From assembly GCA_964444125.1 (NCBI GenBank), contig CAYUFB010000001.1, positions 26,053-90,052 on the forward strand: a DNA stretch of 64,000 bases, written 5' to 3'. Under the pieces are notes generated by a model. It saw only the letters and a list, made by a program, of their open reading frames with translations. It made no database searches and was not told the origin of the DNA. The stretch is from an uncultured Candidatus Saccharibacteria bacterium. Lineage in GTDB: Bacteria > Patescibacteriota > Dojkabacteria > B142 > JAFGMG01. Of this stretch, positions 1 to 64,000 are shown one piece after another; positions within the stretch are counted from its first letter, which is position 1, and each line of letters begins with the position of its first letter. The position numbers were made by a program, and so were the translations under genes.

Positions 1-58
1 AAGAAAAGGTAGAAATTTAGCAGTTGGTGGATTGAAGAGAAAATTAGAGAAGACATAA
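1..58 (+). CDS. rpsM: possible 3' end of ribosomal protein S13 (partial, runs off window start)
   Basis: Frame-2 translation ...RKGRNLAVGGLKRKLEKT* resembles the S13 C-terminus (RKGPRKTVAGKKK). It sits directly upstream of rpsK, as in the conserved S13-S11-S4-rpoA-L17 cluster. Confidence 0.35.
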   Translation, partial: RKGRNLAVGGLKRKLEKT

Positions 59-107
59 TCTTGAAGATTGTTAATTTCTGTTTATATTTAGTTTATAAGA
101 TTATTTA

Positions 108-524
108 ATGCCAAAGCCAAAGCAGCAACAAACAACAAAAGAAGTTGCAAAACAAAAAAAGAAAGCGAAGAAGAAACTAGTACAAAAGGTCATAGTAAAA
201 GTAAAAAGTGGGTATAACAATACAATCGTGACGATCACAGATTATGATGGTAGTGTTATTTCTTCAAGTAGTGGTGGAGTAGTTGGATTTAAGGGATCTA
301 GAAAAAGTACAGCTTTCGCTGCTACAAAAGCAGCAGAAGATGCAGTATTTAAGGCTCAAAAGTTTGGGGCGAAAGAAGCAATTGTTGTAGTTTCAGGCAT
401 GGGAATGGGAAGACAGGCTGCCGTCAAAGGTATTAGATCTGCTGGTTTAAAAATTACATCTCTTTCTGATCATACTCCAGTACCTCATGGTGGTACTTGG
501 TCAAGGAAGAGTCCAAAGAAATAA
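108..524 (+). CDS. rpsK: 30S ribosomal protein S11
   Basis: 138 aa with a Lys-rich N-terminus. The SGGVVGFKGSRKST..AA and VSGMGMGRQAAVKGIRSAGLKIT motifs are typical of S11, and the operon context fits. Confidence 0.93.
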   Translation: MPKPKQQQTTKEVAKQKKKAKKKLVQKVIVKVKSGYNNTIVTITDYDGSVISSSSGGVVGFKGSRKSTAFAATKAAEDAVFKAQKFGAKEAIVVVSGMGMGRQAAVKGIRSAGLKITSLSDHTPVPHGGTWSRKSPKK

Positions 525-541
525 TTAATTAATAAGGAAAT

Positions 542-1141
542 ATGAGATATACAGGTCCAAAAAGAAAACTAGAAAGAAGAGAAAATGCTACTTTATTTGG
601 AAGTGAAGCATGGAAAAAAAGGCCTACTTTGCCTGGTCAGCATGGTGTTTCTAGAAAGAGACCATCAAACTATGCTATTCAGTTTAGAGAAAAACAAAAG
701 GTCAAAAGAACATACTTGATGACAGAGAAACAATTTAGAATATTTTTTGATGAAGCAAAAAAGGCTACAGGAAATACAGGTACAAGATTTCTTCAGTTAT
801 TGGAGATGAGACTTGATAACGTTGTTTACAGACTTGGATTAGCAAAGACAAGAGATCAAGCTAGACAATTTGTAAATCATGGACACATAACAGTAAATGG
901 AAAGAAGCTTAGTATTCCTTCTTTTAGAGTCAAGGTTGGAGATGAGGTATCTTTGTCTAAGAAAATGGACAATAAAGATATTTCAAAACAAATTGCTCAA
1001 GAAATCAAAGCAGAAAAAAGAGCTGTTCCTGCATGGCTAGAAAGGCTTAAGTCTGGTGGCAAGGTTACAGCTGAACCTGTTAGGGAAAATATTGATAAAA
1101 GTATCAAAGAACAGTATATAGTTGAATTTTATTCAAGATAA
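542..1141 (+). CDS. rpsD: 30S ribosomal protein S4
   Basis: 199 aa. MRYTGPKRKLERREN and the S4 domain LDNVVYRLGLAKTRDQARQFVNHGHITVNGKK are present. Confidence 0.93.
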   Translation: MRYTGPKRKLERRENATLFGSEAWKKRPTLPGQHGVSRKRPSNYAIQFREKQKVKRTYLMTEKQFRIFFDEAKKATGNTGTRFLQLLEMRLDNVVYRLGLAKTRDQARQFVNHGHITVNGKKLSIPSFRVKVGDEVSLSKKMDNKDISKQIAQEIKAEKRAVPAWLERLKSGGKVTAEPVRENIDKSIKEQYIVEFYSR

Positions 1142-1160
1142 TAATTATTATTTATATCAA

Positions 1161-2099
1161 ATGTTGGAAATTGATAAATTTGGACTTAAAAAGGTAAAAG
1201 ATGAAGGATCATATGGAGAGTTTGAGATTGGACCACTTCCAAAAGGTTTCGGGCATACAGTAGCAAACTCATTAAGAAGAATATTGCTATCATCAATCGC
1301 TGGAGCATCAGTTGTTTCAGTCAAAATCAATGGTGTAGATCATGAGTATACAGCACTTAAAGGTGTCCAAGATGATGTACTGGCAATTTTATTAAGATTG
1401 AAAGAATTAGCATTAGTTGTTCATACTGAAGATGAGGTAGTTCTAAAGGTATCCAAAAAAGGCAAAAAAGGAGAAGTAGTAGACGTTTTAGCTTCAGATA
1501 TAGAAATAAATCCAGATGTTGAAATTATCAACAAAGATCTTGTTATTACATCGCTTAGTGATGAGAAAAGTAGCTTTGATGCAGAGATTCACGTCAGATC
1601 TGGAGTAGGATACGCTTTCCCAGAGGAATCAATTCGAAAAGAAATTGGCAATTTGCCAATTGATGCTGATTATAATCCTGTCACAAGAGTTGAGATTGAT
1701 ATTGTTACAGCTCGTGTCGGACAAAGAACTGATTACGAACAGATCATACTAAAAGTTCACACAAATATGACCAAAACTCCTTCTGAAGCATTATTAGAGG
1801 CAGTTGAGGTGTATGATAGGATTGCAAACAGACTAGTGAATTTGGCTGGAGGCAATGCTGCAGCATTAGAAGAAGAGGTCAAAGATGAAGAAAGCAAACA
1901 AGAAGAAAGAATACTTGTCAGTGAGGTTAATATGTCAACAAGGCTTACAAATTCATTGATGAATTCAGGTATTTCAACATTAAATGAATTAAACGGAAAA
2001 AGCAAAGAAGATGTTGCAGGGTTTAGGGGTATGGGCAAAAAATCATATGAAGAGTTATTAGAAATTTTAGCTGATTTTGGATTTTCATTAACAGATTAA
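1161..2099 (+). CDS. rpoA: DNA-directed RNA polymerase subunit alpha
   Basis: The GFGHTVANSLRRILLSS motif is present, with NTD and CTD. The ORF track starts at TTG 1122, overlapping rpsD. ATG 1161 (MLEIDKF...) gives the usual spacing to the GFGHT motif. Confidence 0.9.
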   Translation: MLEIDKFGLKKVKDEGSYGEFEIGPLPKGFGHTVANSLRRILLSSIAGASVVSVKINGVDHEYTALKGVQDDVLAILLRLKELALVVHTEDEVVLKVSKKGKKGEVVDVLASDIEINPDVEIINKDLVITSLSDEKSSFDAEIHVRSGVGYAFPEESIRKEIGNLPIDADYNPVTRVEIDIVTARVGQRTDYEQIILKVHTNMTKTPSEALLEAVEVYDRIANRLVNLAGGNAAALEEEVKDEESKQEERILVSEVNMSTRLTNSLMNSGISTLNELNGKSKEDVAGFRGMGKKSYEELLEILADFGFSLTD

Positions 2100-2103
2100 A
2101 TAA

Positions 2104-2499
2104 ATGAGACATAATTATAAAGTCAAAAAATTAGGCAGGCAGAAAGATCATAGAGATATGCTGGTTATAAACCAATTCAAGACTTTGGTTCAGTATGGCA
2201 AATTAGAAACAACTGAACAAAAGGCAAAAGTTGTAGCAGGTTTTGCAGATAAGATTCTTTCAAGATTGGCCAAATTAGATAATGAGAGAGCATTGCAGTT
2301 ATTAGAATCCAAATTAAAGAATAAAAAATTTACTAAGTATTTAGTAGAGGAAATCAAACCTGTCCTAGATAGAGAGTTTGGATTCGTTCGCAAATACAAA
2401 CTAGAGACTAGAAAAGGTGATAATGCTAGTATGATGTTACTTGAATTAATCAAGAAAGAACAAAAATCAAAAAAATCTAATAAAAAGAAAGAGAAATAA
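2104..2499 (+). CDS. rplQ: 50S ribosomal protein L17
   Basis: 131 aa. MRHNYKVKKLGRQKDHRDMLVINQ... is typical of L17, with a Lys-rich C-terminal tail. Confidence 0.9.
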   Translation: MRHNYKVKKLGRQKDHRDMLVINQFKTLVQYGKLETTEQKAKVVAGFADKILSRLAKLDNERALQLLESKLKNKKFTKYLVEEIKPVLDREFGFVRKYKLETRKGDNASMMLLELIKKEQKSKKSNKKKEK

Positions 2500-2501
2500 T
2501 T

Positions 2502-2936
2502 ATGATGAAAACCAGAGTAATTAAACAAAAAGAAGTAAATCAAAATTGGTATTTGTTTGATGCAAAAAATGTAAGACTTGGAAAGCTTGCTGTAGAGGTA
2601 TCAAAAACTCTTATGGGTAAAGACAAAGTCAATTCTGCAGATAATCTTGATGATGGTGACTATGTTGTTGTCATTAATGTCAAAGAATTATCTTTTCATC
2701 CTAAAAAATTAAACAACAAAAAATACTATTCCCACTCAGGATACATGGGTTCTCTAAAAACTGAAACTTTAAAAGATTTGTTTGAAAGAAAACCTGATGA
2801 AGTATTAAGAAAAGCTGTCAAGGGTATGTTACCAAAAAACAAAATTCAAGCGAAGATACTAAATAGACTATATATTTATGAGACTTCTGAGCATAAACAT
2901 GAGGCACAGAAGCCTATACAAATTAAGATCAAGTAA
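2502..2936 (+). CDS. rplM: 50S ribosomal protein L13
   Basis: 144 aa. NWYLFDAKNVRLGKLAVEVSKTLMGK is the L13 signature. Confidence 0.9.
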   Translation: MMKTRVIKQKEVNQNWYLFDAKNVRLGKLAVEVSKTLMGKDKVNSADNLDDGDYVVVINVKELSFHPKKLNNKKYYSHSGYMGSLKTETLKDLFERKPDEVLRKAVKGMLPKNKIQAKILNRLYIYETSEHKHEAQKPIQIKIK

Positions 2937-2941
2937 TAAAT

Positions 2942-3331
2942 ATGGAAAAATACATATATACAAAAGGAAGAAGAAAAACATCAGTTGCAACATTAAGATT
3001 GTATGAGGGCAATGGAGTCACAATGATTAATGACAAAAAGTTTGAAGATGTCTACAGAGATCCAGTAGATAGAGCATTGATTCTTGAGCCATTGAAATTA
3101 ATTGGTTCTCTAGATAAATACTACTTCACTTCAAAAACTAAAGGTGGTGGTGTCAAATCTCAAGCAGGAGCTATTAGACATGCATTATCACGTGCTTTGG
3201 TCAAATCAAGTAGTGATTTTAAATCCACACTTAAGAAAGCAGGAATGTTGGTTCGAGACGATAGAATGGTTGAAAGAAAAAAGACTGGCCTAAAGAAGGC
3301 AAGAAAATCCCCACAATTCTCAAAGAGATAA
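2942..3331 (+). CDS. rpsI: 30S ribosomal protein S9
   Basis: 129 aa. GGGVKSQAGAIRHALSRAL plus the C-terminal RKKTGLKKARKSPQFSKR. Confidence 0.92.
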   Translation: MEKYIYTKGRRKTSVATLRLYEGNGVTMINDKKFEDVYRDPVDRALILEPLKLIGSLDKYYFTSKTKGGGVKSQAGAIRHALSRALVKSSSDFKSTLKKAGMLVRDDRMVERKKTGLKKARKSPQFSKR

Positions 3332-3396
3332 ATTTACAAATACATTGCGCAGTTTCATTTTCTCTCTTATAATAGTAAGAATTATAATTACTGCTC

Positions 3397-4068
3397 GTGT
3401 TCAAGAAATTGTTTTCAACAATTATTCTCATTTTAGTTTTAGTCGTTTTGGCGCTTTGGTCCCCATGGCAGAAATTAGATATTTCCGTATGGGAGATGTT
3501 GGGTTTAAAACAACAGGACAAACTCTCAGGTTTGCAGGTTTATTCTATGAATGGTGAGATAGATATAGAAATTGATGGAGAACCTGTTGGAAGTGTAAAT
3601 GTTGAAGGGTCTCCACTTGATATTTACGAAATTGAACCTGGGGATAGGTTGATAACACTAATCAATAAATCAGAAAATAGTTACAAGTACAACAGGATTA
3701 TTAGATTCGTACCAGGAATTAATACTGTTATCGCTTACGAAATAGGTCCAAATGAGAGATTTTCGAGTGGTTATCTAATTACCGCAACACCTTCTATTGC
3801 TACAAATGAAAGCTTTTTAAATATTGCAGGATATCCATCAAAATCAAAAGTCTATCTTAATGGAGAGATGATTGGCGAGGCACCTATATCTAGATACTCG
3901 TTGAAATTAGATTCTTCATTGGTGATCAAGATTGAGAATGAAAATTATGAAGAACTGCAGTTTAATTTATTACCCGAAGACGATGAAGCCAGGAGCAATC
4001 TGAAAGGATATGACTTAAATATTGAATTTAGGCTCTTTGAAATGCCATTTGAAGTAATAACACTTTAA
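3397..4068 (+). CDS. membrane-anchored PEGA-domain protein
   Basis: 223 aa with an N-terminal TM helix. Two PEGA-like beta repeats are present (IEIDGEPVG... and VYLNGEMIGEAPISRYSL). Its stop overlaps the start of the next gene (TAATG). Confidence 0.6.
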   Translation: MFKKLFSTIILILVLVVLALWSPWQKLDISVWEMLGLKQQDKLSGLQVYSMNGEIDIEIDGEPVGSVNVEGSPLDIYEIEPGDRLITLINKSENSYKYNRIIRFVPGINTVIAYEIGPNERFSSGYLITATPSIATNESFLNIAGYPSKSKVYLNGEMIGEAPISRYSLKLDSSLVIKIENENYEELQFNLLPEDDEARSNLKGYDLNIEFRLFEMPFEVITL

Positions 4069-7000
4069 TGTCAGAAAAAAACAAATTAAAATCAAGTATA
4101 AAATATCCAACTTCTATTATAGTAAGAGGGGATGATTTCTTGGGGGTAGAGATAGCCAAAAGCCTTATTGAACAAGGAGGATACGTAATTGTGGTTGACC
4201 ATGATATTGATAAGACGATAGAGAGATACAAAGAGATAGAAGATCAGAAATTATTAAGTATAATTAACTTTGAATCAATTGATTATTTAGATGACGACTT
4301 AAGGAGATTAGATTATGTTTTTTTCTTGAATCATGAATATGATAATTCTAATTTCAAAATTTCCAGTCAAGAATTTCTTCAAGTATCAAACTATTTAGAT
4401 TTAATGCTAAATCTATCTAGCAAATTTGATGCCAAATTTGTTTTGACCTCTTCAATTCGAGCAAATCAGATAATTCTTGAGCACGGAGAATTGGATCTCA
4501 ATTTTGGAAAATCATCTACATCTGCACAGATGGTCTATACGCAGATGGAGATTCAAAGGTATGCAGAAACATTATGTATGGAATCGGTAGAGAAACTCGG
4601 AATCGATGCGCGTATCACTAGACTTGGGATAGTTGTTGGCAAAGGGATGGATTTTGATCTTAATCGCAGTTTCGATCGCTTGATTTTTCAAGCGGTCAAA
4701 GCGAAAAATTTAGAACTGACAGCTGATGGATTAGAAACAAATTTATATGTCCATGTGCTTGATTGTGCATATGGTTTGATCAAGGCTATGTTCACAAAAG
4801 GTACGCAGGGCAAAATTTATTCGATTTCAAATCAAGAAGAAATAAGTGATTTGAGTATTGCATATAAATTACAAGAGATAACAGGGCTCAATAGAGATAT
4901 TAGGTTTATTGATAGCAGTAATGATCTTCCCCCGATAAGATTTTATAAACCTGTTACAAATTTGTCAGCAATTGGGTGGACTCCCAGGATTTCATTTACT
5001 AGAGCTTTAAATCAAAGCTTGGACTATGCAAGATCACTTGAGGAAGATGGTACACAAATTGATGAAATAGTTTCGCCAGAGGAAGTTGTAGAAGATTTGC
5101 TCTCAGATGATCAACCAAAAGGAGCATTAGCTAGATTGATAGCTGAGCGAAAAAGGCAGGAAAAGGCAAGATCGGGTAGTATTTTGCTTGCAGCACAAAG
5201 AGTTCAGACCAAAAAGAAAGAAAATAGAAATTTGACCAGATACGAGAAATTTCAAAGATACTTACAAGCAAAATATGATAATCTGGCAAATAACCTACAG
5301 TTTTTAAAGAAAGTTACTGTTGCAGAATCGTTCTTTTATGCGATTACCTTTCTTATATTTGTATTAATTTACTTTGCCTTCATATCCCCAGGATTTGTGA
5401 TGATCAAAGAAACTATTAGACTTAATTATTATAATAGTCAGATAGCAAATAATATAGATCAAGCTAATATTGATGAACTGGATAATTCAATTAAAGGCTT
5501 TGATTCATCGTTAGGAGGATTTATCCAAAATTATAAAAAGTTTGAAGTAATTTATAGCTTATTGGGCAAAGAGCATGAATATCGAAGCAATATCAATTCT
5601 TTAAATACATATAAGCTCTATAGTGACAGCCTTTCTTCCAGCTTAGATTATATTGTCAGTTTTGATGAATACTGGAATCAAAATGAATTTGGTTTGGTAC
5701 TTAAACCCAACTCGGAATCAAAATTAATATTGTCACAATATAGTACAAATCAGGCACTAATTGAGAATATTAATACGAGCTCAGTTGAAGCAACTCAAAG
5801 CTCAAAGAAGCTTGAGCTTGCAAAAAAAGCAATAGATGATGTTGCAAATATTTCTGTACTTGGCTACGACATAGATGAGAATATGACCAATTTGGTTGCT
5901 GGTGAAGACTATATCACTGATTTGATGTCATTTATAAATGGCTATAGTCAAATGATGATGAAAAACGAGAAGCATACTTATATACTAGTTATCCAGGATA
6001 ATTCGAGATATACACCATCTGGAGGTTATCCTGCGAGTATCGGGTTCTTCTCTGCCCAAAGTGGACAAATTACTGATATTCTATTTACACCAGTTACAGA
6101 AAATATGCGATTGTCTTCTTTGACAAAATCAGAATTAGATGAGATACAAACTAACTCAGGAGAGATTGTTTCAACTACCCAGGTTGAAATAGATGATTTA
6201 TTTCTTCTTAAGGATAGAAACGTAATACGTGAGCATTTAATTGATTATATGCAAGATCAATATGGAATAAATGCAAGAACAGTTATTTATATAAATCTTG
6301 AAGCTGTTGCATCATTAGCAAATTACAAGGGTGGGGTAGAGATAAATAGCGTTATGGTCAATGAAGCAACGATACTCAATGCTTTAGAATTGTTGCAAAA
6401 AGATACTGGCAAAGTTGAAGACAGAAATAATGTGATTACCGAATTAGCAGCGTCGATTTTTGTTGAGTATACGACAAATAAATCATTGTTAACTGGATTA
6501 CTATCTACATTCAAAGAATACACAAGAACAAGAGGTGTGTTTATTTCATCACAAAACTATGAATTAATGAATAGCCTTGCAATGATTTCAAATAATCCTA
6601 ATGAGAAAAATTGGGCGTTTTTTGCACTTGGTATTGATCCTAACGCAGTAAAGGTCAAGGTATTTCCATCAATGGATTTAAAAGTTGAAGACTATATAGA
6701 AAGTGATTTTGTAATAAATAGAAAGATTACCATTAATCCAGGAAGCAACGAACATTTAGAGAGAGTTATTACATGCGTCCCCTCAAATGCATTTGATTTC
6801 TCTTTAGACAATAGATTGGCCTTAGGGCAGGCTTTTAGTGATAGTCAAATTTGTGTAGCAGGTGATTTTTCAAGATCAGAAAAAGTAAGCTTCAGTTACA
6901 AATTTCGTCCACAAATTGAAAATTTAGGTACAAATGAGTATAATGTAAATCTAGAGTTGCTAGTTGCCCCAGGAAGCAAAGTCAAATATGATTGGGATAT

Positions 7001-7121
7001 AAGTAAGTCTCCAGATATAAAGTTTAAAGATATTGGGGACCTTTCCTTGGCTGGGCAAGTTATTGTGTCTTCTGGCAACTTAGAGAATAGTTTAAATATA
7101 GATTTTATAATCGAGAAATGA
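4068..7121 (+). CDS. large bitopic protein: degenerate NAD-dependent epimerase/SDR-like cytoplasmic domain + single TM + ~570-aa extracytoplasmic domain
   Basis: 1017 aa. The N-terminal ~330 aa has a Rossmann-like fold in which a degenerate RGDDFLG replaces GxxGxxG (IIVRGDDFLGVEIAKSLIEQGGYVIVVDHD). One TM lies at about aa 425-450 (AITFLIFVLIYFAFISPGFVMI). The large C-terminal domain has no motif I can name. It is translationally coupled on both sides (ATGA overlap with greA). Confidence 0.6.
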   Translation: MSEKNKLKSSIKYPTSIIVRGDDFLGVEIAKSLIEQGGYVIVVDHDIDKTIERYKEIEDQKLLSIINFESIDYLDDDLRRLDYVFFLNHEYDNSNFKISSQEFLQVSNYLDLMLNLSSKFDAKFVLTSSIRANQIILEHGELDLNFGKSSTSAQMVYTQMEIQRYAETLCMESVEKLGIDARITRLGIVVGKGMDFDLNRSFDRLIFQAVKAKNLELTADGLETNLYVHVLDCAYGLIKAMFTKGTQGKIYSISNQEEISDLSIAYKLQEITGLNRDIRFIDSSNDLPPIRFYKPVTNLSAIGWTPRISFTRALNQSLDYARSLEEDGTQIDEIVSPEEVVEDLLSDDQPKGALARLIAERKRQEKARSGSILLAAQRVQTKKKENRNLTRYEKFQRYLQAKYDNLANNLQFLKKVTVAESFFYAITFLIFVLIYFAFISPGFVMIKETIRLNYYNSQIANNIDQANIDELDNSIKGFDSSLGGFIQNYKKFEVIYSLLGKEHEYRSNINSLNTYKLYSDSLSSSLDYIVSFDEYWNQNEFGLVLKPNSESKLILSQYSTNQALIENINTSSVEATQSSKKLELAKKAIDDVANISVLGYDIDENMTNLVAGEDYITDLMSFINGYSQMMMKNEKHTYILVIQDNSRYTPSGGYPASIGFFSAQSGQITDILFTPVTENMRLSSLTKSELDEIQTNSGEIVSTTQVEIDDLFLLKDRNVIREHLIDYMQDQYGINARTVIYINLEAVASLANYKGGVEINSVMVNEATILNALELLQKDTGKVEDRNNVITELAASIFVEYTTNKSLLTGLLSTFKEYTRTRGVFISSQNYELMNSLAMISNNPNEKNWAFFALGIDPNAVKVKVFPSMDLKVEDYIESDFVINRKITINPGSNEHLERVITCVPSNAFDFSLDNRLALGQAFSDSQICVAGDFSRSEKVSFSYKFRPQIENLGTNEYNVNLELLVAPGSKVKYDWDISKSPDIKFKDIGDLSLAGQVIVSSGNLENSLNIDFIIEK

Positions 7122-7585
7122 AAGACCAAGTCTTACTGACCAAAGAAGGTTTAGAAGAATTAAAAAATGAATTACAAAGAAGAATTGAAATTGACCGAAT
7201 CAAAATTGCTGAAGAATTAAGTGCAGCAAGTGCTCAAGGAGATCTTTCAGAAAATGCAACATATAAAACTGCAATGGAAGATAAGGAATTCAATGAGAAT
7301 AGGATCGCTGAATTACAAAAAATTATCGCTGAAGCAGTCGTTATTGAGGGAAATAAAAACGATGATACTGCTGGTTTAGGAGAAAGGATTGTAGTTAAGA
7401 GATTATCTGATAACAAAATTAGAGAGTATATTCTTGTCGGAGAAAATGAGGCTGATCCACTTAGCTACAAAATTTCAATCAAGTCTCCAATTGGTAATGC
7501 ATTGTTAAATAAAGATGTGGGTGAAATAGTTAAGGTCGAAATGCCAAATGGCGTAGAAGAATTTGAAATAATTGAGATAAAATAA
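7118..7585 (+). CDS. greA: transcription elongation factor GreA
   Basis: 155 aa with an N-terminal coiled coil (LTKEGLEELKNELQ...SENATYKTAMED) and a C-terminal FKBP-like domain. Confidence 0.85.
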   Translation: MKDQVLLTKEGLEELKNELQRRIEIDRIKIAEELSAASAQGDLSENATYKTAMEDKEFNENRIAELQKIIAEAVVIEGNKNDDTAGLGERIVVKRLSDNKIREYILVGENEADPLSYKISIKSPIGNALLNKDVGEIVKVEMPNGVEEFEIIEIK

Positions 7586-7602
7586 TTCGCTTAAAAAGCT
7601 GA

Positions 7603-7659
7603 CAGGGCCAGTTATATTTGCTATATTAATTAAAGTAAATATTAACTGACCCTTTTTTT
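7603..7659 (+). terminator. putative intrinsic terminator after greA
   Basis: An imperfect stem (cagggccagtta / taactgaccct) with a large loop is followed by a T7 run at 7654-7660. Confidence 0.35.
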
Positions 7660-8497
7660 GGAAAAGCACGCCATCCCGCAAAACATCATGGATGTTGAAT
7701 TTAAATTGTTCGGAAGTCTGACGATCAGACAATTCATGAGCTTGGTGGGGGCCGTCATTATTGCTGGTTTGATATATATTATTGCAACCCCGCTTGGCGT
7801 CCCCGGTATTGTATTCTGGCCAATTGTAGGCTTTATTTTGGCAATAGGCTTTGCAATGGCCTTTATGACAATCAATGGGCAGCCCTTCGCTAGATGGTTT
7901 AGAAATTTTGTATTTGCAATTTTTTCTTCACAGAAATATGTATGGCAAAAATCTCCTCAACCGCCTCAAGCATTGACGCAAAATGTCCCAAAGATGAGCC
8001 CTAAATCGGATAAACAGATTTCAAAAGAATTAGGGATTATGCCTCTTGTAGAAGTTATGTCTGAGAAAAACGTAGAACTAGACGAAGATGAAAAAAAAGA
8101 CTTGTCCAGGATAGATCGATATTTTCAAGCAGAATTTGATAAGTATGTTCCTTCTAAACAAACTGTTGAAAGCAAAAGGCAGGGAATAGCACAAGTTGAT
8201 ATAGAAAATGCCAATATAGCCGGAAATCAAAATAGGATGTATTATGGAGATAATGTAGTAGATATAGGCAAAGGAAAGAGAGCGGTTTATTCAAATATGC
8301 AAAATAGAGCTTCCAGACCTGTTATGAAGGACGATTCTGAAGTGATGATGGAAAAAAAAATCAAAGAGATACTTCAAAGACAGCGTGAACTCGATCCTTA
8401 TATAAAAACAATGGAAATAGAAGAAAGGGAAAAAGAACTCAAACAAGAAATGAGAAGACTTTATCAAGAAATTCAGGAGTTAAACTCTAAAAAATAA
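7658..8497 (+). CDS. PrgI/VirB3-like type IV secretion membrane protein
   Basis: 279 aa. The N-terminus (DVEFKLFGSLTIRQF, followed by two TM helices) resembles the PrgI family of Gram-positive T4SS. The C-terminus is a charged coiled coil. It lies immediately upstream of VirB4. Confidence 0.5.
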   Translation: MEKHAIPQNIMDVEFKLFGSLTIRQFMSLVGAVIIAGLIYIIATPLGVPGIVFWPIVGFILAIGFAMAFMTINGQPFARWFRNFVFAIFSSQKYVWQKSPQPPQALTQNVPKMSPKSDKQISKELGIMPLVEVMSEKNVELDEDEKKDLSRIDRYFQAEFDKYVPSKQTVESKRQGIAQVDIENANIAGNQNRMYYGDNVVDIGKGKRAVYSNMQNRASRPVMKDDSEVMMEKKIKEILQRQRELDPYIKTMEIEEREKELKQEMRRLYQEIQELNSKK

Positions 8498-9174
8498 TGG
8501 CAAAAAAAATACCTGCAACACAAGAACATTTGAGTATAGAAGAGATCGTTGATGATATGGTCATACTTCGCAATGGGGTCGTGGTGTTGATTCTTGAGAC
8601 AAGTGCTCTAAATTTCGATTTACTCTCAGAAGAAGAGCAGGATGTAAGGATTTTAGCATTCGCAAATTTATTAAATGGTGTAGATTACAGATTTGAGATA
8701 AGCATCAGAACGGTTAGAACAGATGTAAGTGAATATATAAAAAAACTTGAAGACTATAAATCCAAACAAATATCAAGGCCTCTTATTAGGCAGATAGAAA
8801 TATACATGCAATTTATACGAAATTTAACGACCAAAAATGAGATTCTAGACAAAAGATTTTTTGTTTCTATTCCCTATAGAGGTGGCCTTGTAGCAGATCC
8901 AAGTTTTTATAAAAAACTACTTGGGGCTAAGCCCAAGATTTCTAATGTCCCAAGGGTTGTAGAAAAAGCAAAAATTGATTTGTATCCAAAAAGAGACAAC
9001 ATTATCAGATTATTTAAAAAAATGGGTATATCGGCAAGACAGTTGACCAATAACGAATTATTGATGTTGTTTTATGAAATTTATGATCCTGATAAGATAG
9101 GGTACCAAAAGATCGGCCTAAATATTAGAGATTATACAACAGGTATTATTCAACCATTAAGGGAAGAAAAATAA
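8497..9174 (+). CDS. T4SS-associated protein, possibly the detached N-terminal domain of VirB4/TrsE
   Basis: 225 aa. LILETSALNFDLLSEEEQDVRILAFANLL resembles the N-terminal region of Gram-positive VirB4 homologs. It ends 2 nt before the VirB4 ATPase ORF. Confidence 0.45.
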   Translation: MAKKIPATQEHLSIEEIVDDMVILRNGVVVLILETSALNFDLLSEEEQDVRILAFANLLNGVDYRFEISIRTVRTDVSEYIKKLEDYKSKQISRPLIRQIEIYMQFIRNLTTKNEILDKRFFVSIPYRGGLVADPSFYKKLLGAKPKISNVPRVVEKAKIDLYPKRDNIIRLFKKMGISARQLTNNELLMLFYEIYDPDKIGYQKIGLNIRDYTTGIIQPLREEK

Positions 9175-9176
9175 AT

Positions 9177-11123
9177 ATGGGATTATTTAGCAAAAAGAAA
9201 AAACAGCAAGCTGGCAATATTGTACAAAAACAACAAAGTCAAGCAAGTAGTATGCAGGCTGAAGACAAGGCGGTCAAGGAGTTTGCTTCAGGGTTAATTA
9301 GTCCCAAAGACATCATTGCTCCTTCTGCAATCGAGGTTGATTTCAATCATCTTCTAGTTGGTTCTAAATATTTTAGAACTTATTTTGTAACTGGTTATCC
9401 AAGATTTGTGGGAGCGAACTGGTTATCTCCACTTATCAATTTTGATCATCCAATAGATATATCTACCTATTATTATCCCGTAGATACTGGTCTTGTCATG
9501 GAAAGGATAAAAAGGAAGATTGGTGAGTTTGAAGCGACAATAAATCTGGCATTAGATGAAGGCAAAATCCCAGATCCAAATGTCAAAGTCGCATTAGCAG
9601 ATGCAAGGGAACTGCAGGATCAATTAGCAAGCGGTACTGAGAAATATTTTCATTTTGCCTTGTATATTACTATTAGAGCCGAATCACTTAAACAGCTTGA
9701 AAAAATTTCTAGAAAAATTGAATCAACTTTGGCCTCTATTGGCGTTATAATCAAAATGGCAACTTTGCAACAGGAAGAAGGCTTTAGAACTACTATGCCA
9801 ATAGCTCATGATGAAATCTATATTACTAGGAATATGGATACGACTTCACTCGCTACGACTTTTCCTTTTGTAAGCTCTGAGCTTACTATGGATGATGGAA
9901 TTCTATATGGCCTAAACAAACACAATAGTAGTTTGGTTATTTTTGATAGATTTCAACTCGCAAATGCAAATATGGTCGTATTTGCAACGTCTGGAGCGGG
10001 CAAAAGTTATTTTGTGAAACTTGAGGCGATGCGAAGTCTTATGTTTGGTACAGAAATTATTGTGATTGATCCTGAAAAAGAATACGAAAAACTCTGCAAA
10101 ACAATTGGTGGCGAATATATATCGTTTTCTCAAGATGGAGATCAAAAACTTAATCCTTTTGAACTTTCTGGGGTATATTTGAAAGACGAGGATGAATTAA
10201 GATTTAAGATTCTGGCACTAAATGGTCTACTAAAAATTATGCTTGGGACTAAGCTCTCACCAGAACAAAGTGCAATATTAGATAGAGCTATTATTCTATG
10301 TTATAAAGAAAAAGGAATTACACCAGATCCTTCTACACAAAGAAATCAACCTCCATTACTTTCTGATCTGTACAAAATCTTGCAAGCTATGGCAGAACCT
10401 GATGCACATCTATTAGCAACTAGGCTAGAGAAGTATGTAAAAGGTAGTGCTGCTGGAATTTTTGATAGGCCATCAAATATTCAAATCAAAAATACGTTTA
10501 CAGTATTTTCTATTCGAGATCTTTCAGATGATTTGAGACCTATAGCTATGTATATGATGCTTGATTATATTTGGACGAGAATCAAAAGAGACCGCAAGAA
10601 AAGAATATTGGTTATTGATGAAGCTTGGTGGATGATGCAACATGAAGACGCAGCCCGTTTCATTCATTCTATTGCTAAAAGATCAAGGAAATATGCACTA
10701 GGGCTTACAACTATCACACAAGACGTTGAAGATTTCTTAAACACTGATTATGGCAAAGCAGTTGTGACAAACTCTGCTTTGCAGGTTTTGCTGAAACAAA
10801 GTCCAGTTGCAATTGATAAAATTCAAAATATTTTTTATCTAACTTCGGGAGAAAAAAATTACTTACTTTCAGCAGGAATTGGGGAAGGTCTGTTTTTTGC
10901 AGGATCAAATCATGTAGCTATTCAAGTTATTGCAAGTGAAAATGAACATAATCTAATTACAACAAATCCGCTTGAATTGATTGAACGGCAGAAAAAAGAG
11001 GAGGAAGCTTTGAAAATCCAAGAGGAAGAGAAGTTAAAGGCGCAAAGAGAAGGGGCTGAACAATCAGTAGATGAGACTCAAGCTGGTCAAAATACTGTAG
11101 ATGTCACAGATGGGGTGGTTTAA
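9177..11123 (+). CDS. virB4: VirB4/TrsE-family type IV secretion ATPase
   Basis: 648 aa with Walker A (VFATSGAGKSYFVK) and the Walker B/DEAW motif RILVIDEAWWMM, followed by TTITQDVEDF. These are characteristic of the VirB4/TraC/TrsE/PrgJ family. Confidence 0.85.
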   Translation: MGLFSKKKKQQAGNIVQKQQSQASSMQAEDKAVKEFASGLISPKDIIAPSAIEVDFNHLLVGSKYFRTYFVTGYPRFVGANWLSPLINFDHPIDISTYYYPVDTGLVMERIKRKIGEFEATINLALDEGKIPDPNVKVALADARELQDQLASGTEKYFHFALYITIRAESLKQLEKISRKIESTLASIGVIIKMATLQQEEGFRTTMPIAHDEIYITRNMDTTSLATTFPFVSSELTMDDGILYGLNKHNSSLVIFDRFQLANANMVVFATSGAGKSYFVKLEAMRSLMFGTEIIVIDPEKEYEKLCKTIGGEYISFSQDGDQKLNPFELSGVYLKDEDELRFKILALNGLLKIMLGTKLSPEQSAILDRAIILCYKEKGITPDPSTQRNQPPLLSDLYKILQAMAEPDAHLLATRLEKYVKGSAAGIFDRPSNIQIKNTFTVFSIRDLSDDLRPIAMYMMLDYIWTRIKRDRKKRILVIDEAWWMMQHEDAARFIHSIAKRSRKYALGLTTITQDVEDFLNTDYGKAVVTNSALQVLLKQSPVAIDKIQNIFYLTSGEKNYLLSAGIGEGLFFAGSNHVAIQVIASENEHNLITTNPLELIERQKKEEEALKIQEEEKLKAQREGAEQSVDETQAGQNTVDVTDGVV

Positions 11124-11146
11124 ATCAAATATTAGTAATAATACTG

Positions 11147-11746
11147 ATGCTTAATTTCTTAAAAACAGAATATACAATCAACGTGTTTGGCTGGATCATG
11201 CTTGTTGGAGCTTTTGTGTTTTTGGTTCTTGCTTTTACAAGTTTCAATCATTGGAGGCATAAAATGTTAGAACGAAGGATGGAATCTGCCCAACAGAAGA
11301 CTGGATTTCTGGGCAAACCACTTATGCAATTTATAGTAATTATGCTTATGGTGGGATCAATTGCTACAGGTGTTTATTTGCAATATCAAAAAGATAGTAG
11401 CCCAGCGATTTCTGAGGCAACGAGGAAATACCAATTGTCGCTTGATTATAAAAGTAATTTTGTTTCTAGTACACAAAGAATGTTGGAAATTGAAGTAACC
11501 CCGTCTGTTGCAGATCAAAAATGGGGGCAAGATGGAGATCAGTTTGATATTTTTATCAATATAATACCAAATGACGAGAAGACAAGAAACTTACAAAAAC
11601 AAGTTGATTTTTTTGAATTAAATAAATCAGCTTCGAGTTTGAGCAAGGTTACGGCAACTATTCAACCCGGTAATTACAAAATTAAAGTAGTTATCAAACA
11701 TAATAACACTACATTTGGTAATGATTATGAGGTTCAAATTCCATAA
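11147..11746 (+). CDS. small membrane protein (2 TM + beta-rich domain), possible T4SS accessory protein
   Basis: 199 aa with two hydrophobic helices near the N-terminus. It is the last gene of the cluster. No family recognised. Confidence 0.5.
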   Translation: MLNFLKTEYTINVFGWIMLVGAFVFLVLAFTSFNHWRHKMLERRMESAQQKTGFLGKPLMQFIVIMLMVGSIATGVYLQYQKDSSPAISEATRKYQLSLDYKSNFVSSTQRMLEIEVTPSVADQKWGQDGDQFDIFINIIPNDEKTRNLQKQVDFFELNKSASSLSKVTATIQPGNYKIKVVIKHNNTTFGNDYEVQIP

Positions 11747-11760
11747 AATATGCTATAATG

Positions 11761-12118
11761 TCATACCAATCTAGACAATCGCGGTAAGAGAGACCTAGGT
11801 CTTTATTGCTGAGGAAAGTCCGGACATCGAGATCTTGTCTTACAAGATCAAAATAGTACCTTAGAGCGTCAAATAATTGACGTATATAAGGCAGGGAGTG
11901 ATCTCTGGAATAGGGCCACAGAAAAATACCGCCTTGGATTTATTTCGAGGTAAGGTTGAAAAGGTGAGGTAAGAGCTCACCGGCTTGATAAGCAATTATC
12001 AAGTGCTAGGTAACCTCTACTAGATGCAACCAAGCAAAATTTTGGGCAATAGATAAATGATTGTCGCTTAATTTCTTAAGAAATTTAAGCACAGAATCCG
12101 GCTTATTGATTGGTTATC
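11761..12118 (+). ncRNA. rnpB: RNase P RNA (bacterial type A)
   Basis: The conserved P4 strands are present: GAGGAAAGTCCGGAC near 11811 and ACAGAATCCGGCTTA near 12089. The GGTAAGGTTGAAAAGGTG...GTAAGAGC module is present. P1 pairs ataccaatc (11764) with gattggttat (12104). Confidence 0.8.
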
Positions 12119-12803
12119 TTCTTCTGTCATTTAGTCCATCTATCTTGAGTATGAAATATAGAAGTGAACTAAATGAACTTATTAATCCTGCAAGATAAGT
12201 TAATGATGCTGCGATTAAAACTTTTTTGGCTCCTGTCATTTCTGTCGGATCGAGTAGGTTATTTTTTCGAATTAAATGCAACGCTTTTTTACTTGCATCA
12301 ATCTCAAGCGGCAGGGTCAGTAAACTAAAAAGTGTTGAACCAGAAAAAAGAATTACACCCAGCCAGCCAAGATTAATACTTGAAATAAGTAGTGCAATAA
12401 TAATTAGAAAGTATCCAATATTTGTACCAATATTTACAACAGGAACGATAATACTCCTGGACTTAAATAATAAACTTCCTTGCTTATGTTGTACTGCATG
12501 TCCAACTTCATGGGCTGCAATAGCTATTGAACTGATTGTTGGGGTATTGGCAATTTGATGCGATAAGGTCAGTACACGATTGGTTGGATTATAATTGTCA
12601 CCAAGATGTGTACTTGTGCTTGCAAGTGAAATGGGTAGATTCTGGTCTTGTGCTAGGATTTTGACTGCGTCAAGCCCAGTAAGGTTTTTGGATGTGACAA
12701 TGTTTAAATATTTTGAACTGTAATATTTCACCAATAATGATGCTAGTATTGATAATAGAAGTGCCGGCAGTGCAAATAGTAAGTATCCTGAATCTATATA
12801 CAT
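12114..12803 (-). CDS. membrane zinc metallopeptidase (YugP/Zn_peptidase_2-like)
   Basis: 229 aa with several TM segments and a HEXXH motif (AAHEVGHAVQH). Confidence 0.7.
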   Translation of the reverse strand: MYIDSGYLLFALPALLLSILASLLVKYYSSKYLNIVTSKNLTGLDAVKILAQDQNLPISLASTSTHLGDNYNPTNRVLTLSHQIANTPTISSIAIAAHEVGHAVQHKQGSLLFKSRSIIVPVVNIGTNIGYFLIIIALLISSINLGWLGVILFSGSTLFSLLTLPLEIDASKKALHLIRKNNLLDPTEMTGAKKVLIAASLTYLAGLISSFSSLLYFILKIDGLNDRRR

Positions 12804-13406
12804 TTTGAAAAAATAATGAATAATATTTATCTATGACAACATATTATACTAGAAGATCTGCATTCTCTTCAAATAATTAGAGTATAAGCATATTGAACAA
12901 TATGTTTGGGGAATATTTAACTGTTTTGTTTATGAGTGTGCTGAGATGCAGATGATATACAAATGATTTGGATTTAGAGAACCCTTGTTGGGTAGGTCCT
13001 TATGAGGGGAGATCGTAACATCGTTCAATATTGCATATCCTTTATGTAACACTCGGCTCATTTAGAATCAGAAAATAGATAAATATGTCTAGTTATTTAT
13101 ATTTTCACTATCTTGTAAGCCCCCGTCTTTCAAGAATATCCAGTTTCATGAAGTTTCTATTTTTTCTTTATCATTGTGCCTCTTTTGGGGGCAGTAAATG
13201 TGTTTCTGGATAGCTCTAGTCAAATTGGGATTGATGAATATGGTGCAACTTCTTGTAACGATATTATTTAGAAAGTAAGTGTTTGAGAAAGTTGAACAAG
13301 CGTCTGGAAGTCTCTATGTGTAAGCTTATTGTACATTTAGCTTTGTGTTTTGAGTAATTCGTTTAATTTTCGATAATAATTTGAAGAAATGTTACGAATC
13401 AAGGAT

Positions 13407-16343
13407 TTATCTTCCATGACATTTTTTGAACTTTTTGCCACTTCCACACCAGCAAGGATCATTCCTACCGAGTTTTGTTTTGGCTGATGATACAAAGGTT
13501 TTCTCTTTTTCATTTTTTGATGTAGCTTGTTTCGCATCCATTACATTTGAAATTGATTGAAGCATCTCTCTCGTGCCTTCAAGTATATCTGATATTTCAC
13601 TATCGTTAGTTCTCATTCTGATCGTTGGTTGAGATTGAGTACTAAGTTTCTTTGTTACTTTAAGAATTCTTCTATTTATTTGAGAATTAATACCGTTGAT
13701 AAATATTTCAAATTGGTTGAAGCCTTCATTTTTGTATTCAACAAGCGGATCCCTTTGGGCGTATCCTCTAAGTCCAATTCCCTCCCTTAAATCCTCCATA
13801 GTTTCAAGATGTGAGGTCCATAAATTATCCATTGTCTCAAGGCTTACAATTTTGACAACTTCATAATAGTCTAGCCCTAATTCTTCTTGTTGTATTTTGT
13901 GAACTTCTCTAATGATATTGCTCAAATACTCAATAATGTATTCTTTTGGTTTATCTTTTAGTTCATCATATATGTGTAAAGTTATCTGATTGCTTTTCTG
14001 ATCTTTGCCTTTACGCAAATTTTCGATGGCTTTTGTGATTAAAGTATCCGGTGCAAGATCTAAAAAGTTTTCGATTAGTTTCTTCAGATCTATTTTGTCA
14101 TCTCGATCATCAAAGAAATGATTAGCAACGATTGTCTCTACCTCTTCTATTAATTGATCTTGAATTAGTTGTCTAATATCTTCTTGTGCATTCTGGACGG
14201 TTATATCAGATAGATCCTTTTTGGATAATGCCGGGTAATTAAGAAAATATCCTAATGAATTTTCAGTTTTTTCTAAAATTGATCTTCTCCTGACATAATA
14301 GATTTCTCTTTGTTGATTCATGACGTCATCGTATTCAACAACTCTCTTTCTGGAATCAAAATGCATGTTTTCCATTTTCTTTTGAGCAGTTTCAATTGAA
14401 CGTCCGATAAGTCCTGCTTCAATTGGCATATCATCGGGGATATTTGTCATTTCCATTATCTTTTGGACTATCTGACCTCCTTGAATTCGCATGATGTCAT
14501 CATCAAGGGAGATAAAGAAACGGCTTCGTCCAGGATCTCCTTGTCGACCTGAACGTCCTCTAAGCTGATTGTCTATACGTCTAGATTCATGTCTTTGTGT
14601 ACCTAAAACGTATAGTCCTCCAACTTTTGTTACTCCGTTTTCAAGTGGAATATCGGTACCACGGCCTGCCATGTTTGTAGCAATGGTTACAGCCCCTTTT
14701 CTTCCAGCTTTTGAAACTATCATGGCCTCTTTTTCGTGATGTTTTGCATTCAATACTTCATGTTCGATTCCCATTTTATCAACTAATTTGCTTATATATT
14801 CTGAATCTTCAATTGAGGTGGTACCTACAAGAATTGGTTGCCCAGTCGCGTGAGCTTCTTTGATTTCCTTTGCAACAGCATCAAACTTTGCTTTTCTATT
14901 TTTGTAGACCCTATCATTTTCATCTTTTCGAATAACTGGCTTGTTTGTTGGTATTTCGACAGAATCCAGTTTATATATCCTAAAAAATTCTTCTGCTTCT
15001 GTCATGATTGTTCCAGAACCTCCGGAAATAATTTTGTACAATCTAAAGAAGTTTTGGAAAGTGATTGTTGCTAATGTCTTGGATTCTTTTTTGATCTCTA
15101 CGCCCTCTTTCGCTTCTATTGCTTGGTGCAATCCTTCGGAATATCTTCTGCCTGAAAGGACTCTACCTGTAAACTGATCGACAATGAGTACTTCCCCATC
15201 TCGAACAAGATAATCTATATCTTTTTTAAACAGACTTTGTGCCTTAAGAGCATTTTCAAGATGATGAGCAAGTTGATAGTCTTCCCAGATGTTTTTGACA
15301 TTTAAGAATTTTTCCATCTTTTCAATGCCAATTTCAGTTAATACTGCTGATCTGGCTTTCTCGTCAACTGTATAGTCTTCTTCTATCTTGAGCCTTTTTA
15401 CGATACCTGCAAATTTCTGATACAACTCATTTGATATTTCTGCAGGAGCAGAAATAATCAATGGAGTTCTGGCTTCGTCAATTAAGATAGAATCGGCTTC
15501 GTCAATAATACAAAAATATAACTCGCTTTGTTTGATCGAACCTAAATCCCTGGCCATATTATCTCTCAAATAATCAAATCCAAATTCATTGTTGGTACCA
15601 TAAACAATATCAGATGCGTATGATTCCTTTTTGTCGCATTCAATTAGGTTGTATCCTCGCATATTGGATATCTTAAGTCCGCCATTTGTCTTATAATGTT
15701 CTTGAGCTTCTTTGTAGACATCTTCTCCTTTTAGTTTTTCTACCATTTCGTCTGGTATGAATCTGTAACTTGATTCAGGGGTAATCACGCCAACAGTTAA
15801 TCCAAGTTCATGGGCAATATGTCCGGCATATTCGCCACCAACTCTAGCAAGATAATCATTGACAGTCACTACGTGTGAGCCTCTACCGGCAAGGGCATAA
15901 AGAAAAGCCGGAAGTTGAAAAACCATTGTTTTTCCTTCTCCAGTTTTAAGTTCAGTAAGTTTGTGACCTTGAGAGAGGATAATACCTGCGATGTACTGTA
16001 CATCGAAGTATGATATGCCCACTTTTCTTTTATAGACTTCGTTGATAAGTGGGAAAAATTCTGGGATTAAGTTATAAAGCTCATTTTTTAGATCGTTTTC
16101 TTTTTTTTGATATTTTTGTGATGTTTCAGATTGAGTTTGCAGAGAGGATCTTGCCTCATCGGGTATTGCATCGACAAATTTTTCTAGTGAACGCTTTATA
16201 TCTTGAACTTTTTCGACAATCTGTTTGTCATTTAGTTTAGATGCACTTATCTCTTTTTCTTTTATTAATTTAAGAATAGGCTGTACGTTTTTTATGGCTT
16301 TTTCATTTGAGTCAAAAAAGCTACCGAATAATTTTTTGAACAT
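13407..16343 (-). CDS. secA: preprotein translocase ATPase SecA
   Basis: 978 aa with DEAD-like motor motifs and a C-terminal zinc finger (CWCGSGKKFKKCHG). Confidence 0.93.
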   Translation of the reverse strand: MFKKLFGSFFDSNEKAIKNVQPILKLIKEKEISASKLNDKQIVEKVQDIKRSLEKFVDAIPDEARSSLQTQSETSQKYQKKENDLKNELYNLIPEFFPLINEVYKRKVGISYFDVQYIAGIILSQGHKLTELKTGEGKTMVFQLPAFLYALAGRGSHVVTVNDYLARVGGEYAGHIAHELGLTVGVITPESSYRFIPDEMVEKLKGEDVYKEAQEHYKTNGGLKISNMRGYNLIECDKKESYASDIVYGTNNEFGFDYLRDNMARDLGSIKQSELYFCIIDEADSILIDEARTPLIISAPAEISNELYQKFAGIVKRLKIEEDYTVDEKARSAVLTEIGIEKMEKFLNVKNIWEDYQLAHHLENALKAQSLFKKDIDYLVRDGEVLIVDQFTGRVLSGRRYSEGLHQAIEAKEGVEIKKESKTLATITFQNFFRLYKIISGGSGTIMTEAEEFFRIYKLDSVEIPTNKPVIRKDENDRVYKNRKAKFDAVAKEIKEAHATGQPILVGTTSIEDSEYISKLVDKMGIEHEVLNAKHHEKEAMIVSKAGRKGAVTIATNMAGRGTDIPLENGVTKVGGLYVLGTQRHESRRIDNQLRGRSGRQGDPGRSRFFISLDDDIMRIQGGQIVQKIMEMTNIPDDMPIEAGLIGRSIETAQKKMENMHFDSRKRVVEYDDVMNQQREIYYVRRRSILEKTENSLGYFLNYPALSKKDLSDITVQNAQEDIRQLIQDQLIEEVETIVANHFFDDRDDKIDLKKLIENFLDLAPDTLITKAIENLRKGKDQKSNQITLHIYDELKDKPKEYIIEYLSNIIREVHKIQQEELGLDYYEVVKIVSLETMDNLWTSHLETMEDLREGIGLRGYAQRDPLVEYKNEGFNQFEIFINGINSQINRRILKVTKKLSTQSQPTIRMRTNDSEISDILEGTREMLQSISNVMDAKQATSKNEKEKTFVSSAKTKLGRNDPCWCGSGKKFKKCHGR

Positions 16344-16479
16344 ATTTGTAAATTTTAATTATCTTAACTCGTGAAGTTTATCACAATCTAACTACTATCT
16401 AAAAATAAATTTGGGCTATATTGATTTTTAGTGATATTTTCTTGAAAAATGGCCAATTAGTCTGTAGACTGACCCTAAC

Positions 16480-17865
16480 ATGAGACAATATTTCTTGCCG
16501 ACAGAACAAAACGGTTTTACTCCAAAATTATTAAGTAGAGGAGTGATAACTACTTACACTTTGATATTACTAGTGTTTAATATCCTTTCTGCGAATGTCT
16601 CAGTACTTAGAGTTCATGCTGCTGTCGATACTGTAAGTATTTTGAATTTACATAATGAAGCAAGAGCCAAGCAGGGGTTAGAAAACTTACGATTAAATTC
16701 GAGACTTAATAAATCAGCTCAGCTAAAAGCTCAAGCTATGCTTGAGACGGATTGTTGGGACCATTATTGTCCAAATGGCAAATCTCCGTGGGATTTTTTT
16801 GATGAAGCTGGTTATAATTATATTTATGCTGGGGAGAATTTAGCTGAAGGCTTTGAAGATAACAAAACCGTCTTTGAGGCTTGGATGAATAGCAAAACAC
16901 ATAGGGACAATATACTTCGTGGTGAGTTTAGGGAAGTCGGTATTGGGATTGTCTATGGAAGATTCCAAGGAATTCAAAACAATGCCATAATTGTAGTACA
17001 TTTTGGGACAAGGCCTGGAGCTGGTACTATTGTAGGCGAAAATGATATTTCAAACGGTTCTTCGCAGAGTGGTACACAAATCACTTGTCCTGAAGATGAC
17101 CAAATCTTGAACAAGAATACTTTTGTAATCGAAGGTAAATCAGAAGATGGAAGGATAATAGTTTCAGACAACAATAAAGATATCGGAGAATCAATTTCCG
17201 AATATGGATTATTTACATTCCGGATAAACAAAGAAAATGCGTTGGTTGATGGGGATCACGTTCTTGGCGTCAAGAACACAAATACCGGATCTTCTGATGC
17301 AGTAAGTGTGGTTGTAGACACAATCCCACCAGTTATCAAAGAATTGACGCTGCATTCGATTTCAAAGAACGAAACTGATATCGCAGTATTACAGGTCAAA
17401 ACTGATGATGATGCAGTTAGGCTTGAATCGTCCTTATCAGACTTGGCCCTAATTGAAATAGCAGATAATACTTGGGAATTAGAAGTTCCTATTAGCGATG
17501 TCTACAAAAATAAAGAAATAATCATCACAGCTTATGATAAAGCAGGTAACAGTGGTAGTGAAGAATTCAATCTGAGTGATATCAAAGGAGAGATTACAAA
17601 TGAAGCACAGAGGTTATTGCCTGTTGGTATGGATATACCATTATACATGCAACTTGGAATCAGACGATTGATAAACGTTGCGTTTATAGTGCTTCTATTG
17701 ATATTACTAATAATCGACTATATTGCACTTGTGCACTACAATTTGCCTGACGCATTTATAAGGACCAAAACCAATTATCATATATCAATTTTTGTAATTC
17801 TCTTGTTGATTTCTATAGCGGGTGGATCCGCTGGAGAACTACTTGAGGGTGCTGCCCAATCATGA
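16480..17865 (+). CDS. secreted CAP/SCP (PR-1-like) domain protein with Ig-like repeats and C-terminal TM anchor
   Basis: 461 aa. N-terminal signal/TM, then a CAP domain (LNLHNEARAKQG...AWMNSKTHRDNIL), a beta-rich middle region and a C-terminal hydrophobic helix. Confidence 0.65.
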   Translation: MRQYFLPTEQNGFTPKLLSRGVITTYTLILLVFNILSANVSVLRVHAAVDTVSILNLHNEARAKQGLENLRLNSRLNKSAQLKAQAMLETDCWDHYCPNGKSPWDFFDEAGYNYIYAGENLAEGFEDNKTVFEAWMNSKTHRDNILRGEFREVGIGIVYGRFQGIQNNAIIVVHFGTRPGAGTIVGENDISNGSSQSGTQITCPEDDQILNKNTFVIEGKSEDGRIIVSDNNKDIGESISEYGLFTFRINKENALVDGDHVLGVKNTNTGSSDAVSVVVDTIPPVIKELTLHSISKNETDIAVLQVKTDDDAVRLESSLSDLALIEIADNTWELEVPISDVYKNKEIIITAYDKAGNSGSEEFNLSDIKGEITNEAQRLLPVGMDIPLYMQLGIRRLINVAFIVLLLILLIIDYIALVHYNLPDAFIRTKTNYHISIFVILLLISIAGGSAGELLEGAAQS

Positions 17866-18671
17866 TTTTAGGTCAAAACAAAAAACCTATTCTATACTCA
17901 TTTATCCTTATATTGGGGTTTTATTTCGTTCTAGTATCAAGAGATTATTCTGTTGGTGAATTCATTGCCGCAATTGCTATCAATATAGTTTTGTTGATAC
18001 TGATGATAGCCAATATCTGGAAGTCTGCTTCCAATAAATTGACACAATTGGGGTTGCCAAAGGTAAATAACTACCCAGGCAAACTAAGTGCTATATATCA
18101 TATCGTTTTTCCATTATTGATATTTATTGATTTCTGTTTGTTGATTTACTTTAATTCATTTCCTTTATTTAGGCCGATTTTATTGATATTGGTTTTTATT
18201 ACTTATTTTTTTGTATTTGTAAATATTCGAGCGTATTACGAGGATAAGTTTAAGTTGGAATTATCTACACATTTCATTTATACCTTGATAATTCTAATAT
18301 CAAGTTTTGCTCTTGCCAATGCTGTATTAAGTATTTCAAATCTATACTCATTTGGGAGTCTTCTCTCATTATTATTATTGTTTATAGTCAATATGTGCTT
18401 GATTATTAGTGCTTTTTTGCATTATTGGGATATTGGTATCAAGATGGTTGTTGTATATCTAGTTTTCGCACTTATTCTTGCTACTGTTACTATTCTTTTG
18501 TTCATTGAGTTTGATTCAACCCTTAGAAGTTCATTCATTCAATCAATATTGATGTATTTTGTATTTGCTATTCTGCAGCACAAGTTTGAGGGAAGTCTCT
18601 CTTTGGGAATAGTATTTGAATATGTTATCATTGCGTTATTGGGGTTTGTATTATTATACGGAGCGGGATAA
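17862..18671 (+). CDS. polytopic membrane protein (about 8 TM), hypothetical
   Basis: 269 aa, extremely hydrophobic. It overlaps the upstream stop (ATGA). Confidence 0.55.
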   Translation: MILGQNKKPILYSFILILGFYFVLVSRDYSVGEFIAAIAINIVLLILMIANIWKSASNKLTQLGLPKVNNYPGKLSAIYHIVFPLLIFIDFCLLIYFNSFPLFRPILLILVFITYFFVFVNIRAYYEDKFKLELSTHFIYTLIILISSFALANAVLSISNLYSFGSLLSLLLLFIVNMCLIISAFLHYWDIGIKMVVVYLVFALILATVTILLFIEFDSTLRSSFIQSILMYFVFAILQHKFEGSLSLGIVFEYVIIALLGFVLLYGAG

Positions 18672-18677
18672 AAACTC

Positions 18678-19301
18678 ATGGAAAAAAAATTCAAACGAAT
18701 AATCAAAAAGAATCATAGACTTTTTCTTTGTATATTGCCTGATAAGCCAATTAGGGATTATGCACGTGATGTCCAAAGAACTATTTCCAGATATTCTTAT
18801 AAACTTGAACTTATTAATTTGGAGCAGATCCACCTTACTCTGAAATTTTTGGGTAATAACGTCACAGATAGTTCTAGAGATCTCTTGATTGAGACACTTG
18901 ATGAGAATGCGAAGTATTTGCCAAGGGTCGAATTTGAAACTGACAAGGTAGATTTTGGATTTTTCACTCAAAACAAACCAAACGTAGTCTATATATCTCT
19001 CAAAGAATCTCCTAGCTTAGAAAAAATAGTTAACGGATTGCAATTGATCGTAAAAAGTTTGGATAGGGATGACATGATAAAAAAGAAAGATTTTGCGAAG
19101 TTCCTCTCGCATATCACAGTTGCTAGAGTCAAGACTGATATTAGCAAAAGTACAATTCACGATATAAATCAGAAAATTGTCGAATTCCCTACAAGAAATG
19201 AAAAGATGGTTGTGAAAAGGATAGCACTTATTGAAAGTGTCCTGACAAAAAAAGGCCCTGTATACAAAATAATTAAATATTTTGATTTACAGGGCCAATA
19301 A
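18678..19301 (+). CDS. 2H phosphoesterase (LigT / 2'-5' RNA ligase-like)
   Basis: 207 aa with two H-x-T/S-x motifs (HLTLKF and HITVAR). Confidence 0.6.
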   Translation: MEKKFKRIIKKNHRLFLCILPDKPIRDYARDVQRTISRYSYKLELINLEQIHLTLKFLGNNVTDSSRDLLIETLDENAKYLPRVEFETDKVDFGFFTQNKPNVVYISLKESPSLEKIVNGLQLIVKSLDRDDMIKKKDFAKFLSHITVARVKTDISKSTIHDINQKIVEFPTRNEKMVVKRIALIESVLTKKGPVYKIIKYFDLQGQ

Positions 19302-19315
19302 ATCTAAAGCTTAGA

Positions 19316-20575
19316 TTACAAATCCGTCTTAAGAACTATACCTACACATGCTCTAGCTTGTTTTTCGGTCAGCCCAGTTGGATGTGCAAAAACATCATTG
19401 CATGTGCTATGACTTGCTCGATTTGCATTAAATGTGAAATCGATAGAATAACTTTGTCCTGGAGCAAGATCACCTAGTACTGTAGTGATATCTTCATTGG
19501 AAAGAATCATCATATAGTCTTGCACAGACGTATTAAGCGAATTGGTTATGTTTAAATTGTTAACAGTTGGAGATGTCCCAAATGCTGATACAAATGTCAG
19601 ATATCTGCTATCAAAACTGTCTCTAAATCTAATAGTAGTCAAGGTTGTATCTCCAGTATTTTGTAATACGATTCTAAATCTGACTTGAGCTCCAATATCA
19701 TAAGAACCAACTGCATTAGTTGCTACTTTTGTCAGAGTGTATCCTGGGTTTTCTACAACATCTTGTGTGCAGACAACTGTAGCAAGTGCTTTACATGCAT
19801 CTTCTGGATAGAAGCTTGATGTGCCTGCTACTCTTGTTGTTGCATATACACTATACGTACCAGCAGCAGCTGTTGTTACAACGCCACCATTTGATAGAAC
19901 CTGATTGAAGCCAGGGCCCACTATTTGAAGTTGAGTATCACCAGCAAATTCTCCTGTATGGTCATGAAATGCTCCAACTCTAAAACTTGTTCCACAATCA
20001 ACACTCATATTTGGTTTCCATGGATCGCTGATATCCCTTTGAACTCGAGCTTGCGTACTTGAATATGGGCAAACTGCAGGATTCTCTGGAGGTTGCTGTG
20101 GTGGTTGTTCTGGTGGAGGTTGTTGTCCACAGACTGTCCAATCAGTCCAACCAAGTGTAATTGCACCTAAATCTCCGGCATATGGCACATGGCCAGGAGT
20201 ATTTACATCAATTTGTACATATTTGCAATCTATACCTGCAAGTATGCTATCTAAGGATACGCTTTCTCCATTGGCCATATCTTTGACTTTGATAGGATTA
20301 GGAGAGATGCATATTTTGCCACCTTTTGAGTGTTGTCCCCATTCCTCACAAATATGAAGATACAGGTCGCAACCATTTGCATTGTTACATTCACAGTGGT
20401 CCTCATAACATCCAGGATATGATGCATTTCTGGTCCAGCCAGTAGCTGCATCGACATTATTATCTTTCTGTACTAGACCAATAGAGACATAAGCGGATAT
20501 TGCTAATATCAATATTGTGTATACAGTCAGTATTTTTTTGATACTGATATTTTGTAAGATTTTTCGTTTAAACAT
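19316..20575 (-). CDS. secreted Cys-rich surface protein with Pro-rich linker
   Basis: 419 aa. N-terminal signal anchor, many Cys, a PPPEQPPQQPPENP linker and a beta-rich C-terminus. Confidence 0.6.
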   Translation of the reverse strand: MFKRKILQNISIKKILTVYTILILAISAYVSIGLVQKDNNVDAATGWTRNASYPGCYEDHCECNNANGCDLYLHICEEWGQHSKGGKICISPNPIKVKDMANGESVSLDSILAGIDCKYVQIDVNTPGHVPYAGDLGAITLGWTDWTVCGQQPPPEQPPQQPPENPAVCPYSSTQARVQRDISDPWKPNMSVDCGTSFRVGAFHDHTGEFAGDTQLQIVGPGFNQVLSNGGVVTTAAAGTYSVYATTRVAGTSSFYPEDACKALATVVCTQDVVENPGYTLTKVATNAVGSYDIGAQVRFRIVLQNTGDTTLTTIRFRDSFDSRYLTFVSAFGTSPTVNNLNITNSLNTSVQDYMMILSNEDITTVLGDLAPGQSYSIDFTFNANRASHSTCNDVFAHPTGLTEKQARACVGIVLKTDL

Positions 20576-20673
20576 TTAGATATATGTAAAATATAATATC
20601 TATATGAGTTGATTATATCAGGATCGCCGTCAAAAAAGCAACCTATAGTGTGTATAGAAAATGCTATTTATGG

Positions 20674-20679
20674 TATAAT
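20674..20679 (+). promoter_or_regulatory. putative extended -10 promoter element (TGGTATAAT) for the sortase-like gene
   Basis: TGGTATAAT lies at 20671-20679 in the divergent intergenic region, about 80 nt upstream of the 20762 start. Confidence 0.3.
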
Positions 20680-20761
20680 TTGCAAGCTAATTCGCAAAAA
20701 CAGGTATGTCCTATAGTCGTTTAATTAGCGATAGTTAATTGTATTTATAATAACTAAAACG

Positions 20762-21499
20762 ATGTTAGGCGGAAATCGTGGCATAGCTCTTACAATTATT
20801 CTAGTCGTAATTATATGCATAGCTGCATTGGTGGCTGTTTTGTATTCGTTGCTTATGGCTATAAGGGATGTTGAATTTGGTCAAATGACAGCCTTGCAAC
20901 CTGATAGAAAAGTTACATTTATTGAAAGAGGTACAAATTTCAATTTTGCCATACCTGAAGAAAAGGAAGCAGTCCAAGAAAAGGAAAATGACAAACAACC
21001 TGAAGTAGCAGGTTTAGAGGCCGAAAAAATTGAAGAATCAAAAAAGATTTATAACTTCAATTTTGTAATCCCTCCAAAACCTGCAAATCCATCCATGACA
21101 TCAATAGTAATTCCAGAAATTAATTATAACTCTCCTGTTATCTTATCTGATGATGGAGATAGTGCGATAGATTATGGAGCATGGTTTTATCCTGAAAGTG
21201 CTCACCCATATGACGGAGAGTCAATTTTCCTTTGTCACAGAAGATATTTCAAAGCAAATGATCCAAAATCATGCTGGAATTTGGATAAAGTCTCAAAGGG
21301 AGCAAATCTATATATAAACTTCTCAGATGGAACACAAAAATCATATAAAGTAAGCTCAATGTCAGTCCATCCTGGAACTGATTTAAATATCTATAGAACA
21401 AGCGGTGATAATAGAATCAAACTGATTTCTTGTGCCAAAGAAGACGGCAGGATAGGATCTGCAAGCCATAGAATTGTTCTTGTCGCAGAAGAAATCTAA
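20762..21499 (+). CDS. sortase-family transpeptidase-like protein
   Basis: 245 aa. N-terminal TM. Candidate catalytic residues His (IFLCHRRYF), Cys (KLISCAKEDG) and a downstream Arg are spaced as in sortases. Confidence 0.45.
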   Translation: MLGGNRGIALTIILVVIICIAALVAVLYSLLMAIRDVEFGQMTALQPDRKVTFIERGTNFNFAIPEEKEAVQEKENDKQPEVAGLEAEKIEESKKIYNFNFVIPPKPANPSMTSIVIPEINYNSPVILSDDGDSAIDYGAWFYPESAHPYDGESIFLCHRRYFKANDPKSCWNLDKVSKGANLYINFSDGTQKSYKVSSMSVHPGTDLNIYRTSGDNRIKLISCAKEDGRIGSASHRIVLVAEEI

Positions 21500-21504
21500 T
21501 ATTG

Positions 21505-21590
21505 ATGCGAATGGCGGAATACGGATTGCGGATTGCGAATAACGAAAAGCGAATGGCGTAATGAGGAATATGTAGAACGCATAGCAAAAT
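21505..21590. repeat. low-complexity gcgaat/gcggat simple repeats
   Basis: cgaatggcggaatacggattgcggattgcgaataacgaaaagcgaatggcg. Confidence 0.5.
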
Positions 21591-21637
21591 TGTATAATAT
21601 CCGTAATTAGAATTTCGTGATCTGCAATCAAGTCTTA

Positions 21638-21687
21638 TAATACTGAAAACTGGATACTGAATACTGAAAGCTGACTACTGATACTCA
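21638..21687 (+). promoter_or_regulatory. ctgaa-rich motif upstream of gltX (copy 1 of a motif shared with thrS upstream)
   Basis: aatactgaaaactggatactgaatactgaaagctgactactgatactc. A near-identical ~45-nt motif occurs at 33249-33299. Confidence 0.4.
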
Positions 21688-21754
21688 TTAAATTGCTAAA
21701 AGATTCGTTGCATAATATAATTGACGTGTAATTTGGTTTATTATTATATTATAA

Positions 21755-23242
21755 ATGGAGGTTAGAACTCGTATTGCTCCAAGTCCAACAGGTTTTGTAC
21801 ACATAGGAACTATTCATAATGCGCTATTTGCTCACGCACTTGCAAGGCATCACGGGGGTAAATTTATCCTTCGAGTAGAAGATACTGATTTGAAAAGATT
21901 TGTAGAAGGTGCTAAAGAACAATTATATGATGTTTTAGATGAGTTCGGCCTGACTCCAGATGAAGGTCCGATCCAGGGCGGTCCTTATGCTCCATATATA
22001 CAATCGGAGAGAATGAAAACAGGAATATATCTTCAAAAAGCTGAAGAACTAATTTCAAAAGGGCATGCCTATTATTGTTTTATGACAGAAAAGGAGTTGG
22101 CCGATATGAAGGGAGATAAGGAATATCAAGCAAAAGCTTTCAGGTCTATTTATAGAGATATGCCAATAGAAGAAGCGAAAACAAGGATCTCTAATGGTGA
22201 GAAATACGTAATTAGACTTAAGGTCCCGGATAATGAAATCATTGAGGTTGATGATGCTATACTAGGCAAGGTTTCTTGGAAGAGTGAGGATATTGACGAT
22301 CAAGTTTTGATCAAATCTGATGGCTATCCTACATATCATTTGGCAGTAGTTGTAGATGATCATGAAATGGCGATAACTCATATTACAAGAGCATACGAAT
22401 GGCTCCCAAGTACCCCTAAACAGGTTTTGTTGTACAAGTACTTAGGGTTCAAATTACCAGTTTTCGCGCATAGTTCATTGATACTTGATCCTGATGGTGG
22501 CAAATTATCCAAAAGAAAAGGAACAGTATCTGCAAGACAATTTTTGGAAGATGGATATCTTGTTGATGCAATAAAGAATTTTCTTATGCTTCTTGGTTGG
22601 GCTCCACCAATAGAAAGAGTACATGGTCAGAAAGAAAGAGAAATTTTTTCTCAAGAAGATTTGATCAAACTGTATGAGTTGAGAGACAGACAAAAAAGCA
22701 ATGGAGTATTTAATAGAGAAAAATTAATATGGTTCAATCAGCAATATATCAAGACAGTCCCAAACCTTGATGAAATATTTATCAAATGGCTTCAAAAATA
22801 CAAGGAATCTGATGAATTGATTTCAAGAATACTAGATGATAAGGAAATAAATTTGAAACTGGATTTAATCAAAGATAGGGCCAAGACCTTAGTTGAGATG
22901 ATTGATATGTTGAAATTTTTTTATATCGCACCAGAACATATTGATCTTGATATAAAACAAATTAGATCATTTAAGAAAGATCTAAAAAATATATTAAGTG
23001 ATACTGTTAGTGTTATTTCAAAGCTTGATGAGGACAGCAGGAAGTGGCAAAACGATATTTGGGCAAATAGTATGAAAGAAATATCAAATAAATATGATTT
23101 GAAGACTGGTGATTCATTCATGGTCTTAAGACTTGCTGTAGTAGGCGAACCTGTATCCCCACCATTATTTGAAGCAATTGGGATAATTGGAAAAGAGGAG
23201 ATACTAAATAGACTCAATAAACTAATAAAAGATATTAAATAG
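21755..23242 (+). CDS. gltX: glutamyl-tRNA synthetase
   Basis: 495 aa with the class I HIGH region (SPTGFVHIGTIHNAL) and KMSKS-like KLSKRKG. Confidence 0.92.
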   Translation: MEVRTRIAPSPTGFVHIGTIHNALFAHALARHHGGKFILRVEDTDLKRFVEGAKEQLYDVLDEFGLTPDEGPIQGGPYAPYIQSERMKTGIYLQKAEELISKGHAYYCFMTEKELADMKGDKEYQAKAFRSIYRDMPIEEAKTRISNGEKYVIRLKVPDNEIIEVDDAILGKVSWKSEDIDDQVLIKSDGYPTYHLAVVVDDHEMAITHITRAYEWLPSTPKQVLLYKYLGFKLPVFAHSSLILDPDGGKLSKRKGTVSARQFLEDGYLVDAIKNFLMLLGWAPPIERVHGQKEREIFSQEDLIKLYELRDRQKSNGVFNREKLIWFNQQYIKTVPNLDEIFIKWLQKYKESDELISRILDDKEINLKLDLIKDRAKTLVEMIDMLKFFYIAPEHIDLDIKQIRSFKKDLKNILSDTVSVISKLDEDSRKWQNDIWANSMKEISNKYDLKTGDSFMVLRLAVVGEPVSPPLFEAIGIIGKEEILNRLNKLIKDIK

Positions 23243-24898
23243 ATGCACAAATACTGCCTTTTGCTTGCAACAATAGTTTTTTTTGGATTTGGGAGTGTAT
23301 CTTTTGCCCAAAATATAGGTCAACTTGATGTTGATAGGAAATTTGATCTTGATAGATCAGAGGTTGATTATAAGATAATTATAAAAAACAATTCATCAGA
23401 TGAGCTTATTCGAGGATTCTCAATCATTATTCCGCACAAAAACTATCAACTAATATCTTCTAGAGGAGCGAAGTTTCAAAAAGAAGTAAATACAAATGAT
23501 CTAAAAATCAGTTTCGGAGAGGATGTATTGCGACCTGGATTTTCTAGAGAGATTGGATTTCTTGTCCACATTCCAAATCTTGTTGAAGAAAAAGGAGGAT
23601 TGTATACACTTGAAATTTCGAATTTTTCGAGCAATATGCCCATAGGCCAAGTACATACTAGGATAAACTATTCAACAACTGATTTCCCTCCAATTGTTTA
23701 TTCATCCAGAAATATAGAGGAAAATCCCGGCACAATTTTATTTTTAGAAAACAAGGCAATTTGTGTTTCTTGGGGGGAAGAATACTATGCGAACTTTTTA
23801 TTAAAAATTTCAAACATTAGTGACCAGACAGCTCTGATTCCTATCTTATCAGACTTGCCGGGGCAGGAAGTAGAATATCTAAACAGTCCTTCAGATGAGC
23901 AATTGCTTTTTGACAAAGATTCCAATGCATATCTACTCTCTACGCAAGATAATCTTTCTCTGAAAGGATCGTTGCGATTAACACCAGTCACGAATAAGCA
24001 AATATCTAACGCATTGATCAAAAAGAATTATGAGTTTCCTGTTATAGAAGGTGATACTAATCATGAAAAGGTAAAAAGTGTATCAGAATATTTAGAAAAA
24101 AACTTCAATATCGAGATGTTCCAAAGTCTTGATAAAAGATTTAATACGATAAATGATCATGATCTGGCAATAAATCTATATACATATTACTGGTTAAATT
24201 CTCTTGATATCAAAGCTCAATTAGTTTTTGGAAAAAATATCCAAGATTCAAGTTCATCATATTGGATATTATGGCAAGATGGAGATACCACTAAGGCATT
24301 AGATCCAATATTATATTTTTCGGATCAATTGGATGTTGTAGATTGGGTCCCACCCGATAGAGTCATATTATTTTCGCTAGTAGAAGATGGCAATGAATTA
24401 CTTGATGAATTTATTGAGTTGTCCAGTAAGGATTTTTATTGGTACTTTGGATTTGAGAACACTGTGATAGATGATAATAATGAAACTGCAAATATTCATG
24501 TGATATTTCCCGAACAATACAGATTTGAACTCGATACTATCGCAAATATCAATATCCAAAATGTAACTAACAAATTGCTTGAGATCAAGAATATATCAAG
24601 TCGCGGGCAGAATTTGATTCCAGAGGCTAAATTCCATCAAGGATTGCTTCCTTATCAATACAAGGTTCTCAAAGTAACTCAACCACGTGGATTGCTTGGG
24701 ATATTTAACAAGAAATCAAAAATGGAAATAGATGTGATTTATAGACTTGGAAATCTCGAAGAAACAAATACATTTAGTAACGATATTGTTTTTGCAAATC
24801 CTGAAATTTCAAGAAGATTTGTGTTATTAGATATTTTTATATCTGTTATAGTGTTTGTAGTAATAATAATTAGTAAGAAAATTCTATCTATTTGGTAG
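23243..24898 (+). CDS. secreted protein with C-terminal TM anchor, hypothetical
   Basis: 551 aa with a signal peptide and a C-terminal hydrophobic helix plus KK tail. It starts at the nucleotide after the gltX stop. Confidence 0.6.
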   Translation: MHKYCLLLATIVFFGFGSVSFAQNIGQLDVDRKFDLDRSEVDYKIIIKNNSSDELIRGFSIIIPHKNYQLISSRGAKFQKEVNTNDLKISFGEDVLRPGFSREIGFLVHIPNLVEEKGGLYTLEISNFSSNMPIGQVHTRINYSTTDFPPIVYSSRNIEENPGTILFLENKAICVSWGEEYYANFLLKISNISDQTALIPILSDLPGQEVEYLNSPSDEQLLFDKDSNAYLLSTQDNLSLKGSLRLTPVTNKQISNALIKKNYEFPVIEGDTNHEKVKSVSEYLEKNFNIEMFQSLDKRFNTINDHDLAINLYTYYWLNSLDIKAQLVFGKNIQDSSSSYWILWQDGDTTKALDPILYFSDQLDVVDWVPPDRVILFSLVEDGNELLDEFIELSSKDFYWYFGFENTVIDDNNETANIHVIFPEQYRFELDTIANINIQNVTNKLLEIKNISSRGQNLIPEAKFHQGLLPYQYKVLKVTQPRGLLGIFNKKSKMEIDVIYRLGNLEETNTFSNDIVFANPEISRRFVLLDIFISVIVFVVIIISKKILSIW

Positions 24899-24954
24899 TC
24901 ATCTCGACTAAGATCAAGATATAAGGTAGAATTATATTAGGTTATAACCTGCCC

Positions 24955-27024
24955 ATGAAAAAAGAAGAAATTGCCAAAATATTTGACTTGTCATTGGTAT
25001 CAAGTGATGCGTATGATTATATAGGGCTTGCCGGACAAGATTATCTCAAACTTCAAGAAGCGAATATTCCATTACCACAAGGTTTCATACTTACTACGAA
25101 AGTTTTCGATGATTTTTTGATACTAAATGACTTGGTTGGATATATTACAGAAAGATTGAGTGAGATCCAGATAAAATCTTCATTGATTGAACGCAATTCC
25201 AAAGCTATCAGATCCAAAATCATGGAGGGTAAGATGCCTGATTATCTCGAAAATTCAGTCCCAGGTTATTTAAAAAAGTTTTCTGGGTTAAGTAAAGTAT
25301 CAGTGGACATGCAGGCTTGCTTATTCAATGAAGATCTCGAAAAATCTTTAGAAGATGAGGTAGTGTACTTAAGCGGAGTATCTGATATTGATAATATCTA
25401 TCAAAATATCAGGCTATTATGGTCAAAACTCTTTGAAGTAAGTAGTCTAAAGAAAAGAGAAATCGCTAAATACGAAGGGCCTTTGTCTATGGCAATCATG
25501 ATTTTCAAATCCCCGATTGTAGAAATTTCTGGCAAGGCTTCTTCAAATTCATTAGGTAGAGAGAAACTGGTTGAACTTGAAGCAGTTATGGGAGATATCG
25601 AGTTGCTAAAAAAGGATCAGTTTAATGGAGATAGGTATGTAGTAGATACACAAGTACCAGCAGTTGTCGAAAAAAATATTGTCGAACAGAAAAAAATGTA
25701 TGTCACAAGTTTTGGTTCAAAGGGATTGAAAAAAGAAAAACTCACAATCTCCAAGCCATGGCGCAAAAACCCAAAGATGTCTGATTCACAGGCTACATTT
25801 ATGGGTCTGATCACATGCAGTATCAAAGAATTATTTCAAACTGATATCGAAATAGAATTTGGAATTGAAATGGGTAAGCCAGTTGTTACTTATATCAAAA
25901 AGGTTGGTAATTCGGTCTCAGCTTCTAGACAAGAAAAAGAGGCATCAAAGGGGACATCTCATTTTGAAATATTAAAAAACAAAATAGGTAATCTAGAAAA
26001 TCTAAATAATGATCCAGCAGAAGAGAAAGAAGTCATAAAAAATAAAACTGTTGATTTTGACAAACCAATTGTCCAAGCACAAGTAGTTCCAGAAATTCCT
26101 ACTTCTTTGCCCAAAAAATCGATCAAGCCAATGAGCGAATATGTAGATGAGGTTAAACAAGAAATCAAACCATTAAGAAAAAAGATCGATGCAAACAAAA
26201 TTAAAGTTGAGGAAGAGATCAATACAGGCATAGATGTATTTGTTTCAGATTATGAAGCTGAGGCGAATATTAAGTATTCCAAAAATATCGCAGGGTATGT
26301 AAGTCTATCTGGTGATGATTTTATTGCTATAAATAATAGAGCATTGTCAGATTTGGCAAAAAATCCAAAGGATTTTGTAACAAATCTGGTTGATTATCTG
26401 ATCGCAAATTTAGAAAATACAGCTGAACCTGCTATATATGAATTTATTTCAAATGCTTATCTTCAAGATGGTCCTGGAATGGGTGCGTATAAGATCATAA
26501 AAGATAGCACGATTTTTCAATACGAATTGGAGGCTATTAGAAAAGTCAGAAATTCCATGCAGAAAAAAAATCTTTGGGTAAGCGTTCCATATATCAGAAG
26601 CACAGCAGAATTTTTGGAAGTGAAGAAAATTATTTCGATAAACAGACTAAGAAGATCTCCAACTTTTAGAGTTTATGCAAGTATAGACAATGCTTCAAGT
26701 GCATTGATTATTGAAGACTTGATAGAAGCTATGGCAGATGGATTTGTCTTTAATCTTGATAATATGTACAAAAATATATTAGGAGGCTTTGATGAAGGAA
26801 ATTTGCCTCTTGATGGGATGAAGAAATTACTAACTAGCAGTTTGAAGATTGTCAATCAGTACAAATCTAAATCAATAGCAAAAGCTTTAGATACAAAGAG
26901 ATACTTTAATATCCAGGAATTAATCGAGTTTGGATTTACTGCTATTAGTGCACCATTAAGTCAAGTAATTGAATACAAAAAGGAAATTCAAAAGTTAGAA
27001 ACCAACAAATTAAAGCGTAAGTAA
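24955..27024 (+). CDS. PEP-utilising-enzyme N-terminal (PPDK_N/ATP-grasp)-like domain protein, probably catalytically degenerate
   Basis: 689 aa. The N-terminus resembles the PEP synthase/PPDK nucleotide-binding domain (LAGQDYLKLQEANIPLPQGFILTTKVFDDF; VSVDMQACLFNEDLEKSLED). No swivel-His motif (GGxTSHAAI) is visible. Confidence 0.45.
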   Translation: MKKEEIAKIFDLSLVSSDAYDYIGLAGQDYLKLQEANIPLPQGFILTTKVFDDFLILNDLVGYITERLSEIQIKSSLIERNSKAIRSKIMEGKMPDYLENSVPGYLKKFSGLSKVSVDMQACLFNEDLEKSLEDEVVYLSGVSDIDNIYQNIRLLWSKLFEVSSLKKREIAKYEGPLSMAIMIFKSPIVEISGKASSNSLGREKLVELEAVMGDIELLKKDQFNGDRYVVDTQVPAVVEKNIVEQKKMYVTSFGSKGLKKEKLTISKPWRKNPKMSDSQATFMGLITCSIKELFQTDIEIEFGIEMGKPVVTYIKKVGNSVSASRQEKEASKGTSHFEILKNKIGNLENLNNDPAEEKEVIKNKTVDFDKPIVQAQVVPEIPTSLPKKSIKPMSEYVDEVKQEIKPLRKKIDANKIKVEEEINTGIDVFVSDYEAEANIKYSKNIAGYVSLSGDDFIAINNRALSDLAKNPKDFVTNLVDYLIANLENTAEPAIYEFISNAYLQDGPGMGAYKIIKDSTIFQYELEAIRKVRNSMQKKNLWVSVPYIRSTAEFLEVKKIISINRLRRSPTFRVYASIDNASSALIIEDLIEAMADGFVFNLDNMYKNILGGFDEGNLPLDGMKKLLTSSLKIVNQYKSKSIAKALDTKRYFNIQELIEFGFTAISAPLSQVIEYKKEIQKLETNKLKRK

Positions 27025-28452
27025 CTCTTTCATTGATGGTGTATTATCCTGTCTTCCTGCAATTAGCTTTTTAAGAAGTATATAATTTTTGACAATTGTA
27101 TCTTTGTCTTTTGCTTCAAGATTGAGCCTGATAAGTGGTTGTGTGTTGGATCCTCTTAAGTTAAATCTCCAGGTTGGAAGTTCAATGCTTATGCCGTCAA
27201 TTTTGGTAATAATTGCTTCAGGGTAATTTGTTTTGAAGTATTCTTCTATTTGCAAGTAAGTCGCATTTGGATCATCTACTTCGAAATTCACTTCCCCAGA
27301 ATTAGGATAGGTTGAATAATAATAATCAAGCGTCTCATCGAAATCTAAGCCATTTGATAGCATCTTGAGAATCAAAGCAATTGTGATCATTCCACTATCT
27401 GCATTGAAAAAGTCCCGGTAATAAAAATGGCAACTTGCCTCTGCTCCAAATATCGCATTGCTTTCCTTCATGTGATGCTTGAAAAAAGAATGCCCTGCCT
27501 TGATCATGACAGTTTTGCCCCCTGCCTTTTGTACTTCATTAGTTACAGGCCAGGTGATTCTTGGATCTTGAATTATGTTTGCCCCTGGATTGTCTTTTAA
27601 AAAATGCGTAGCGTATATCGCACCTGTGTAGATTCCCGAAGGATTTCTGCCTTTATTGTCTACAAAAAATACCCGGTCCGCGTCTCCATCTATGGCAATT
27701 CCTATATCTGCTTGACTTGATACAGTTTCTTTTTTTATTTGTGCAATATTTTCTTCCTCCATTGGATTTGGGACATGATTAGGGAATGCATCGTCAGGCT
27801 CGAAAAACATCTTTTTGACCTCCAGATTTAGATCACCAAATACATAGTCAAATATTTTGCCACCAATGCCATTGCCAGCATCTACAACTATTTTTAAAGG
27901 TTTTATCTCTGTATCACCAAGAAATGAAAGCACCTTTGCCTTAAATTCTGGATAAATATCTATTTTTGTTACTTTTCCTTGCCTGTTTTGATCAAGCTCA
28001 AAAGAATTATCTAACATCAATTTCTTGATCTCAGGGAGCCCATAATCTCCACTTAATGGTGAAGCACCAGATCCTACCATTTTGCAACCATTCCAGCCTG
28101 AAGGATTATGCGATGCAGTAATTGTAACTCCACCATCGATTGATTTATCAGATCCGACAGCGTAGTAGAGCATTTCGGTAGCGATTTCTCCAATATCAAT
28201 GACGTCTGCTCCCTGAGATGTAGCACCTTTGATAAATGCTTGCTTGTATTTTTCACCACTTTTTCTGATATCTCTCCCGATTACAATTTTTTTGGCATTT
28301 AAGAATGTCACAAATGCCATACCTAGGGTTTCGTAAAATACTTCGTCTAGTTCTTCCGGGTCTCTACCTCTGATATCATACGCATGAAATACTGAGTCTA
28401 GATTCGACTTGCTTAAAGTTGAGGGTGTTGTGTAAGAATTACTCATGAGCAA
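27010..28452 (-). CDS. phosphoglucomutase/phosphomannomutase (alpha-D-phosphohexomutase)
   Basis: 480 aa with the active-site TASHNPSGWNG motif. Confidence 0.85.
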   Translation of the reverse strand: MLMSNSYTTPSTLSKSNLDSVFHAYDIRGRDPEELDEVFYETLGMAFVTFLNAKKIVIGRDIRKSGEKYKQAFIKGATSQGADVIDIGEIATEMLYYAVGSDKSIDGGVTITASHNPSGWNGCKMVGSGASPLSGDYGLPEIKKLMLDNSFELDQNRQGKVTKIDIYPEFKAKVLSFLGDTEIKPLKIVVDAGNGIGGKIFDYVFGDLNLEVKKMFFEPDDAFPNHVPNPMEEENIAQIKKETVSSQADIGIAIDGDADRVFFVDNKGRNPSGIYTGAIYATHFLKDNPGANIIQDPRITWPVTNEVQKAGGKTVMIKAGHSFFKHHMKESNAIFGAEASCHFYYRDFFNADSGMITIALILKMLSNGLDFDETLDYYYSTYPNSGEVNFEVDDPNATYLQIEEYFKTNYPEAIITKIDGISIELPTWRFNLRGSNTQPLIRLNLEAKDKDTIVKNYILLKKLIAGRQDNTPSMKELLTL

Positions 28453-28494
28453 AAAAAGAATAAAAATTTGAAGGTTAATTATTGTGATCCAAGG

Positions 28495-29559
28495 TTACAA
28501 TTTTTCATACTTTATTTCAAGAACTCTTTTGACATATTCATCTTGAGGATTTATTGTATTCATTCTTGATATCACTTGGGTACTATCTTCAATGACAAGA
28601 TTTATCCCCCAGTCAATCCCACCATTAATATTTCCAGTCATTTTCAGATCGTCAGTAATTACAATACCTTCAAATCCAAGATCTTGTTCAAGTATCTCGA
28701 CATATTTATATGATTTGGAGGCAGGTATATTTGGATCAATTTGAGGATTAATAATGTGACCAAGCATGATGAAATCTGCACCTGCTCTGATATCTGCCGC
28801 AAAAGGTACAAATTCGTTTTGAACTAGTTCCTCTTTTGAGAGATTGATTTCTGGGAAATTATTATGCGAATCGGTACTTGTTCTGCCATGTCCGGGGAAA
28901 TGCTTTGGGGAAGTTAGTATTCCAATTTTTTGATAGACCCCAATTTCTTCAGCAGTAATTTCTGCTACATCGAATTTATCTGCACTGTAGGATCTTTTGT
29001 ACATAAACGAACTCTTGTCTGCAATATCTGCAACTGGACCTAATATGCAGTTGATACCAAGTGACTTGAGTAATTCTGCTCTGTAAGTAAATACCTCAGT
29101 TGGAGTTATGCCGTTCGTTCTATTTTCTACAAAATCTCTGGCATTGAAATTTTTGTATTTATCCCAGGGGATTCTCACGACTGTTCCACCTTCTTGGTCA
29201 ATTGAGATGATAATTCTTGAGTCGACTTTTTGTTTTAGATCACTTGTAAGTTTCTTAAGTTGCTCTTCGTTCACGAAATTATTTGGCATCAAAATAACTC
29301 CTCCAATATGATTTTCTTTCAAGTAAGAAATTGTCTCATCAGTTAATACCTGATCAGGGATTGATACCATAAATAAAGCACCTCTTTTTTGCCCGACATT
29401 CATTGAATTTAATTTACGATCAATATAACTATCTTTTGATATTTGATTAGTTGTATAAATTGGAGTGATAATTTCTGTTGAAGTTTTATCAAAGTACAGG
29501 AGTATGGATACCAAAGTTAGAACCAGAAATATTAGTAATAGTGCAATTAACTTTTTCAT
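28495..29559 (-). CDS. glycoside hydrolase family 3 beta-N-acetylhexosaminidase (NagZ-like), membrane-anchored
   Basis: IISIDQEGGTVVR and KHFPGHGRTSTDSHN motifs are present. The ORF track extends to 29586. The MKKLIALLL start at 29559 is more typical. Confidence 0.8.
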   Translation of the reverse strand: MKKLIALLLIFLVLTLVSILLYFDKTSTEIITPIYTTNQISKDSYIDRKLNSMNVGQKRGALFMVSIPDQVLTDETISYLKENHIGGVILMPNNFVNEEQLKKLTSDLKQKVDSRIIISIDQEGGTVVRIPWDKYKNFNARDFVENRTNGITPTEVFTYRAELLKSLGINCILGPVADIADKSSFMYKRSYSADKFDVAEITAEEIGVYQKIGILTSPKHFPGHGRTSTDSHNNFPEINLSKEELVQNEFVPFAADIRAGADFIMLGHIINPQIDPNIPASKSYKYVEILEQDLGFEGIVITDDLKMTGNINGGIDWGINLVIEDSTQVISRMNTINPQDEYVKRVLEIKYEKL

Positions 29560-29603
29560 ATGTGAAATCCTGATTGGATATATCATAGCAGGTTTGAAAT
29601 TAC

Positions 29604-29840
29604 GTGTATAATAACTTTATGATTATCAAAATCAAAGTAAAATTAAGAAAAAAAGAAGCGAAGGTTAGAGAAGTCGCAGAAAATACTTACGAAGTATCGT
29701 TGAAGTCCTCGCCTATAGAAAACAAAGCAAATCTGGAATTGATTGATTTGCTCTCAAAATACTTCAATGTCTCAAAATCTAATCTCAAATTCAAATCCGG
29801 CCAATATAATAAGGAGAAGGTGATTGAAATTCAAGAATGA
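29604..29840 (+). CDS. DUF167/YggU-family protein
   Basis: 78 aa (IKIKVKLRKKEAKV...NKANLELIDLLSKYFNVSKSNL). Confidence 0.6.
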   Translation: MYNNFMIIKIKVKLRKKEAKVREVAENTYEVSLKSSPIENKANLELIDLLSKYFNVSKSNLKFKSGQYNKEKVIEIQE

Positions 29841-29958
29841 TAGTATATTTTTTTAGGTTTAAAATCATAAGATATCTACCGAGGACTTCTTCACTTGTTA
29901 CATAGATTTTGACTTACTATAATCTATGCAAATTGAAATTACTTGTTAAATATATCCA

Positions 29959-30666
29959 ATGATAGGAAGCAAAATCCAAAGAGAAATATTATCCAAATGT
30001 AGTTTTTTTGAAAAAGGAGCAAGGTATTTTGAACTAAGACCTGAGGAAGTAGAAAATGATCTGTTTAATTATCATTTACAAGAATTAGTGAAGAAAGGTT
30101 TTTTAAATAAATTAACAGATAAATATACAATTACTTTGAAAGGTAAATCATTTGTGACAAATGTTGATGAGAAAGATTTACAAACTCCACCTACTTATAA
30201 AGTTAGTGTCTATTTATGCCCTGTCAAAGGCAATAAAATAATACTTACTAGACGATTGAAACATCCTCAATACGGTTATGTCGGATTAATTGCTGAGAAA
30301 AAAAGATATGGAGAACAATTAGAAGATACCGCCAAAAGAGCTTTGCTTGAAGAAACTGGTTTAGTTGCTAGAAATGCAAATTTAATTGGTAATTTGCATC
30401 AGATTCGAAAGAATGACAAGGGCGAAGTGGTTGAGGATGGAATATTTTATATTTTTTTTATTGATAAATTTACAGGCAACCTTATTGAGAAATCTGTCGA
30501 AGGAGAGTATTTTTGGGTAGATCTTGATGAAGTGAAGGAAATTAAAAAAATTTTCAAACCAAGTTTGGAGGTAGTGATTAATGAACTTCAAGAAAGATTG
30601 TCAAATAAGAAAGACTGGGAAGATAAATTTATATATGAATTTCTGCCTGAGCCTGAGGATTATTAA
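29959..30666 (+). CDS. NUDIX hydrolase with N-terminal wHTH-like domain
   Basis: NUDIX box GEQLEDTAKRALLEETGL. Confidence 0.75.
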   Translation: MIGSKIQREILSKCSFFEKGARYFELRPEEVENDLFNYHLQELVKKGFLNKLTDKYTITLKGKSFVTNVDEKDLQTPPTYKVSVYLCPVKGNKIILTRRLKHPQYGYVGLIAEKKRYGEQLEDTAKRALLEETGLVARNANLIGNLHQIRKNDKGEVVEDGIFYIFFIDKFTGNLIEKSVEGEYFWVDLDEVKEIKKIFKPSLEVVINELQERLSNKKDWEDKFIYEFLPEPEDY

Positions 30667-30796
30667 TATTCCCAAATTTTTGGAGTTAAATCTCAAATAT
30701 GTTTTTTAATTGTATTGGCTTCAATGTCTTTTTCCCTTTGCCTCAAGATAGATTCTTTGTATACTGATCTTAGATTACTTCTTATTATTTATATAT

Positions 30797-31222
30797 ATGA
30801 CAATCTCCGATTACCTGATACTTTATCCTGTCGCATTTATTTCCTTTTTGTTAATTGATTTTATCTGGCTTGGATTTGTAGCCAAGGGTTTGTATAGCGA
30901 TATGCTTGGGCCATTGATGCGAAGAAATGCTCAAGGAGATCTCAATCCTATTTGGTGGGCAGCGATATTATTCTATGCTTTATTTGTAGCGATACTTGTA
31001 TATTTTGTCATGCCAAGAGCAATTGAAGCAAATTCTTTTTGGATTACGATTCTTAATGGCGCGCTTTTTGGACTTGTCACATATGCCACATACGATCTGA
31101 CAAATTATTCAACTTTACAAGGCTTCCCGCTAAAAATCGTATTTATAGATATCATCTGGGGTATGGTGCTTTCTGCAAGTGTCATCGGTGTCACCTATGG
31201 AGTGTGGAGTTATGTTCGCTAA
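30797..31222 (+). CDS. DUF2177-like membrane protein
   Basis: 141 aa with 4 TM helices. Confidence 0.55.
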   Translation: MTISDYLILYPVAFISFLLIDFIWLGFVAKGLYSDMLGPLMRRNAQGDLNPIWWAAILFYALFVAILVYFVMPRAIEANSFWITILNGALFGLVTYATYDLTNYSTLQGFPLKIVFIDIIWGMVLSASVIGVTYGVWSYVR

Positions 31223-31368
31223 TAGTGTCATTTGTTCGCATATTGAATTCTTTCTGAGTTTGCGTATTATTGATTGATCGTTTTGATTTAATTTATGAAT
31301 TGCATTGTATATAGATAGCTTTTGTTGATAATTATTCAATTTAACTATAAAAATTTAAATTATTCTTG

Positions 31369-31374
31369 TATAAT
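31369..31374 (+). promoter_or_regulatory. putative -10 box (TATAAT) for tRNA-Gly
   Basis: TATAAT lies 25 nt upstream of the tRNA 5' end. Confidence 0.3.
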
Positions 31375-31398
31375 TGAACTTAGTTTAACAATTTAGTC

Positions 31399-31470
31399 GC
31401 GGGCATAGTATAGCGGCTATTATGTCAGTTTTCCAAACTGAAGACACGGGTTCGATTCCCGTTGCCCGCT
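31399..31470 (+). tRNA. tRNA-Gly (anticodon TCC)
   Basis: Cloverleaf with 7-bp acceptor gcgggca/tgcccgc, anticodon stem tcagt/actga, loop ttTCCaa and T-arm GGTTCGATTCC. No encoded CCA. Confidence 0.9.
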
Positions 31471-31526
31471 TTTAGATTTAGTTTGCAATACTGAGCATGT
31501 CGAAGAAGAGCAATACTAAATCTTAA

Positions 31527-31561
31527 ATCCCGTAAACAAATGAAATGAAGTTTTACGGGAT
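31527..31561. terminator. hairpin atcccgtaaa-N15-tttacgggat downstream of tRNA-Gly (terminator-like; stem recurs near tRNA-Gln)
   Basis: Perfect 10-bp stem. The same stem sequence is found at 47941-47974. Confidence 0.4.
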
Positions 31562-31804
31562 CTAATTCCCAAAAGAGAAAGAGAGAAATTCTTAAAATCC
31601 GGTATCGGAAGACAGTTGATAAAGATATTGATTCTTGGGAACACGTGAATCGTTTACAACCCCAAACTAAAACAATATAATTACTCTATGAATATCAGGT
31701 GAGCGAAAATAGAGAAGTACGATTTGGATTTTAATCAATTGCCAATTCATAAATAATAAAGTCCTAATTTCGTCTTATTATCAATACTTATTATCAAACC
31801 TATA

Positions 31805-32122
31805 ATGATTCATATGAGCAAAAGTAATGATGCAAAAGGTTGGTATCTTGGTCCATGGAATTCAGAAATTGAAGTCCCAATAGGGTTTGCGAATGAAGGT
31901 ATAAAAGAAAAACATGTGCATCATAAAATGAACGAAATATATTTGATAGCAAGGGGGACAAGTACTATCGAAGTTGACGATAAAGAGATAACTCTCAAGG
32001 AGGGAGATATAATTGTTTTGGAGCCTAACGAAATTCATACATTTAAAGATAGTTCAAAAGATTATTTACATTTTGTCATTCACACTCCATTTGTAAAAGA
32101 TGACAAGGAGTTAGTTAAATAA
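31805..32122 (+). CDS. cupin-domain protein
   Basis: 105 aa with small beta-barrel motifs (HHKMNEIYLIARG...GDIIVLEPNEIHTF). Confidence 0.6.
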   Translation: MIHMSKSNDAKGWYLGPWNSEIEVPIGFANEGIKEKHVHHKMNEIYLIARGTSTIEVDDKEITLKEGDIIVLEPNEIHTFKDSSKDYLHFVIHTPFVKDDKELVK

Positions 32123-32123
32123 T

Positions 32124-32678
32124 ATGAATATTAGAAAAGCAAAATATGAGGATTATGATTTGATCGTCAAGCTAAGAAAACCGATCTTAACTCCTCAAGT
32201 CCGAACAAATTATGAGTTAAGTCAAAGTGGCTTTCTGATTGGAGATTACTCGATACAAGATTTTGAGAAGGATATGAAAGATATATTTCTTGTTGCTCTT
32301 AAGAATAAGGAAGTTGTCGGATACATTGTTTTGTCCAAAGTGAAAGAGTATTTGGATAATGAATCCAAAGTTTGGAATGAAGAAGCCTATAAAGAAAAAT
32401 ACTATTCGTTAGATACCATTGAAATCAAAGTACTATGTGTCTCAGGTTCTTATGCCAATCGTGGTTTAGGGAGTGCATTACTTGAAACATCTCTAGATTT
32501 ATTGAATGCAAAGTATAAAAGGATCTCTAGTATTATTACACTTGCTCCGGTTCCAAATTATAAATCGCTGAATTTCCATTTGCATAAAGGGTTTAAGGTT
32601 GTTTCAATATCTTTGCCTCAGAAGCTTTTTGGATTTGAGAATTACCAGAGTATCTTGCTTATGAAAGAGCTCATGTAG
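32124..32678 (+). CDS. GNAT family N-acetyltransferase
   Basis: 184 aa with the acetyl-CoA binding motif (CVSGSYANRGLGSALLE). Confidence 0.65.
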   Translation: MNIRKAKYEDYDLIVKLRKPILTPQVRTNYELSQSGFLIGDYSIQDFEKDMKDIFLVALKNKEVVGYIVLSKVKEYLDNESKVWNEEAYKEKYYSLDTIEIKVLCVSGSYANRGLGSALLETSLDLLNAKYKRISSIITLAPVPNYKSLNFHLHKGFKVVSISLPQKLFGFENYQSILLMKELM

Positions 32679-32834
32679 GTTTTCTCCATTTGGTCTTACC
32701 TTTTTTGATAATAATAGCGATCTATAAATATTTCCCAAATTATTGTATAATCTCTCAGAGATTCAGAAAAAAGAAAAGCAATTTTTCAATAAATTCTATT
32801 AAATCTTTAGCTATTCATATTAAAAATTAGTACC

Positions 32835-33002
32835 ATGGCAAAAAAAGGAAACAGACAACTTGTCAGATTGATTAACAAAATTACAGGTACTTTCTATGTA
32901 TCAGAGAAGAATAGAGTTAATACAACTGATAAGATGAAAGTCAAAAAGTTTGACAAAAAAACCGGCAAACATGAAATGTTTGAGGAAATCAAGATCAAAT
33001 AA
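32835..33002 (+). CDS. rpmG: 50S ribosomal protein L33 (Cys-less form)
   Basis: 55 aa: MAKKGNRQLVRLINKITGTFYVSEKNRVNTTDKMKVKKFDKKTGKHEMFEEIKIK. It is below the ORF-track size cutoff and is followed by a strong intrinsic terminator. Confidence 0.8.
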   Translation: MAKKGNRQLVRLINKITGTFYVSEKNRVNTTDKMKVKKFDKKTGKHEMFEEIKIK

Positions 33003-33148
33003 GTGAGCAAAGAGCATAAGTGAAAACTTTGCAAAAGCAGTCTGGAGCTTTTTAATTCAGGCAATACAATAAAATTTAAGATAACTTAAATCAAGTTAAA
33101 CAAAAGGTGGAACCGTCCTCTGTTAGTTGCAGAAAAGTTTTATTAAAC

Positions 33149-33206
33149 AGGGACCCTTACAATAAGTATACTAATAAATAGTTACTTGTTGTGAGGGTCT
33201 TTTTTG
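33149..33206 (+). terminator. rho-independent terminator after rpmG
   Basis: Stem agggacccttacaataagta / tacttgttgtgagggtct (with G-U pairs) followed by TTTTTTG. Confidence 0.65.
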
Positions 33207-33248
33207 TTTATATATTTAGTCTTACTTGTTTGTTTTGGGTAGCAATTT

Positions 33249-33299
33249 CGAAAACTGGAGACTAAATGCTGAAGACTGAAAGCTGAATACTGAATACTT
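33249..33299 (+). promoter_or_regulatory. ctgaa-rich motif upstream of thrS (copy 2)
   Basis: gaaaactggagactaaatgctgaagactgaaagctgaatactgaatactt. Compare 21638-21687. Confidence 0.4.
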
Positions 33300-33319
33300 A
33301 TTTTTTATTATTAATCAAA

Positions 33320-35152
33320 ATGGCCGACAAATATGAGGATTATAAAGATAACTTACCCAAATATGTCAGTGACACAAATTTTCATCTATATTGCATCAGG
33401 CATAGTTGTGAACATGTGCTGACTCAGGCAATGCATAATATCTGGGGAGAAGAAAAAGTCGTCATGGCTATGGGGCCTGCTACAGAAGATGGGTTCTATT
33501 TCGACTTCGATCCTTCAGAAGATCTGAAAATTTCGGAAGAAGATTTTGCGAAAATCGAAGAGGAAATGAAAAAAATAATTAAAGAAGGCCAGGAGATTAA
33601 AAAAAGAGAAATCTCAATTGAAGAAGCACGTAAACTATTTGCAAATAATCCATACAAACAAGAATGGCTTGATGAAATTGAAGCGAAGGGTGAGAAGTCT
33701 GTAAGTATTTATGAAAACTTCAATCAAAAAGGAAAAGTAGTCTTTGTCGATCTTTGCAAAGGACCACATATATCAAATACTTCAGAGATCAAAGCTTTCA
33801 AGTTATTATCTATTGCTGGTGCTTATTGGCGTGGAGATGAATCAAATAAGATGCTTACACGTATCTATGGTACAGCATTTCTTTCGCAAGAAGAATTGGA
33901 AAAGCATTTGGTATTTTTGGAAGAGGTGAAACTTCGAGATCACAAAAGACTTGGTAAACAATTAGATTTGTTTGTTTTTTCTGAATTAGTAGGTGGTGGA
34001 CTTCCGATGTGGACTCCGAAAGGCACTATCCTTCGCGAGGAATTGGACAAATTTGTATGGGAATTAAGGCGTGCGAGAGGGTATCAAAAAGTATCAATTC
34101 CGCATATAACTAAGAAGGCTCTCTATGAGACAAGTGGTCACTGGGCGAAATTCTCAGAAGAATTGTTCAAAATTACAACTAGAGAAGGGCATGAATTTGC
34201 GATGAAACCTATGAATTGTCCTCACCATACTCAAATATATGATCACGTTCAAAGAAGTTATAGGGACTTGCCCCAAAGATATGCTGAGACAACTATGGTT
34301 TATAGAGATGAACAAAGTGGAGAATTATCAGGTCTTTCTCGTGTTAGATGTATCACACAAGATGATGCACATGTATTTTGCAGATTCCCTCAATTAAGAG
34401 AAGAATTTTTTAAAATTTGGGATATTGTAGATGAATTCTATACAAAATTTGGTTTCAAACTAGATGTGAGATTGTCATTTCATGATCCAGAGAATTTCAA
34501 AGTATATCTTGGTACAAAAGAAATCTGGCAAAAAGCAGAAGCTGAATTAGTTGAAATCGCTAAAGAAAGAGGTGTTGAGTACAATGTAACTTTAAGGGAG
34601 GCCGCTATGTATGGACCAAAAATAGACTTTGTTACAAAGGATTCACTTGGAAGAGAATGGCAGGTAGCTACAATTCAACTTGACATGAATATGCCAGAGA
34701 GATTTGATTTGAATTGCATAAATGAATCGGGTGAGAAAGAACGAGTTGTGATGATCCATGCCGCTATCATGGGATCAATTGAGAGATTTGTATCTGTCAT
34801 GATTGAGCATCTTGCTGGTAATTTCCCAGTCTGGTTGGCTCCTGATCAGGTGGTGATTATCCCAATTGGAGAAGATAATCATGCTTATGCCGATAAAATT
34901 GAAAAAGAATTAATCGAAGAAGGTATCAGAGTCCTCAATGATAAAAGAGCAGATACCATGCAAGCCAAAATTAGAGAAGCACAGGAATTGAAAATTCCAT
35001 ATATGGTTATTGTAGGGCGGAGGGAGGAAGAAAATAATACAGTTTCAATACGTTTTAGAGGGAAGAAGGAGAATTTGGTTATTGATCTTAAGGAGTTTGT
35101 TGATAAACTAGAAGAAAAGATTGAAAAAAGGGAATTAGAATTGAATTTGTAA
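33320..35152 (+). CDS. thrS: threonyl-tRNA synthetase (lacking N-terminal TGS domain)
   Basis: 610 aa with a second-additional/editing domain (RHSCEHVLTQA), class II catalytic core and a C-terminal anticodon-binding domain. Confidence 0.9.
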   Translation: MADKYEDYKDNLPKYVSDTNFHLYCIRHSCEHVLTQAMHNIWGEEKVVMAMGPATEDGFYFDFDPSEDLKISEEDFAKIEEEMKKIIKEGQEIKKREISIEEARKLFANNPYKQEWLDEIEAKGEKSVSIYENFNQKGKVVFVDLCKGPHISNTSEIKAFKLLSIAGAYWRGDESNKMLTRIYGTAFLSQEELEKHLVFLEEVKLRDHKRLGKQLDLFVFSELVGGGLPMWTPKGTILREELDKFVWELRRARGYQKVSIPHITKKALYETSGHWAKFSEELFKITTREGHEFAMKPMNCPHHTQIYDHVQRSYRDLPQRYAETTMVYRDEQSGELSGLSRVRCITQDDAHVFCRFPQLREEFFKIWDIVDEFYTKFGFKLDVRLSFHDPENFKVYLGTKEIWQKAEAELVEIAKERGVEYNVTLREAAMYGPKIDFVTKDSLGREWQVATIQLDMNMPERFDLNCINESGEKERVVMIHAAIMGSIERFVSVMIEHLAGNFPVWLAPDQVVIIPIGEDNHAYADKIEKELIEEGIRVLNDKRADTMQAKIREAQELKIPYMVIVGRREEENNTVSIRFRGKKENLVIDLKEFVDKLEEKIEKRELELNL

Positions 35153-35183
35153 TATACTGATAGTAGGTAATTTAATAATCAAA

Positions 35184-36017
35184 ATGCCAAAGTCAGTAAA
35201 GTTTAATAAGAAATATTTTGCTATTTTTGTAGTAGTGTCTTTGATTGTTATAAGCTTTGGTTCTTGGGTCCTTGTGCAAAAAAGGAGTAATAGTGGCAAT
35301 TCGAAGAATTCTCCACAGACAGTTTCCAAAAGCTTTGATGAAGTCAATCATAATAAACAAGTTCAAGGAATTGATGATAGTGAGATGATTAATGATCTCG
35401 AGTCAACCCCTCAAAAAGTAACAGATGATCAGATAGAGACAAAGGAGTCGGTAAGTACTGTTGTTCACAAACTATCTTCGGTTCCAAAAACAACAACTCC
35501 TGCACCTGCTCCAATACCTAGTCCATGTCCTGTTTCGACAAAAAGTTGTATACCTTGTTCTATTGGTCAATCTTTATGCAGATACGAATCTGGTGCGACA
35601 TCTGGCTTCCTTGGTTGGGCTTGTCAAAATAATAATCTGGGGAATATTAGATATTCTACTGCAAGAATTGGCTATATCACCAAACATGGAGGTCCTGCTC
35701 CTTGTGGTGAGAGAATTGACTCACGTGGTGGTACTTATATGATTTTTTCTACTTATCAAGATGGTAGAAATGCTCTAAGAGCATATTTATTGGCTCTAAA
35801 TGCTGGCACTCATACAGCATATCCTGAATGTGCAAGTGGAAATTGTGATTTAATTTATGTTTTCTCAAAATATGCTCCAGGAGATACAAATTATGCCCAA
35901 AATATAGCAGATAGACTTGGTGTTACAGCTGATACCAAATTTAGATGGGTCGTTGAAAATAAAATGGAGCAATTGCTAAATGCTATTGAGATCAAAGAAG
36001 GCTTTTTTAGTAACTAA
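35184..36017 (+). CDS. membrane-anchored Cys-rich extracytoplasmic protein, hypothetical
   Basis: 277 aa with an N-terminal TM, a Pro/Thr linker and a Cys-rich C-terminal domain (NNLGNIRYS...). Confidence 0.55.
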   Translation: MPKSVKFNKKYFAIFVVVSLIVISFGSWVLVQKRSNSGNSKNSPQTVSKSFDEVNHNKQVQGIDDSEMINDLESTPQKVTDDQIETKESVSTVVHKLSSVPKTTTPAPAPIPSPCPVSTKSCIPCSIGQSLCRYESGATSGFLGWACQNNNLGNIRYSTARIGYITKHGGPAPCGERIDSRGGTYMIFSTYQDGRNALRAYLLALNAGTHTAYPECASGNCDLIYVFSKYAPGDTNYAQNIADRLGVTADTKFRWVVENKMEQLLNAIEIKEGFFSN

Positions 36018-36742
36018 GCAATGCTTCTGATTTTTCTAAATAATTTCAGTGGTGCGAGATATAGCTTAAATCTGGTTAAGAAATGAGCAAACATCAATGT
36101 CGCAAACGCTATCGATAATTCCACATGCCAGTATAGGAAATCAAAATCAATCTCTCGAATGGCATCGAAGCGATAAGACATCACCATGATGAATCCAAAA
36201 ACTGCAGATGGAATAAGTCCAAGTAAAAGTAATGTATTGAAAGTTAAATTAAAGGTGTTTTTGTTGAATAATTTGGTTTTGTTTCTTAATTCTGTTTTGG
36301 TCAATCCCCAATATAGTAGGTATAATCCACCTGATATGGCTACGGGTACTAGTGCGTTATAAGGATTATTTGATTTTGTTTCAGATTCTGATGATCGTGT
36401 TGTATAAGTTATATCGCTAATTCCTTCTATTTTGATTTCGCCAATATAATAATTCTCTAAATCTCTGTAAACAAATGGTTTGTGATCTTGGTCCATTCCT
36501 GCTTTATCCTTGAAAGCTTCGGTCATATCTTCTCCGCACCAGGGTAGTATGTCCATGAATCTATCTTCATGATCTTTTAAGTGCTCGGCACTGAAATCGT
36601 ATACTTTTCCTTCGAAAGTCATCCAGCAATCAGCTTCGCTATCATGCAGTTCTACCTCGGATAGAGTATATGAATTTGCAAAAGATAAGGCTGGACTGAA
36701 AAATATTACAAGAACGGGAACTATTAGTGCATATTTCTGCAT
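36014..36742 (-). CDS. cytochrome b5-like heme/steroid-binding domain membrane protein
   Basis: 242 aa. Signal peptide, b5-like core (HDSEADCWMTFEGKVYDFSAEHLKDH) without the canonical HPGG, then 3-4 TM helices. Confidence 0.45.
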   Translation of the reverse strand: MQKYALIVPVLVIFFSPALSFANSYTLSEVELHDSEADCWMTFEGKVYDFSAEHLKDHEDRFMDILPWCGEDMTEAFKDKAGMDQDHKPFVYRDLENYYIGEIKIEGISDITYTTRSSESETKSNNPYNALVPVAISGGLYLLYWGLTKTELRNKTKLFNKNTFNLTFNTLLLLGLIPSAVFGFIMVMSYRFDAIREIDFDFLYWHVELSIAFATLMFAHFLTRFKLYLAPLKLFRKIRSIA

Positions 36743-36828
36743 GAAATAATAATAATAATTTATTATATAATGGAATTATTCTAAAGAAATAGGTATTATT
36801 TGTCTAATATTTTTAAATTTCTAGCTTC

Positions 36829-37209
36829 ATGTCAAATTATACAAATCCAATTCAGGCAAAAATTGACGAATTTATCAAAGAAAGAGATTGGGACAAATTG
36901 GATACTATTGGAGTCTATAATATGCTTTGTAATATTGGAGAAGAAACAGGGGAGATCTGGAACGAGATTAAATGGATAAATAATGATGAGGATCTGAAAA
37001 AAGTTATTGAAAAAGAAAAAGATGAATTAGCCGATGGTATAGGGGATTTGGTCTGGTGCGTAGCAAGACTTGCAAATATTTTCGGAGTTGACATGCAAAA
37101 AGCAGTTGAAGCAAGCCATGCTGAATATGAAGAGCGATTCCCAATTGATAAGGTCAAAGATCGGTCCGGCAATCCAAGTTTAGGTGGGTATGATGGAAAG
37201 TATGAGTAA
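36829..37209 (+). CDS. MazG-like nucleotide pyrophosphohydrolase
   Basis: 126 aa (EETGEIWNEI...DELADGIGDLVWCVARLANIFGVD). Confidence 0.65.
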   Translation: MSNYTNPIQAKIDEFIKERDWDKLDTIGVYNMLCNIGEETGEIWNEIKWINNDEDLKKVIEKEKDELADGIGDLVWCVARLANIFGVDMQKAVEASHAEYEERFPIDKVKDRSGNPSLGGYDGKYE

Positions 37210-37210
37210 T

Positions 37211-37390
37211 GCTTGCCTGCCTCTGGCAGGCTTATCTTGAGCGAAGTCGAAGGGAGTAATGTTTATCCGCCTCCTTGCCTGCCTTTGGCATGGTGGCGGG
37301 AGTGATGTTTACCCTGAGAGAAGCTCAAGGGAGTAGGTTTATCCGTCTCTGGCAGGCTTGTCCTGAAGGAAGCAGAAGGGAGTGATGAGG
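37211..37390. repeat. GC-rich imperfect tandem repeat (~50-nt unit, ~3.5 copies)
   Basis: Units share the pattern gtttatccg.ctctggcaggctt.tc.tga...gaagggagtgat. Unit 1 contains the perfect inverted repeat gcctgcc-tct-ggcaggc. The region is much more GC-rich than its surroundings. Confidence 0.6.
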
Positions 37391-37419
37391 ATTAATTTGG
37401 AAATTTTAAATAAATATTC

Positions 37420-38037
37420 ATGTGCACTCTGATTTTAACCTCTTATGCTTGTGTCGTAATAGACTTAATAAATAAGCTTCTTCCAAATAAAGAAAAGCTA
37501 AAAGTGGCTTTTCTTCCAACAGCAGGAGATCCTTATGAAGATAAATTCTTTGTCGAGAATGATAGAAAAGCATTGGTAGATTTGGTAATGGACGTAATTG
37601 AGGTTGATATTAAATTGATCAGGCAAAAAGAATTGGAAAAAATACTTAATGATGTAGATATAATTTTTGTCGCTGGTGGTAATGTTTTTTATCTCATGCA
37701 GGAGATGAGAAATAGTGGGTTTGATAGAATTGTTAAAGATATGTTAGAAAAAGGCAAAATATATATTGGCTCTAGTGCAGGTTCTGTTATTTGTTCTCCT
37801 ACTATAGAAGGATTCAAACAATTTGATGACCCATCTTTGGCACCAGGTCTAGAAAATTACAATGGACTTGATCTAGTCGATTCCATAATAATTCCTCATG
37901 CTCAAAAGGAAAAATATTTCGAACGGATAGAGAAGACTTCACTAGCTATGAATAAACTGGGATACGATGTAATAAAATTAACTGACAATCAAGCTTTCGT
38001 CGTGAAAGGAAAGAAAGGTGAAGTGATAAGTAGCTGA
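37420..38037 (+). CDS. peptidase S51 (dipeptidase E/cyanophycinase-like, class I glutamine amidotransferase fold)
   Basis: 205 aa with IFVAGGNVFYLMQEM and the Ser nucleophile context GSSAGSVIC. Confidence 0.7.
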   Translation: MCTLILTSYACVVIDLINKLLPNKEKLKVAFLPTAGDPYEDKFFVENDRKALVDLVMDVIEVDIKLIRQKELEKILNDVDIIFVAGGNVFYLMQEMRNSGFDRIVKDMLEKGKIYIGSSAGSVICSPTIEGFKQFDDPSLAPGLENYNGLDLVDSIIIPHAQKEKYFERIEKTSLAMNKLGYDVIKLTDNQAFVVKGKKGEVISS

Positions 38038-38111
38038 CAAAATTTGAAAAACTTAGACTTATAGAAGCATCCTATTTTTTTGTCAGGATTGGTTTCACTT
38101 AGCGACTAAAA

Positions 38112-38195
38112 CGGAGAGGACAGGATTCGAACCTGCGAGGGATTGCTCCCGCAGTCTTTCCAGGACTGTGCCTTGAACCACTCGGCCACCTCTCC
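38112..38195 (-). tRNA. tRNA-Ser (anticodon GGA)
   Basis: The reverse complement begins GGAGAGGTGGCCGAGTGGTTCAAGGC. Anticodon stem cagtc/gactg with loop ctGGAaa, a long variable arm and T-arm GGTTCGAATCC. Confidence 0.9.
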
Positions 38196-38325
38196 ACGTC
38201 GGAAAACTATCTATTGGATTATAACATTATTTGTTATTTATGAGAGCTGGTATTTTTGTTGATATTATCCTTGATTTATCAGATACTTGTATTGTTTGAG
38301 TTGTTTTTATTATTTGAAAGATACT

Positions 38326-38601
38326 ATGAAAAAATCATTCTGGTTAGTTGCTGGTTTTCTCTTATCAATTCCAGTTGGAGGTATTATCGGGGCATTTATT
38401 GGCTTGATGACAACTACATTCATTCCAATGTGTTGTGAAGATAGCGGCTGTCATAGTTGTTTCGATTTTTATGGAAGAGTAGGATATGAAGCAACAGGTT
38501 TCTTGGGCTTTTGGATCGGATTATTTGTTTTCCCATTGTTATTGATATCGTCAATATTATATATAAAATATGTAATTAAACGGAAATATGCTATAATATA
38601 G
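38326..38601 (+). CDS. small membrane protein, hypothetical
   Basis: About 91 aa from MKKSFWLVAGFLL, with 3 TM helices. The ORF track starts it at 38287. Confidence 0.45.
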   Translation: MKKSFWLVAGFLLSIPVGGIIGAFIGLMTTTFIPMCCEDSGCHSCFDFYGRVGYEATGFLGFWIGLFVFPLLLISSILYIKYVIKRKYAII

Positions 38602-38749
38602 CTACTTCGATTTTAACTAATGTAGTAATCTTTCGGAGCGTGCCTCTGAAGGAGTTTAATCAAAAATAATCCATTGATAATTTCTTTCGATAAATAGGCT
38701 TAAGCCAGCAAATTTTGTTGGTGTATATTTTTTTTAAAAGAAATTTAAA

Positions 38750-40004
38750 ATGGAACAATTTAAGAGATTTTCATCAAATAGACGAAGTGGTAATTATGGC
38801 CATTCTAGAAATTCTTATCATACCGGCAATAGCCGAGGTAGAAGAAGAGGTGGAAACGGTAGTAGATACAATAAAGGACAGAGTATAGATATAAACAAAT
38901 TTATCAAAAAAGTAGAAGCAATCGCTCCTAATGATGAATATCAAAGTACTTTCAAATTTGCCGATCTTGCAGTCAATCAAATACTAAAAAATAATATTGA
39001 ACACAAGGGCTTTAGTGTACCAACACCTGTCCAAGATCAATCCATCCCTCACATTATGAAAGGGGAAGATTTATTGGGTATAGCAAATACCGGAACAGGC
39101 AAAACAGGGGCATTTTTGATACCGTTATTTCAGAAGATTATTAATAAAAGAAATGAAAAGGTTCTAATCATAGTCCCAACTAGGGAACTTGCAGAACAAA
39201 TTAATGATGAATTTCCCATCCTTTCTAGAAATTTAAGAATCTTTTCAGTAGCTTGTATCGGAGGTAATTATATCGGCAAACAGTTATATCAACTAAAAAA
39301 AGGCTACAATTTTGTCATAGGTACGCCTGGCAGATTGATTGATTTAAATAAAAGAGGAGAATTAAATATGGCTGGATTTTCTACTATCGTATTAGACGAA
39401 GTTGATAGAATGCTTGAGATGGGTTTTGTTGAAGACATTAAGTTTTTGATTGGACAGCTACCTCAAGAAAGACAGTCATTATTTTTCTCGGCAACTCTAA
39501 ATTCGAAGGTTGAAAATGTCATAAATCTATTGCTAAAAAAAAGAATACATAAAAGTATCAGTCAGAACTGGGGATACAGCACAAAATGTCAACCAAGATG
39601 TCATAAGATATAAGTCTAGTTCTGATAAATTAGATAAATTGATACAAGTATTAGGTAGAGAAGATATAAAGAAGGCGTTAATCTTTGCTAATACAAAGAG
39701 ATTTGTAGACAAGCTCGAAGAAATATTAACAGATAGAGGATACAATGTAGAATCAATACATGGAGATAAAAGACAGAGCCAAAGAAGAAGGTCTATCACA
39801 AATTTCAAATCAGGACTATCAAAGATATTAATAGCAACAGATGTTGCAGCAAGAGGACTAGATATCAGTGGAGTTTCCCATGTCTTAAACTATGATATTC
39901 CAGATAATTATGAGGACTATATTCATAGAATCGGTAGAACAGGTAGAGCCAATAACATGGGTTCAGCCCTGACTTTTGTAGAAAATAGTAATTTCAACGC
40001 CTAA
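38750..40004 (+). pseudogene. DEAD-box ATP-dependent RNA helicase, interrupted by +1 frameshift in an A8 homopolymer (39535-39542); annotated ORFs 38750-39613 and 39639-40004 are its two halves
   Basis: The N-terminal half has an RGG-rich tail, Q-motif, Walker A ANTGTGKTGAF, DEVD and SAT. Reading with 7 A instead of 8 gives ...LLKKEYIKVSVRTGDTAQNVNQDVIRYKSSSDKLDKLIQVLGRED, continuous with the C-terminal half (HGDKRQSQRRRSI..., ATDVAARGLDI, HRIGRTGRAN). Confidence 0.8.
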
Positions 40005-40068
40005 AAGTTCATCAAAAGATATAAAAAGAGCCTTCATTCGAAGGCTCTTTTCTTTGTGATTTTTAAAT

Positions 40069-41889
40069 TTACAAACTAACTTGAATTTGGTTGGAGTAAA
40101 CACCACATTTACCTCCCAAATATTCGCATACTCTCACAAAATATGTACCACTTCCGTCAAATGCTTCAAGTGGATTAGATGAAGTTTGAGAAGGATTTGA
40201 AAAATATTGGTATTTGTCCCCAGATCTTGTTGGATAAGTAGGACCTGATGTTTTGGACCAAACTACTTTATATCCATTAGCTGAGTATCCAGCAACACTC
40301 CAGTTCACCACATTGCCAGAAGCTGATAAACTAATTGATGATACGCTTCCAGTTTGTGTTGTGGTTTTGACAGGGGCTGTGACTGTGATGTTATTACTAT
40401 AAACTCCGCAAGTACCATTACTTAAGTATTGGCATACTCTGAAGTGATAAGTCACTCCATCTGTGATATTCCATGTATAACTTCTTGTAGATCCGTTAGA
40501 CAGGTATGAATAGTTATTACCAGGATAGACAGGATTTGGACTTGTACTTTTGACTATCTTAAATCCTTTAGAAGTATCAATTCCAGATACATTCCAAGTC
40601 AGACTTACTCCACCATCAACTTTCACACCACTTAAAGTAATTCTTGCTGTAGGCGTTGGGGCTGGTGTTGGTTTAGCATTTCTATTAATAGTAATATTTC
40701 TGACTGTTGCATTTCCTGCTTGATCAGTTGAAACTACTTTGATCCCATTTGCTCCAAGATTTAGAGCTAAAGTATGACTAAATGAACCTTCAGTATTTGC
40801 GACATTTTCACCATTTACAGTAACTACTGCACCAATTTCTGTTGTTCCTGATACTATTACAGAATCATTTTCTGTAGATGAATTATCCGCTGGTTGGGCA
40901 ACTTCGAGTACTGGAGGAACTAAATCAAATAGTACACCCATCTGTCCCTTAAATTCTGCAATTTTCTCATCTTGATCTTTATTCCAAAGAACAAATTCAT
41001 CCTGACTAATCTGTTCAAGATCTATCGGCAATACTTGATTTGCTAAATCTGGATTGTTTTGATTTACAATATAATACTTGTTGCCTTGTTCAACTAATAT
41101 TTCATCAGTTTGGTCAATACCAATAATATTTACTTTGCTATGATAGACTTCTACACCAATTACTTCGGGTGTATTAACCGTTTTGTAGGCGGTTCCAAGG
41201 GACTTGAAGGTGATATCGTTCGTTAAGATATCAAACCCTCTCTCGGCTTTGACAACTCTTGCAAAAAGCTCCCCAGATTCATTTGAAACTTGTATGTGGT
41301 TTGGGTCAAGTTTGGCAAGTTTCAATTCAGAATTACTGTTAAGTCTTAAAGAGCTTCCATCATCAAGATTGACGATCGCTTTGCCTTCTCCGATTACTCT
41401 GACGAAGCTGCCTTCTTTAAGTACGATATTATCTTGTGCTTGTATCCAGCCTCCATCTAAAGAAGCTTTATATTCTACCTTGCCTTCTGTGTAGGCGATT
41501 TCTCCGGCAAGATTAGAGTTATTGGCTCTTTCTTCTTTTGGATTAACAATTAAGTACAAGACGGGAACAGAAAGGATTAGGATTAATCCTGCGATTAGCC
41601 CAAATTTGAAGATGGGCTTGGCAAACATTGACTTCTTTGTCATTTGCTTATTTTGATAATTTAAATAGCTTGAAGATACCTCCTGTTTGATCCTTGTCTT
41701 TGCATTCTGCAATTCATTTGGATCTAGTTGTATCCTCCCTTTTGCAAAGAAAGAATCCGCGTATTCTTTTTTGACTTTGCCAGTTTTTTGCATGCTATTT
41801 AATATATCTAAAATAATGTTAAAAAATTTCATTATCTTTATAAATTTTCTTGTATTTTTTCTCAAAACTTTTCGTCGCTCTGAAAACAA
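40069..41889 (-). CDS. anti-sigma factor-like membrane protein (FecR-like domain + fibronectin-III/Ig-like repeats)
   Basis: 606 aa: cytoplasmic N-terminus, one TM, a FecR-like beta domain, then two FN3-like repeats. It lies directly downstream of, and overlapping, the ECF sigma gene. Confidence 0.55.
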   Translation of the reverse strand: MFSERRKVLRKNTRKFIKIMKFFNIILDILNSMQKTGKVKKEYADSFFAKGRIQLDPNELQNAKTRIKQEVSSSYLNYQNKQMTKKSMFAKPIFKFGLIAGLILILSVPVLYLIVNPKEERANNSNLAGEIAYTEGKVEYKASLDGGWIQAQDNIVLKEGSFVRVIGEGKAIVNLDDGSSLRLNSNSELKLAKLDPNHIQVSNESGELFARVVKAERGFDILTNDITFKSLGTAYKTVNTPEVIGVEVYHSKVNIIGIDQTDEILVEQGNKYYIVNQNNPDLANQVLPIDLEQISQDEFVLWNKDQDEKIAEFKGQMGVLFDLVPPVLEVAQPADNSSTENDSVIVSGTTEIGAVVTVNGENVANTEGSFSHTLALNLGANGIKVVSTDQAGNATVRNITINRNAKPTPAPTPTARITLSGVKVDGGVSLTWNVSGIDTSKGFKIVKSTSPNPVYPGNNYSYLSNGSTRSYTWNITDGVTYHFRVCQYLSNGTCGVYSNNITVTAPVKTTTQTGSVSSISLSASGNVVNWSVAGYSANGYKVVWSKTSGPTYPTRSGDKYQYFSNPSQTSSNPLEAFDGSGTYFVRVCEYLGGKCGVYSNQIQVSL

Positions 41890-42382
41890 GTACTGCTACT
41901 TTGGATGGTTTGATGTCAAGAATTGTGGCAATTTCTTGATTATCATATTCAAGCAAGTATTTCATTGTAAGGATCTCTTGATAGTTTTTCTTGATTTTCA
42001 AAAGGACAAATGCAATTTTGTTGTGCATTTCGGCTTTTATTGTCTCGTCCTCTGGCAAACCTTCTTCACTTTTTATATTAGCTATTGATTCTTCAAATGA
42101 GACAATCCTGTTTTGTTGTTTGTAGTAATCAACAATTTTATTGTTAGTAACTCTATAGAGCCATGATCCAAATCTGGCATTTTTTTTGTAACTAAACTTG
42201 TGTAATCCTTCAATTGCCGCTACAAATACTTGTGCGACGATATCTTCTGCAACTTCCTTTTGATGGGTTCTATTGATGCAAAAACTGTATATCTTAGGAA
42301 AATAGTACTCGTAAAGTTGATCAAATGAGTGGATATCGTCTTTGGCTAGTTCTACAAGTTTTTTCTCAGCTTCAATTTCCAT
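41819..42382 (-). CDS. ECF-type RNA polymerase sigma factor (sigma-70 family)
   Basis: 187 aa with region 2 (DIVAQVFVAAIEGLHKF...FGSWLYRVTNNKIVDYYK) and region 4 HTH. Confidence 0.8.
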   Translation of the reverse strand: MEIEAEKKLVELAKDDIHSFDQLYEYYFPKIYSFCINRTHQKEVAEDIVAQVFVAAIEGLHKFSYKKNARFGSWLYRVTNNKIVDYYKQQNRIVSFEESIANIKSEEGLPEDETIKAEMHNKIAFVLLKIKKNYQEILTMKYLLEYDNQEIATILDIKPSKVAVLVFRATKSFEKKYKKIYKDNEIF

Positions 42383-42385
42383 ATG

Positions 42386-43966
42386 TTATTCTGTGACTAC
42401 TTCTGGGGTAATAATTATCTTTATATCCTCTTTGTAATTTGATTGAGTCATGCCATAGTTAGCAGGATCTTCGATAATTTTTGTGGCACCAAAATATTCT
42501 GCTAGATATTTTGTAGTACCGCTTTTGGCGCCCCCTGTCATATCTACAATAATTACTCCTTGTGATTCAGTCGCTTTTTTCTCTGTGATCATTACAAGAT
42601 TATTCGTTGTCACCGGCAGTTTGTTTGATTGAATATCATTACGGAACAGGATTGCCTTGTCAGTATTGTTATACGATCTACCAATTTGATTGATTACAAG
42701 AATTTTCGCATTCTCATCATATAGTTTTGGATATTCCCAGATCAAATCTAAATAATTTTGTGCTGTCTTAAATGTGTTATCTTTAAATTTGATCATATAC
42801 CCACCGGTTTCTTCTGTAGGAGGATGGAATATGATTTGATTAAGTCCTCCAAAATTTGGATCGAAAATTATGTTTATTGGATTGGTATCGGCACTTGATG
42901 CAAGAGACAATCCTGCAAATATTTCTTCCAGGCCGATATTTGCCTCAACATTTTTGTTTATACTTTGTAGTATATTCCAATACTTCTTGGCTTTATCAAG
43001 TGTTGAGCCATCTTCGTTAAGAGCTTTTTCCTTAAGCGCATCAAGCACTTGCTGTTGTCTTTCTCCACGACTGAAATCACTTGCATAATTCATATCTCCT
43101 TTGACTACTTGTCTAAATCTAGCCCATACAAGAGCATGTTCTCCGTCCATTTCCTGAATGCCTGGCTCAAAATCATAATACAACCATTCTGTATTTGGTT
43201 TGCCATTTTTGCCTGGATAGTCATTTGGATATCGAACCCTAAGGGAAGTTGGGACATCGATTGTGATCCCTCCTACAGCATTTACCCCATCCTCAACTCC
43301 TTTTAGTTTCACGATCACTCTGTATTGAATCTTTTTGCCAATTATCCTTTCAACATTTTCTTCAAGCAAATCAAAACCATCTTCTACATCATTCCGGGCT
43401 TCTCCAGTTGCATATATTGCATTGATTTTGGCATAAAATGGGCCTTTTGAATTGACATAATAGGGTACATACAAATCACGTGGGAGAGATATCAGTGTGG
43501 TTTTTTTCGTTTCGTGATCAAATAATGCCACCATTATTGAATCTGTATTCATCAATCCATCGTGTGCAGAACCTTCGGCTCTACTATCAAGACCTACAAT
43601 TAGAACACCTGTTACATTATTATCTTGCTCAAGTTTTGGGCTAAGTGCCTCTCCCCAACACTTTGGGTTTAAAATATTGTCACAAACCTGAACTTTCTCG
43701 CCTGAAGAATTATTCTCTACTTTGGATTTATTAAATTCTTGAAGTCTTTCCCATCTTCCATATACTTTATATCCTCCAAAGCATGCCGTAACAAGTATTA
43801 ATAATATTATAAATCTCTTCAATATCTTAGTTCTATTGGATTTTTTCTTTTCTTTGGTATTGATTTCGTTTAGTTCTTCGATCCTGTTTTTGGAACTTGA
43901 GGTCTTTGTAGATTTTCTTGCAGGCTTTTTTTTATTGGATTTGATTTCAACTCTGAGGTTTTTCAT
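42386..43966 (-). CDS. LytR-CpsA-Psr (LCP) family cell-envelope phosphotransferase
   Basis: 526 aa with an N-terminal TM and an LCP core (DSIMVALFDHETKKTTLISLPRDLYV). Confidence 0.75.
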   Translation of the reverse strand: MKNLRVEIKSNKKKPARKSTKTSSSKNRIEELNEINTKEKKKSNRTKILKRFIILLILVTACFGGYKVYGRWERLQEFNKSKVENNSSGEKVQVCDNILNPKCWGEALSPKLEQDNNVTGVLIVGLDSRAEGSAHDGLMNTDSIMVALFDHETKKTTLISLPRDLYVPYYVNSKGPFYAKINAIYATGEARNDVEDGFDLLEENVERIIGKKIQYRVIVKLKGVEDGVNAVGGITIDVPTSLRVRYPNDYPGKNGKPNTEWLYYDFEPGIQEMDGEHALVWARFRQVVKGDMNYASDFSRGERQQQVLDALKEKALNEDGSTLDKAKKYWNILQSINKNVEANIGLEEIFAGLSLASSADTNPINIIFDPNFGGLNQIIFHPPTEETGGYMIKFKDNTFKTAQNYLDLIWEYPKLYDENAKILVINQIGRSYNNTDKAILFRNDIQSNKLPVTTNNLVMITEKKATESQGVIIVDMTGGAKSGTTKYLAEYFGATKIIEDPANYGMTQSNYKEDIKIIITPEVVTE

Positions 43967-44364
43967 GAAATTTTGGCATCTAATGAAATATTTACTAATT
44001 TGTCAGCGAATTTGTTTTTGGCCCTCTCTATGTGTACAAATTTAGTTTTTGAAGTGACTAATTTTTTTATATCACTAAAAAGTGGCTTTAATCCTTCATT
44101 TTTGATTTTATACTCTCCATTTAGTTGTTTAACGACGAGTTCACTATCTAAGTGGCAAATTAATTCTTCATTCGGGTGATTTTTGTGAACATATTTCAAT
44201 CCCTCAAAGAGTGCCATGTACTCTGCAATATTATTTGTGGCTTCTCCGATGTATTTGCTCTCGAACCACAATAAATTGTTATTGTTATCGAATAGTATAA
44301 ATCCAATACCAGAAGGTCCTGGATTGCCTCTTGCTCCACCATCTGAAAAAAGTTTCAAACTCAT
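43963..44364 (-). CDS. rnhA: ribonuclease HI
   Basis: 133 aa (SDGGARGNPGPSGIGFIL; TNNIAEYMALFEGL; final Asp in KFADKL). Confidence 0.8.
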   Translation of the reverse strand: MSLKLFSDGGARGNPGPSGIGFILFDNNNNLLWFESKYIGEATNNIAEYMALFEGLKYVHKNHPNEELICHLDSELVVKQLNGEYKIKNEGLKPLFSDIKKLVTSKTKFVHIERAKNKFADKLVNISLDAKIS

Positions 44365-44481
44365 AATGATTTAATCAAAAATAACTTTTCATTATATGTT
44401 TCAACTTTGTCTTTGGCAAATATTAGAAGAAATTTAGGAAATGTTATATACTAGGCAAATTAAAATATTATAAATATTTCC

Positions 44482-44958
44482 ATGGCAGATAAGACAAAAG
44501 TAGATGAAAAAGAAATTGAAGAAAAAATAGAGGTCGTTGAAGAAGATTTACCTCATGAAGAAAGTGAAACTGAAGAAACTATTGAAGAGACAAAAGTTGA
44601 CTCATCGAATTTCGTTGATGATGTGGATACTGGAGATAAGCTTGGGGAGTACTTCCAAATTAAAGATCAATTAAGAACATTACGTGGAGATCTTAGGGAT
44701 TTGAAAGAGGAGCACAAAGATTATGCAGAGTTGGATGAACTTACTAAACAGATCAAAGTATTGAGAGAAAATATAAAAAATGATGAAAATATTAGAATCG
44801 TGCAGGAAAAAATTGCTGATTTGAAAGAAAGACAAGAGTTGCTTAAGGAGATTATCAAAGTAGAGATGAAGGAGACTGATCAAACTGAGGTTAAGATGAA
44901 TGGTAGGAAGTTGAAGTTGATAGATATTTTGAAGGAAATGAAAGACGAAGGAAATTAA
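44482..44958 (+). CDS. acidic coiled-coil protein, hypothetical
   Basis: 158 aa, rich in E/K/D. No recognisable domain. Confidence 0.45.
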   Translation: MADKTKVDEKEIEEKIEVVEEDLPHEESETEETIEETKVDSSNFVDDVDTGDKLGEYFQIKDQLRTLRGDLRDLKEEHKDYAELDELTKQIKVLRENIKNDENIRIVQEKIADLKERQELLKEIIKVEMKETDQTEVKMNGRKLKLIDILKEMKDEGN

Positions 44959-44997
44959 GATAAGCCCTAGAATTGATTATATTTATTTAACATGTAG

Positions 44998-45147
44998 ATG
45001 AAGAAATATTTCGTGATTTCGTTACTGATTCTTCTTATAACTTATAGTGTGGTGACTTTGTTCATGCTGGTTATAACTCAGTTGGAAAAGAATAATACTA
45101 ATTTAGTAGACTATCAAAACTTAGTAAGTGATGATACTAGTCAATAA
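44998..45147 (+). CDS. possible small membrane protein (49 aa)
   Basis: MKKYFVISLLILLITYSVVTLFMLVITQLEKNN...: a single TM. It is below the ORF-track cutoff and weakly supported. Confidence 0.25.
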   Translation: MKKYFVISLLILLITYSVVTLFMLVITQLEKNNTNLVDYQNLVSDDTSQ

Positions 45148-45223
45148 TTTGATTAACTCCAATTTGCTTGTATCTTTATAAGAATTCCTCTGTTGACTTT
45201 CGTGGTATTTCCCAACAATTAAC

Positions 45224-45838
45224 TTACAGATTAAATTGTTTAGTTTTGATTATATGTGTGTTTCCTTTAATATTATTTGAGAGCAATAATACTTCTGAAT
45301 TGCCAAAATGGAAGGATCTCAGTACTTCTTGCCAATCAATATTGTAGTAAGCTGCGTAAATCATTTTGCCAATATCTCCGTGTGTTACTAATAGAATATT
45401 GCCAGAGCTATGTCTATTTTGCATGTCATCTAAGATCGATTGCCCGCGCATAACTAATTCCGGGAATGTCTCGGCACCATCTGTTTCAAGGAAGTATGTA
45501 ATTGTGTCAGTTTTAAAGATCTTGGGGCTACAAATTTTCTCAATATCAGAAATCTTCTGTCCCGTCATGGAACCAAAATTGCGTTCAATAAGGCTTGGGT
45601 ATATTTTTGGAGCGGGGCTATTCAGCTTATTGGTAATAATTTCAGCAGTTTTATATGCACGCTTGAGTGGTGAAGTATATACAATATCAAAGTGTATGCC
45701 CAATTTGGATATTTCTTTCGCAGCATTTTCTGCTTGCAAGATTCCCATTTTGGTTAATAAGGTATCTCTATGACCGTTTAAGATCCCATCGATATTATCT
45801 TCATCTTGTCCGTGTCTACATAAGTAGATGTTTAGCAT
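45224..45838 (-). CDS. histidine phosphatase family protein (phosphoglycerate mutase-like)
   Basis: 204 aa with the LCRHGQ catalytic His motif. Confidence 0.75.
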   Translation of the reverse strand: MLNIYLCRHGQDEDNIDGILNGHRDTLLTKMGILQAENAAKEISKLGIHFDIVYTSPLKRAYKTAEIITNKLNSPAPKIYPSLIERNFGSMTGQKISDIEKICSPKIFKTDTITYFLETDGAETFPELVMRGQSILDDMQNRHSSGNILLVTHGDIGKMIYAAYYNIDWQEVLRSFHFGNSEVLLLSNNIKGNTHIIKTKQFNL

Positions 45839-45942
45839 AGATTTAGTATTTAAGTTCTTTTGATGATAATTCAGTTGGGTGGAGTTGTCAAAAAAAGAGG
45901 CACAAAAATAAGTGCCTCTAGAAAAATCAAAACTTTAGAAAT

Positions 45943-46788
45943 TTACATATTCCCTTGTTGTCCAGAAGTCCCCTGCTGGTTTATCTGGTTAGTATTTTGA
46001 TTGGTTTCTTGCTCTTTCTCTTGGTTATATTGCGTGCCATCGTTTTGATTTTGATTGCTTTCATTTTCTACATTTTGAAGATTCACTCCTGTTCCTGCTT
46101 CGAAATTTTTGAGCTGATTGCCTGTCTGTTCAAAGTACTTATTTTGTATTTGTTCTAAATTATCTGAGTTTGATTGATCCCCTTTGGATTGAAGATTTGT
46201 TTGTATTTTCTCTAATGTCTGTTCATGAATTTGAACTTTTTCCTGTAATTGTTCCATAACTATTTGTTGCTCTTGAGTTTGAAGTTTATCTTCAAGTCTA
46301 AGTTGATCCATTTCCTGTAGTCTTTCTTGAAGTCTTATTTGTTGTGCTTCAACTTCTGATATTGACTCTGATAATGCATCTAAATTGTCTCCCTCACTTA
46401 ATTCTTCTAGTTCTGCTACTCTTTCATCCATTATGGATAATTCTAGTTCTGCTTTTGCAACGGGATCTGTTGTTATGGCTCTTTGTATACTTTCTATACT
46501 TTTGTCCAAACCATAAAGTAGATCTCCTGGAACAGCCTGATCAGAAGCATAGGCGCTACCAGCACCAGCAAAAAGAATAGTAGTAATAATTCCTACTATT
46601 GCTAACGTTTTGAGTCTTGTACTCATATTAGACAGTTTTAAAAAATAAAATATGTCTGTTAACCTATTACGTTTTTTTCCGTAATTGGTTACAAGAATAT
46701 CAAAGCTTTTGATCGTGCGTTCCTCCCAGTGCTTACTTGGCTTTGGTTTTATTTGTTTTAATTGTTTTACTAATTCATCTTCATTCAT
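45943..46788 (-). CDS. membrane-anchored Q/N-rich coiled-coil protein, putative anti-sigma (DUF5667-like)
   Basis: 281 aa with one TM and the PGDLLYGLDK motif, followed by long Q/E-rich coiled coils. It overlaps the ECF sigma stop. Confidence 0.5.
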   Translation of the reverse strand: MNEDELVKQLKQIKPKPSKHWEERTIKSFDILVTNYGKKRNRLTDIFYFLKLSNMSTRLKTLAIVGIITTILFAGAGSAYASDQAVPGDLLYGLDKSIESIQRAITTDPVAKAELELSIMDERVAELEELSEGDNLDALSESISEVEAQQIRLQERLQEMDQLRLEDKLQTQEQQIVMEQLQEKVQIHEQTLEKIQTNLQSKGDQSNSDNLEQIQNKYFEQTGNQLKNFEAGTGVNLQNVENESNQNQNDGTQYNQEKEQETNQNTNQINQQGTSGQQGNM

Positions 46789-47299
46789 TTTTGTTATTGA
46801 CTATTTTTCTTAAATTTTTTATTGCCCGATAAATTGCAACTTTTGTCGCAATCTTATTTTTATTAATAATTGTAGCAATTTCATTAATTTCAAGTTCTTC
46901 TATATATCTTAATATGATTATTTCTTTTTCATTTGGTCTCAATTTGTCTAGACAAATAAGAATTTGTTTAATCATTATTTCTTTGTCTAAATCTATTGTA
47001 TGATCAATGATGTCTTGATTAATTAGATCATTATAACTACTAGTATTGTTTTTGGCTTTTCTATATACATCAATTAAATGGTTTCTAGCGATCGAGTAAA
47101 TCCAATTTTTAAGTGTTGATCTTTTTGCATTAAATAGCGATTTTTTTTCCCATGCTTTCAAAAAAATATCCTGAGTGATGTCTTCTGCTATCTCTTTTTG
47201 ATAGCCAATATGTAAATAAACGTATCTATAGATTGGTTCATTCAATGACAAAAATAACTTTTTTAAATCATCAATTGTTTCTAATTTATTTACATCCAT
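46781..47299 (-). CDS. ECF-type RNA polymerase sigma factor
   Basis: 172 aa with sigma-70 regions 2 and 4 (DITQDIFLKAWEK...WIYSIARNHLIDVYRK). Confidence 0.8.
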   Translation of the reverse strand: MDVNKLETIDDLKKLFLSLNEPIYRYVYLHIGYQKEIAEDITQDIFLKAWEKKSLFNAKRSTLKNWIYSIARNHLIDVYRKAKNNTSSYNDLINQDIIDHTIDLDKEIMIKQILICLDKLRPNEKEIIILRYIEELEINEIATIINKNKIATKVAIYRAIKNLRKIVNNKNE

Positions 47300-47473
47300 A
47301 AGATCATTACGTTGTATCTATGATTTGGTTACTTCGATTAAAAAATCAGTACATAATTTATAATAACTCTATTTGTATTAGAAATAAAGAGTTATAGAAT
47401 AATTGAGGATGACGATATGGAAGTTGCGATGTGAGACGTGCGGGATATAAATTTCTCATCAACTCCCGACATA

Positions 47474-47503
47474 CCATGAATTGAATAAAATTCTAATTCA
47501 TGG
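47474..47503. promoter_or_regulatory. palindrome ccatgaatt-N12-aattcatgg upstream of the ECF sigma gene
   Basis: Perfect 9-bp inverted-repeat arms: a candidate operator. Confidence 0.35.
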
Positions 47504-47629
47504 TTGCGGGACCATGCCAGATAATAAACTATTATTTGTTAGATAAATGCGGGACCTGCCTTCATTCTCACTGCGTTCGAATTTCGTCAGGTTCTCGCCA
47601 ACTTCACGATTCGCTTGGCTCATCGGAAG

Positions 47630-47700
47630 TTGCGGGACTAGGATTCGAACCTAGATACACGGCTTCAGAGGCTGTTGTCCTACCATTAGACGATCCCGCA
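47630..47700 (-). tRNA. tRNA-Gln (anticodon CTG)
   Basis: The reverse complement is tgcgggatcgtctaatggtaggacaacagcctctgaagccgtgtatctaggttcgaatcctagtcccgca. It has a 7-bp acceptor, loop ctCTGaa and T-arm GGTTCGAATCC. There is one A-C mismatch in the anticodon stem. Confidence 0.75.
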
Positions 47701-47866
47701 ACACTTAGCGAACGCAAGTGAGCGTTAGTGTTGGCGAGGATGCCCGAATGGGTATCCCGCATTCACAAAATTTCACTTAGTGCGCTCTATTCTTGGCGAG
47801 GACCTGACGAATCCCGTTCTACGGGAGTAGGCAGGTCACGCAACAAATATATCTTTTAAAATAACA
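47689..47866. repeat. ~175-nt direct repeat copy A (begins inside the tRNA-Gln 5' end and covers its 5' flank)
   Basis: About 95% identical to 48032-48211. It is GC-rich with internal hairpins (cccgttctacggg). Confidence 0.8.
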
Positions 47867-47940
47867 ACGTTAGTATATCAGTATTTCGTAAATGCTATTT
47901 TTTATTATCTTCAATTATTTAGTTTATCATCCTACCATTA

Positions 47941-48045
47941 TCCCGTAAAAGCTCGCTTCGCTCATTTTACGGGACTAAGGTGCTCTAAGCTTCTGGCTCA
48001 TTTCACTCGCCATCAGCAAGACCACCGTTAGGACGATCCCGCAAC
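47941..48045 (-). other. degenerate tRNA-like remnant with cccgtaaaa/ttttacggg hairpin
   Basis: It aligns with the tRNA-Gln locus at both ends (tgcgggatcgtcctaacggtgg..., ...ccttagtcccgta) but lacks a T-arm. Confidence 0.4.
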
Positions 48046-48211
48046 ACTTAGCGAACGTAAGTGAGCGTTAGTGTTGGCGAGGATGCCCGAATGGGTATCC
48101 CGCATTCACAAAAATTTCACTTAGCGAGCTCTATCCTTGGCGAGGACCTGACGAATCACGTTCTACGGGAGAAGGCAGGTCACGCAACAAATATTATCTT
48201 TTAAAATAACA
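48032..48211. repeat. ~175-nt direct repeat copy B
   Basis: See copy A. It differs by about 8 substitutions or indels that are not adenine-specific. Confidence 0.8.
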
Positions 48212-48300
48212 TGCCAATTATACCAAAAAAGATATTAGTTTTTACTTATATGCTATTAATTTTGCAACAAATATGAAATTTGTAGTATGCTGTAGGCATT

Positions 48301-48663
48301 ATGATCAAAGACGCAGAATATGTTGGCAAAAAAAATGAAAGTGTGTTGGATATCCCTCAGAAGTTTTTTAAATCTATGATCTTTTTGTCTCTACGTATAG
48401 TTTTTTCACCTCTTGCGGTATTACTTTTGGCATACTTGTATTACGAAGATACTAGGAAGGCATTTTTGCTAGCTTTATTGTTTTATACCGTACTGACAAT
48501 TTTTTCGATATTCCAATCACTAATGCAGATATTTATGTCTGTAGTGACATTTAATTTGTTCAAATTTGTTAGAAAAAGTTTGAAAGTTATTATTATGTTT
48601 GTTGCGTTATTCCTTTATTGGCTTGGATATACGTTGATGTGGGATGGCAATTTTCGACTTTGA
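48301..48663 (+). CDS. small membrane protein, hypothetical
   Basis: 120 aa with 3 TM helices. Confidence 0.45.
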   Translation: MIKDAEYVGKKNESVLDIPQKFFKSMIFLSLRIVFSPLAVLLLAYLYYEDTRKAFLLALLFYTVLTIFSIFQSLMQIFMSVVTFNLFKFVRKSLKVIIMFVALFLYWLGYTLMWDGNFRL

Positions 48664-48725
48664 TCTTTTAAAGAAATAAATTTTGTAGTAATATAAATTA
48701 TAATTTATTTTTTTACTTACATCTT

Positions 48726-49109
48726 ATGGCAGACAGCGTTCCAAAAAAAATTTTGCTTGTTGAGGATGAAGTAGATGCTAGAGAGATCTATATTGATATA
48801 CTTCAAAGTGAAGGATTATCGGTTGATGGTGTTGGCGATGGGACAGAAGCTTTAGAAGCTCTTTCTCAGGTCAAATACAACCTTGTCCTTTTAGACATCA
48901 TTATGCCCAAAATGGATGGTGTTGAGACGCTTGATCGTATCAAGAAAAGTCCAGAAAAATATGGAACTCCAAAGGTTGTTATGTTGTCGAATATTGGCGG
49001 GGACATCGCAATTGATAAGGCAATGGAATTAGGTGCTGATGGGTATATGTTGAAGTCAGAAACAGAGCCCGATGATTTTGTCTCAATAGTCAAAAAGTAC
49101 TTGGAATAA
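48726..49109 (+). CDS. single-domain response regulator (CheY-like receiver)
   Basis: 127 aa with acidic pocket DE and phospho-acceptor Asp (LVLLDIIMPKMDG), then T and K. No histidine kinase is nearby. Confidence 0.8.
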   Translation: MADSVPKKILLVEDEVDAREIYIDILQSEGLSVDGVGDGTEALEALSQVKYNLVLLDIIMPKMDGVETLDRIKKSPEKYGTPKVVMLSNIGGDIAIDKAMELGADGYMLKSETEPDDFVSIVKKYLE

Positions 49110-49125
49110 TTCTTTATAGCAATTT

Positions 49126-49512
49126 TTATTCTTGATTACTACTTTCTATAAGTAGGCACTTGTTGTTAATGACTACAGTGTCTTTTCCTTCATGAAGATC
49201 AAGGACTTGCTTGTCAAAGCTTCCCGGCTGATACCAAAATATCTTATATCCCATATTTAGTGCTTTATTGGTTATTTTTTTGCTTACTTCGGGTGGTACA
49301 ACAAAATTAAGAACATCAACTTTGGAAGGTAATTGATCGATAGTTTCAAACGCAAAGTCACCAAGAATTAATTCTTCTCTTGGGTTGATCGGAAATACTT
49401 TGTATCCTAATGATTTCATCTGTTTGTATATTTTGTATCCATATTTTTCTTCGCTGTTTGATGCGCCTATTATGGCATAAGATGTCTTTTTATCTAGCAA
49501 ATTATCCACCAT
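49126..49512 (-). CDS. CoA-binding domain protein
   Basis: 128 aa (SYAIIGASNSEEKYGYKIYKQMKSLGYKVFPINP). Confidence 0.65.
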   Translation of the reverse strand: MVDNLLDKKTSYAIIGASNSEEKYGYKIYKQMKSLGYKVFPINPREELILGDFAFETIDQLPSKVDVLNFVVPPEVSKKITNKALNMGYKIFWYQPGSFDKQVLDLHEGKDTVVINNKCLLIESSNQE

Positions 49513-49514
49513 TA

Positions 49515-50258
49515 TTAATATGTAACATTTAATTTGTATCTAGTTTTTAAAACTGATGCGACTTTCTCCAAATCTTTTCTATTTGCTTCTCTGGTTTTTC
49601 CTTCAAGTTTGTACTGTCCAAATAATTCAATCCATTTATATTTACCATACTCTTTGTAAGCTAATAATTCAACCAGGATGTTTGATTTAAGTTTTGATAA
49701 GAATTCTCCAAGCGCAACAATATTTTCTTTTCCATCAGTAATACCAGGAATGACAAGGAATCTAATTCGAAATTGTTGACTGCTATTTGTTAATAATTCA
49801 TCAAGAATAATTATATTTTCAAGTATTTTTTTGTTGCCAGGTCCCGTGAGATTTTTGTGAATAATATCGTCCATGTGTTTGATTGATACCATCCAGAGAT
49901 CGATGTATGGTAATAGTGTCTCAATAAATTTCGATGATGTGATCAAGCACGTATCAATTGCAATATTTACCCTTTCTTTTTTTATAATTTTTACAAATTC
50001 TAAAAGAAATTCTTCTTGAAATGTTGGTTCTCCACCACTAATTGTGATACCTCCAGTTTCTCCCCAGTAGGCCTTATTGGATAATACTTTTTTAGCAAGG
50101 TCTTTTGGAGAAAATTTCGTACCTTTTTGTTTAATTGTACAGTCGATATTATGACAAAATTGGCATTTGAGTGGACAACCCTGCATGAATATTACCGTTC
50201 GAAGTCCTGGCCCATCTAATGCTCCAAGCGTCTCTATTGAGTGTATGTATCCTTCCAT
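49515..50258 (-). CDS. pflA: pyruvate formate-lyase activating enzyme (radical SAM)
   Basis: 247 aa with the CxxxCxxC cluster (GCPLKCQFCHN) and a glycine-rich SAM motif. Confidence 0.85.
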   Translation of the reverse strand: MEGYIHSIETLGALDGPGLRTVIFMQGCPLKCQFCHNIDCTIKQKGTKFSPKDLAKKVLSNKAYWGETGGITISGGEPTFQEEFLLEFVKIIKKERVNIAIDTCLITSSKFIETLLPYIDLWMVSIKHMDDIIHKNLTGPGNKKILENIIILDELLTNSSQQFRIRFLVIPGITDGKENIVALGEFLSKLKSNILVELLAYKEYGKYKWIELFGQYKLEGKTREANRKDLEKVASVLKTRYKLNVTY

Positions 50259-50266
50259 CTTGCCTA

Positions 50267-52516
<2,250 letters not shown>

Positions 52517-52683
52517 TTATTATTTATTAATATGACCTGGTATTTTAACAAAAAGACATTCCTTTCTCAAAAAGGAAAATTTTCAACATCTTTACAAAAA
52601 ATCCAAACTCATATATAACAGGTACTTGAAATTGATTGGCATTTGGTTTAGTTTATAATTATTACATTTTTCATTTATTTATC

Positions 52684-54807
52684 ATGTCAAATATAGATAA
52701 GTTATTTAATCCATCATCAATTGCTGTTGTTGGAGTATCAGCGGAACCGCAGAAGCTTGGATCGGTTGTCTTCTCAAATATAAAAGAATCGGGCTACACT
52801 GGCAGACTATTCCCCATAAACCCAAAGTATGATGAGCTATTTGGCAAAAAGTGTTATAAAAAAGTATCAGATATTCCTGAGAATCTAGATTTACTCGTTG
52901 TCGCAATCCCTGCACCATTTGTCAAAGACGTGATTATTGATGCAGGGAAGAAGAAAACAAAAGCTGCAATTATAATTACTGCTGGCTTTAGAGAAGTAGG
53001 AGAAGAAGGGTTGGCTTTAGAAAAAGAATTGAAGGAAGCAGCCAAAAAGGCTGGCATTAGACTTCTTGGACCAAATTGTCTAGGTATGATCAATCCTTCT
53101 GCAAAGATCAATGCATCATTTGCAGCGTCAAATCCAATTGATGGAAATATTGCATTTCTTTCTCAATCGGGAGCATTTTGCACAGCTATGCTTGATATGT
53201 CATTAGAAAAACAAGTTGGATTCTCACATTTTGTATCTCTTGGGAACAAGGCAGATATTAATGAAAATGACTTGATAGAATACTGGATAGACCAAAGTGA
53301 AGTTAAGGTTATAGGTGCATATTTAGAGGAGATAAAAAAGGGCCAAGAGTTGATTCATTTCATGCAAAAGCAAAAAACCAAAAAACCAGTCATTATCTTC
53401 AAGCCGGGTGAAACTCAGGAAGCCAAAAAGGCAATTAGTTCTCATACAGGTTCAATGGCAGGTTCGTCAGAGATTTTTAAAACGGCTATAAAGCAAAACG
53501 GATTTATCGAAGTCAATGAAGTAAATCAGATGTTTAATACTATGATGGGATTTTCCTGGTCACAGCTCCCTAAAGGCAATAGAATCGCTGTAGTTACAAA
53601 TGCAGGTGGTCCAGGTATCATCGCAACTGATGAAATAATTAAATCAGGCCTAAAGATGGCGGAGATATCAAGTAAATCTCAAGATGAAATGAAAAAGCAT
53701 CTTCCAGCCACAGCAAGTGTATCAAATCCAGTAGATGTGATCGGAGACGCTTTGGCTCAAAGATATAGTGCTCCAATAGATGTCCTAGCTGAAGATGAAA
53801 ACGTCGATGCTATATTAGTAATTTTGACTCCGCAGCTTGTTACACAAATTGAGGAAACGGCTAAGCTAATAATTAGTAGTTCGAAGGTGACAAGTAAGCC
53901 AATCTTTACTGTGTTTCTTGGAGGCAAGTATACTTCTTTCGGGCTTCAAAGATTGTATGACAATAAGATGCCTGCATTCAGCTATATCAAGGACGCTGTT
54001 GATGTTTTGTCATCGATGTATAAATATAATCAATACTTAGCTAAGGATACTAAACAAGTTGGTAGTCTGCAGATCATGAAACATGCGTACAGTGGGAAAC
54101 ATACCAAAGAGGTACAAAATTATGTAACTGATGAATCAAATGCATTGCCTGAAGAATTAGTGGTGAAACTTGCTCAGGAAGTTGGAATTGATTTGCCAAA
54201 ACAAATTCTAACTGGAGATTATAACCAAGCCGCTAGTTTTGCAGCTAATAAATATCCGGTAGTTATCAAAGCAACAACTGAGGCTATTGCGCATAAAACT
54301 GAAGAGAAGGCACTATACTTAAATATTCATGATCAAAAAACTCTAGAAAAGAACTTCAATGATCTATCAGAATCACTGAAAAAATATACAAGTGATATAA
54401 AAATTTTGGTTCAAGAACAGATAACGGCCAAGGAAGAGATGATAATTGGTGCAAACAGAGACGGCAAAAGTGATGTGTACAAAAAAGATACCCAAGGTTT
54501 TGGACATTTAATAATCTTTGGAAAAGGAGGAATATATACTGAGGTCTATAAAGATATACAAGGAGTTTTGGTTCCTGCAAGTAACGATGATATAAATGTT
54601 GCTTTTTATCAGACAAATATCTCAAAGATTATCGATGGGTTTAGGGGACTGCCTCCTTTGGCTAAATCAAAAGTACTTGAAACGATTTCTGCAATCCAAA
54701 ATCTTGTAGTTTTGTACCCTTCTATAGAGAGTATCGATCTAAATCCTGTTTTGGTTACAGAGTCAAGAGCTGTTGCAGTCGATCTTAAAATTTTTGTATC
54801 AAATTAA
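52684..54807 (+). CDS. acetyl-CoA synthetase (ADP-forming), fused alpha/beta subunits
   Basis: About 707 aa. N-terminal CoA-binding (IAVVGVSAEPQKLG), a succinyl-CoA-synthetase-like ligase domain and a C-terminal ATP-grasp. The ORF track starts at 52636. ATG 52684 (MSNIDKLF) is preferred. Confidence 0.8.
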   Translation: MSNIDKLFNPSSIAVVGVSAEPQKLGSVVFSNIKESGYTGRLFPINPKYDELFGKKCYKKVSDIPENLDLLVVAIPAPFVKDVIIDAGKKKTKAAIIITAGFREVGEEGLALEKELKEAAKKAGIRLLGPNCLGMINPSAKINASFAASNPIDGNIAFLSQSGAFCTAMLDMSLEKQVGFSHFVSLGNKADINENDLIEYWIDQSEVKVIGAYLEEIKKGQELIHFMQKQKTKKPVIIFKPGETQEAKKAISSHTGSMAGSSEIFKTAIKQNGFIEVNEVNQMFNTMMGFSWSQLPKGNRIAVVTNAGGPGIIATDEIIKSGLKMAEISSKSQDEMKKHLPATASVSNPVDVIGDALAQRYSAPIDVLAEDENVDAILVILTPQLVTQIEETAKLIISSSKVTSKPIFTVFLGGKYTSFGLQRLYDNKMPAFSYIKDAVDVLSSMYKYNQYLAKDTKQVGSLQIMKHAYSGKHTKEVQNYVTDESNALPEELVVKLAQEVGIDLPKQILTGDYNQAASFAANKYPVVIKATTEAIAHKTEEKALYLNIHDQKTLEKNFNDLSESLKKYTSDIKILVQEQITAKEEMIIGANRDGKSDVYKKDTQGFGHLIIFGKGGIYTEVYKDIQGVLVPASNDDINVAFYQTNISKIIDGFRGLPPLAKSKVLETISAIQNLVVLYPSIESIDLNPVLVTESRAVAVDLKIFVSN

Positions 54808-54828
54808 TTTATTTTTTATTATTTAATT

Positions 54829-56091
54829 ATGAAAATTAAGTCCATAAAGGCTTATGAGATTCTTGCTTCTGGTGGATATCCAACAGTTGAAGCAAGTGTA
54901 GTACTAGATAGTGGTGTAGAAGGAAGATCTTCTGTGCCATATGGAGTATCTGCCGGTACTCATGAGGCAACTGTTTTAGTTGATGAGGACAAGTCAAGAT
55001 ACCATGGCAAAGGTGTATTGAATATTATCAATACTATTGAGAATGTAATAGCACCTGCTATTATTGATATGAATCCTGAAGATCAAAGAGCCATTGATCA
55101 AAAGATGATTGAGATGGATGGAACAGAAAATAAAGCGAAATTAGGAGGTAATGCTATTTTGGCAGTATCTTTGGCAGTTGCAAAGGCAGTTGCAGAAGAA
55201 AAGAAATTACCATTTTTTCAATACATCAGACAAACATTTGGTATAACTGAAAATTTCGCACAACTTCCAAACCCAATGGTTGTAGTCATCGAGGGTGGTA
55301 AACACGCTCATGAGACAACTGATCTTCAAGAATATTGTATTTCGGGATTAACTTCAGAAGGTCCTGCAGAAAACGTAAGGAAAGTCCTTGAGACTTATCA
55401 TGTATTGAAAGGTATATTAGCAGAGCAGGGTTTATCAACTAATGTTGGTAATGAAGGGGCTTTTGCACCAAATGGTATTAAGACAAATGAAGCTCCTCTT
55501 GAATTTATCCTAAATGCGATCAAAAAAGCTGGATATGAGCCGGGCAAAGATTTAGGTATATCAATAGATGCAGCAGCTAGTGAGTTTTTTGAGGATGGTA
55601 AGTATAATTTGTCTATTGAGCAAAAATCTCTATCATCTATGGAATTGATCGAGTACTACACTCCATGGTTCGAAAAATATCCAATTGTGACAATAGAGGA
55701 TATGCTTGATGAAGATGACTGGGATAACTGGGTGAAGATGACAGAAGTGTCAGATAAATATGGTATTCCAAATATCGGAGATGATTTGACAGTTACAAAT
55801 ATTAATAGACTTCAAAAAGCAATTGATATGAAGGCTATAAGTGCGATTCTTATCAAGCTTAATCAAATCGGATCCTTGACTGAAACTGTAGACACTTGTC
55901 TTCTTGCCAATAAGCACGGACTTATGACAACTACATCTCATAGAGGTGGTGGAGAAACAAATGATACTGCCATGGTCGATGTCGCTGTCGCAGTTGGTTC
56001 AAGATTTATCAAAGTAGGACCAACAAGAGGTGAGAGAGTAAGTAAATACAATAGATTGATGGAAATCGAAAGGATTCTAAAAAATCAATAG
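54829..56091 (+). CDS. eno: enolase
   Basis: 420 aa (SRYHGKGVLNIINTIENVI..., SHRSGETEDT-like HRGGGETNDT). Confidence 0.9.
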   Translation: MKIKSIKAYEILASGGYPTVEASVVLDSGVEGRSSVPYGVSAGTHEATVLVDEDKSRYHGKGVLNIINTIENVIAPAIIDMNPEDQRAIDQKMIEMDGTENKAKLGGNAILAVSLAVAKAVAEEKKLPFFQYIRQTFGITENFAQLPNPMVVVIEGGKHAHETTDLQEYCISGLTSEGPAENVRKVLETYHVLKGILAEQGLSTNVGNEGAFAPNGIKTNEAPLEFILNAIKKAGYEPGKDLGISIDAAASEFFEDGKYNLSIEQKSLSSMELIEYYTPWFEKYPIVTIEDMLDEDDWDNWVKMTEVSDKYGIPNIGDDLTVTNINRLQKAIDMKAISAILIKLNQIGSLTETVDTCLLANKHGLMTTTSHRGGGETNDTAMVDVAVAVGSRFIKVGPTRGERVSKYNRLMEIERILKNQ

Positions 56092-56147
56092 CATCTGATA
56101 TAATCAAAGAGCTTGGGCACTATTATTTAATCCAGGCTCTTTTTTTA

Positions 56148-56690
56148 TTGATGATGTTTTCAAAAGACACACAATCAAGTAATGAGGCTTCAGTCAATTT
56201 TGAATTGTTAGTTAGATCTACGAGCGAGGTTTTTGTTCAGTTCATTGGCATGATGAATCTACTTTCAAGAGACCCAATTTACAATCAGGAAGAGGATAAT
56301 ATCTCGATAGTTGATGCTTTATTTGGGCAAATGCATCTAGATAAATATAAAGATATCGAACCAGTAAAAGAGCATTTTATACAAGCAATATCTGCTGGGA
56401 TAGCTTTAAATCCAGAAATTATTGTTACAGGAAATATCGGTAGGGTTGTAGATGCGTTAACAATATTTATGGATCATATCAATTTATTCAGACTGAACGC
56501 TGGAGAAGAATTCCGTCTACTATTTTTGAATGCACTATCTTCTCAAGTAGTATTGTCTTTGTTACCGAATGAGCCATTTGCAGAAACACGAGACGATTCT
56601 TTTATTTATAGGGTAAGGAATGATATGTATAAGTTTTTTGATGAAATATCAAATGTAAAAATGTGTGATGTTGGATATATGAACAACTAA
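56148..56690 (+). CDS. hypothetical protein
   Basis: 180 aa. No motif recognised. Confidence 0.45.
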   Translation: MMMFSKDTQSSNEASVNFELLVRSTSEVFVQFIGMMNLLSRDPIYNQEEDNISIVDALFGQMHLDKYKDIEPVKEHFIQAISAGIALNPEIIVTGNIGRVVDALTIFMDHINLFRLNAGEEFRLLFLNALSSQVVLSLLPNEPFAETRDDSFIYRVRNDMYKFFDEISNVKMCDVGYMNN

Positions 56691-56721
56691 ATGATAAACT
56701 TATAAATCTTATAAAATTTTT

Positions 56722-57666
56722 ATGCCAAAACAATATTACATAAATCAACTGGAAAAAGGTCTTGCTATTAGTGATGAGCCTTTTGGAATTGGAGCAATCA
56801 AGAAAGGTACGGATAGAAACAATAATCCATATTTAGATTTAGAATTGGTCGATAGAACTGGAATGATCAAGGCCAAAATTTGGTCAGATAATCTAGAGAG
56901 GATTCCTTCGAAGCTACTTCAAGAAGGGACAATAGTAAAAGTCTCGGGTCTTGTAGGTGAATTCAATGGCAATCTGCAGATGACGATAAATGGACTATCG
57001 AAGTACGAAGAGAAAGATCTGTCAGACTTCCTTCCTGTGACAAAAGCATCAATTGATGACATGTGGAAGAAAATGACTACGCGAGTAGAAAATATGAACG
57101 ATCAGAAATATAAAACACTACTACAGAAGCTCTTCGCATTGCATGAAGAAAAGATTCGACTTGCACCAGCGGCAAAAAATATACATCACAATTATGTTGG
57201 AGGATTACTAGAGCATGTAACAGAGATGATGGATATAGCTGAAACTGTCATGAAATTATATCCAGAAGCTGATCCTGATCTGGTGTTTACTGGCATTATT
57301 TTCCATGATATTGGCAAGATTTATGAGTTAGAAATTGAAGGTTTTGTGATTGATTATTCCAAGGTAGGCAAAATGATAGGTCATATAGCACTTGGCATAC
57401 GGATGCTTGATCAGCTAGACAAAGACATACTCGAAGAGGAGCAAAGAATGCTTCTTGAGCATATTATTCTTTCGCATCATTCGATTCTTGAATATGGCTC
57501 ACCTGTTGTCCCAAAGACAATAGAGGCAATGATAGTGGCCAAAGTTGATGATTTGTCTTCCAAGGTTAGAACCGTTCAAAAAGTACTATCTGATAATGCG
57601 GAAAATGACAAAGCCTTCTCAGCAAGAGAGTATGCGATTGGTTCTGAAGTTTATCTTGGGAAGTAA
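56722..57666 (+). CDS. OB-fold + HD-domain 3'-5' exoribonuclease (YhaM-like)
   Basis: 314 aa with an N-terminal OB fold and an HD motif (HHNYVGGLLEHV...FHDIGK). Confidence 0.7.
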   Translation: MPKQYYINQLEKGLAISDEPFGIGAIKKGTDRNNNPYLDLELVDRTGMIKAKIWSDNLERIPSKLLQEGTIVKVSGLVGEFNGNLQMTINGLSKYEEKDLSDFLPVTKASIDDMWKKMTTRVENMNDQKYKTLLQKLFALHEEKIRLAPAAKNIHHNYVGGLLEHVTEMMDIAETVMKLYPEADPDLVFTGIIFHDIGKIYELEIEGFVIDYSKVGKMIGHIALGIRMLDQLDKDILEEEQRMLLEHIILSHHSILEYGSPVVPKTIEAMIVAKVDDLSSKVRTVQKVLSDNAENDKAFSAREYAIGSEVYLGK

Positions 57667-57739
57667 TTTGCATTGATAGCTTAGAGTTTTGGATAGATTC
57701 TAATCTTGAATCAATTCTATTTTGTGCTAGAATGTTTAG

Positions 57740-58672
57740 GTGAAAAATATTATTCTTCAAGTCAAAAATTTAGAAAAGGAATACTCTGGGTTCAAGGCAG
57801 TAAACGGAGTCTCTTTTGATGTATATCAAGGAGAAATACTTGGCATACTTGGTCCAAATGGCGCTGGTAAAACTACAACATTAGAAATGATTGAAGGCTT
57901 GAGGACAATTACTGGAGGAGAGGTCAGGCTATATGACAAGAAAATCACTGCAAGAAATTTAAAAAATCACCTGCATCAGAAAATCGGTATTCAATTACAA
58001 TCCAGTTCCTATTTTGACTTATTAACTCTAAAAGAGATATTAGATCTTTTTGGTACCTTTTACGAAAAACGTCTTGATTCACTTGAACTACTGAAAATGG
58101 TCGAATTAGAATCCAAGAAGGACAGCTTGGTCAAGAACTTATCAGGTGGTCAGGCACAAAGATTTTCTATCATTGCTGCGATGGTTAATGATCCTGATTT
58201 GATATTTCTTGATGAACCAACAACAGGACTTGATCCACAGATTAGAAGATCGATTTGGGAGTTAGTTAGAAAAATCAATAAGCAGGGCAAAACTGTTATT
58301 ATGACAACTCATTATATGGAAGAGGCAGAAGAATTGTGCGATAGAATTGCTGTAATGGACCAAGGTAAAATTATTGCATTTGATAGTCCACAAGGACTAA
58401 TCGAAAACGAAAAACTCAAATTTACTATCAAGTTTGTGACAACAGATTTGATGAGTGATAAGCAAAGAGCTGAATTTGAAAAACATCCTTTGGTTGTCAA
58501 GTTTTGGGAAGAAGCACATAAATATGTCTTCAGGATTGAAGATCCAACCAAAATCAACGATATTCTAAATTGGCTTGAATCAAAGAAATTGAAATTTAAG
58601 AACTTAGAGATATTGCCTCCAAATTTGGAAGACGTATTTTTGAAACTTACTGGCAAAAATTTAAGAGAATAA
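57740..58672 (+). CDS. ABC transporter ATP-binding protein (ABC-2 exporter type)
   Basis: 310 aa with a GTG start, Walker A GPNGAGKTT, signature LSGGQAQRF and Walker B LIFLDEPT. Confidence 0.85.
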   Translation: MKNIILQVKNLEKEYSGFKAVNGVSFDVYQGEILGILGPNGAGKTTTLEMIEGLRTITGGEVRLYDKKITARNLKNHLHQKIGIQLQSSSYFDLLTLKEILDLFGTFYEKRLDSLELLKMVELESKKDSLVKNLSGGQAQRFSIIAAMVNDPDLIFLDEPTTGLDPQIRRSIWELVRKINKQGKTVIMTTHYMEEAEELCDRIAVMDQGKIIAFDSPQGLIENEKLKFTIKFVTTDLMSDKQRAEFEKHPLVVKFWEEAHKYVFRIEDPTKINDILNWLESKKLKFKNLEILPPNLEDVFLKLTGKNLRE

Positions 58673-58675
58673 ATA

Positions 58676-59812
58676 ATGAATATATTATTGATATCGACAA
58701 TCAAGCAGTTTTATAGAGACAAGGAGGCGTTGTTTTGGTCGTTGATTTTTCCTGCGATATTCATTGTCATATTTAGTTTTTTTTCTTTTGGTGATGGCAT
58801 TGATGCAAGGATTTTGATAGTTGATCGATCAAATGGACAAGCTAATCAATTAGTAGATATCATTCAAAATCAGGTGGGGGCAGGTATTCACAACTATGAC
58901 GGTGACATCCAAGAAGCAAAGGAATCACTGACGAATAGTCGGAAATTTGAGTTCGAATATTTTGATAAAGACAAAAATGAGAAATACACCAAAGAATCAA
59001 GGGTTAATTTGATAATGTCTATTTCAGAATTGGATGCAAATGGTAGATATAATATCGAACTATTCTATGATGAATCACAAGAAGGTCAGGCAAGCCCAAG
59101 CTTGATACTGATCAATGCTCTAAATACCATTGAAACACAGAAGATGCTTGCTTCTAACAATTTAGAGTTGCCATTTGATTTGACTAGAACTGGTGTCTCA
59201 GTCAATGAAATTAGATATTTTGATGTCTTAGTGCCTGGTATTATTGGTATGTCTCTTATGCAATCAGGTATTATCGGAATCGCTTCAGGAGTCACCTCTT
59301 TGAAAGAAAAAAGAGTACTTAAGAGGCTTGCGGCAACTCCACTTCCAATTTGGAGATTTTTGTTGGCAAATATTTTCACACATTTAGTTCTTTCTGTAGT
59401 ACAAGTAACTATCATGCTTGTGCTTGCTCATTATTTATTGGGTGCAAATATTTACGGAAGTATTCCACTTATCTATTTTGTTTGTTTCATTGGTAATTTT
59501 GTATTTTTGAGTATTGGCTTTATAGCAGCTGGTTTATCAAAAACGAGCAAGGCAGCTGAAGGATTATCTCAGGTATTTACTACACCAATGATGTTTCTCT
59601 CTGGTGTGTTTTTTGAGAGAGATGGACTTCCTGGTTTGGTCAAGGTCGTTTCCGACTTTCTGCCCCTATCTCCATTATTGGATGCTTTAAGGGCAATTTC
59701 TCTCCAGAATGCTGGATTGCTTGATATAAAGAATGAATTATTTGTAATATTAATTTGGACAGTCATCACAACAATTATTGCAACAAGGATATTTAAATTT
59801 AAGGAAGAATAA
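58676..59812 (+). CDS. ABC-2 type transporter permease
   Basis: 378 aa with an N-terminal TM, a large external loop and 5 C-terminal TM helices. Confidence 0.75.
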   Translation: MNILLISTIKQFYRDKEALFWSLIFPAIFIVIFSFFSFGDGIDARILIVDRSNGQANQLVDIIQNQVGAGIHNYDGDIQEAKESLTNSRKFEFEYFDKDKNEKYTKESRVNLIMSISELDANGRYNIELFYDESQEGQASPSLILINALNTIETQKMLASNNLELPFDLTRTGVSVNEIRYFDVLVPGIIGMSLMQSGIIGIASGVTSLKEKRVLKRLAATPLPIWRFLLANIFTHLVLSVVQVTIMLVLAHYLLGANIYGSIPLIYFVCFIGNFVFLSIGFIAAGLSKTSKAAEGLSQVFTTPMMFLSGVFFERDGLPGLVKVVSDFLPLSPLLDALRAISLQNAGLLDIKNELFVILIWTVITTIIATRIFKFKEE

Positions 59813-59820
59813 CTGTTCTT

Positions 59821-61272
59821 ATGCCAAATATCACAGATGCACTCAAGATGGCAAAGATAGCAGAAATTGATGCTAAATTTTTTGGCCAAAGTGAACTTGA
59901 GATGGTAACTAATGCGGGCAAAGCTATAGCTTCAGAGATCCTTGATATTCTTGATAACTTCATCCAAAAAGATAAACTAACCAAAGTTTCATTTGTTATT
60001 GGGAGTGGCAATAATGGGGCTGATGCATTATCTTGTCTCAATCATCTAATAGGCAAGAATATTGAAAATGTTGAATATCATGTCTATGTGATTGGTAGGC
60101 ATCAGGATTTTAAAACAAAGGAGATTATCCATCAATATGATCTTCTTAAGGAATTGATCAAAAATAATAAAGGATCAAAGGTTGTGATCAATCACGATGC
60201 TTATGCAGAAAATATGATCTCTTGCGATATTCTCATTGAAGGCTTGATTGGGTCCGGATATAGAGGGAAATTACGAAAGAGGTACAAAGATGTGGTAAAC
60301 AAAATAGCTAGATTAAAAGCTTATAAGGTGGCTATTGATTCTCCGGTGCCTGGATATAGACCTGATGTCACGCTGTCTTTGATAACAAAAAAAAGAGCAG
60401 ATGCCAAGCTAATTGATATTTCACTTCCAAAAGAGGTTGGGAGTTTCGTAGGGCCTGGTGTGATTAGTTTCCTTAACGTCCCAGAAAAAGATGCTTACAA
60501 ATCCAAGACTGGAGAATTATTGATAATAGGGGGCTCGGATCTATTTCATGGTGCACCTATTATGGCACTCAAGGCGGCTTCTAAATTTATTGGCGGCGTA
60601 TTTTTCTATACTCATCCAGAAAATCGCGAGTTGGTTACTAGTCTTAAACTTGGGCTTGAGGAATTCATATTATTAACTAATGATCAGGTAGAGAAATATT
60701 CAAATTATGCAGATGTGATTCTTGCTGGTCCGGGCCTTCGGGAGGATTTAGTAAATCAAGCGGTACTTACTGAATTGTTGAATCGCTACCCTGACAAAGT
60801 ATTTGTTCTTGATGCTTACGCTATTGCTATGGCCAATCCCGTCAATAATCCAAGAAATATCAGAGGATACAATAATTGCATTTTGACTCCGCATAGAGGT
60901 GAATTAAGGCATATTTTTGGGAAAAATGAAACTGATGGCCTTGAAGGAAAACTGAAACGATTTTGTGTGGAAAACAAATGTATGTTGGTCTTAAAAGGTT
61001 CAACGGATCTGTTATTTAATGATAAAGGCGAACTCAAAATGAATATGACTGGCAATCAAGGAATGGCAAAAGGTGGTACGGGAGACGTGATGGCGGGGAT
61101 GATTGGTGCACTTGCATGCAAAAACGATCCTTGGGAAGCTTTGCAGGCGGGAGTTTTCTTATCAGGACTTGCTGGTGATATTGCAAAGGCTAAGTATGGA
61201 TATAATTTCAGCGCAACTGACGAAATCCCTTTGCTCCAGGAAGCATACAAAAGAGCACTAGATTACAAATAA
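59821..61272 (+). CDS. nnr: bifunctional NAD(P)H-hydrate repair enzyme (epimerase + ADP-dependent dehydratase)
   Basis: 483 aa with a YjeF-N domain (GSGNNGADAL) and a C-terminal kinase-like domain (GGTGDVMAGMIGALA). Confidence 0.8.
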   Translation: MPNITDALKMAKIAEIDAKFFGQSELEMVTNAGKAIASEILDILDNFIQKDKLTKVSFVIGSGNNGADALSCLNHLIGKNIENVEYHVYVIGRHQDFKTKEIIHQYDLLKELIKNNKGSKVVINHDAYAENMISCDILIEGLIGSGYRGKLRKRYKDVVNKIARLKAYKVAIDSPVPGYRPDVTLSLITKKRADAKLIDISLPKEVGSFVGPGVISFLNVPEKDAYKSKTGELLIIGGSDLFHGAPIMALKAASKFIGGVFFYTHPENRELVTSLKLGLEEFILLTNDQVEKYSNYADVILAGPGLREDLVNQAVLTELLNRYPDKVFVLDAYAIAMANPVNNPRNIRGYNNCILTPHRGELRHIFGKNETDGLEGKLKRFCVENKCMLVLKGSTDLLFNDKGELKMNMTGNQGMAKGGTGDVMAGMIGALACKNDPWEALQAGVFLSGLAGDIAKAKYGYNFSATDEIPLLQEAYKRALDYK

Positions 61273-61347
61273 TTTTTCACATCTTTTGTTATCCTCGTTA
61301 TTTATTATATAATCAGCCAATTGATCTATTGTTTATAACTATTAAAC

Positions 61348-62151
61348 ATGCTGGATCCAAAGATAATAGGTAGAAGACTTAAATATTTTAGACAAAGAGT
61401 TGGTATCAGTCAGCTTGATCTTGAAATTGCTCTCGATATGTCCCAAGGCTCGGTAAGTAGGATAGAAAGTGGCAAAGTAAATCCCACGAAAGAGACAGTG
61501 TTGTCGATTGCTGGGAACCTACAGATGAATGATCGTGAGATCAGCTATGTTATTGGTCCATTAGCTTTGCCGCCGACTCAAAAAGAAGTTGAAAATGCGA
61601 TTCATACTATTCAGGAAGATTTTTCAAGAGATGATGTATATGCGTATTTAATTGATGATAGATTTCGTTTCCATTATATTTCTAAAGGATTTGAAAATCT
61701 TCTAAATATTATTCTTGAGAATTATCAAGAAAGATACTTAGACCTTGTTGGTACTTCTCTGTTTAGAATAGTGCTTGATGAAAGAATTGGTATCAATCAA
61801 TTTATCAAAGGAGATGTATCTCAGGTGCTTATTAGTCAATTGCTCAGATTTAATAAATATATGGGGTTTATGGTTGACGATGAATATTATTCTGAAACAT
61901 TAAATTTATTTGCAAAGTATCCTGGTGTGTCAGAACTTTGGAAACAAATTGAAAATGATAATTTGAATTTTAATTCGCTGGAGTCAAAGAAAGTCTCCCT
62001 GTCTTTTGAGTCCCTCTCATTCGATACGATTTTCGTGAGAGAACCAATCGCGAAATATCCAAGATTTGAGACTATTGAGTATGTTTTTTCTCATAAAGAT
62101 GTAATTGAATTATTAAAAGTACTAAATGCTGGATCCAAAGATAATAGGTAG
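61348..62151 (+). CDS. XRE-family HTH transcriptional regulator with ~200-aa C-terminal domain (paralog 1)
   Basis: 267 aa with an N-terminal Cro/C1-type HTH (LKYFRQRVGISQLDLEIALDMSQGSVSRIESGK). The C-terminal domain may be an MmyB-like ligand-binding fold. Confidence 0.7.
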   Translation: MLDPKIIGRRLKYFRQRVGISQLDLEIALDMSQGSVSRIESGKVNPTKETVLSIAGNLQMNDREISYVIGPLALPPTQKEVENAIHTIQEDFSRDDVYAYLIDDRFRFHYISKGFENLLNIILENYQERYLDLVGTSLFRIVLDERIGINQFIKGDVSQVLISQLLRFNKYMGFMVDDEYYSETLNLFAKYPGVSELWKQIENDNLNFNSLESKKVSLSFESLSFDTIFVREPIAKYPRFETIEYVFSHKDVIELLKVLNAGSKDNR

Positions 62152-62917
62152 AAGGCTAAAATATTTCAGAAAGAGGGCTGATATCAGTCAGCTTGATCTT
62201 GAGATCGCTCTCGATATGTCCCAAGGCTCGGTAAGTAGGATTGAAAGTGGCAAAGTGAATCCCACCAAAGAGACAGTTTTATCAATTGCTTGGAAGTTGA
62301 ATATGAATGATAGGGAGATTGACTATGTAATAGGTTCTTTGTTTTTTCCTGCAAATGAAAGTGAAATAGCAAAAGCAATTGAGGAAGTTAAGGGGATGTT
62401 AGACCGTCCTGGCGTTTTTGCTTACTTGATAGATGATAGATACAGACTCTTGTATTTATCTAGAGGTTTTGAAATTCTTTTTCGTAGATTATTACCTGAT
62501 TTCGAAAATAAATACGCGCGAATCAAAAATAAGAACATGGTTATTTTGTTCTGTGATGAAGATATTCAAATTGAAAAATATATGGCCAAAGACAAATTTA
62601 TTGAAATGATGAAGTTACAACTTGGAAGATTGAGGTCAAATATGGACTTTATGATTGATGATGAAAGTTATATTGAAGTTGAGAATATTATCAAGAAAAA
62701 CAAATTGATTAATCAGATATGGAATGAAATCGATTATAAAAATATGAATTTCAATACCTTAGAGTCTAGACAAGTAGTATTTAAGTTGATGGGGATAAAG
62801 ATTGGCTTAAATTTTTCACGCGAGCCTGTTTGGAAATATCCAAGGTTCGAAACTATTAAGTATATACCATCCAATAAATTTCTGCAAATATATAACAAAA
62901 TACTTTCTAGGGTATAA
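62126..62917 (+). CDS. XRE-family HTH transcriptional regulator (paralog 2, tandem duplicate)
   Basis: 263 aa. The first ~55 aa are nearly identical to paralog 1 (about 90% nt identity over the first 170 nt). Its start overlaps the paralog 1 stop by 26 nt. Confidence 0.7.
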   Translation: MLDPKIIGRRLKYFRKRADISQLDLEIALDMSQGSVSRIESGKVNPTKETVLSIAWKLNMNDREIDYVIGSLFFPANESEIAKAIEEVKGMLDRPGVFAYLIDDRYRLLYLSRGFEILFRRLLPDFENKYARIKNKNMVILFCDEDIQIEKYMAKDKFIEMMKLQLGRLRSNMDFMIDDESYIEVENIIKKNKLINQIWNEIDYKNMNFNTLESRQVVFKLMGIKIGLNFSREPVWKYPRFETIKYIPSNKFLQIYNKILSRV

Positions 62918-63204
62918 AATTTCACATATATTGAGTAAATGTTAGCATATTATAGGATACTATTTCTAGCGAGGAGATTCTAGTATTAGTGTACTATGGC
63001 TCTAGCACGTTCTTTGCGTAACATATGTGTACGATGCAAGGTATTGGTATATATGTATATATGGGTATTATACACATAAATTTAGATGGAGGATATAATA
63101 ATTATATTTATTAAGTGAAATTTAAGAATTATATATTTAGCACTATAGGTTGCTTTTGATATATAACGTATGATATTATATATCCATTTGTATTATATAT
63201 AGCT

Positions 63205-64000
63205 ATGAGTGGGTTGCATAATGGTGAAAACCATGATAATAGAGGACCTGAATATACATTCTGTGAAGGAGTTTATGACCCCATTGATTCATTTCCCGAA
63301 ATACCAGCTCTTCAGTATTACGAAACACCTAGTATGAGTTTTGATCAATTTCCTTCAGTTGAAGTTGTTGATTTTGAACAAAAGGTCCAAATTACCGGAG
63401 ATGTGAATATATATGTAGTAAATGGTTCTAATTTACGCTTGCCAAAACAAGGGGAAGAGATAGATACATCGGAGCTAGAACTCGCAAATGCTGTAGCGGA
63501 ATTGTATATGGATACTTTTAGTAAGCCACCTTGGAAGCAAAGTTTTCCTAAAATTGAGAACGCTTTTGAATACTTGAGTAAATACGCAGATGAAAATTCA
63601 AGGCTTATTTTGCTCCAAGTAAAAGGTAAAATACTTGGTGGGTTCTTTTTGGTAGTGGGTACAAGAGAACATGTTGTTAACGATTTAATATCTTCAATAA
63701 ACGCAAACTATGAAATAGAAGGCAATAATATTCCAATGAATCTCTGTGAAACTGGAATACCAGTTGTTGGTACAGCAGAATTATTTGTTTCAAAAAGAGC
63801 TTTGAATCAGTTACTAGCTCGGGATGAATTTATAAATGAAATACTTAGTCAAAGATTTGATAAACGCACAATTTCACAATCAGAAATAAGTCCAATTGAT
63901 AATTTAGTCCAGAGTTTCTTTGCTGATCAAGATAATAATATTAATGTGACGGCAAAATTAAGGCATGATTTATATAGATTTTTAGTTTTATTACCTACCG
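63205..64000 (+). CDS. hypothetical protein, 5' partial view (runs off window end)
   Basis: ATG at 63205 opens a reading frame (MSGLHNGENHDNRGPEYTFCEGV...) with no stop to the window end. It is absent from the ORF track, presumably because no stop falls inside the window. It is preceded by a 280-nt very AT-rich region. Confidence 0.5.
   Translation, partial: MSGLHNGENHDNRGPEYTFCEGVYDPIDSFPEIPALQYYETPSMSFDQFPSVEVVDFEQKVQITGDVNIYVVNGSNLRLPKQGEEIDTSELELANAVAELYMDTFSKPPWKQSFPKIENAFEYLSKYADENSRLILLQVKGKILGGFFLVVGTREHVVNDLISSINANYEIEGNNIPMNLCETGIPVVGTAELFVSKRALNQLLARDEFINEILSQRFDKRTISQSEISPIDNLVQSFFADQDNNINVTAKLRHDLYRFLVLLPT

Follow-up and report, generated by a model that had tools for sequence, protein, structure and literature searches.

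A relaxase-less VirB3-TrsD-VirB4 module, probably the motor of a Patescibacteria-type secretion system, on a Dojkabacteria chromosome

Described relatives of the locus

[quoted passage not shown] 2023 (PMC10633639), Quiñonero-Coronel et al. 2025 (PMC12102498) and a review (PMC12857230). Of 3,035 Patescibacteria genomes, 2,417 encode a VirB4, and these proteins group in a single clade within MPF_FATA; the genes met most often beside virB4 are those for TrsD and VirB3, and a relaxase is present in just 103 of the genomes (PMC12102498). Epibiotic growth of Southlakia epibionticum requires the T4SS cluster but not comEC (PMC10633639, PMC12857230). The function of the patescibacterial T4SS was termed 'completely unknown', even in Saccharibacteria (PMC11665869).

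The whole stretch of DNA analysed here, called the window, is 64 kb long. At 7658-11746 it carries a relaxase-less VirB3-TrsD-VirB4 module of the type carried by nearly all Patescibacteria, and this locus is probably the cytoplasmic-membrane motor of a Patescibacteria-type T4SS on a Dojkabacteria (WS6) chromosome. Homologues of its VirB4, and of a 1017-aa protein encoded upstream, bear Dojkabacteria/WS6 names. The core of the preliminary description, a VirB3/VirB4 module that has no conjugation partners close by, as in reduced episymbiotic bacteria, holds. Its term 'uncharacterised' does not, since as a class the system is described in the three publications named first. The system was already described in 2023-2025, and the locus adds another strongly conserved instance.

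With the Patescibacteria-clade T4SS (PMC12102498; SEML1_0006-0019 of S. epibionticum, PMC10633639) the module shares its chromosomal location in a reduced patescibacterial genome, its wide vertical conservation, a VirB4 that descends from MPF_FATA and is directly preceded by TrsD and a PrgI-type VirB3, and the lack of a relaxase or coupling protein (T4CP) nearby. However, the clusters of Saccharibacteria and Microgenomatia have a VirB2-like pilin array, VirB6 and a cell-wall hydrolase, none of which is found in the window. Moreover, the module follows the ribosomal-protein/rpoA operon and precedes rnpB instead of lying beside dnaA/dnaN, its PrgI has lost the C-terminal beta-sandwich, and virB4 is followed by the gene of a 199-aa surface protein that is specific to the subclade.

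The Gram-positive MPF_FATA systems (TrsC-TrsD-TrsE of pGO1/pSK41, PrgI-PrgJ of pCF10, CD1110-type ICEs) have a VirB4 of the same family: the window's protein passes NF045971, is 27% identical to PrgJ over 540 residues and is accompanied by a PrgI-family VirB3. A separate TrsD gene 5' of VirB4 is the arrangement of the pGO1 subclass. In contrast, the pCF10 operon has PrgH (VirB6), PrgK (hydrolase), PrgL (VirB8-like), PcfC (T4CP), a relaxase and adhesins, all missing from the window, and the module does not lie on a mobile element as in the Gram-positive conjugative systems. In the plasmid collection, the closest non-patescibacterial relative is a locus on the Pontibacillus sp. ALD_SL1 megaplasmid NZ_CP062975.1, with 36.5% identity for VirB4, 31% for TrsD (E 8e-20) and the same TrsD-then-VirB4 order. 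This plasmid is typed as non-mobilizable and has no relaxase within 30 kb of the locus. It belongs, unlike the window, to a free-living Bacillota genome, and with its additional pilin-like gene, 779-aa protein and 1,050-aa M23 peptidase the locus is nearer to the Microgenomatia arrangement than the window is. Archaeal Ced (CedA/CedB) and H. pylori ComB use VirB4-family ATPases in relaxase-free, non-conjugative systems and are a functional precedent for import. The window has no CedA-like partners, and its VirB4 gives the CedB model 63.7 bits where the cut-off is 700; no membership in this group is claimed.

The VirB3-TrsD-VirB4 triad and its conservation

The coordinates of all ORFs of the module and its neighbours were confirmed, and all lie on the + strand. 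The module comprises:

7658..8497, + strand: VirB3-like membrane anchor of the PrgI family, 279 aa (Pfam PF12666, 39.2 bits, cut-off 27)
8497..9174, + strand: TrsD-like soluble protein, 225 aa (NCBIfam TrsD/TraD NF041427, E 1.1e-6, below the curated cut-off)
9177..11123, + strand: VirB4 ATPase of CD1110 / MPF_FATA type, 648 aa (NF045971, 394 bits, cut-off 325)
11147..11746, + strand: lineage-specific membrane protein 'p199', 199 aa (hydropathy, orthologue alignment, AlphaFold)

The preliminary description had proposed a VirB4 ATPase with a DEAW motif, and this was borne out. NF045971 ('VirB4-like conjugal transfer ATPase, CD1110 family') matched over positions 179-735 of 752, Pfam matches were P-loop_TraG (PF19044, 94 bits) and AAA_10 (42 bits), and the best PDB relative is VirB4 of Thermoanaerobacter pseudethanolicus (4ag5, 1e-47). 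Residues 37-576 align with 219-772 of pCF10 PrgJ (27% identity, E 5e-47), and 17 homologues all keep both Walker A (SGAGKS, 272-277) and Walker B (DEAWW, 481-485) unchanged. HerA and FtsK had been named beforehand as identities that could refute this assignment. Both are ruled out: the ORF grouped with VirB4 in the HMM comparison, and the HerA model gave only 15.8 bits versus 394 for NF045971. VirB4 is 83-87% identical to its nearest relatives and 52-70% across patescibacterial classes; in the plasmid collection, no match exceeds 39%. From these identity levels we infer that it belongs to the published patescibacterial VirB4 clade.

The window's VirB4 does not include the N-terminal domain of full-length VirB4. 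On the VirB4_plasma model (894 positions), the preceding ORF covers positions 108-279 and the VirB4 ORF 288-893. TrsD-annotated genes were also found by tblastn to adjoin virB4 on Firmicutes plasmids in TrsD-then-VirB4 order. Owing to this order and the complementary coverage, the TrsD-like protein, whose scores (E ~1e-6) are below curated cut-offs, appears to correspond, as a separate protein, to the N-terminal domain that VirB4 lacks here. By hhalign it is collinear with pCF10 PrgJ, but not significantly so; its profile had no match in the PDB, and its orthologues carry a precomputed Pfam PF26593 (TraC-like) match marked as weak. No transmembrane or hydrophobic segment was detected by hydropathy, and the protein, being TrsD-like, is therefore not one of the 'small membrane proteins' to which it had been assigned. 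That assignment does apply to p199, which has two transmembrane helices.

The PrgI/VirB3-like membrane protein was likewise confirmed by its PF12666 score and two hydrophobic helices (~26-43 and ~50-72), which are followed by a charged coiled-coil-like tail; the C-terminal beta-sandwich domain of most relatives is missing. As the conserved N-terminal motif HxIPQNIxDVEFKLFG is encoded 5' of the first ATG, a TTG start is supported for prgI. Its end overlaps the TrsD-like gene in TAATG at 8497.

Synteny was counted in 84 related loci from Dojkabacteria, Microgenomatia and WWE3. The three genes lie head to tail in an order kept in at least three patescibacterial classes, and PrgI-TrsD-VirB4 are collinear in about 70-77 of the 84 loci. 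In 77 loci the TrsD-like gene directly precedes virB4 (position -1); prgI is the second gene before virB4 (position -2) in 68 loci and lies upstream of it in 74. Identities to four relatives (L085/L084/L001/L003) are 87/83/69/73% for VirB4, 78/75/59/60% for RpsD and 79/68/49/46% for RpoA; those of SecA are 70/66/55% in the first three, and SecA is absent from L003. VirB4 is thus at least as conserved as the neighbouring ribosomal proteins and SecA, and purifying selection on it is as strong as on ribosomal proteins. The block from rpsK to p199 is syntenic in two complete genomes (~1.2 Mb) and four other contigs.

The p199 gene is limited to the window's subclade, where it always lies directly 3' of virB4. 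An invariant GFLGK motif precedes the second of the helices detected by hydropathy, and the outer C-terminal domain of ~105 aa is predicted to be a seven-strand beta-sandwich (AlphaFold, pLDDT 67.9). A VirB8/VirB10/PrgL-like fold had been suggested as worth seeking here. It was not found: Foldseek of the model returned only generic Ig/FN3-like sandwich domains and no VirB8/NTF2-like match. Seven aligned orthologues are only 18-38% identical. With its fast-evolving Ig-like outer domain, p199 is probably an accessory particular to this lineage and exposed at the surface, plausibly on the side that faces the host.

Possible function of the module

The following steps are drawn from VirB4/VirB3 biology and Saccharibacteria genetics. 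VirB3 and TrsD would tether a VirB4 hexamer to the membrane, where ATP hydrolysis by the hexamer would power either the building of a channel or pilus that spans the envelope at the host contact site, or transport through it. Since VirB6, pilin and cell-wall hydrolase are missing from the window, such an envelope-spanning machine is putative here. It would not serve conjugation but an essential host-dependent function: most likely it exports or assembles surface and effector proteins or, as the chief alternative, takes up macromolecules. Tubular structures were observed at a parasite-host interface (bioRxiv 10.64898/2026.06.21.733656).

Such uptake, by analogy to archaeal Ced or Helicobacter ComB, would mean that the VirB4 motor pulls host polynucleotides (DNA or RNA) into a cell unable to make nucleotides. 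We regard this as possible but rather unlikely. Import in Ced and ComB is driven by VirB4-family ATPases, a weak CedB match exists, and the lack of relaxase and T4CP in the window fits a non-conjugative role. The T4SS was also proposed as a candidate route of nucleotide acquisition because comEC is dispensable (PMC11665869), and the 2026 preprint cited above ties VirB4 to RNA parasitism in this phylum (Patescibacteria). However, the CedB score is far below both its cut-off and the CD1110 score of 394, and neither a CedA-like polytopic protein nor a ComB-like partner was detected in the window.

Neighbouring genes and genomic context

The flanks of the triad contain:

3397..4068, + strand: membrane-anchored PEGA-domain protein, 223 aa (PF08308, 33 bits; transmembrane helix 5-23)
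4068..7121, + strand: 1017-aa bitopic SDR-DUF4012 protein
7118..7585, + strand: transcription elongation factor GreA, housekeeping (NF001263, 147.6 bits, cut-off 145; both Pfam GreA/GreB domains)
7599..7627, + strand: promoter-like site, CTGACA, 17 nt, TG-TATATT (consensus scan 10/12, extended -10)
11763..12120, + strand: RNase P RNA (rnpB), bacterial class A, the downstream boundary (Rfam RF00010, 158 bits, gathering score 100)

Several earlier statements on the upstream genes stood: greA is genuine by its NF001263 score, the PEGA gene and the 1017-aa gene overlap (TAATG at 4068; the latter overlaps greA in ATGA at 7118), and the 1017-aa protein is bitopic, with a single transmembrane helix at 428-446 by hydropathy. 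Its cytoplasmic domain (residues ~15-330) has the extended-SDR fold of nucleotide-sugar epimerases, and the outer region consists of a helical stalk, a DUF4012 alpha/beta domain and a C-terminal beta domain.

The coupling of the module to the 1017-aa gene and greA, as proposed earlier, is limited to one Dojkabacteria subclade; other Dojkabacteria and Microgenomatia have other neighbours there. It is improbable that the PEGA protein, the 1017-aa protein and the triad form a single apparatus, in which the 1017-aa protein would be an envelope-spanning or wall-remodelling stand-in for VirB6, VirB8 or VirB1. Such a unit would agree with the shared orientation and overlapping genes from 3397 to 11746 and with a gene order conserved within the subclade. 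Homologues of the 1017-aa protein occur at most 10 genes from virB4 in 33 of the 84 loci, in three different arrangements, and directly 5' of prgI, without greA, in five WWE3-like loci; in Microgenomatia this slot holds another bitopic giant of ~1,300 aa with an M23 peptidase domain. However, many other Dojkabacteria have the triad without such a homologue within 10 kb, and the PEGA gene adjoins the 1017-aa gene only in the window's subclade. In Microgenomatia, dnaA, dnaN, rnpA, yidC, khpB and an RNase H gene part the homologue from the triad, and some homologues lie near a Wzy_C (O-antigen-ligase-like) gene, which looks like a shared origin-proximal housekeeping neighbourhood. The DUF4012 family is tied to polysaccharide loci, including exopolysaccharide loci of T4SS-less bacteria (PMC5412050, PMC6744442), and the cytoplasmic domain has the epimerase fold. 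The 1017-aa protein also evolves much faster than VirB4 (48/40/30% versus 87/83/69% identity), and the housekeeping gene greA intervenes. Thus, the PEGA and 1017-aa proteins are probably not T4SS parts, and the latter more likely serves the cell envelope. Together with greA they are co-oriented, possibly co-transcribed neighbours of the module, most likely serving envelope glycopolymer biogenesis and transcription and not the secretion machine.

Pfam scans of all ORFs of at least 90 aa in the 64 kb revealed no T4CP/VirD4, relaxase, VirB6, VirB8 or pilin and no integrase, transposase or other mobile-element gene, in agreement with the earlier statement on coupling protein and relaxase; a complete conjugative element adjoining the module was not found either. 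HMMs of the Microgenomatia pilin, M23 giant-protein and 337-aa neighbour families had no match in the 64 kb. The module is very unlikely to belong to a conventional conjugative system with T4CP, relaxase, VirB6 and other parts elsewhere in the genome. Admittedly, the inspection covered 64 kb of it, and T4CP homologues are common in Patescibacteria and usually far from virB4 (5,713 in 2,918 genomes, only 148 near virB4; PMC12102498). But the few relaxases (103 of 3,035 genomes) are rarely near virB4 (PMC12102498), the T4CP homologue of S. epibionticum is not essential whereas other T4SS genes are, and the module, unlike mobile-element cargo, has a fixed place in a housekeeping block and is conserved to the degree of ribosomal proteins. 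A decaying, functionless remnant of an integrated conjugative element, as the few T4SS genes and a VirB4 seemingly 'truncated' into two ORFs might suggest, is effectively refuted by the conservation data, as the two-ORF arrangement is ancient (77 of 84 loci), no protein of the block is better conserved than VirB4, whose catalytic motifs do not vary, and no integrase, flanking repeats, tRNA or compositional shift were seen beside the module.

The housekeeping block, with the module between the ribosomal-protein/rpoA operon and rnpB, is vertically inherited. GC content is uniform across the window (0.32-0.37) and cumulative GC skew climbs steadily. The promoter-like site falls in the 72-nt gap between greA and prgI and is a possible promoter of the module's own, weakly supported since such sites are no commoner in the region than in shuffled sequence. 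The seemingly empty 367-nt stretch 3' of the module is occupied by the RNase P RNA gene, which has an equivalent position in the relatives L085, L001, L005 and L084.

Gene order and inheritance of the block

A single block of co-oriented genes on the + strand takes up the first 12 kb of the window, with the following features:

108-3331, +, rpsK, rpsD, rpoA, rplQ, rplM and rpsI
3397-4068, +, PEGA-domain protein
4068-7121, +, 1017-aa giant protein
7118-7585, +, greA
7658-8497, +, PrgI-family protein
8497-9174, +, 225-aa TrsD-like protein
9177-11123, +, 648-aa VirB4 ATPase
11147-11746, +, 199-aa protein (p199)
11763-12120, +, RNase P RNA gene (rnpB), bacterial class A (Rfam, 158 bits)

Upstream of the window, the ribosomal superoperon has its remaining genes (L16 to S13, with SecY between them), and downstream of rnpB a Zn-peptidase gene and then secA follow on the opposite strand. 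The gene overlaps named in the preliminary description are present (TAATG at 4068, ATGA at 7118 and TAATG at 8497), and the sole gap within the block, 72 nt between greA and prgI, contains one promoter-like site (CTGACA-17-TG-TATATT). Promoter and terminator scans of the region gave counts at or below those of shuffled sequence, with the site in the greA-prgI gap as the one suggestive promoter. The rnpB gene starts 17 nt past the p199 ORF on the same strand; it is possible that rnpB is co-transcribed with the module (prgI to the p199 gene) or 3′-processed from its transcript.

The comparison of 84 virB4 loci (83 fetched loci and the window) from Dojkabacteria, Microgenomatia and WWE3 revealed a TrsD gene at position -1 of virB4 in 77 loci and a PrgI gene upstream of virB4 in 74, at position -2 in 68 of the 84. 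Most of the loci departing from the order PrgI-TrsD-VirB4 are contigs truncated upstream. The full order, starting at the ribosomal genes and ending with the p199 gene, was found in two complete genomes of ~1.2 Mb and several other contigs, whose VirB4 proteins are 68-87% identical to that of the window. The host is patescibacterial, as the nearest homologues of VirB4 and of the giant protein are named Dojkabacteria/WS6 and the locus is syntenic with complete Dojkabacteria genomes.

Identity (%) of proteins encoded in the window to their counterparts at four related virB4 loci (L085 / L084 / L001 / L003)

VirB4: 87 / 83 / 69 / 73
TrsD: 79 / 81 / 53 / 53
RpsD: 78 / 75 / 59 / 60
RpoA: 79 / 68 / 49 / 46
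SecA: 70 / 66 / 55 / not found
p199: 27 / 29 / 23 / 26

When window positions 108-16343 are compared with these four loci, VirB4 ranks first in conservation within the block. Within the same genomes, its conservation equals or exceeds that of the ribosomal proteins S4 and S11 and is higher than that of RpoA and SecA. At the other end of the range, p199 is the least conserved protein, with 23-29% identity to its relatives. The GC content of the window is even, its cumulative GC skew climbs monotonically, and neither an integrase nor a transposase was found in the 64 kb. The module is chromosomal, vertically inherited and strongly constrained; it is neither a mobile element nor the remnant of one. 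Conservation of VirB4 at the level of ribosomal proteins argues for an indispensable role.

The position of rnpB after the module is kept in most relatives, e.g. in L085 (12531-12894), L001 (12557-12918) and L005 (12437-12767), all on the + strand, and the gene is inverted in L084 (12562-12964, - strand). Microgenomatia have rnpA, the gene for the RNase P protein, a few genes away from virB4.

The VirB4 ATPase and its partners

The ATPase scored 394 bits as a whole protein against NF045971, the model of the CD1110-type VirB4 family, and thereby passed the curated cut-off of 325. The scores for rival families were 15.8 bits for HerA, 63.7 for CedB and 15 for the TraD coupling protein. An identity as HerA or FtsK, which the preliminary description had set against VirB4, is thus rejected, as HerA reached 15.8 bits and Pfam DUF87 just 34.8 compared with 394 for CD1110. 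The Walker A motif SGAGKS (residues 272-277) and the Walker B motif DEAWW (481-485) are invariant in 17 homologues, and the top match among solved structures is a C-terminal domain of VirB4 (PDB 4ag5, 1e-47). At E < 1e-20, the ATPase has over 8,000 matching proteins in the database, the nearest named ones being from Dojkabacteria/WS6. Identity to VirB4 of Microgenomatia and WWE3 is 52-70%, and for the best VirB4 encoded on a plasmid it does not exceed 39%; such levels are consistent with the window's VirB4 belonging to the patescibacterial clade, which is monophyletic and nested in MPF_FATA.

The ORF spans only positions 179-735 of the 752 in the CD1110 model and residues 219-772 of pCF10 PrgJ. 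By this coverage, the VirB4 polypeptide is missing the VirB3-binding N-terminal domain, a part that the TrsD-like ORF seems to provide as a separate protein, in the manner of the pGO1 subclass. The match of the 225-aa ORF to the TrsD/TraD model is weak (28.6 bits, cut-off 200, E 1.1e-6). We nevertheless assign it as a TrsD-like, detached N-terminal partner of VirB4, with weak homology, because it matches positions 108-279 of the full-length VirB4 model of which the ATPase ORF matches 288-893, because its orthologues carry a precomputed Pfam 'TraC-like' match (flagged weak), and because relatives on Firmicutes plasmids are encoded immediately upstream of virB4. In a tblastn search, annotated trsD genes gave E-values of just 0.1-0.8, and 8e-20 was reached for virB4-adjacent genes lacking annotation. 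A TrsD profile gave zero matches in the PDB, and its hhalign alignment to the N-terminus of pCF10 PrgJ was collinear and not significant. The protein has no hydrophobic segment, so that its listing among the small membrane proteins was a misdescription.

The PrgI-family protein (279 aa) matches Pfam PF12666 with 39.2 bits (cut-off 27) and has two hydrophobic helices arranged as a hairpin. Its homologues in other Dojkabacteria and in Microgenomatia carry a C-terminal CarboxypepD_reg/transthyretin-like beta-sandwich of ~80 aa (e.g. L001 8039-9274, L010 5286-6119 and L024 3753-4736), and a profile of these proteins matches SdrD B-repeat and NOMO-type domains in the PDB. In the window and its nearest relatives (270-279 aa) the beta-sandwich is lost and the protein ends in a charged, coiled-coil-like tail.

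For p199, two transmembrane helices and an invariant GFLGK motif were found, and the outer domain is a predicted seven-strand beta-sandwich (single-sequence AlphaFold, pLDDT 67.9). The homologue search returned two proteins only, and the model was therefore built without a deep alignment. Foldseek comparison with the PDB yielded only generic Ig/FN3-like sandwiches; with no NTF2/VirB8 fold among these matches, the VirB8- or PrgL-like fold that had been proposed as a search target is not supported. The fast-evolving, Ig-like p199 may plausibly be a host-facing accessory. In the other Dojkabacteria lineage, the slot filled by p199 in the window's subclade is occupied by a conserved ORF of ~86 aa that shares 13-55 nt with the 3′ end of virB4 (L008 12078-12335, L010 9196-9450 and nine more Dojkabacteria loci). 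It encodes a soluble protein with the conserved C-terminal motif SALRLxNPFKG, for which a family search gave no match.

Absent components and published patescibacterial T4SS

That conjugation partners are missing nearby, as the preliminary description stated, agrees with our searches: relaxase, T4CP, VirB6 and VirB8 were not detected in the 64 kb, and relaxase and T4CP families had no match among its ORFs of at least 90 aa. With regard to the complete set of a conjugative MPF_FATA system such as that of pCF10, relaxase, VirD4/TcpA, VirB6/PrgH, the VirB8-like PrgL and the cell-wall hydrolase were all undetected in the window. The pilin families PF18895 and PF04956 were unmatched and a small-ORF array is absent from the 64 kb. 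An HMM built from 28 Microgenomatia pilins found nothing in the window, and the same was true for the HMMs derived from the Microgenomatia virB4 neighbours (pilins, the 337-aa family and M23 giants) and the 86-aa family.

Single candidates were rejected. The nine-helix 269-aa protein at 17862-18671, considered as VirB6, is coupled to a CAP-domain protein, and its orthologue carries DUF5656; the pilin candidates at 38287-38601 and 48301-48663 matched no pilin family even at E <= 10. The CAP protein (cysteine-rich secretory protein family; 16480-17865, +) is secreted, carries Ig-like domains and overlaps the gene of the nine-helix protein (+) by 4 nt. This pair is conserved in L084 and L085 in inverted orientation.

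Systems of this kind are already described. An unusual T4SS with pilins, related to Gram-positive systems, was reported for the Saccharibacterium Southlakia epibionticum (Wang et al. 2023, PMC10633639); it has no recognisable coupling protein or relaxase and is essential by Tn-seq. Few other systems besides the patescibacterial T4SS have been demonstrated to be indispensable for life as an epibiont. In a survey of 3,035 Patescibacteria genomes, Dojkabacteria included (Quiñonero-Coronel et al. 2025, PMC12102498), VirB4 was found in 2,417 and formed one clade nested in MPF_FATA. TrsD was its commonest partner and VirB3 was frequent; VirB6 and VirB8 were scarce in some classes. Relaxases occurred in 103 genomes, T4CP genes lay mostly far from virB4, and VirB2-like pilins near virB4 were frequent and not universal (1,135 of 1,948 assemblies). 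The main text of that survey does not mention GreA, PEGA or DUF4012, and does not discuss the sampled Dojkabacteria. A 2025 review (PMC12857230) calls the patescibacterial systems newcomers to the T4SS superfamily.

The window fits these published systems in every tested feature except for the absence of a pilin, VirB6 and hydrolase from its surroundings and for its location, since the module adjoins the ribosomal operon and rnpB and not dnaA. The Dojkabacteria locus shows that the VirB3-TrsD-VirB4 core can stand without these three components nearby. The preliminary description was essentially correct in what it observed and right in kind in reading a non-conjugative apparatus, with one gene misdescribed and its novelty overstated: the locus brings no new kind of system.

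Mechanistically, VirB3 and TrsD would act as membrane tethers of a VirB4 hexamer that would power the assembly of a channel or pilus, or transport through it, at the host interface. The purpose of such a machine would be non-conjugative and probably essential, and we favour a role in exporting or assembling surface and effector proteins. A 2024 perspective (PMC11665869) terms the role 'completely unknown' and names both effector delivery and nucleotide uptake. The main rival, a nucleic-acid importer, is rather unlikely in our judgement; the scores for the Ced system stayed far below the cut-offs (CedB NF041017 63.7 bits, cut-off 700; CedD 27.6, cut-off 600), and the operon encodes no polytopic membrane protein as a CedA-type partner. 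The parts that vary are surface-exposed accessories, namely p199, the C-terminal domain of PrgI and the giant envelope proteins encoded upstream; the contrast between motor and accessories could help to separate the invariant motor from lineage-specific host-interface parts and to pick structural targets.

In the plasmid collection, the nearest non-patescibacterial relative is a locus (L086, 351801-361354) on the Pontibacillus sp. ALD_SL1 megaplasmid NZ_CP062975.1. It encodes a pilin-like protein, proteins of 779 and 116 aa, a TrsD-like protein, VirB4 and a 1,050-aa M23 peptidase. The plasmid is typed non-mobilizable, flagellar genes lie beside the locus and a relaxase is absent in 30 kb; L086 is possibly a Bacillota counterpart of the relaxase-less patescibacterial T4SS.

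The upstream giant protein and further observations

Residues 15-330 of the giant protein form a cytoplasmic domain of SDR/epimerase fold, in which an invariant Tyr157-x-x-x-Glu161 replaces the expected YxxxK and G-D-D-F-L-G stands at the expected glycine-rich NAD motif. This suggests a nucleotide-sugar-binding domain that is non-catalytic or atypical, fused across the membrane to DUF4012. The latter domain is known to be enriched in CPR and Gram-positive bacteria and is found in a Bifidobacterium exopolysaccharide locus.

Homologues of the giant protein are encoded at most 10 genes from virB4 in 33 of the 84 loci (e.g. L047 4114-7185, L050 4531-7626 and L057 4357-7479), in three arrangements. 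The order PEGA, giant protein, greA, prgI is restricted to the window's subclade, and the coupling of the module to these genes had therefore been overstated. In WWE3-like loci the homologue stands immediately before prgI, with no greA. In Microgenomatia it follows 7-11 genes downstream, past dnaA, dnaN, rnpA, yidD, yidC, khpB and an RNase H gene, with ~21 loci having it near virB4 (e.g. L034, L044 and L053). Many other Dojkabacteria have no homologue within 10 kb. The linkage in 33 loci is notable, but shared ancestry of a conserved neighbourhood close to the origin can account for it; a functional partnership of the giant protein with the T4SS seems improbable to us.

Microgenomatia and Saccharibacteria T4SS make use of a pilin, VirB6 and M23-hydrolase set. 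A still somewhat more doubtful idea is that the subclade has pared its T4SS to VirB3, TrsD, VirB4 and the Ig-like p199, with PEGA and the pseudo-epimerase/DUF4012 giant replacing this set as envelope-spanning parts. If true, a VirB4-driven cell-contact apparatus of this build would be architecturally new. The slot just upstream of prgI in Microgenomatia holds a ~1,300-aa M23-peptidase giant and a conserved 337-aa protein of no known family, both preceded by arrays of PF18895 pilins.

Elsewhere in the window, a DEAD-box helicase appears to be split over two ORFs 25 nt apart (DEAD, 287 aa, 38750-39613; Helicase_C, 121 aa, 39639-40004; +). A mutation causing a frameshift or a stop codon, an error in sequencing or a truly divided gene could each account for this. 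A stretch of ~600 nt beside tRNA-Gln (47701-48300) contains no ORF of at least 60 aa and no Rfam family at the gathering threshold. Finally, two tandem, overlapping paralogous genes for HTH_3 (XRE-type) regulators of ~265 aa each were detected at 61348-62151 and 62126-62917 (+).

Follow-up and report, generated by a model that had tools for sequence, protein, structure and literature searches.

The open reading frame at positions 4068 to 7121 (+ strand) of the window, by which we mean the whole stretch of 64,000 nucleotides analysed here, starts with ATG and encodes a 1017-aa protein of an uncultured bacterium with a tiny genome. The protein is the form taken in Dojkabacteria (WS6) by a family of envelope proteins that cross the membrane once and occur throughout Patescibacteria. 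The start codon is supported by the conservation of the N-terminus in more than 100 homologues. The protein consists, in this order, of an SDR-like domain, a transmembrane (TM) helix, a stalk, a DUF4012 domain and a β-sandwich. We consider work on the cell envelope more likely than participation in the neighbouring secretion system. Overall, the best explanation appears to be the handling of an envelope glycopolymer with the help of a maintained pseudo-SDR and of a PEGA-domain partner, to which we give about an even chance of being correct.

The cytoplasmic region (aa 1–330; positions 4068 to 5057, + strand) is predicted to be an extended-SDR pseudoenzyme domain of the UDP-xylose-synthase-like type. 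Pfam Epimerase (PF01370) matches aa 24–253 with 27.9 bits (cutoff 20.9), the best phmmer match in the PDB is human UDP-xylose synthase (UXS1; aa 17–324, E = 5e-15), and the AlphaFold2 (AF2) model of the domain retrieves UXS1 and other extended SDRs with Foldseek (E from 7e-20 to 1e-17, TM-score up to 0.87). The two-domain Rossmann-type fold of the extended SDRs is present and detectable by profiles. As in UXS1 and the other extended SDRs, the fold is two-lobed and the structural motifs R185, G191, D220-G221 and D232 are kept; unlike them, the domain has lost GxxGxxG and the Tyr/Lys pair and is tethered to a membrane protein. The dinucleotide-binding GxxGxxG motif is degenerate and reads RGDDFLG (aa 20–26, R20 to G26; positions 4125 to 4145, + strand), which MAFFT aligns with GGAGFVG of human UXS1 (hUXS1) and with GGAGFIG of relatives. 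Among 60 family sequences, R, G, K or N is found at position 20, D, N, S or T at 23, and G or A at 26; the second Gly of the motif is replaced by D, N, S or T in 59 of the 60 and is a Gly in the remaining one. According to column counts and to a MAFFT alignment that includes hUXS1 and intact relatives, the former YxxxK site corresponds to QMEIQ (aa 159–163; positions 4542 to 4556, + strand). The position of the catalytic Tyr is Q159 (E, Q or D across the Dojkabacteria family), that of the catalytic Lys is Q163 (Gln, invariant in the family), and S129, at the Ser/Thr position, is all that remains of the Ser/Thr plus YxxxK set. Y157, which a HMMER alignment proposes as the catalytic Tyr at the cost of a two-residue gap, was rejected, since the gap-free MAFFT alignment including intact relatives puts it at K-6. 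The Asn and Arg of the hUXS1 motifs RxxNxxGP and GxGxQxR, which we take to contact UDP, are replaced as well (RLGIVVGKG and DGLETN, respectively), and an Arg or Lys occupies what is presumably the catalytic-acid position of hUXS1 (E120). Judging from these alignments, catalytic degeneracy is common to the whole Dojkabacteria family and the domain is probably non-catalytic. This agrees with the preliminary description, which had proposed a degenerate, probably non-catalytic epimerase/SDR domain carrying RGDDFLG: the motif is confirmed, both Tyr and Lys are substituted by Gln, the loss is family-wide, and the profile and structure check of aa 1–330 found the SDR fold and neither an intact NAD motif nor YxxxK. 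Fourteen polar residues of the domain are invariant, including D44, R80, D82, E161 and Q163, and so are several pocket-lining positions; D44 is located at the end of β2, where SDRs have their adenine-ribose position. Mean identity across the family reaches 50% in this domain as compared to 17–21% in the ectodomain. Being the best-conserved part of the protein in spite of its degeneracy, the SDR domain would be a maintained pseudoenzyme and not a relic.

The SDR-like domain is followed by a linker and a basic helix (aa 331–418; positions 5058 to 5321, + strand). The linker is acidic and modelled with low confidence (pLDDT <50 at aa 335–350), AF2 places helices at aa 353–385 and 391–409, and the conserved basic helix has the consensus GALxRLIAERKxQE; residues L357, E360, R361 and A375 are nearly invariant. 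The sole TM helix spans aa 419–446 (positions 5322 to 5405, + strand): 19-residue Kyte-Doolittle windows exceed 1.6 only at aa ~419–446, with maxima of 2.0–2.5, and AF2 predicts a continuous helix at aa 418–446. Ten K/R residues precede this segment and three follow it, a bias that puts the N-terminal part in the cytoplasm and the C-terminal part outside. Thus, hydropathy and charge bias bear out the single, central TM with an outside C-terminal domain that had been proposed from the sequence.

In the AF2 model of aa 400–1017 (pLDDT 88, pTM 0.83), the extracytoplasmic part begins with a helical stalk (aa 447–595; positions 5406 to 5852, + strand), whose helices of 30–48 residues continue from the TM. 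Next comes a divergent DUF4012 α/β core with a possibly LCP-like fold (aa 596–846; positions 5853 to 6605, + strand), which carries the motif QDNSRYTPSGG at aa 643–653. The outside domain had been described as devoid of recognisable motifs; in fact, DUF4012 (PF13196) matches aa 634–769 with 28.0 bits, exactly the gathering cutoff (28). A profile of the core collects 6640 representative proteins at E ≤ 1e-3 and recovers canonical DUF4012 proteins, such as P0217 (119 bits to PF13196). With the DUF4012 family, the protein shares the TM, the helical region, the α/β core with an ...N.x.x.P.GG motif and the C-terminal β region. As compared to canonical members, the Dojkabacteria core is an outlier, having QDNSRYTPSGG instead of QNNxELRPTGG (E-x-R replaced by R-Y-T) and lacking the canonical motif W..D.NW.PDFPTSA, while the N, P, GG and two Asp positions are kept. 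D644, G652 and G653 are invariant, and one Arg/Lys is kept. The C-terminal region (aa 847–1017; positions 6606 to 7118, + strand) is an all-β sandwich in the model, and its Cys903/Cys929 pair, kept in 60 of 60 sequences, fits an extracytoplasmic location. The Foldseek list of the ectodomain is topped by M1-aminopeptidases, which we set aside as matches presumably due to the β-sandwich part; the search against the viral structures of BFVD gave nothing at E ≤ 1e-3.

At least 10, and probably 12, of the best 42 PDB matches of the ectodomain are LCP proteins, and LcpA, TagT, TagV, Cps2A, MsrR, YwtF and YvhJ are among the LCP proteins retrieved (probability 0.69–1.0, E from 2e-3 to 1e-1, target-normalised TM-score 0.27–0.44). 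A comparison with hhalign between the DUF4012 core and an LCP alignment seeded from the LCP gene of the window itself (P0237) aligned 184 columns collinearly, with Prob 69% and P = 4.4e-5; reversed and unrelated controls gave P values of 0.1–0.7. With smaller alignments the same comparison yielded only Prob 11% (P = 0.0027, 45 columns). PF03816 (LytR_cpsA_psr) has no Pfam match in the fusion protein at E ≤ 0.1, and the core profile finds no LCP protein among the PDB sequences, its only match being a chance one to STIM1 (E = 0.27). The LCP residues tested were D142, the PRD at 162–164, R283, R285, R300 and Q304 (P0237 numbering). The PRD aligns with a non-conserved T-K-S of DUF4012 and the segment with R283 and R285 lies opposite a gap; all that the DUF4012 core retains is an R/K close to R300. 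For the invariant PRD, R283/R285 and R300 of LCP proteins, DUF4012 has no conserved counterpart. Like LCP proteins, the present protein exposes an extracytoplasmic α/β domain on an N-in, single-pass chain in monoderm envelopes, and the collinear profile alignment covers a segment of the type 'I.Y...I.f..f...VDa.GGI.V'. It differs from them in that PRD, R..R and R...QQ are not conserved and a helical stalk and a β-sandwich are added. Overall, the modelled core seems to resemble LCP enzymes faintly by fold, with modest profile-profile support, and a relationship by sequence would be weak.

To our knowledge, no experiment exists for any DUF4012 protein, and we know of no function for the family; in the searched literature DUF4012 receives sparse mentions and no functional study, and nothing is found under PF13196. 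DUF4012 is enriched in CPR and Gram-positive bacteria (PMC6744442). The EPS locus of B. longum has a DUF4012 gene that is flanked by the priming glycosyltransferase gene on one side and by wzz on the other (PMC5412050); with reference to the LCP proteins Cps2A, TagT/U/V, LcpA and MsrR, the DUF4012 gene of the Bifidobacterium EPS locus is CpsA-like in position.

SDR-TM-DUF4012 fusions with the same domain order were found in WWE3, Daviesbacteria and other Patescibacteria. The previous description of the architecture as unusual was overstated, as this part of the CPR commonly has it. Across this one CPR clade, the fused SDR domain ranges from intact to fully degenerate: in a Pfam scan of 10 chosen members, P0158, P0193 and P0219 have an intact GGAGFIGS and Epimerase scores of 108–114 bits, while the domain is undetectable in P0151, P0162 and P0169. 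P0158 retains both GGAGFLG and YxxxK; relatives with the NAD motif mostly have no catalytic Tyr. In the three loci inspected, the fused relatives, some of which have an intact NAD motif, are near dnaA/yidC and adjoin Polysacc_synt (Wzx-family) and Wzy_C-family genes; a small protein upstream of them gives a weak Wzz match, and L25 or PRK genes follow. A BLASTP comparison of the PEGA partner of the Dojkabacteria fusion with the small proteins encoded ahead of the fusions of other CPR reveals no similarity, so that this partner is not conserved outside Dojkabacteria.

The genes surrounding the fusion in the window are those named in the preliminary description, as Pfam and NCBIfam confirm. Upstream is the gene of a membrane-anchored PEGA-domain protein of 223 aa (positions 3397 to 4068, + strand; Pfam PEGA at aa 141–188, E = 5e-8), which has a hydrophobic anchor at its N-terminus and whose TAA stop overlaps the ATG of the fusion by 1 nt (TAATG). 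Downstream is greA (positions 7118 to 7585, + strand; NCBIfam GreA, 147.6 bits), whose ATG overlaps the TGA stop of the fusion gene (ATGA), and beyond greA are the PrgI, TrsD-like and VirB4 genes (positions 7658 to 11123). NCBIfam offers no informative family for the fusion, the canonical DUF4012 proteins or the PEGA protein. In Dojkabacteria loci counted from one genome per species, the gene just before the fusion is PEGA in 57/57 and the one just after it is GreA in 51/52, whereas the next 10 kb downstream include VirB4 in 21/43 and lack it in 22/43.

These counts bear on the earlier suggestion that the protein is a scaffold or structural part of the T4SS-like apparatus or, more broadly, an accessory component with a structural, wall-spanning or adhesive function in the PrgI/TrsD/VirB4 machinery just downstream, from which only greA separates it here. 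The arrangement recurs in 21 of 43 species, including the distant L003 (27% identity), and adjacency to VirB4 in about half of the species, in lineages only 27–30% identical, is not negligible. The T4SS of CPR is incompletely inventoried (bioRxiv 10.1101/2025.01.22.634366). However, the architecture has no conserved co-localisation with VirB4, which is absent within 10 kb in the other 22 species although PEGA, fusion and GreA stay together, and which none of the three loci from other CPR (0/3) has within 8 kb of the orthologous fusion. Furthermore, no T4SS family matches the fusion protein in Pfam or NCBIfam, no T4SS structure appears among the Foldseek results for the SDR domain or the ectodomain, DUF4012 occurs widely in organisms and at loci that have no relation to T4SS, and the text of the same preprint (bioRxiv 10.1101/2025.01.22.634366) contains no such component. 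Because the PEGA-fusion-GreA order is essentially invariant and VirB4 is nearby in only 21 of 43 species, the scaffold reading is not supported and we regard it as improbable; the adjacency to T4SS-like genes would be lineage-specific synteny devoid of functional partnership. For the T4SS field, a tempting yet unsupported candidate component is thereby removed.

If the protein handles an envelope glycopolymer, the SDR pseudoenzyme may bind a partner or a ligand instead of catalysing, and would tether or couple the activity of the ectodomain to the cell interior. The ectodomain would act outside the membrane together with the translationally coupled PEGA protein, probably on a surface glycopolymer linked to a lipid or to the wall. 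Its role would be analogous to that of the LCP ligases of Wzx/Wzy-type pathways and yet chemically distinct. Against this reading, the fusion adjoins neither a Wzx or Wzy gene nor one for a priming glycosyltransferase in the 64-kb window, and a canonical LCP gene is already present in the genome (positions 42386 to 43966). The LCP-like look of the core, the Wzx and Wzy_C neighbours in some lineages and the fusion to an SDR provide testable hypotheses on how ultra-small bacteria build their surface. A bolder version, which we find doubtful, holds that DUF4012 is a highly divergent, unrecognised branch of the LCP fold, joined through the membrane in Microgenomates-like lineages to a UXS-derived domain that repeatedly turned from an enzyme into a nucleotide or partner sensor. 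If this were true, a single polypeptide would link the status of sugar nucleotides in the cytoplasm with attachment or release of a surface glycopolymer that the epibiotic cell surface would need.

Alternatively, the protein could be purely structural, for example an S-layer component or a cell-surface anchor working with the PEGA protein, in which DUF4012 would only bind the wall and perform no glycopolymer chemistry. The ectodomain evolves fast, as exposed surface proteins do (17–21% identity), it combines a long helical stalk with a terminal β-sandwich and is paired with a PEGA β-sandwich protein, and the Dojkabacteria core is without the conserved residues of canonical DUF4012 and LCP proteins. 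Against this possibility, which seems fairly unlikely, the invariant D644, G652 and G653 and the kept Arg/Lys suggest a maintained site, and polysaccharide assembly is indicated by the Wzx/Wzy and EPS-locus surroundings in which relatives occur. Also unlikely is a transmembrane sensor or regulator, whose ectodomain would sense either host contact or the condition of the wall or surface, and whose pseudo-SDR might relay the signal through a partner or nucleotide in an NmrA-like manner. NmrA-like and other atypical SDR pseudoenzymes presumably keep, like the present domain, the SDR fold without its catalytic residues and have a binding or regulatory role; NmrA, we assume, keeps NAD binding, whereas the present domain has lost the glycine motif and is fused to a membrane protein. 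This reading would account for the high conservation of the cytoplasmic domain despite lost catalysis, for the invariant D44, for the relatives that hold the NAD motif mostly without the catalytic Tyr, and for the tight coupling to greA, a transcription factor gene. On the other hand, the protein has no known signalling domain, greA is not linked to the fusions of other CPR, and both the NmrA analogy and the partner are hypothetical. Finally, it is highly improbable that the protein is a sugar-nucleotide enzyme which is still active, binds its cofactor in a non-canonical way and is membrane-anchored so as to feed a surface pathway. The fold is intact and confidently modelled, D44 is invariant together with several positions that line the pocket, and the relative P0158 has both motifs; but the central Gly, a contact of the pyrophosphate, has given way to Asp or Asn, Gln stands at both the Tyr and the Lys position, and the two hUXS1 motifs have likewise lost their Asn and Arg. 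The Dojkabacteria form is a clean natural case in which purifying selection acts more strongly on a pseudoenzyme than on the remainder of the protein that carries it.

The reading frame at 4068..7121(+), in a window of about 34% G+C, is a real gene, as the preliminary description had it; from its ATG start it codes for a protein of 1017 aa with the order SDR-like domain, TM, stalk, DUF4012 and β-sandwich. It has more than 150 full-length homologues, each about 1020-1060 aa, and the closest named ones belong to Candidatus Dojkabacteria (WS6, CPR/Patescibacteria). The ATG start is supported by the N-terminus MxxxxKLKNTxKYPTS, which is conserved among these homologues.

The N-terminal domain clearly has an extended-SDR fold. 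Pfam Epimerase (PF01370) matches aa 24-253 with 27.9 bits (cutoff 20.9), and the top PDB sequence match is human UDP-xylose synthase (hUXS1; 4gll/2b69) over aa 17-324 (E 5e-15). Using the AF2 model of aa 1-447 (pLDDT 82), Foldseek retrieves UXS1 and other extended SDRs with E-values from 1e-19 to 1e-17 and TM-scores up to 0.87. The glycine motif reads R20-G-D-D-F-L-G26; in 60 family members, R, G, K or N stands at the first Gly position, D, N, S or T at the central one (where Gly occurs once) and G or A at the last. HMMER pairs Y157 with the catalytic Tyr, a pairing which we rejected: it needs a 2-residue gap, whereas the MAFFT alignment with hUXS1 and intact-motif relatives is gap-free. In the latter, the Tyr position corresponds to Q159 (E/Q/D in the family) and the Lys position to the invariant Q163; Y157 falls at K-6, a position common to relatives also without the catalytic Tyr. 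The position of hUXS1 E120, which we take to be the catalytic acid, is occupied by R131 (K/R in the family). Finally, RxxNxxGP is changed to RLGIVVGKG and GxGxQxR to DGLETN, with loss of the Asn and the Arg, presumably the UDP contacts of these motifs. The replacements in the glycine motif, the Tyr/Lys pair, RxxNxxGP and GxGxQxR argue that this domain, judging from its sequence, cannot be a canonical SDR enzyme.

The SDR domain is also the best conserved part of the protein, with a mean identity to the query of 50% across the family vs 17-21% for the ectodomain, and Q36, D44, R80, D82, Y83, E161, Q163, E167, R185, D220 and D232 are among its many invariant polar residues. Motifs lost throughout the family, yet strong conservation, are the signature expected of a maintained pseudoenzyme and not of a decaying relic, so that the degenerate, probably non-catalytic SDR domain initially proposed is upheld. 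The order SDR-TM-DUF4012 is found also in proteins of WWE3, Daviesbacteria and other Patescibacteria, in which the state of the SDR part forms a gradient. Three relatives (P0158, P0193 and P0219) carry GGAGF[IL]GS and score 108-114 bits against Epimerase, YxxxK being present only in P0158, while in three others (P0151, P0162 and P0169) the SDR part is undetectable by Pfam.

Only one segment of the fusion protein, aa ~419-446, exceeds 1.6 on the Kyte-Doolittle scale, and it forms a continuous helix in both AF2 models. Since the 38 residues before it contain 10 K/R and 3 D/E and the 38 after it 3 K/R and 6 D/E, the protein is oriented N-in, C-out. In the cytoplasmic linker, some 50 residues ahead of the TM, a basic helix is conserved (GALxRLIAERKxQExxRxGSI; aa 352-371, window 5121-5180), with L357, E360, R361 and A375 nearly invariant, within surroundings that are variable and modelled with low confidence. 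This helix may serve in dimerisation or lie along the membrane surface. Of the four Cys residues, C903 and C929 are invariant (60/60 sequences), a pattern that fits a putative extracytoplasmic disulfide.

In the AF2 model of aa 400-1017, which has high confidence (pLDDT 88, pTM 0.83), long helices prolong the TM; the model further contains an α/β domain (roughly aa 600-840) and a C-terminal region made up entirely of β-structure. The outside domain had been considered free of recognisable motifs; its α/β part is instead DUF4012 (PF13196), matched over aa 634-769 with 28.0 bits, a score equal to the cutoff. A profile of the core (aa 596-846, 29 family members), searched against a library of 1.84 billion proteins, has 6640 matches among representative proteins at E<=1e-3, of which 2800 reach E<=1e-10; the family to which the core belongs is therefore very large. 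Canonical DUF4012 proteins are characterised by QNNxELRPTGG, W..D.NW.PDFPTSA and VDGVI. The Dojkabacteria core diverges from them, having QDNSRYTPSGG and no Trp/PDFP motif, but retains two Asp as well as the N, P and GG positions. The fusion is a divergent representative of a family that is large and already catalogued, though uncharacterised, and that is listed (fam000574) among those enriched in CPR and Gram-positive bacteria (Méheust et al., PMC6744442).

Foldseek found no strong match of the ectodomain model in the PDB, hence no solved DUF4012 structure is apparent. At least 10 and probably 12 of the best 42 matches are LCP (LytR-Cps2A-Psr) proteins, namely LcpA (6uex), YvhJ (3nxh), TagV (6uf3), Cps2A (3tep/3tfl), MsrR (9gn3), TagT (6mpt/6mps/6uf5), YwtF (3mej) and probably 3pe5 and 3qfi, with E-values of 2e-3 to 1e-1, probabilities of 0.69-1.0, target-normalised TM-scores of 0.27-0.44 and about 220-260 aligned columns. 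The window itself contains a canonical LCP gene (42386..43966(-); PF03816, 102 bits), which served as seed for an LCP alignment. When its core (120 sequences) was compared by hhalign with the DUF4012 core (219 sequences), 184 collinear columns were aligned (Prob 69%, P 4.4e-5), as opposed to P 0.1-0.7 and Prob <1% for reversed or unrelated control alignments. The Dojkabacteria-only subset gave Prob 62% (P 7.8e-5) and the canonical DUF4012 subset Prob 33% (P 4.6e-4); smaller alignments at default settings reached only Prob 11% (P 0.0027) over 45 columns, the counterpart of the LCP motif I.Y...I.f..f..VDa.GGI.V. DUF4012 does not retain the residues that are invariant in LCP proteins: PRD stands opposite T-K-S, the R283/R285 stretch is absent and an R/K near R300 is the sole remnant. 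The DUF4012 core is not an LCP family member; with moderate confidence, we assign it an LCP-like fold, possibly reflecting remote homology. Of all the new findings, this LCP-like lead is the most useful.

The fusion gene is tightly packed with its neighbours: the TAA stop of the PEGA gene (3397..4068) overlaps its ATG (TAATG), and its TGA stop overlaps the ATG of greA (7118..7585; ATGA). Its location beside T4SS-like genes had suggested a scaffold of that apparatus, and adjacency to T4SS genes in half of the species is the sole positive support for this reading. Among Dojkabacteria loci, one genome per species, the gene immediately upstream encodes PEGA in 57/57 and the one immediately downstream GreA in 51/52, whereas only 21/43 have VirB4 in the 10 kb of downstream sequence that was available. 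In most VirB4-bearing loci the trio also follows the ribosomal S9 gene (16 both, 5 VirB4 only, 22 neither). The trio therefore travels as a unit, independent of the T4SS cluster; the operon is conserved and the T4SS adjacency facultative. In addition, the text of a preprint on the CPR T4SS describes VirB4, TrsD, PrgI/VirB3, VirB6 and VirB2-like components and makes no mention of a fusion-like one (10.1101/2025.01.22.634366). The scaffold role is thus not supported.

In three loci of other CPR, no VirB4 was found within 8 kb of the fusions. These loci lie near dnaA/rnpA/yidC/jag and contain Polysacc_synt (Wzx-family) genes and, in one case, Wzy_C genes, followed by an RNase H gene, a small protein and the fusion. 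The small protein (182-206 aa; L061 7282-7902, L060 7404-7952 in two of these loci) shows no relationship to the PEGA partner of Dojkabacteria and in one case matches Wzz, the chain-length determinant, weakly and below cutoff (E 2.6e-4, 21.7 bits). The EPS locus of B. longum 105-A has a DUF4012 gene with the priming glycosyltransferase on one side and wzz on the other (PMC5412050). By analogy with LCP proteins, we propose with moderate confidence that the ectodomain and the PEGA protein would act together on a substrate that is either a surface glycopolymer or wall-linked. More tentatively, the pseudo-SDR domain might couple this activity to a partner or ligand in the cytoplasm.

Other features of the window deserve mention. 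VirB4 is apparently in two pieces (8497-11123), one of 225 aa (8497..9174; NCBIfam VirB4_plasma positions 108-279 of 894, also matching TrsD) and one of 648 aa (9177..11123; positions 288-893 of 894), in agreement with the TrsD+VirB4 arrangement of the CPR T4SS (bioRxiv 10.1101/2025.01.22.634366). The LCP gene is flanked by an ECF-type sigma factor (41819..42382(-)) and overlaps by 4 nt an RNase H/RVT_3 gene (43963..44364(-)); such a gene also lies just upstream of the SDR-DUF4012 fusion in other CPR (L060-L062), making RNase H a recurring neighbour of LCP as well as DUF4012 genes. A fermentative block (49515-56091) comprises pyruvate formate-lyase (50267..52516), its radical-SAM activase (49515..50258), an ADP-forming acetyl-CoA synthetase-like protein (52636..54807) and enolase (54829..56091). 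The surface-protein set at 16480-21499, with a CAP-domain protein carrying Ig-like domains (16480..17865), a DUF11/DUF7507 repeat protein (19316..20575(-)) and a sortase (20762..21499), is consistent with a monoderm-type envelope. For the ORFs at 23243-24898 (551 aa) and 17862-18671 (269 aa), Pfam gives no match at E<=0.01. A pair of adjacent paralogous ORFs (267 and 263 aa) that overlap slightly, each with an N-terminal HTH_3 domain, occupies 61348-62917. Finally, at 38750-40004 a 287-aa ORF with the DEAD-box helicase N-terminal domain only is followed by a 121-aa ORF (39639..40004), and the pair may represent a split or frameshifted helicase.

Follow-up and report, generated by a model that had tools for sequence, protein, structure and literature searches.

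Probable local amplification and partial decay of a tRNA-Gln unit in a lineage of the Dojkabacteria group

Introduction

Palindromic repeats of several kinds are found in bacterial genomes, including the REP/BIME sequences, the Rickettsia palindromic elements and the MITEs. The spacers of tRNA transcripts are also a source of small RNAs, as illustrated by the 3′ external transcribed spacer of E. coli leuZ. When a tRNA gene is duplicated in tandem and one copy becomes a pseudogene, paralogous flanks are left on both sides and one of the copies lacks the cloverleaf fold. In rRNA precursors, the complementary flanks of the mature RNA form leader-trailer helices, which are the stalks processed by RNase III (PMC11404451, PMC10250234). 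Finally, tRNA genes are common integration targets at which integration leaves partial tRNA copies, and in the described cases 9-23 kb of inserted DNA lie between the fragments (PMC9897764).

Here we analyze a tRNA-Gln locus of an uncultured, AT-rich bacterium of the Dojkabacteria group that resembles each of these systems in part. The locus shares with tandem tRNA duplications the paralogous flanks on both sides and the loss of the cloverleaf fold in one copy. It differs from them by an extremely uneven divergence (95% identity in the leader, none in the tRNA interior), by a dead copy that is GC-rich and predicted to be stably folded, and by the unusually long structured leader included in the duplicated unit. 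As in rRNA precursors, complementary flanks enclose the mature RNA; however, the predicted helix encloses a single tRNA, would come from an inverted hairpin copy and is unconserved in relatives, and its cleavage is conjectural. As at integrative elements, the downstream side of the gene shows short direct copies of the tRNA 3′ end, but they measure only 8-10 nt, no element or integrase separates them, and the main repeat consists of the 5′ end and the upstream flank. The GC-rich imperfect palindromes, present in both orientations in an AT-rich genome, recall the bacterial palindromic repeats, from which they differ in that they are not dispersed (none outside the locus in 75 kb) and have neither transposase nor target duplications. 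As for the leuZ type of small RNA, a structured spacer RNA would be cotranscribed with the tRNA and freed by processing, although a stable product and a target are here conjectural. Taken together, the data probably reflect the lineage-specific local amplification and partial decay of a tRNA-Gln(CUG) unit, and not the scar of a mobile element.

Results

The tRNA-Gln gene, with the anticodon CUG, was called by ARAGORN at positions 47630..47700 (minus strand) of the window, i.e. the whole 64-kb stretch of DNA under study, and matched Rfam RF00005 at 61.6 bits. Unless stated otherwise, the elements of the locus described below are on the minus strand. The tRNA has a U1-A72 pair and the discriminator A, and the gene is followed by CTTCC without an encoded CCA. 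It is 84% identical to the tRNA-Gln(CUG) of the relative L069 and 90% identical to the tRNA-Gln(UUG) of the relative L010. The same arrangement was present, at 99.96% identity, on an independent JGI metagenome contig (L001). Since this second assembly shows it too, the locus is not an assembly artefact; contigs of other assemblies break inside repeat copy B (L002 from 48059, L003 from 47949). No ORF keeps its frame from one repeat copy to the other, in agreement with the earlier note, which considered the whole region to be non-coding. A comparison with the Rfam 15 families gave the tRNA as the sole real match in the locus. A chance match to AgvB (15.8 bits, E = 4.6) falls in an AT-rich spacer.

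A direct repeat beginning 12 nt inside the 5′ end of the tRNA had been noted, and alignment of positions 47689-47866 with 48032-48211 confirmed it, with 95.6% identity over 180 aligned nt. Copy A (47689..47866) comprises the 5′ leader of the working tRNA and its first 12 nt. Copy B (48032..48211), located upstream of tRNA-Gln at a spacing of 343-344 nt, is the same leader joined to a decayed tRNA-like copy, hereafter called psi. The homology reaches beyond the 175 nt initially noted, upstream to a -10 box and downstream to tRNA position 19, and alignment of the whole units shows that the -10 box, three leader hairpins (X, Y and H), the tRNA ends and a 13-mer of the trailer are common to both. 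In unit B, the predicted extended -10 box, TGGTATAAT (48217..48225), matches the consensus; at the homologous position unit A has a weaker extended -10-like box, TGATATACT (47872..47880), and the consensus of both units reads TGnTATAaT. The type of box found in unit B also precedes tRNA-Ser, as well as the tRNA-Gln of L069 and of L010. A 120-aa gene starts at 48301, and the extended -10 box of unit B points away from it.

The unit homology thus runs into both flanks of the gene at one period of ~344 nt, and the tRNA fold is lost in one copy, these being the two marks of a tandem duplication with a tRNA pseudogene. As judged from the sequence, a complete putative promoter-leader-tRNA-trailer unit is duplicated in tandem. 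Identity along the unit is, however, very uneven, ~95% in the leader and none across the tRNA interior, and to account for this one must additionally assume that the leaders were made alike by gene conversion or kept so by selection, or that the interior was replaced.

The leader of the working tRNA is predicted to be strongly structured. Together with the tandem duplication of the unit, this bears out, as a description, the duplicated structured ncRNA that had been one of the suggestions made for this region. Hairpin X of copy A (TTGCGTGACCTGCC..GTCAGGTCCTCGCCAA, 47793..47843; -21.7 kcal/mol, z -4.1) has its 5′ end ~29 nt past the -10 box, roughly where a tRNA would be expected to start. Its counterpart in copy B (48137..48187) differs at two positions, and one of these substitutions disrupts the inner stem. 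Hairpin Y (TGCGGGATACCCATTCGGGCATCCTCGCCAA, 47731..47761; -14.2 kcal/mol, z -2.9) is identical in copy B (48074..48104), and its first 8 nt are those of tRNA positions 1-8. X and Y both begin with the tRNA 5′ acceptor word TGCG[G/T]GA and finish in TCCTCGCCAA, so that their termini are common while their interiors differ. Element H (47701..47731) ends in TTCGCTAAGTG immediately 5′ of the tRNA and pairs, in the predicted fold, with the X-Y spacer as a stem beneath Y; its 10-mer TTCGCTAAGT also occurs in the tRNA-Gln leader of L010, and its copy B (48044..48074) differs by a single G-to-A change (minus strand). The spacer contains the 12-mer CACTAAGTGAAA (47771..47782; CGCTAAGTGAAA at 48115-48126 in copy B), which was found three times against 0.22 expected and recurs 7 nt past tRNA-Ser (38093-38104). 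Altogether, six substitutions distinguish the two copies, none of them compensatory.

The acceptor words raise the question of whether these elements come from the tRNA itself. Beyond words of 7-10 nt, the similarity of X, Y, H, of the inverted copy X′ and of the downstream hairpin Z (both described below) to the tRNA was not significant against shuffles, so that deriving X and Y from copies of the tRNA is conjectural. The same applies to two specific proposals, X as a tail-to-head junction of two tRNA copies and Y as an acceptor/T-arm minihelix, whose alignments did not exceed those of shuffled sequences.

The 51-nt element X is self-complementary and occurs in three copies, of which one is inverted. 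X might be the unit of a low-copy mobile palindrome (REP/BIME or MITE type) that inserted around tRNA-Gln in both orientations, attracted by the acceptor stem or mimicking it. The shared termini and unlike interiors of X and Y are consistent with such an element, and so is a GC-rich cluster of hairpin repeats at 37211-37400, with which the locus shares the short words CTACTCCC and GCCTGCC/GGCAGG. However, the tandem duplication already explains two of the three X copies, and no further copy of X or Y was found in the 64-kb window and 11 kb of extra flank (about 75 kb). Target-site duplications do not flank X or Y, and the called genes include no transposase or RAYT gene. The 19-mer TTGGCGAGRACCTGACGAA of X gave a single match in viral contigs, inside a phage coding gene, and 50 single matches in metagenome contigs, 49 of them in contigs of 48-73% GC and many being copies of one gene; the fiftieth, in a contig of 41% GC, showed no likeness past the 19-mer. 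We attribute all these matches, largely to high-GC coding DNA, to chance, and as both collections seem to be without this organism, the scans are uninformative on its genome. A 28-mer of Y had no match in viral contigs, and the 5′ 24-mer of the tRNA matched one high-GC phage tRNA cluster there, which is irrelevant. On balance, a mobile palindrome is quite unlikely.

Comparison with relatives indicates that the architecture arose within this lineage. L069 is partly syntenic (its response regulator and pyruvate formate-lyase are 85% and 76% identical), and its tRNA-Gln(CUG) lies 22 nt past TGATATAAT, with no X, Y, H or Z. In L010, an AT-rich leader precedes tRNA-Gln(UUG). The leaders of both relatives being plain, short and AT-rich, the architecture is lineage-specific. 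The interpretation in the earlier note was to be abandoned if relatives carried the 175-nt unit only as a unique tRNA-Gln leader and neither expression nor structure spoke for it; the outcome goes further, because they are without the unit altogether, and this deprives a function of any backing from conservation or covariation. Among the relatives with a sigma homologue (L008-L014), none has X or Y, and tRNA-Gln stands beside the sigma gene only in L010. A search of genome contigs with the ECF sigma protein returned only paralogues of 27-31% identity from unrelated phyla. Synteny through the 120-aa gene was discarded, since this gene is not homologous to the 74-aa gene located upstream of sigma in the relatives.

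The decayed copy psi (47967..48043) matches tRNA positions 1-19 (19/20) and 61-71 (10/11), while its interior is unalignable. This relatedness is significant (shuffle p<0.002), and psi was not called as a tRNA by ARAGORN nor by the Rfam tRNA model even at E<=10. The proposal of a tRNA pseudogene is thus supported as regards the decay, its length being about 77 nt rather than ~100 nt. Psi keeps the acceptor strands, the U1-A72 pair and the D-arm region, lacks a T arm, and is predicted to form, where the anticodon and T arms would be, a hairpin of 9 pairs that includes tandem G.A mismatches; the fold of psi has -35.1 kcal/mol and z -4.6. Its interior reaches 52% GC in a genome of 34% GC and is well folded, which plain decay does not predict. 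An origin of this interior from tRNA-Ser was considered, but the alignment was not significant against shuffles and the idea is only a conjecture. At the 3′ end of psi, a hairpin (CCCGTAAAA..TTTTACGGG, 47942..47973) uses the psi 3′ acceptor strand and contains the trailer 13-mer ATGAGCGAAGCGA (47953-47965). A second fragment of the tRNA 5′ region, TAATGGTAGGA (47930..47940), is an exact copy of tRNA positions 13-23 with ACGGGAT ahead of it.

These properties are relevant to the possibility that the locus produces functional structured RNAs. The ~150-nt leaders, or X/Y minihelices released by RNase P, and/or the psi RNA would then be stable molecules with a role of their own, either as acceptor-stem mimics titrating RNase P, the CCA-adding enzyme or GluRS/GatCAB, or as spacer-derived regulatory sRNAs. 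The locus is the largest GC-rich non-coding island of the 34% GC window, and structured RNAs are known to be enriched in GC-rich intergenic regions of AT-rich genomes (PMC6429828). The strong predicted folds (z -4 to -7), the canonical tRNA-type promoter of unit B, the identity of Y in both copies, the U1-A72 pair and D-arm region retained in psi, and a strain variant that turns a G.A mismatch of the psi hairpin into a U-A pair all point in the same direction. Against this, the elements are missing from the two nearest relatives with readable tRNA-Gln neighbourhoods, no compensatory change was seen, the copy-B leader folds much less stably than copy A (z -1.5 versus -4.6), psi is the most variable stretch between strains, whose apparent differences cluster at 47951-48058, and Rfam gave no match. 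We consider independent functional RNAs unlikely. As the substitutions are not compensatory and the relatives are without the elements, a function of the hairpins is unproven.

The working tRNA is followed by a trailer hairpin (47602..47628) containing ATGAGCCAAGCGA (47611-47623), which is homologous to the psi trailer (12/13 at the equivalent position, shuffle p = 0.0055). Next comes X′ (47546..47601), an inverted and diverged copy of X. Two pairs of inverted arms were identified, 47583-47601 with 47793-47811 (19 nt, 95%) and 47548-47561 with 47829-47842 (14 nt, 93%); overall, the X/X′ arms amount to 43 nt at 72%, lie 191 nt apart and flank the tRNA. An inverted partial copy allowing leader and trailer to pair had been proposed, and these arms support it. 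The predicted helix around the tRNA consists of 19 bp and 14 bp with one mismatch each. Both the MFE and the centroid structure include it, the pair probabilities being ~1.0, and cofolding of X and X′ yields -64.3 kcal/mol as compared with -36.9 for two separate hairpins, a gain of ~27 kcal/mol. The suggestion of an unusual tRNA processing architecture therefore holds as a description of the predicted pairing. Neither L069 nor L010, whose leaders are short or AT-rich, has such complementarity, and no conservation or covariation of the helix was found there.

Two further explanations depend on this arrangement. The X/X′ repeats could be recombination sites of a DNA inversion switch that would turn a 250-nt segment, and the tRNA within it, around with respect to the promoter. 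The tRNA is flanked by inverted repeats (19 to 43 nt, 191 nt apart), as would suit such a switch; however, they are imperfect (72% over 43 nt), no recombinase is encoded nearby and the orientation is the same in both assemblies, making it extremely improbable. A more elaborate scheme, for which we see little likelihood, is an rRNA-operon-like tRNA precursor in a genome-reduced CPR bacterium. The leader-trailer clamp, two minihelices copying the acceptor end and a promoter-driven, T-arm-less tRNA-Gln mimic would together act as functional decoys or as devices for processing or quality control, directed at RNase P, RNase III, the CCA-adding enzyme or the Glu-tRNA-Gln amidation pathway.

The earlier note also pointed to repeated copies of the complement of the tRNA 3′ acceptor strand, [t/a]tgcgggac, on the far side of the gene. 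The recurrence was verified for TGCGGGAC at 47505, 47548 and 47631 (3 found, 0.26 expected) and not for the site given at 47438, which reads GTGCGGGAT with the heptamer at 47439 and is not an exact match. Counting both strands, the window contains the heptamer TGCGGGA 10 times where 2.4 are expected, and 8 of these sites fall within this locus. The outermost word (47439..47445, plus strand; ATCCCGCA on the minus strand) is in the upstream region of the ECF sigma gene (47299-46781). In hairpin Z (GTCCCGCAACCATGAATT..AATTCATGGTATGTCGGGAG, 47462..47516; -23.5 kcal/mol, z -6.0), the first 10 nt of the 5′ arm repeat the tRNA 3′ end. More generally, the recurring TGCGGGA/TCCCGCA words are arms of local hairpins, 7-10 nt long and 40-190 nt apart.

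Reiterated 3′ ends could be the footprints of integrase-mediated insertion at tRNA-Gln followed by imprecise loss of the element. In favour of this, the tRNA 3′ end recurs on the downstream side, without inversion, as GTCCCGCAAC (47503-47512) and GTCCCGCA (47548-47555). The direct copies of the 3′ acceptor strand, found 75 and 118 nt past the tRNA, are nevertheless of 8-10 nt, too short to be separated from hairpin arms, and each word is indeed an arm of a local hairpin. The repeats are spaced by only 40-120 nt; the stretch from the tRNA to its 3′-end copies contains no element body, and no integrase or transposase was found among the called genes (Pfam matches) over 40.8-64 kb of the window. 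Moreover, the large repeat contains the tRNA 5′ end and its upstream flank, the opposite of an attachment-site duplication, and BLAST of the locus against phage and plasmid collections matched the tRNA body alone. Short hairpin-arm words and no called integrase do not support the idea of successive integrations and excisions, which we regard as very improbable. Other systems were set aside as well: a diversity-generating retroelement, because the copy differences are not adenine-specific, no reverse transcriptase is present and the region lies outside coding genes; and integron attC sites, CRISPR, retrons, T-box and omega/IS605-end RNAs, in view of the lack of a consensus, partner gene or Rfam match.

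Discussion

Local amplification with partial decay, the reading that we favour, would have proceeded as follows. The ancestral state would be that of the relatives, in which a plain tRNA-Gln follows a TGnTATAAT promoter at a distance of ~22-80 nt. The GC-rich hairpins X, Y and H would have lengthened the leader to ~150 nt in the present lineage, where X would also have been copied in inverted orientation just 3′ of the tRNA. A tandem duplication of the full unit (-10 box, X, Y, H, tRNA and trailer) would then have followed, its period being ~344 nt. The upstream copy may subsequently have lost its anticodon and T arms to become a tRNA pseudogene, its 5′ 200 nt having stayed ~95% identical or having been made so again by gene conversion.

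Transcription presumably starts upstream at the canonical promoter, at the weaker promoter inside the locus, or at both. Once the precursor is folded, pairing of X with X′ would enclose the tRNA in an interrupted helix of 33 bp between leader and trailer, which RNase III could plausibly cleave as it does in rRNA operons. RNase P would cut after U-1 and the 3′ end would be trimmed; since CCA is not encoded, it would be added enzymatically. Beyond the tRNA itself, precursor processing by RNase P, and possibly by RNase III, thus appears to be the likeliest role of the locus.

The locus is a well-documented case of local tRNA remodelling by duplication, inverted copying and decay. Its superficial resemblance to integration scars calls for caution when tRNA fragments and att sites are annotated in metagenome-assembled genomes. 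Should the leader-trailer helix and the hairpins prove to be in use, a single tRNA gene would combine an unusual rRNA-style precursor architecture with acceptor-stem mimicry, in a CPR lineage whose RNA-processing machinery is reduced and poorly known. Belonging, to judge from these comparisons, to one lineage, the locus does not open a long-standing question. In the same window, tRNA-Ser and tRNA-Gly have AT-rich leaders of 22-24 nt.

Tandem duplication of the tRNA-Gln transcription unit

The locus is best explained by a lineage-specific event in which a tRNA-Gln transcription unit was duplicated in tandem and then partly decayed; the unit itself combines an unusually long, hairpin-rich leader with a leader-trailer inverted repeat. 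The feature is real and had been correctly observed; it presents known kinds of event in a new variation and is of modest interest. The working tRNA-Gln(CUG) lies at 47630-47700 on the minus strand (ARAGORN; Rfam 61.6 bits). The direct repeat described in the earlier note (47689-47866 versus 48032-48211) was confirmed with 95.6% identity over 180 nt. The decayed tRNA-like copy said to abut its second member was also found: this 77-nt sequence (47967-48043) matches tRNA positions 1-19 and 61-71, with no match between them, and its similarity to the tRNA is significant against shuffles (p<0.002). At this locus ARAGORN and Rfam called only the real tRNA-Gln; even with the threshold relaxed to E≤10, the tRNA model of Rfam did not recognise the 77-nt copy.

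Unit A, carrying the working tRNA (47540-47885), was globally aligned with unit B, the upstream copy carrying the decayed one (47885-48230). Between the -10 box and tRNA position 19 the two are homologous at about 95%, but tRNA positions 20-60 do not align. Homology returns at the 3′ acceptor strand (10/11) and at a trailer 13-mer in the equivalent place (12/13; shuffle p = 0.0055). This alignment shows the repeat to be a tandem duplication that takes in the transcription unit as a whole and has a period of about 344 nt, rather than a duplicated leader only. That identity is so uneven would have one of three origins: gene conversion of the 5′ 200 nt, constraint on them, or replacement of the interior of copy B. 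The leaders differ by six substitutions and two indels, which are not compensatory, and the leader fold is weaker in copy B than in copy A (z of -1.5 versus -4.6). No reading frame is common to both copies, in agreement with the non-coding character claimed for the region.

On the tRNA (minus) strand, unit B comprises, from 5′ to 3′, a putative extended -10 box (TGGTATAAT, 48225-48217), hairpin X (48187-48137), a spacer containing CGCTAAGTGAAA, hairpin Y (48104-48074), element H, the decayed tRNA (48043-47967), a hairpin CCCGTAAAA..TTTTACGGG directly 3′ of it (47942-47973) that contains ATGAGCGAAGCGA, a second tRNA 5′ fragment (TAATGGTAGGA, 47940-47930) and a final spacer of 23% GC. Its -10 box is of the same type as those of other tRNA genes and faces away from the neighbouring 120-aa gene. 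Unit A likewise has a putative extended -10 box (TGATATACT, 47880-47872), hairpin X (47843-47793), a spacer, hairpin Y (47761-47731) and H, then the real tRNA, a hairpin in the trailer with ATGAGCCAAGCGA, the inverted copy of X termed X′ (47601-47546), hairpin Z (47516-47462) and, 3′ of Z, a last ATCCCGCA word. X and Y have both termini in common (TGCG[G/T]GA ... TCCTCGCCAA) and unrelated interiors; the TGCG[G/T]GA terminus is the 5′ acceptor word of tRNA-Gln itself. Two hairpins resemble each other (TCCCGTAAA(C/A)..(G)TTTTACGGGA): one at 31527-31560, 58 nt downstream of tRNA-Gly, and the one at 47942-47973, directly after the decayed tRNA-Gln copy.

Genomic setting and authenticity of the locus

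The window has a GC content of 34%. The best named relatives of its RpoA and ECF sigma factor belong to Candidatus Dojkabacteria and other CPR/Patescibacteria, the nearest being 79% and 63% identical, respectively; this places the organism among the uncultured CPR bacteria, without a close sequenced relative. The bacterial class A RNase P RNA at 11763-12120 scores fairly low (158 bits versus a gathering score of 100), as would suit a CPR lineage that has diverged. PrgI-like and TraG/DUF87 P-loop genes, type IV secretion-like (L065 16302-19737, window about 7690-11120), adjoin the ribosomal protein and rpoA cluster.

The locus lies in a 1-kb intergenic region between a 120-aa gene that begins at 48301 on the plus strand and an ECF sigma/DUF5667 operon that begins at 47299 on the minus strand. 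No other GC-rich non-coding island of the window comes near this region in size (47541-47850 and 47941-48190, about 51-52% GC). The tandem structure is genuine because an independent metagenome contig, L001, shows the identical arrangement at 99.96% identity; two further contigs end within the repeat. When the window was compared with L001 (7.7 kb) and L003, another contig of the organism (0.9 kb), all five differences in at least 8.6 kb (47951, 47958, 48014, 48027 and 48058) fell within a stretch of about 110 nt, 47951-48058, which spans the pseudogene with its hairpin and the H element of copy B. This cluster may reflect either a hot spot of mutation or noise in assembly next to a repeat. 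One difference turns a G.A mismatch of the pseudogene hairpin into a U-A pair. Together with the pseudogene interior, which is still 52% GC and well folded, and with the 12-mer CGCTAAGTGAAA, the clustering keeps alive the reading that functional structured RNA(s) arise from the locus, which we consider unlikely. The 12-mer lies in both X-Y spacers (47771-47782 and 48115-48126) and at 38093-38104, 7 nt 3′ of tRNA-Ser(GGA), and so connects the tRNA-Gln leader with the tRNA-Ser trailer.

Comparison with relatives

In the relative represented by contig L069, the response regulator and pyruvate formate-lyase are 85% and 76% identical to those of the window, and the gene order is the same on that side. 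Its tRNA-Gln(CUG) lies 22 nt 3′ of TGATATAAT, and about 1.2 kb separates it from the gene homologous to the 120-aa gene. The syntenic comparison proposed in the earlier note was negative: at this locus X, Y, H, X′ and Z are all absent, and the tRNA body alone aligns (84%). A second relative, L010, whose sigma factor is 59% identical, has a tRNA-Gln(UUG) whose leader is AT-rich and 79 nt long and which lies upstream of the sigma operon at a distance of 2.7 kb; the sole stretch that this leader has in common with H is the 10-mer TTCGCTAAGT (L010 2209-2218). In the window, tRNA-Ser and tRNA-Gly have AT-rich leaders of 22-24 nt after TATAAT boxes. The plain loci of the relatives and these short leaders indicate that this lineage itself gave rise to the elaborate leader, to the inverted copy and to the duplication. 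CGCTAAGTG stands immediately 5′ of both tRNA-Gln and its decayed copy; CGCTAAGTGAAA, CGCTAAGTG and TTCGCTAAGT may represent a tRNA spacer or processing motif of the lineage. The 780 nt 3′ of the L010 tRNA-Gln (2317-3093) are non-coding, with several strong hairpins and terminator-like stems.

Predicted folding and processing of the precursor

The inverted partial copy noted earlier holds up: 19 nt match at 95% and 14 nt at 93% (72% over the whole 43 nt). In the predicted fold of a 326-436-nt precursor, X pairs with X′ as helices of 19 and 14 bp around the tRNA, with pair probabilities of about 1.0. The cofold reaches -64.3 kcal/mol versus -36.9 for the separate hairpins, and the whole precursor has a z of about -7.2 to -7.5. 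The X/X′ helix would thus clamp the tRNA in a predicted RNase III-type processing geometry. Leader-trailer helices are used in RNase III processing of rRNA precursors (PMC11404451, PMC10250234). By analogy, the helix around the tRNA would have the geometry of that substrate. It could be a by-product, since it arises where a palindromic element has been copied in inverted orientation. A U before a tRNA is favourable for RNase P; the base just before the tRNA-Gln 5′ end is U, which would favour maturation of this end by RNase P. The 3′ CCA is encoded by none of the three window tRNA genes (47629-47620, 38111-38105, 31471-31476), so that of tRNA-Gln must be added, presumably enzymatically. The tRNA-Gln genes of L069 (2373-2378) and L010 (2314-2319) do encode CCA (GCAACCA).

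Mobile and palindromic elements

Reiterated tRNA 3′-end motifs had suggested remnants of integration and excision at tRNA-Gln. TGCGGGAC was indeed found at 47505, 47548 and 47631 (three occurrences versus 0.26 expected), while the supposed fourth site, whose heptamer is at 47439, reads GTGCGGGAT. Both strands of the window together contain the heptamer TGCGGGA ten times, versus 2.4 expected, and eight of the ten lie in the tRNA-Gln locus. The copies of the tRNA 3′ end downstream of the gene measure 8-10 nt, with distances of 40-120 nt between them, every one being an arm of a stable local hairpin; integration-derived tRNA fragments in the literature border inserts of 9-23 kb (PMC9897764). The genes called around the locus (40.8-64 kb) include no integrase or transposase; they comprise LytR, two sigma/anti-sigma pairs, RNase H, a histidine phosphatase, a response regulator, pyruvate formate-lyase and its activase, acyl-CoA synthetase, enolase and others. 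Integrase footprints were rejected on these grounds. In phage and plasmid collections the tRNA was matched and nothing else of the locus; collection-wide scans for X gave chance hits only, those collections evidently lacking this organism.

A dispersed palindromic element inserted at tRNA-Gln is improbable: a second GC-rich island at 37211-37400 has short words in common with hairpin X, but the search for further copies, also suggested earlier, found neither X nor Y anywhere else in the window, nor in a further 11 kb of flanking sequence. This island, non-coding and 53% GC, is bounded by ORFs 36829-37209 and 37420-38037 and gave no credible Rfam match. It has four degenerate units of 45-60 nt, in which GCCTGCC..GGCAGGC palindromes and GGGAGT[A/G]ATG recur, and contains a 126-nt direct repeat at 83% identity; CTACTCCC and GGCAGG are the words common with X. 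Elsewhere in the window, the neighbouring paralogous HTH_3/HTH_31 genes at 61348-62917 (267 and 263 aa), with a common 255-nt stretch at 82% identity, are another local tandem duplication.
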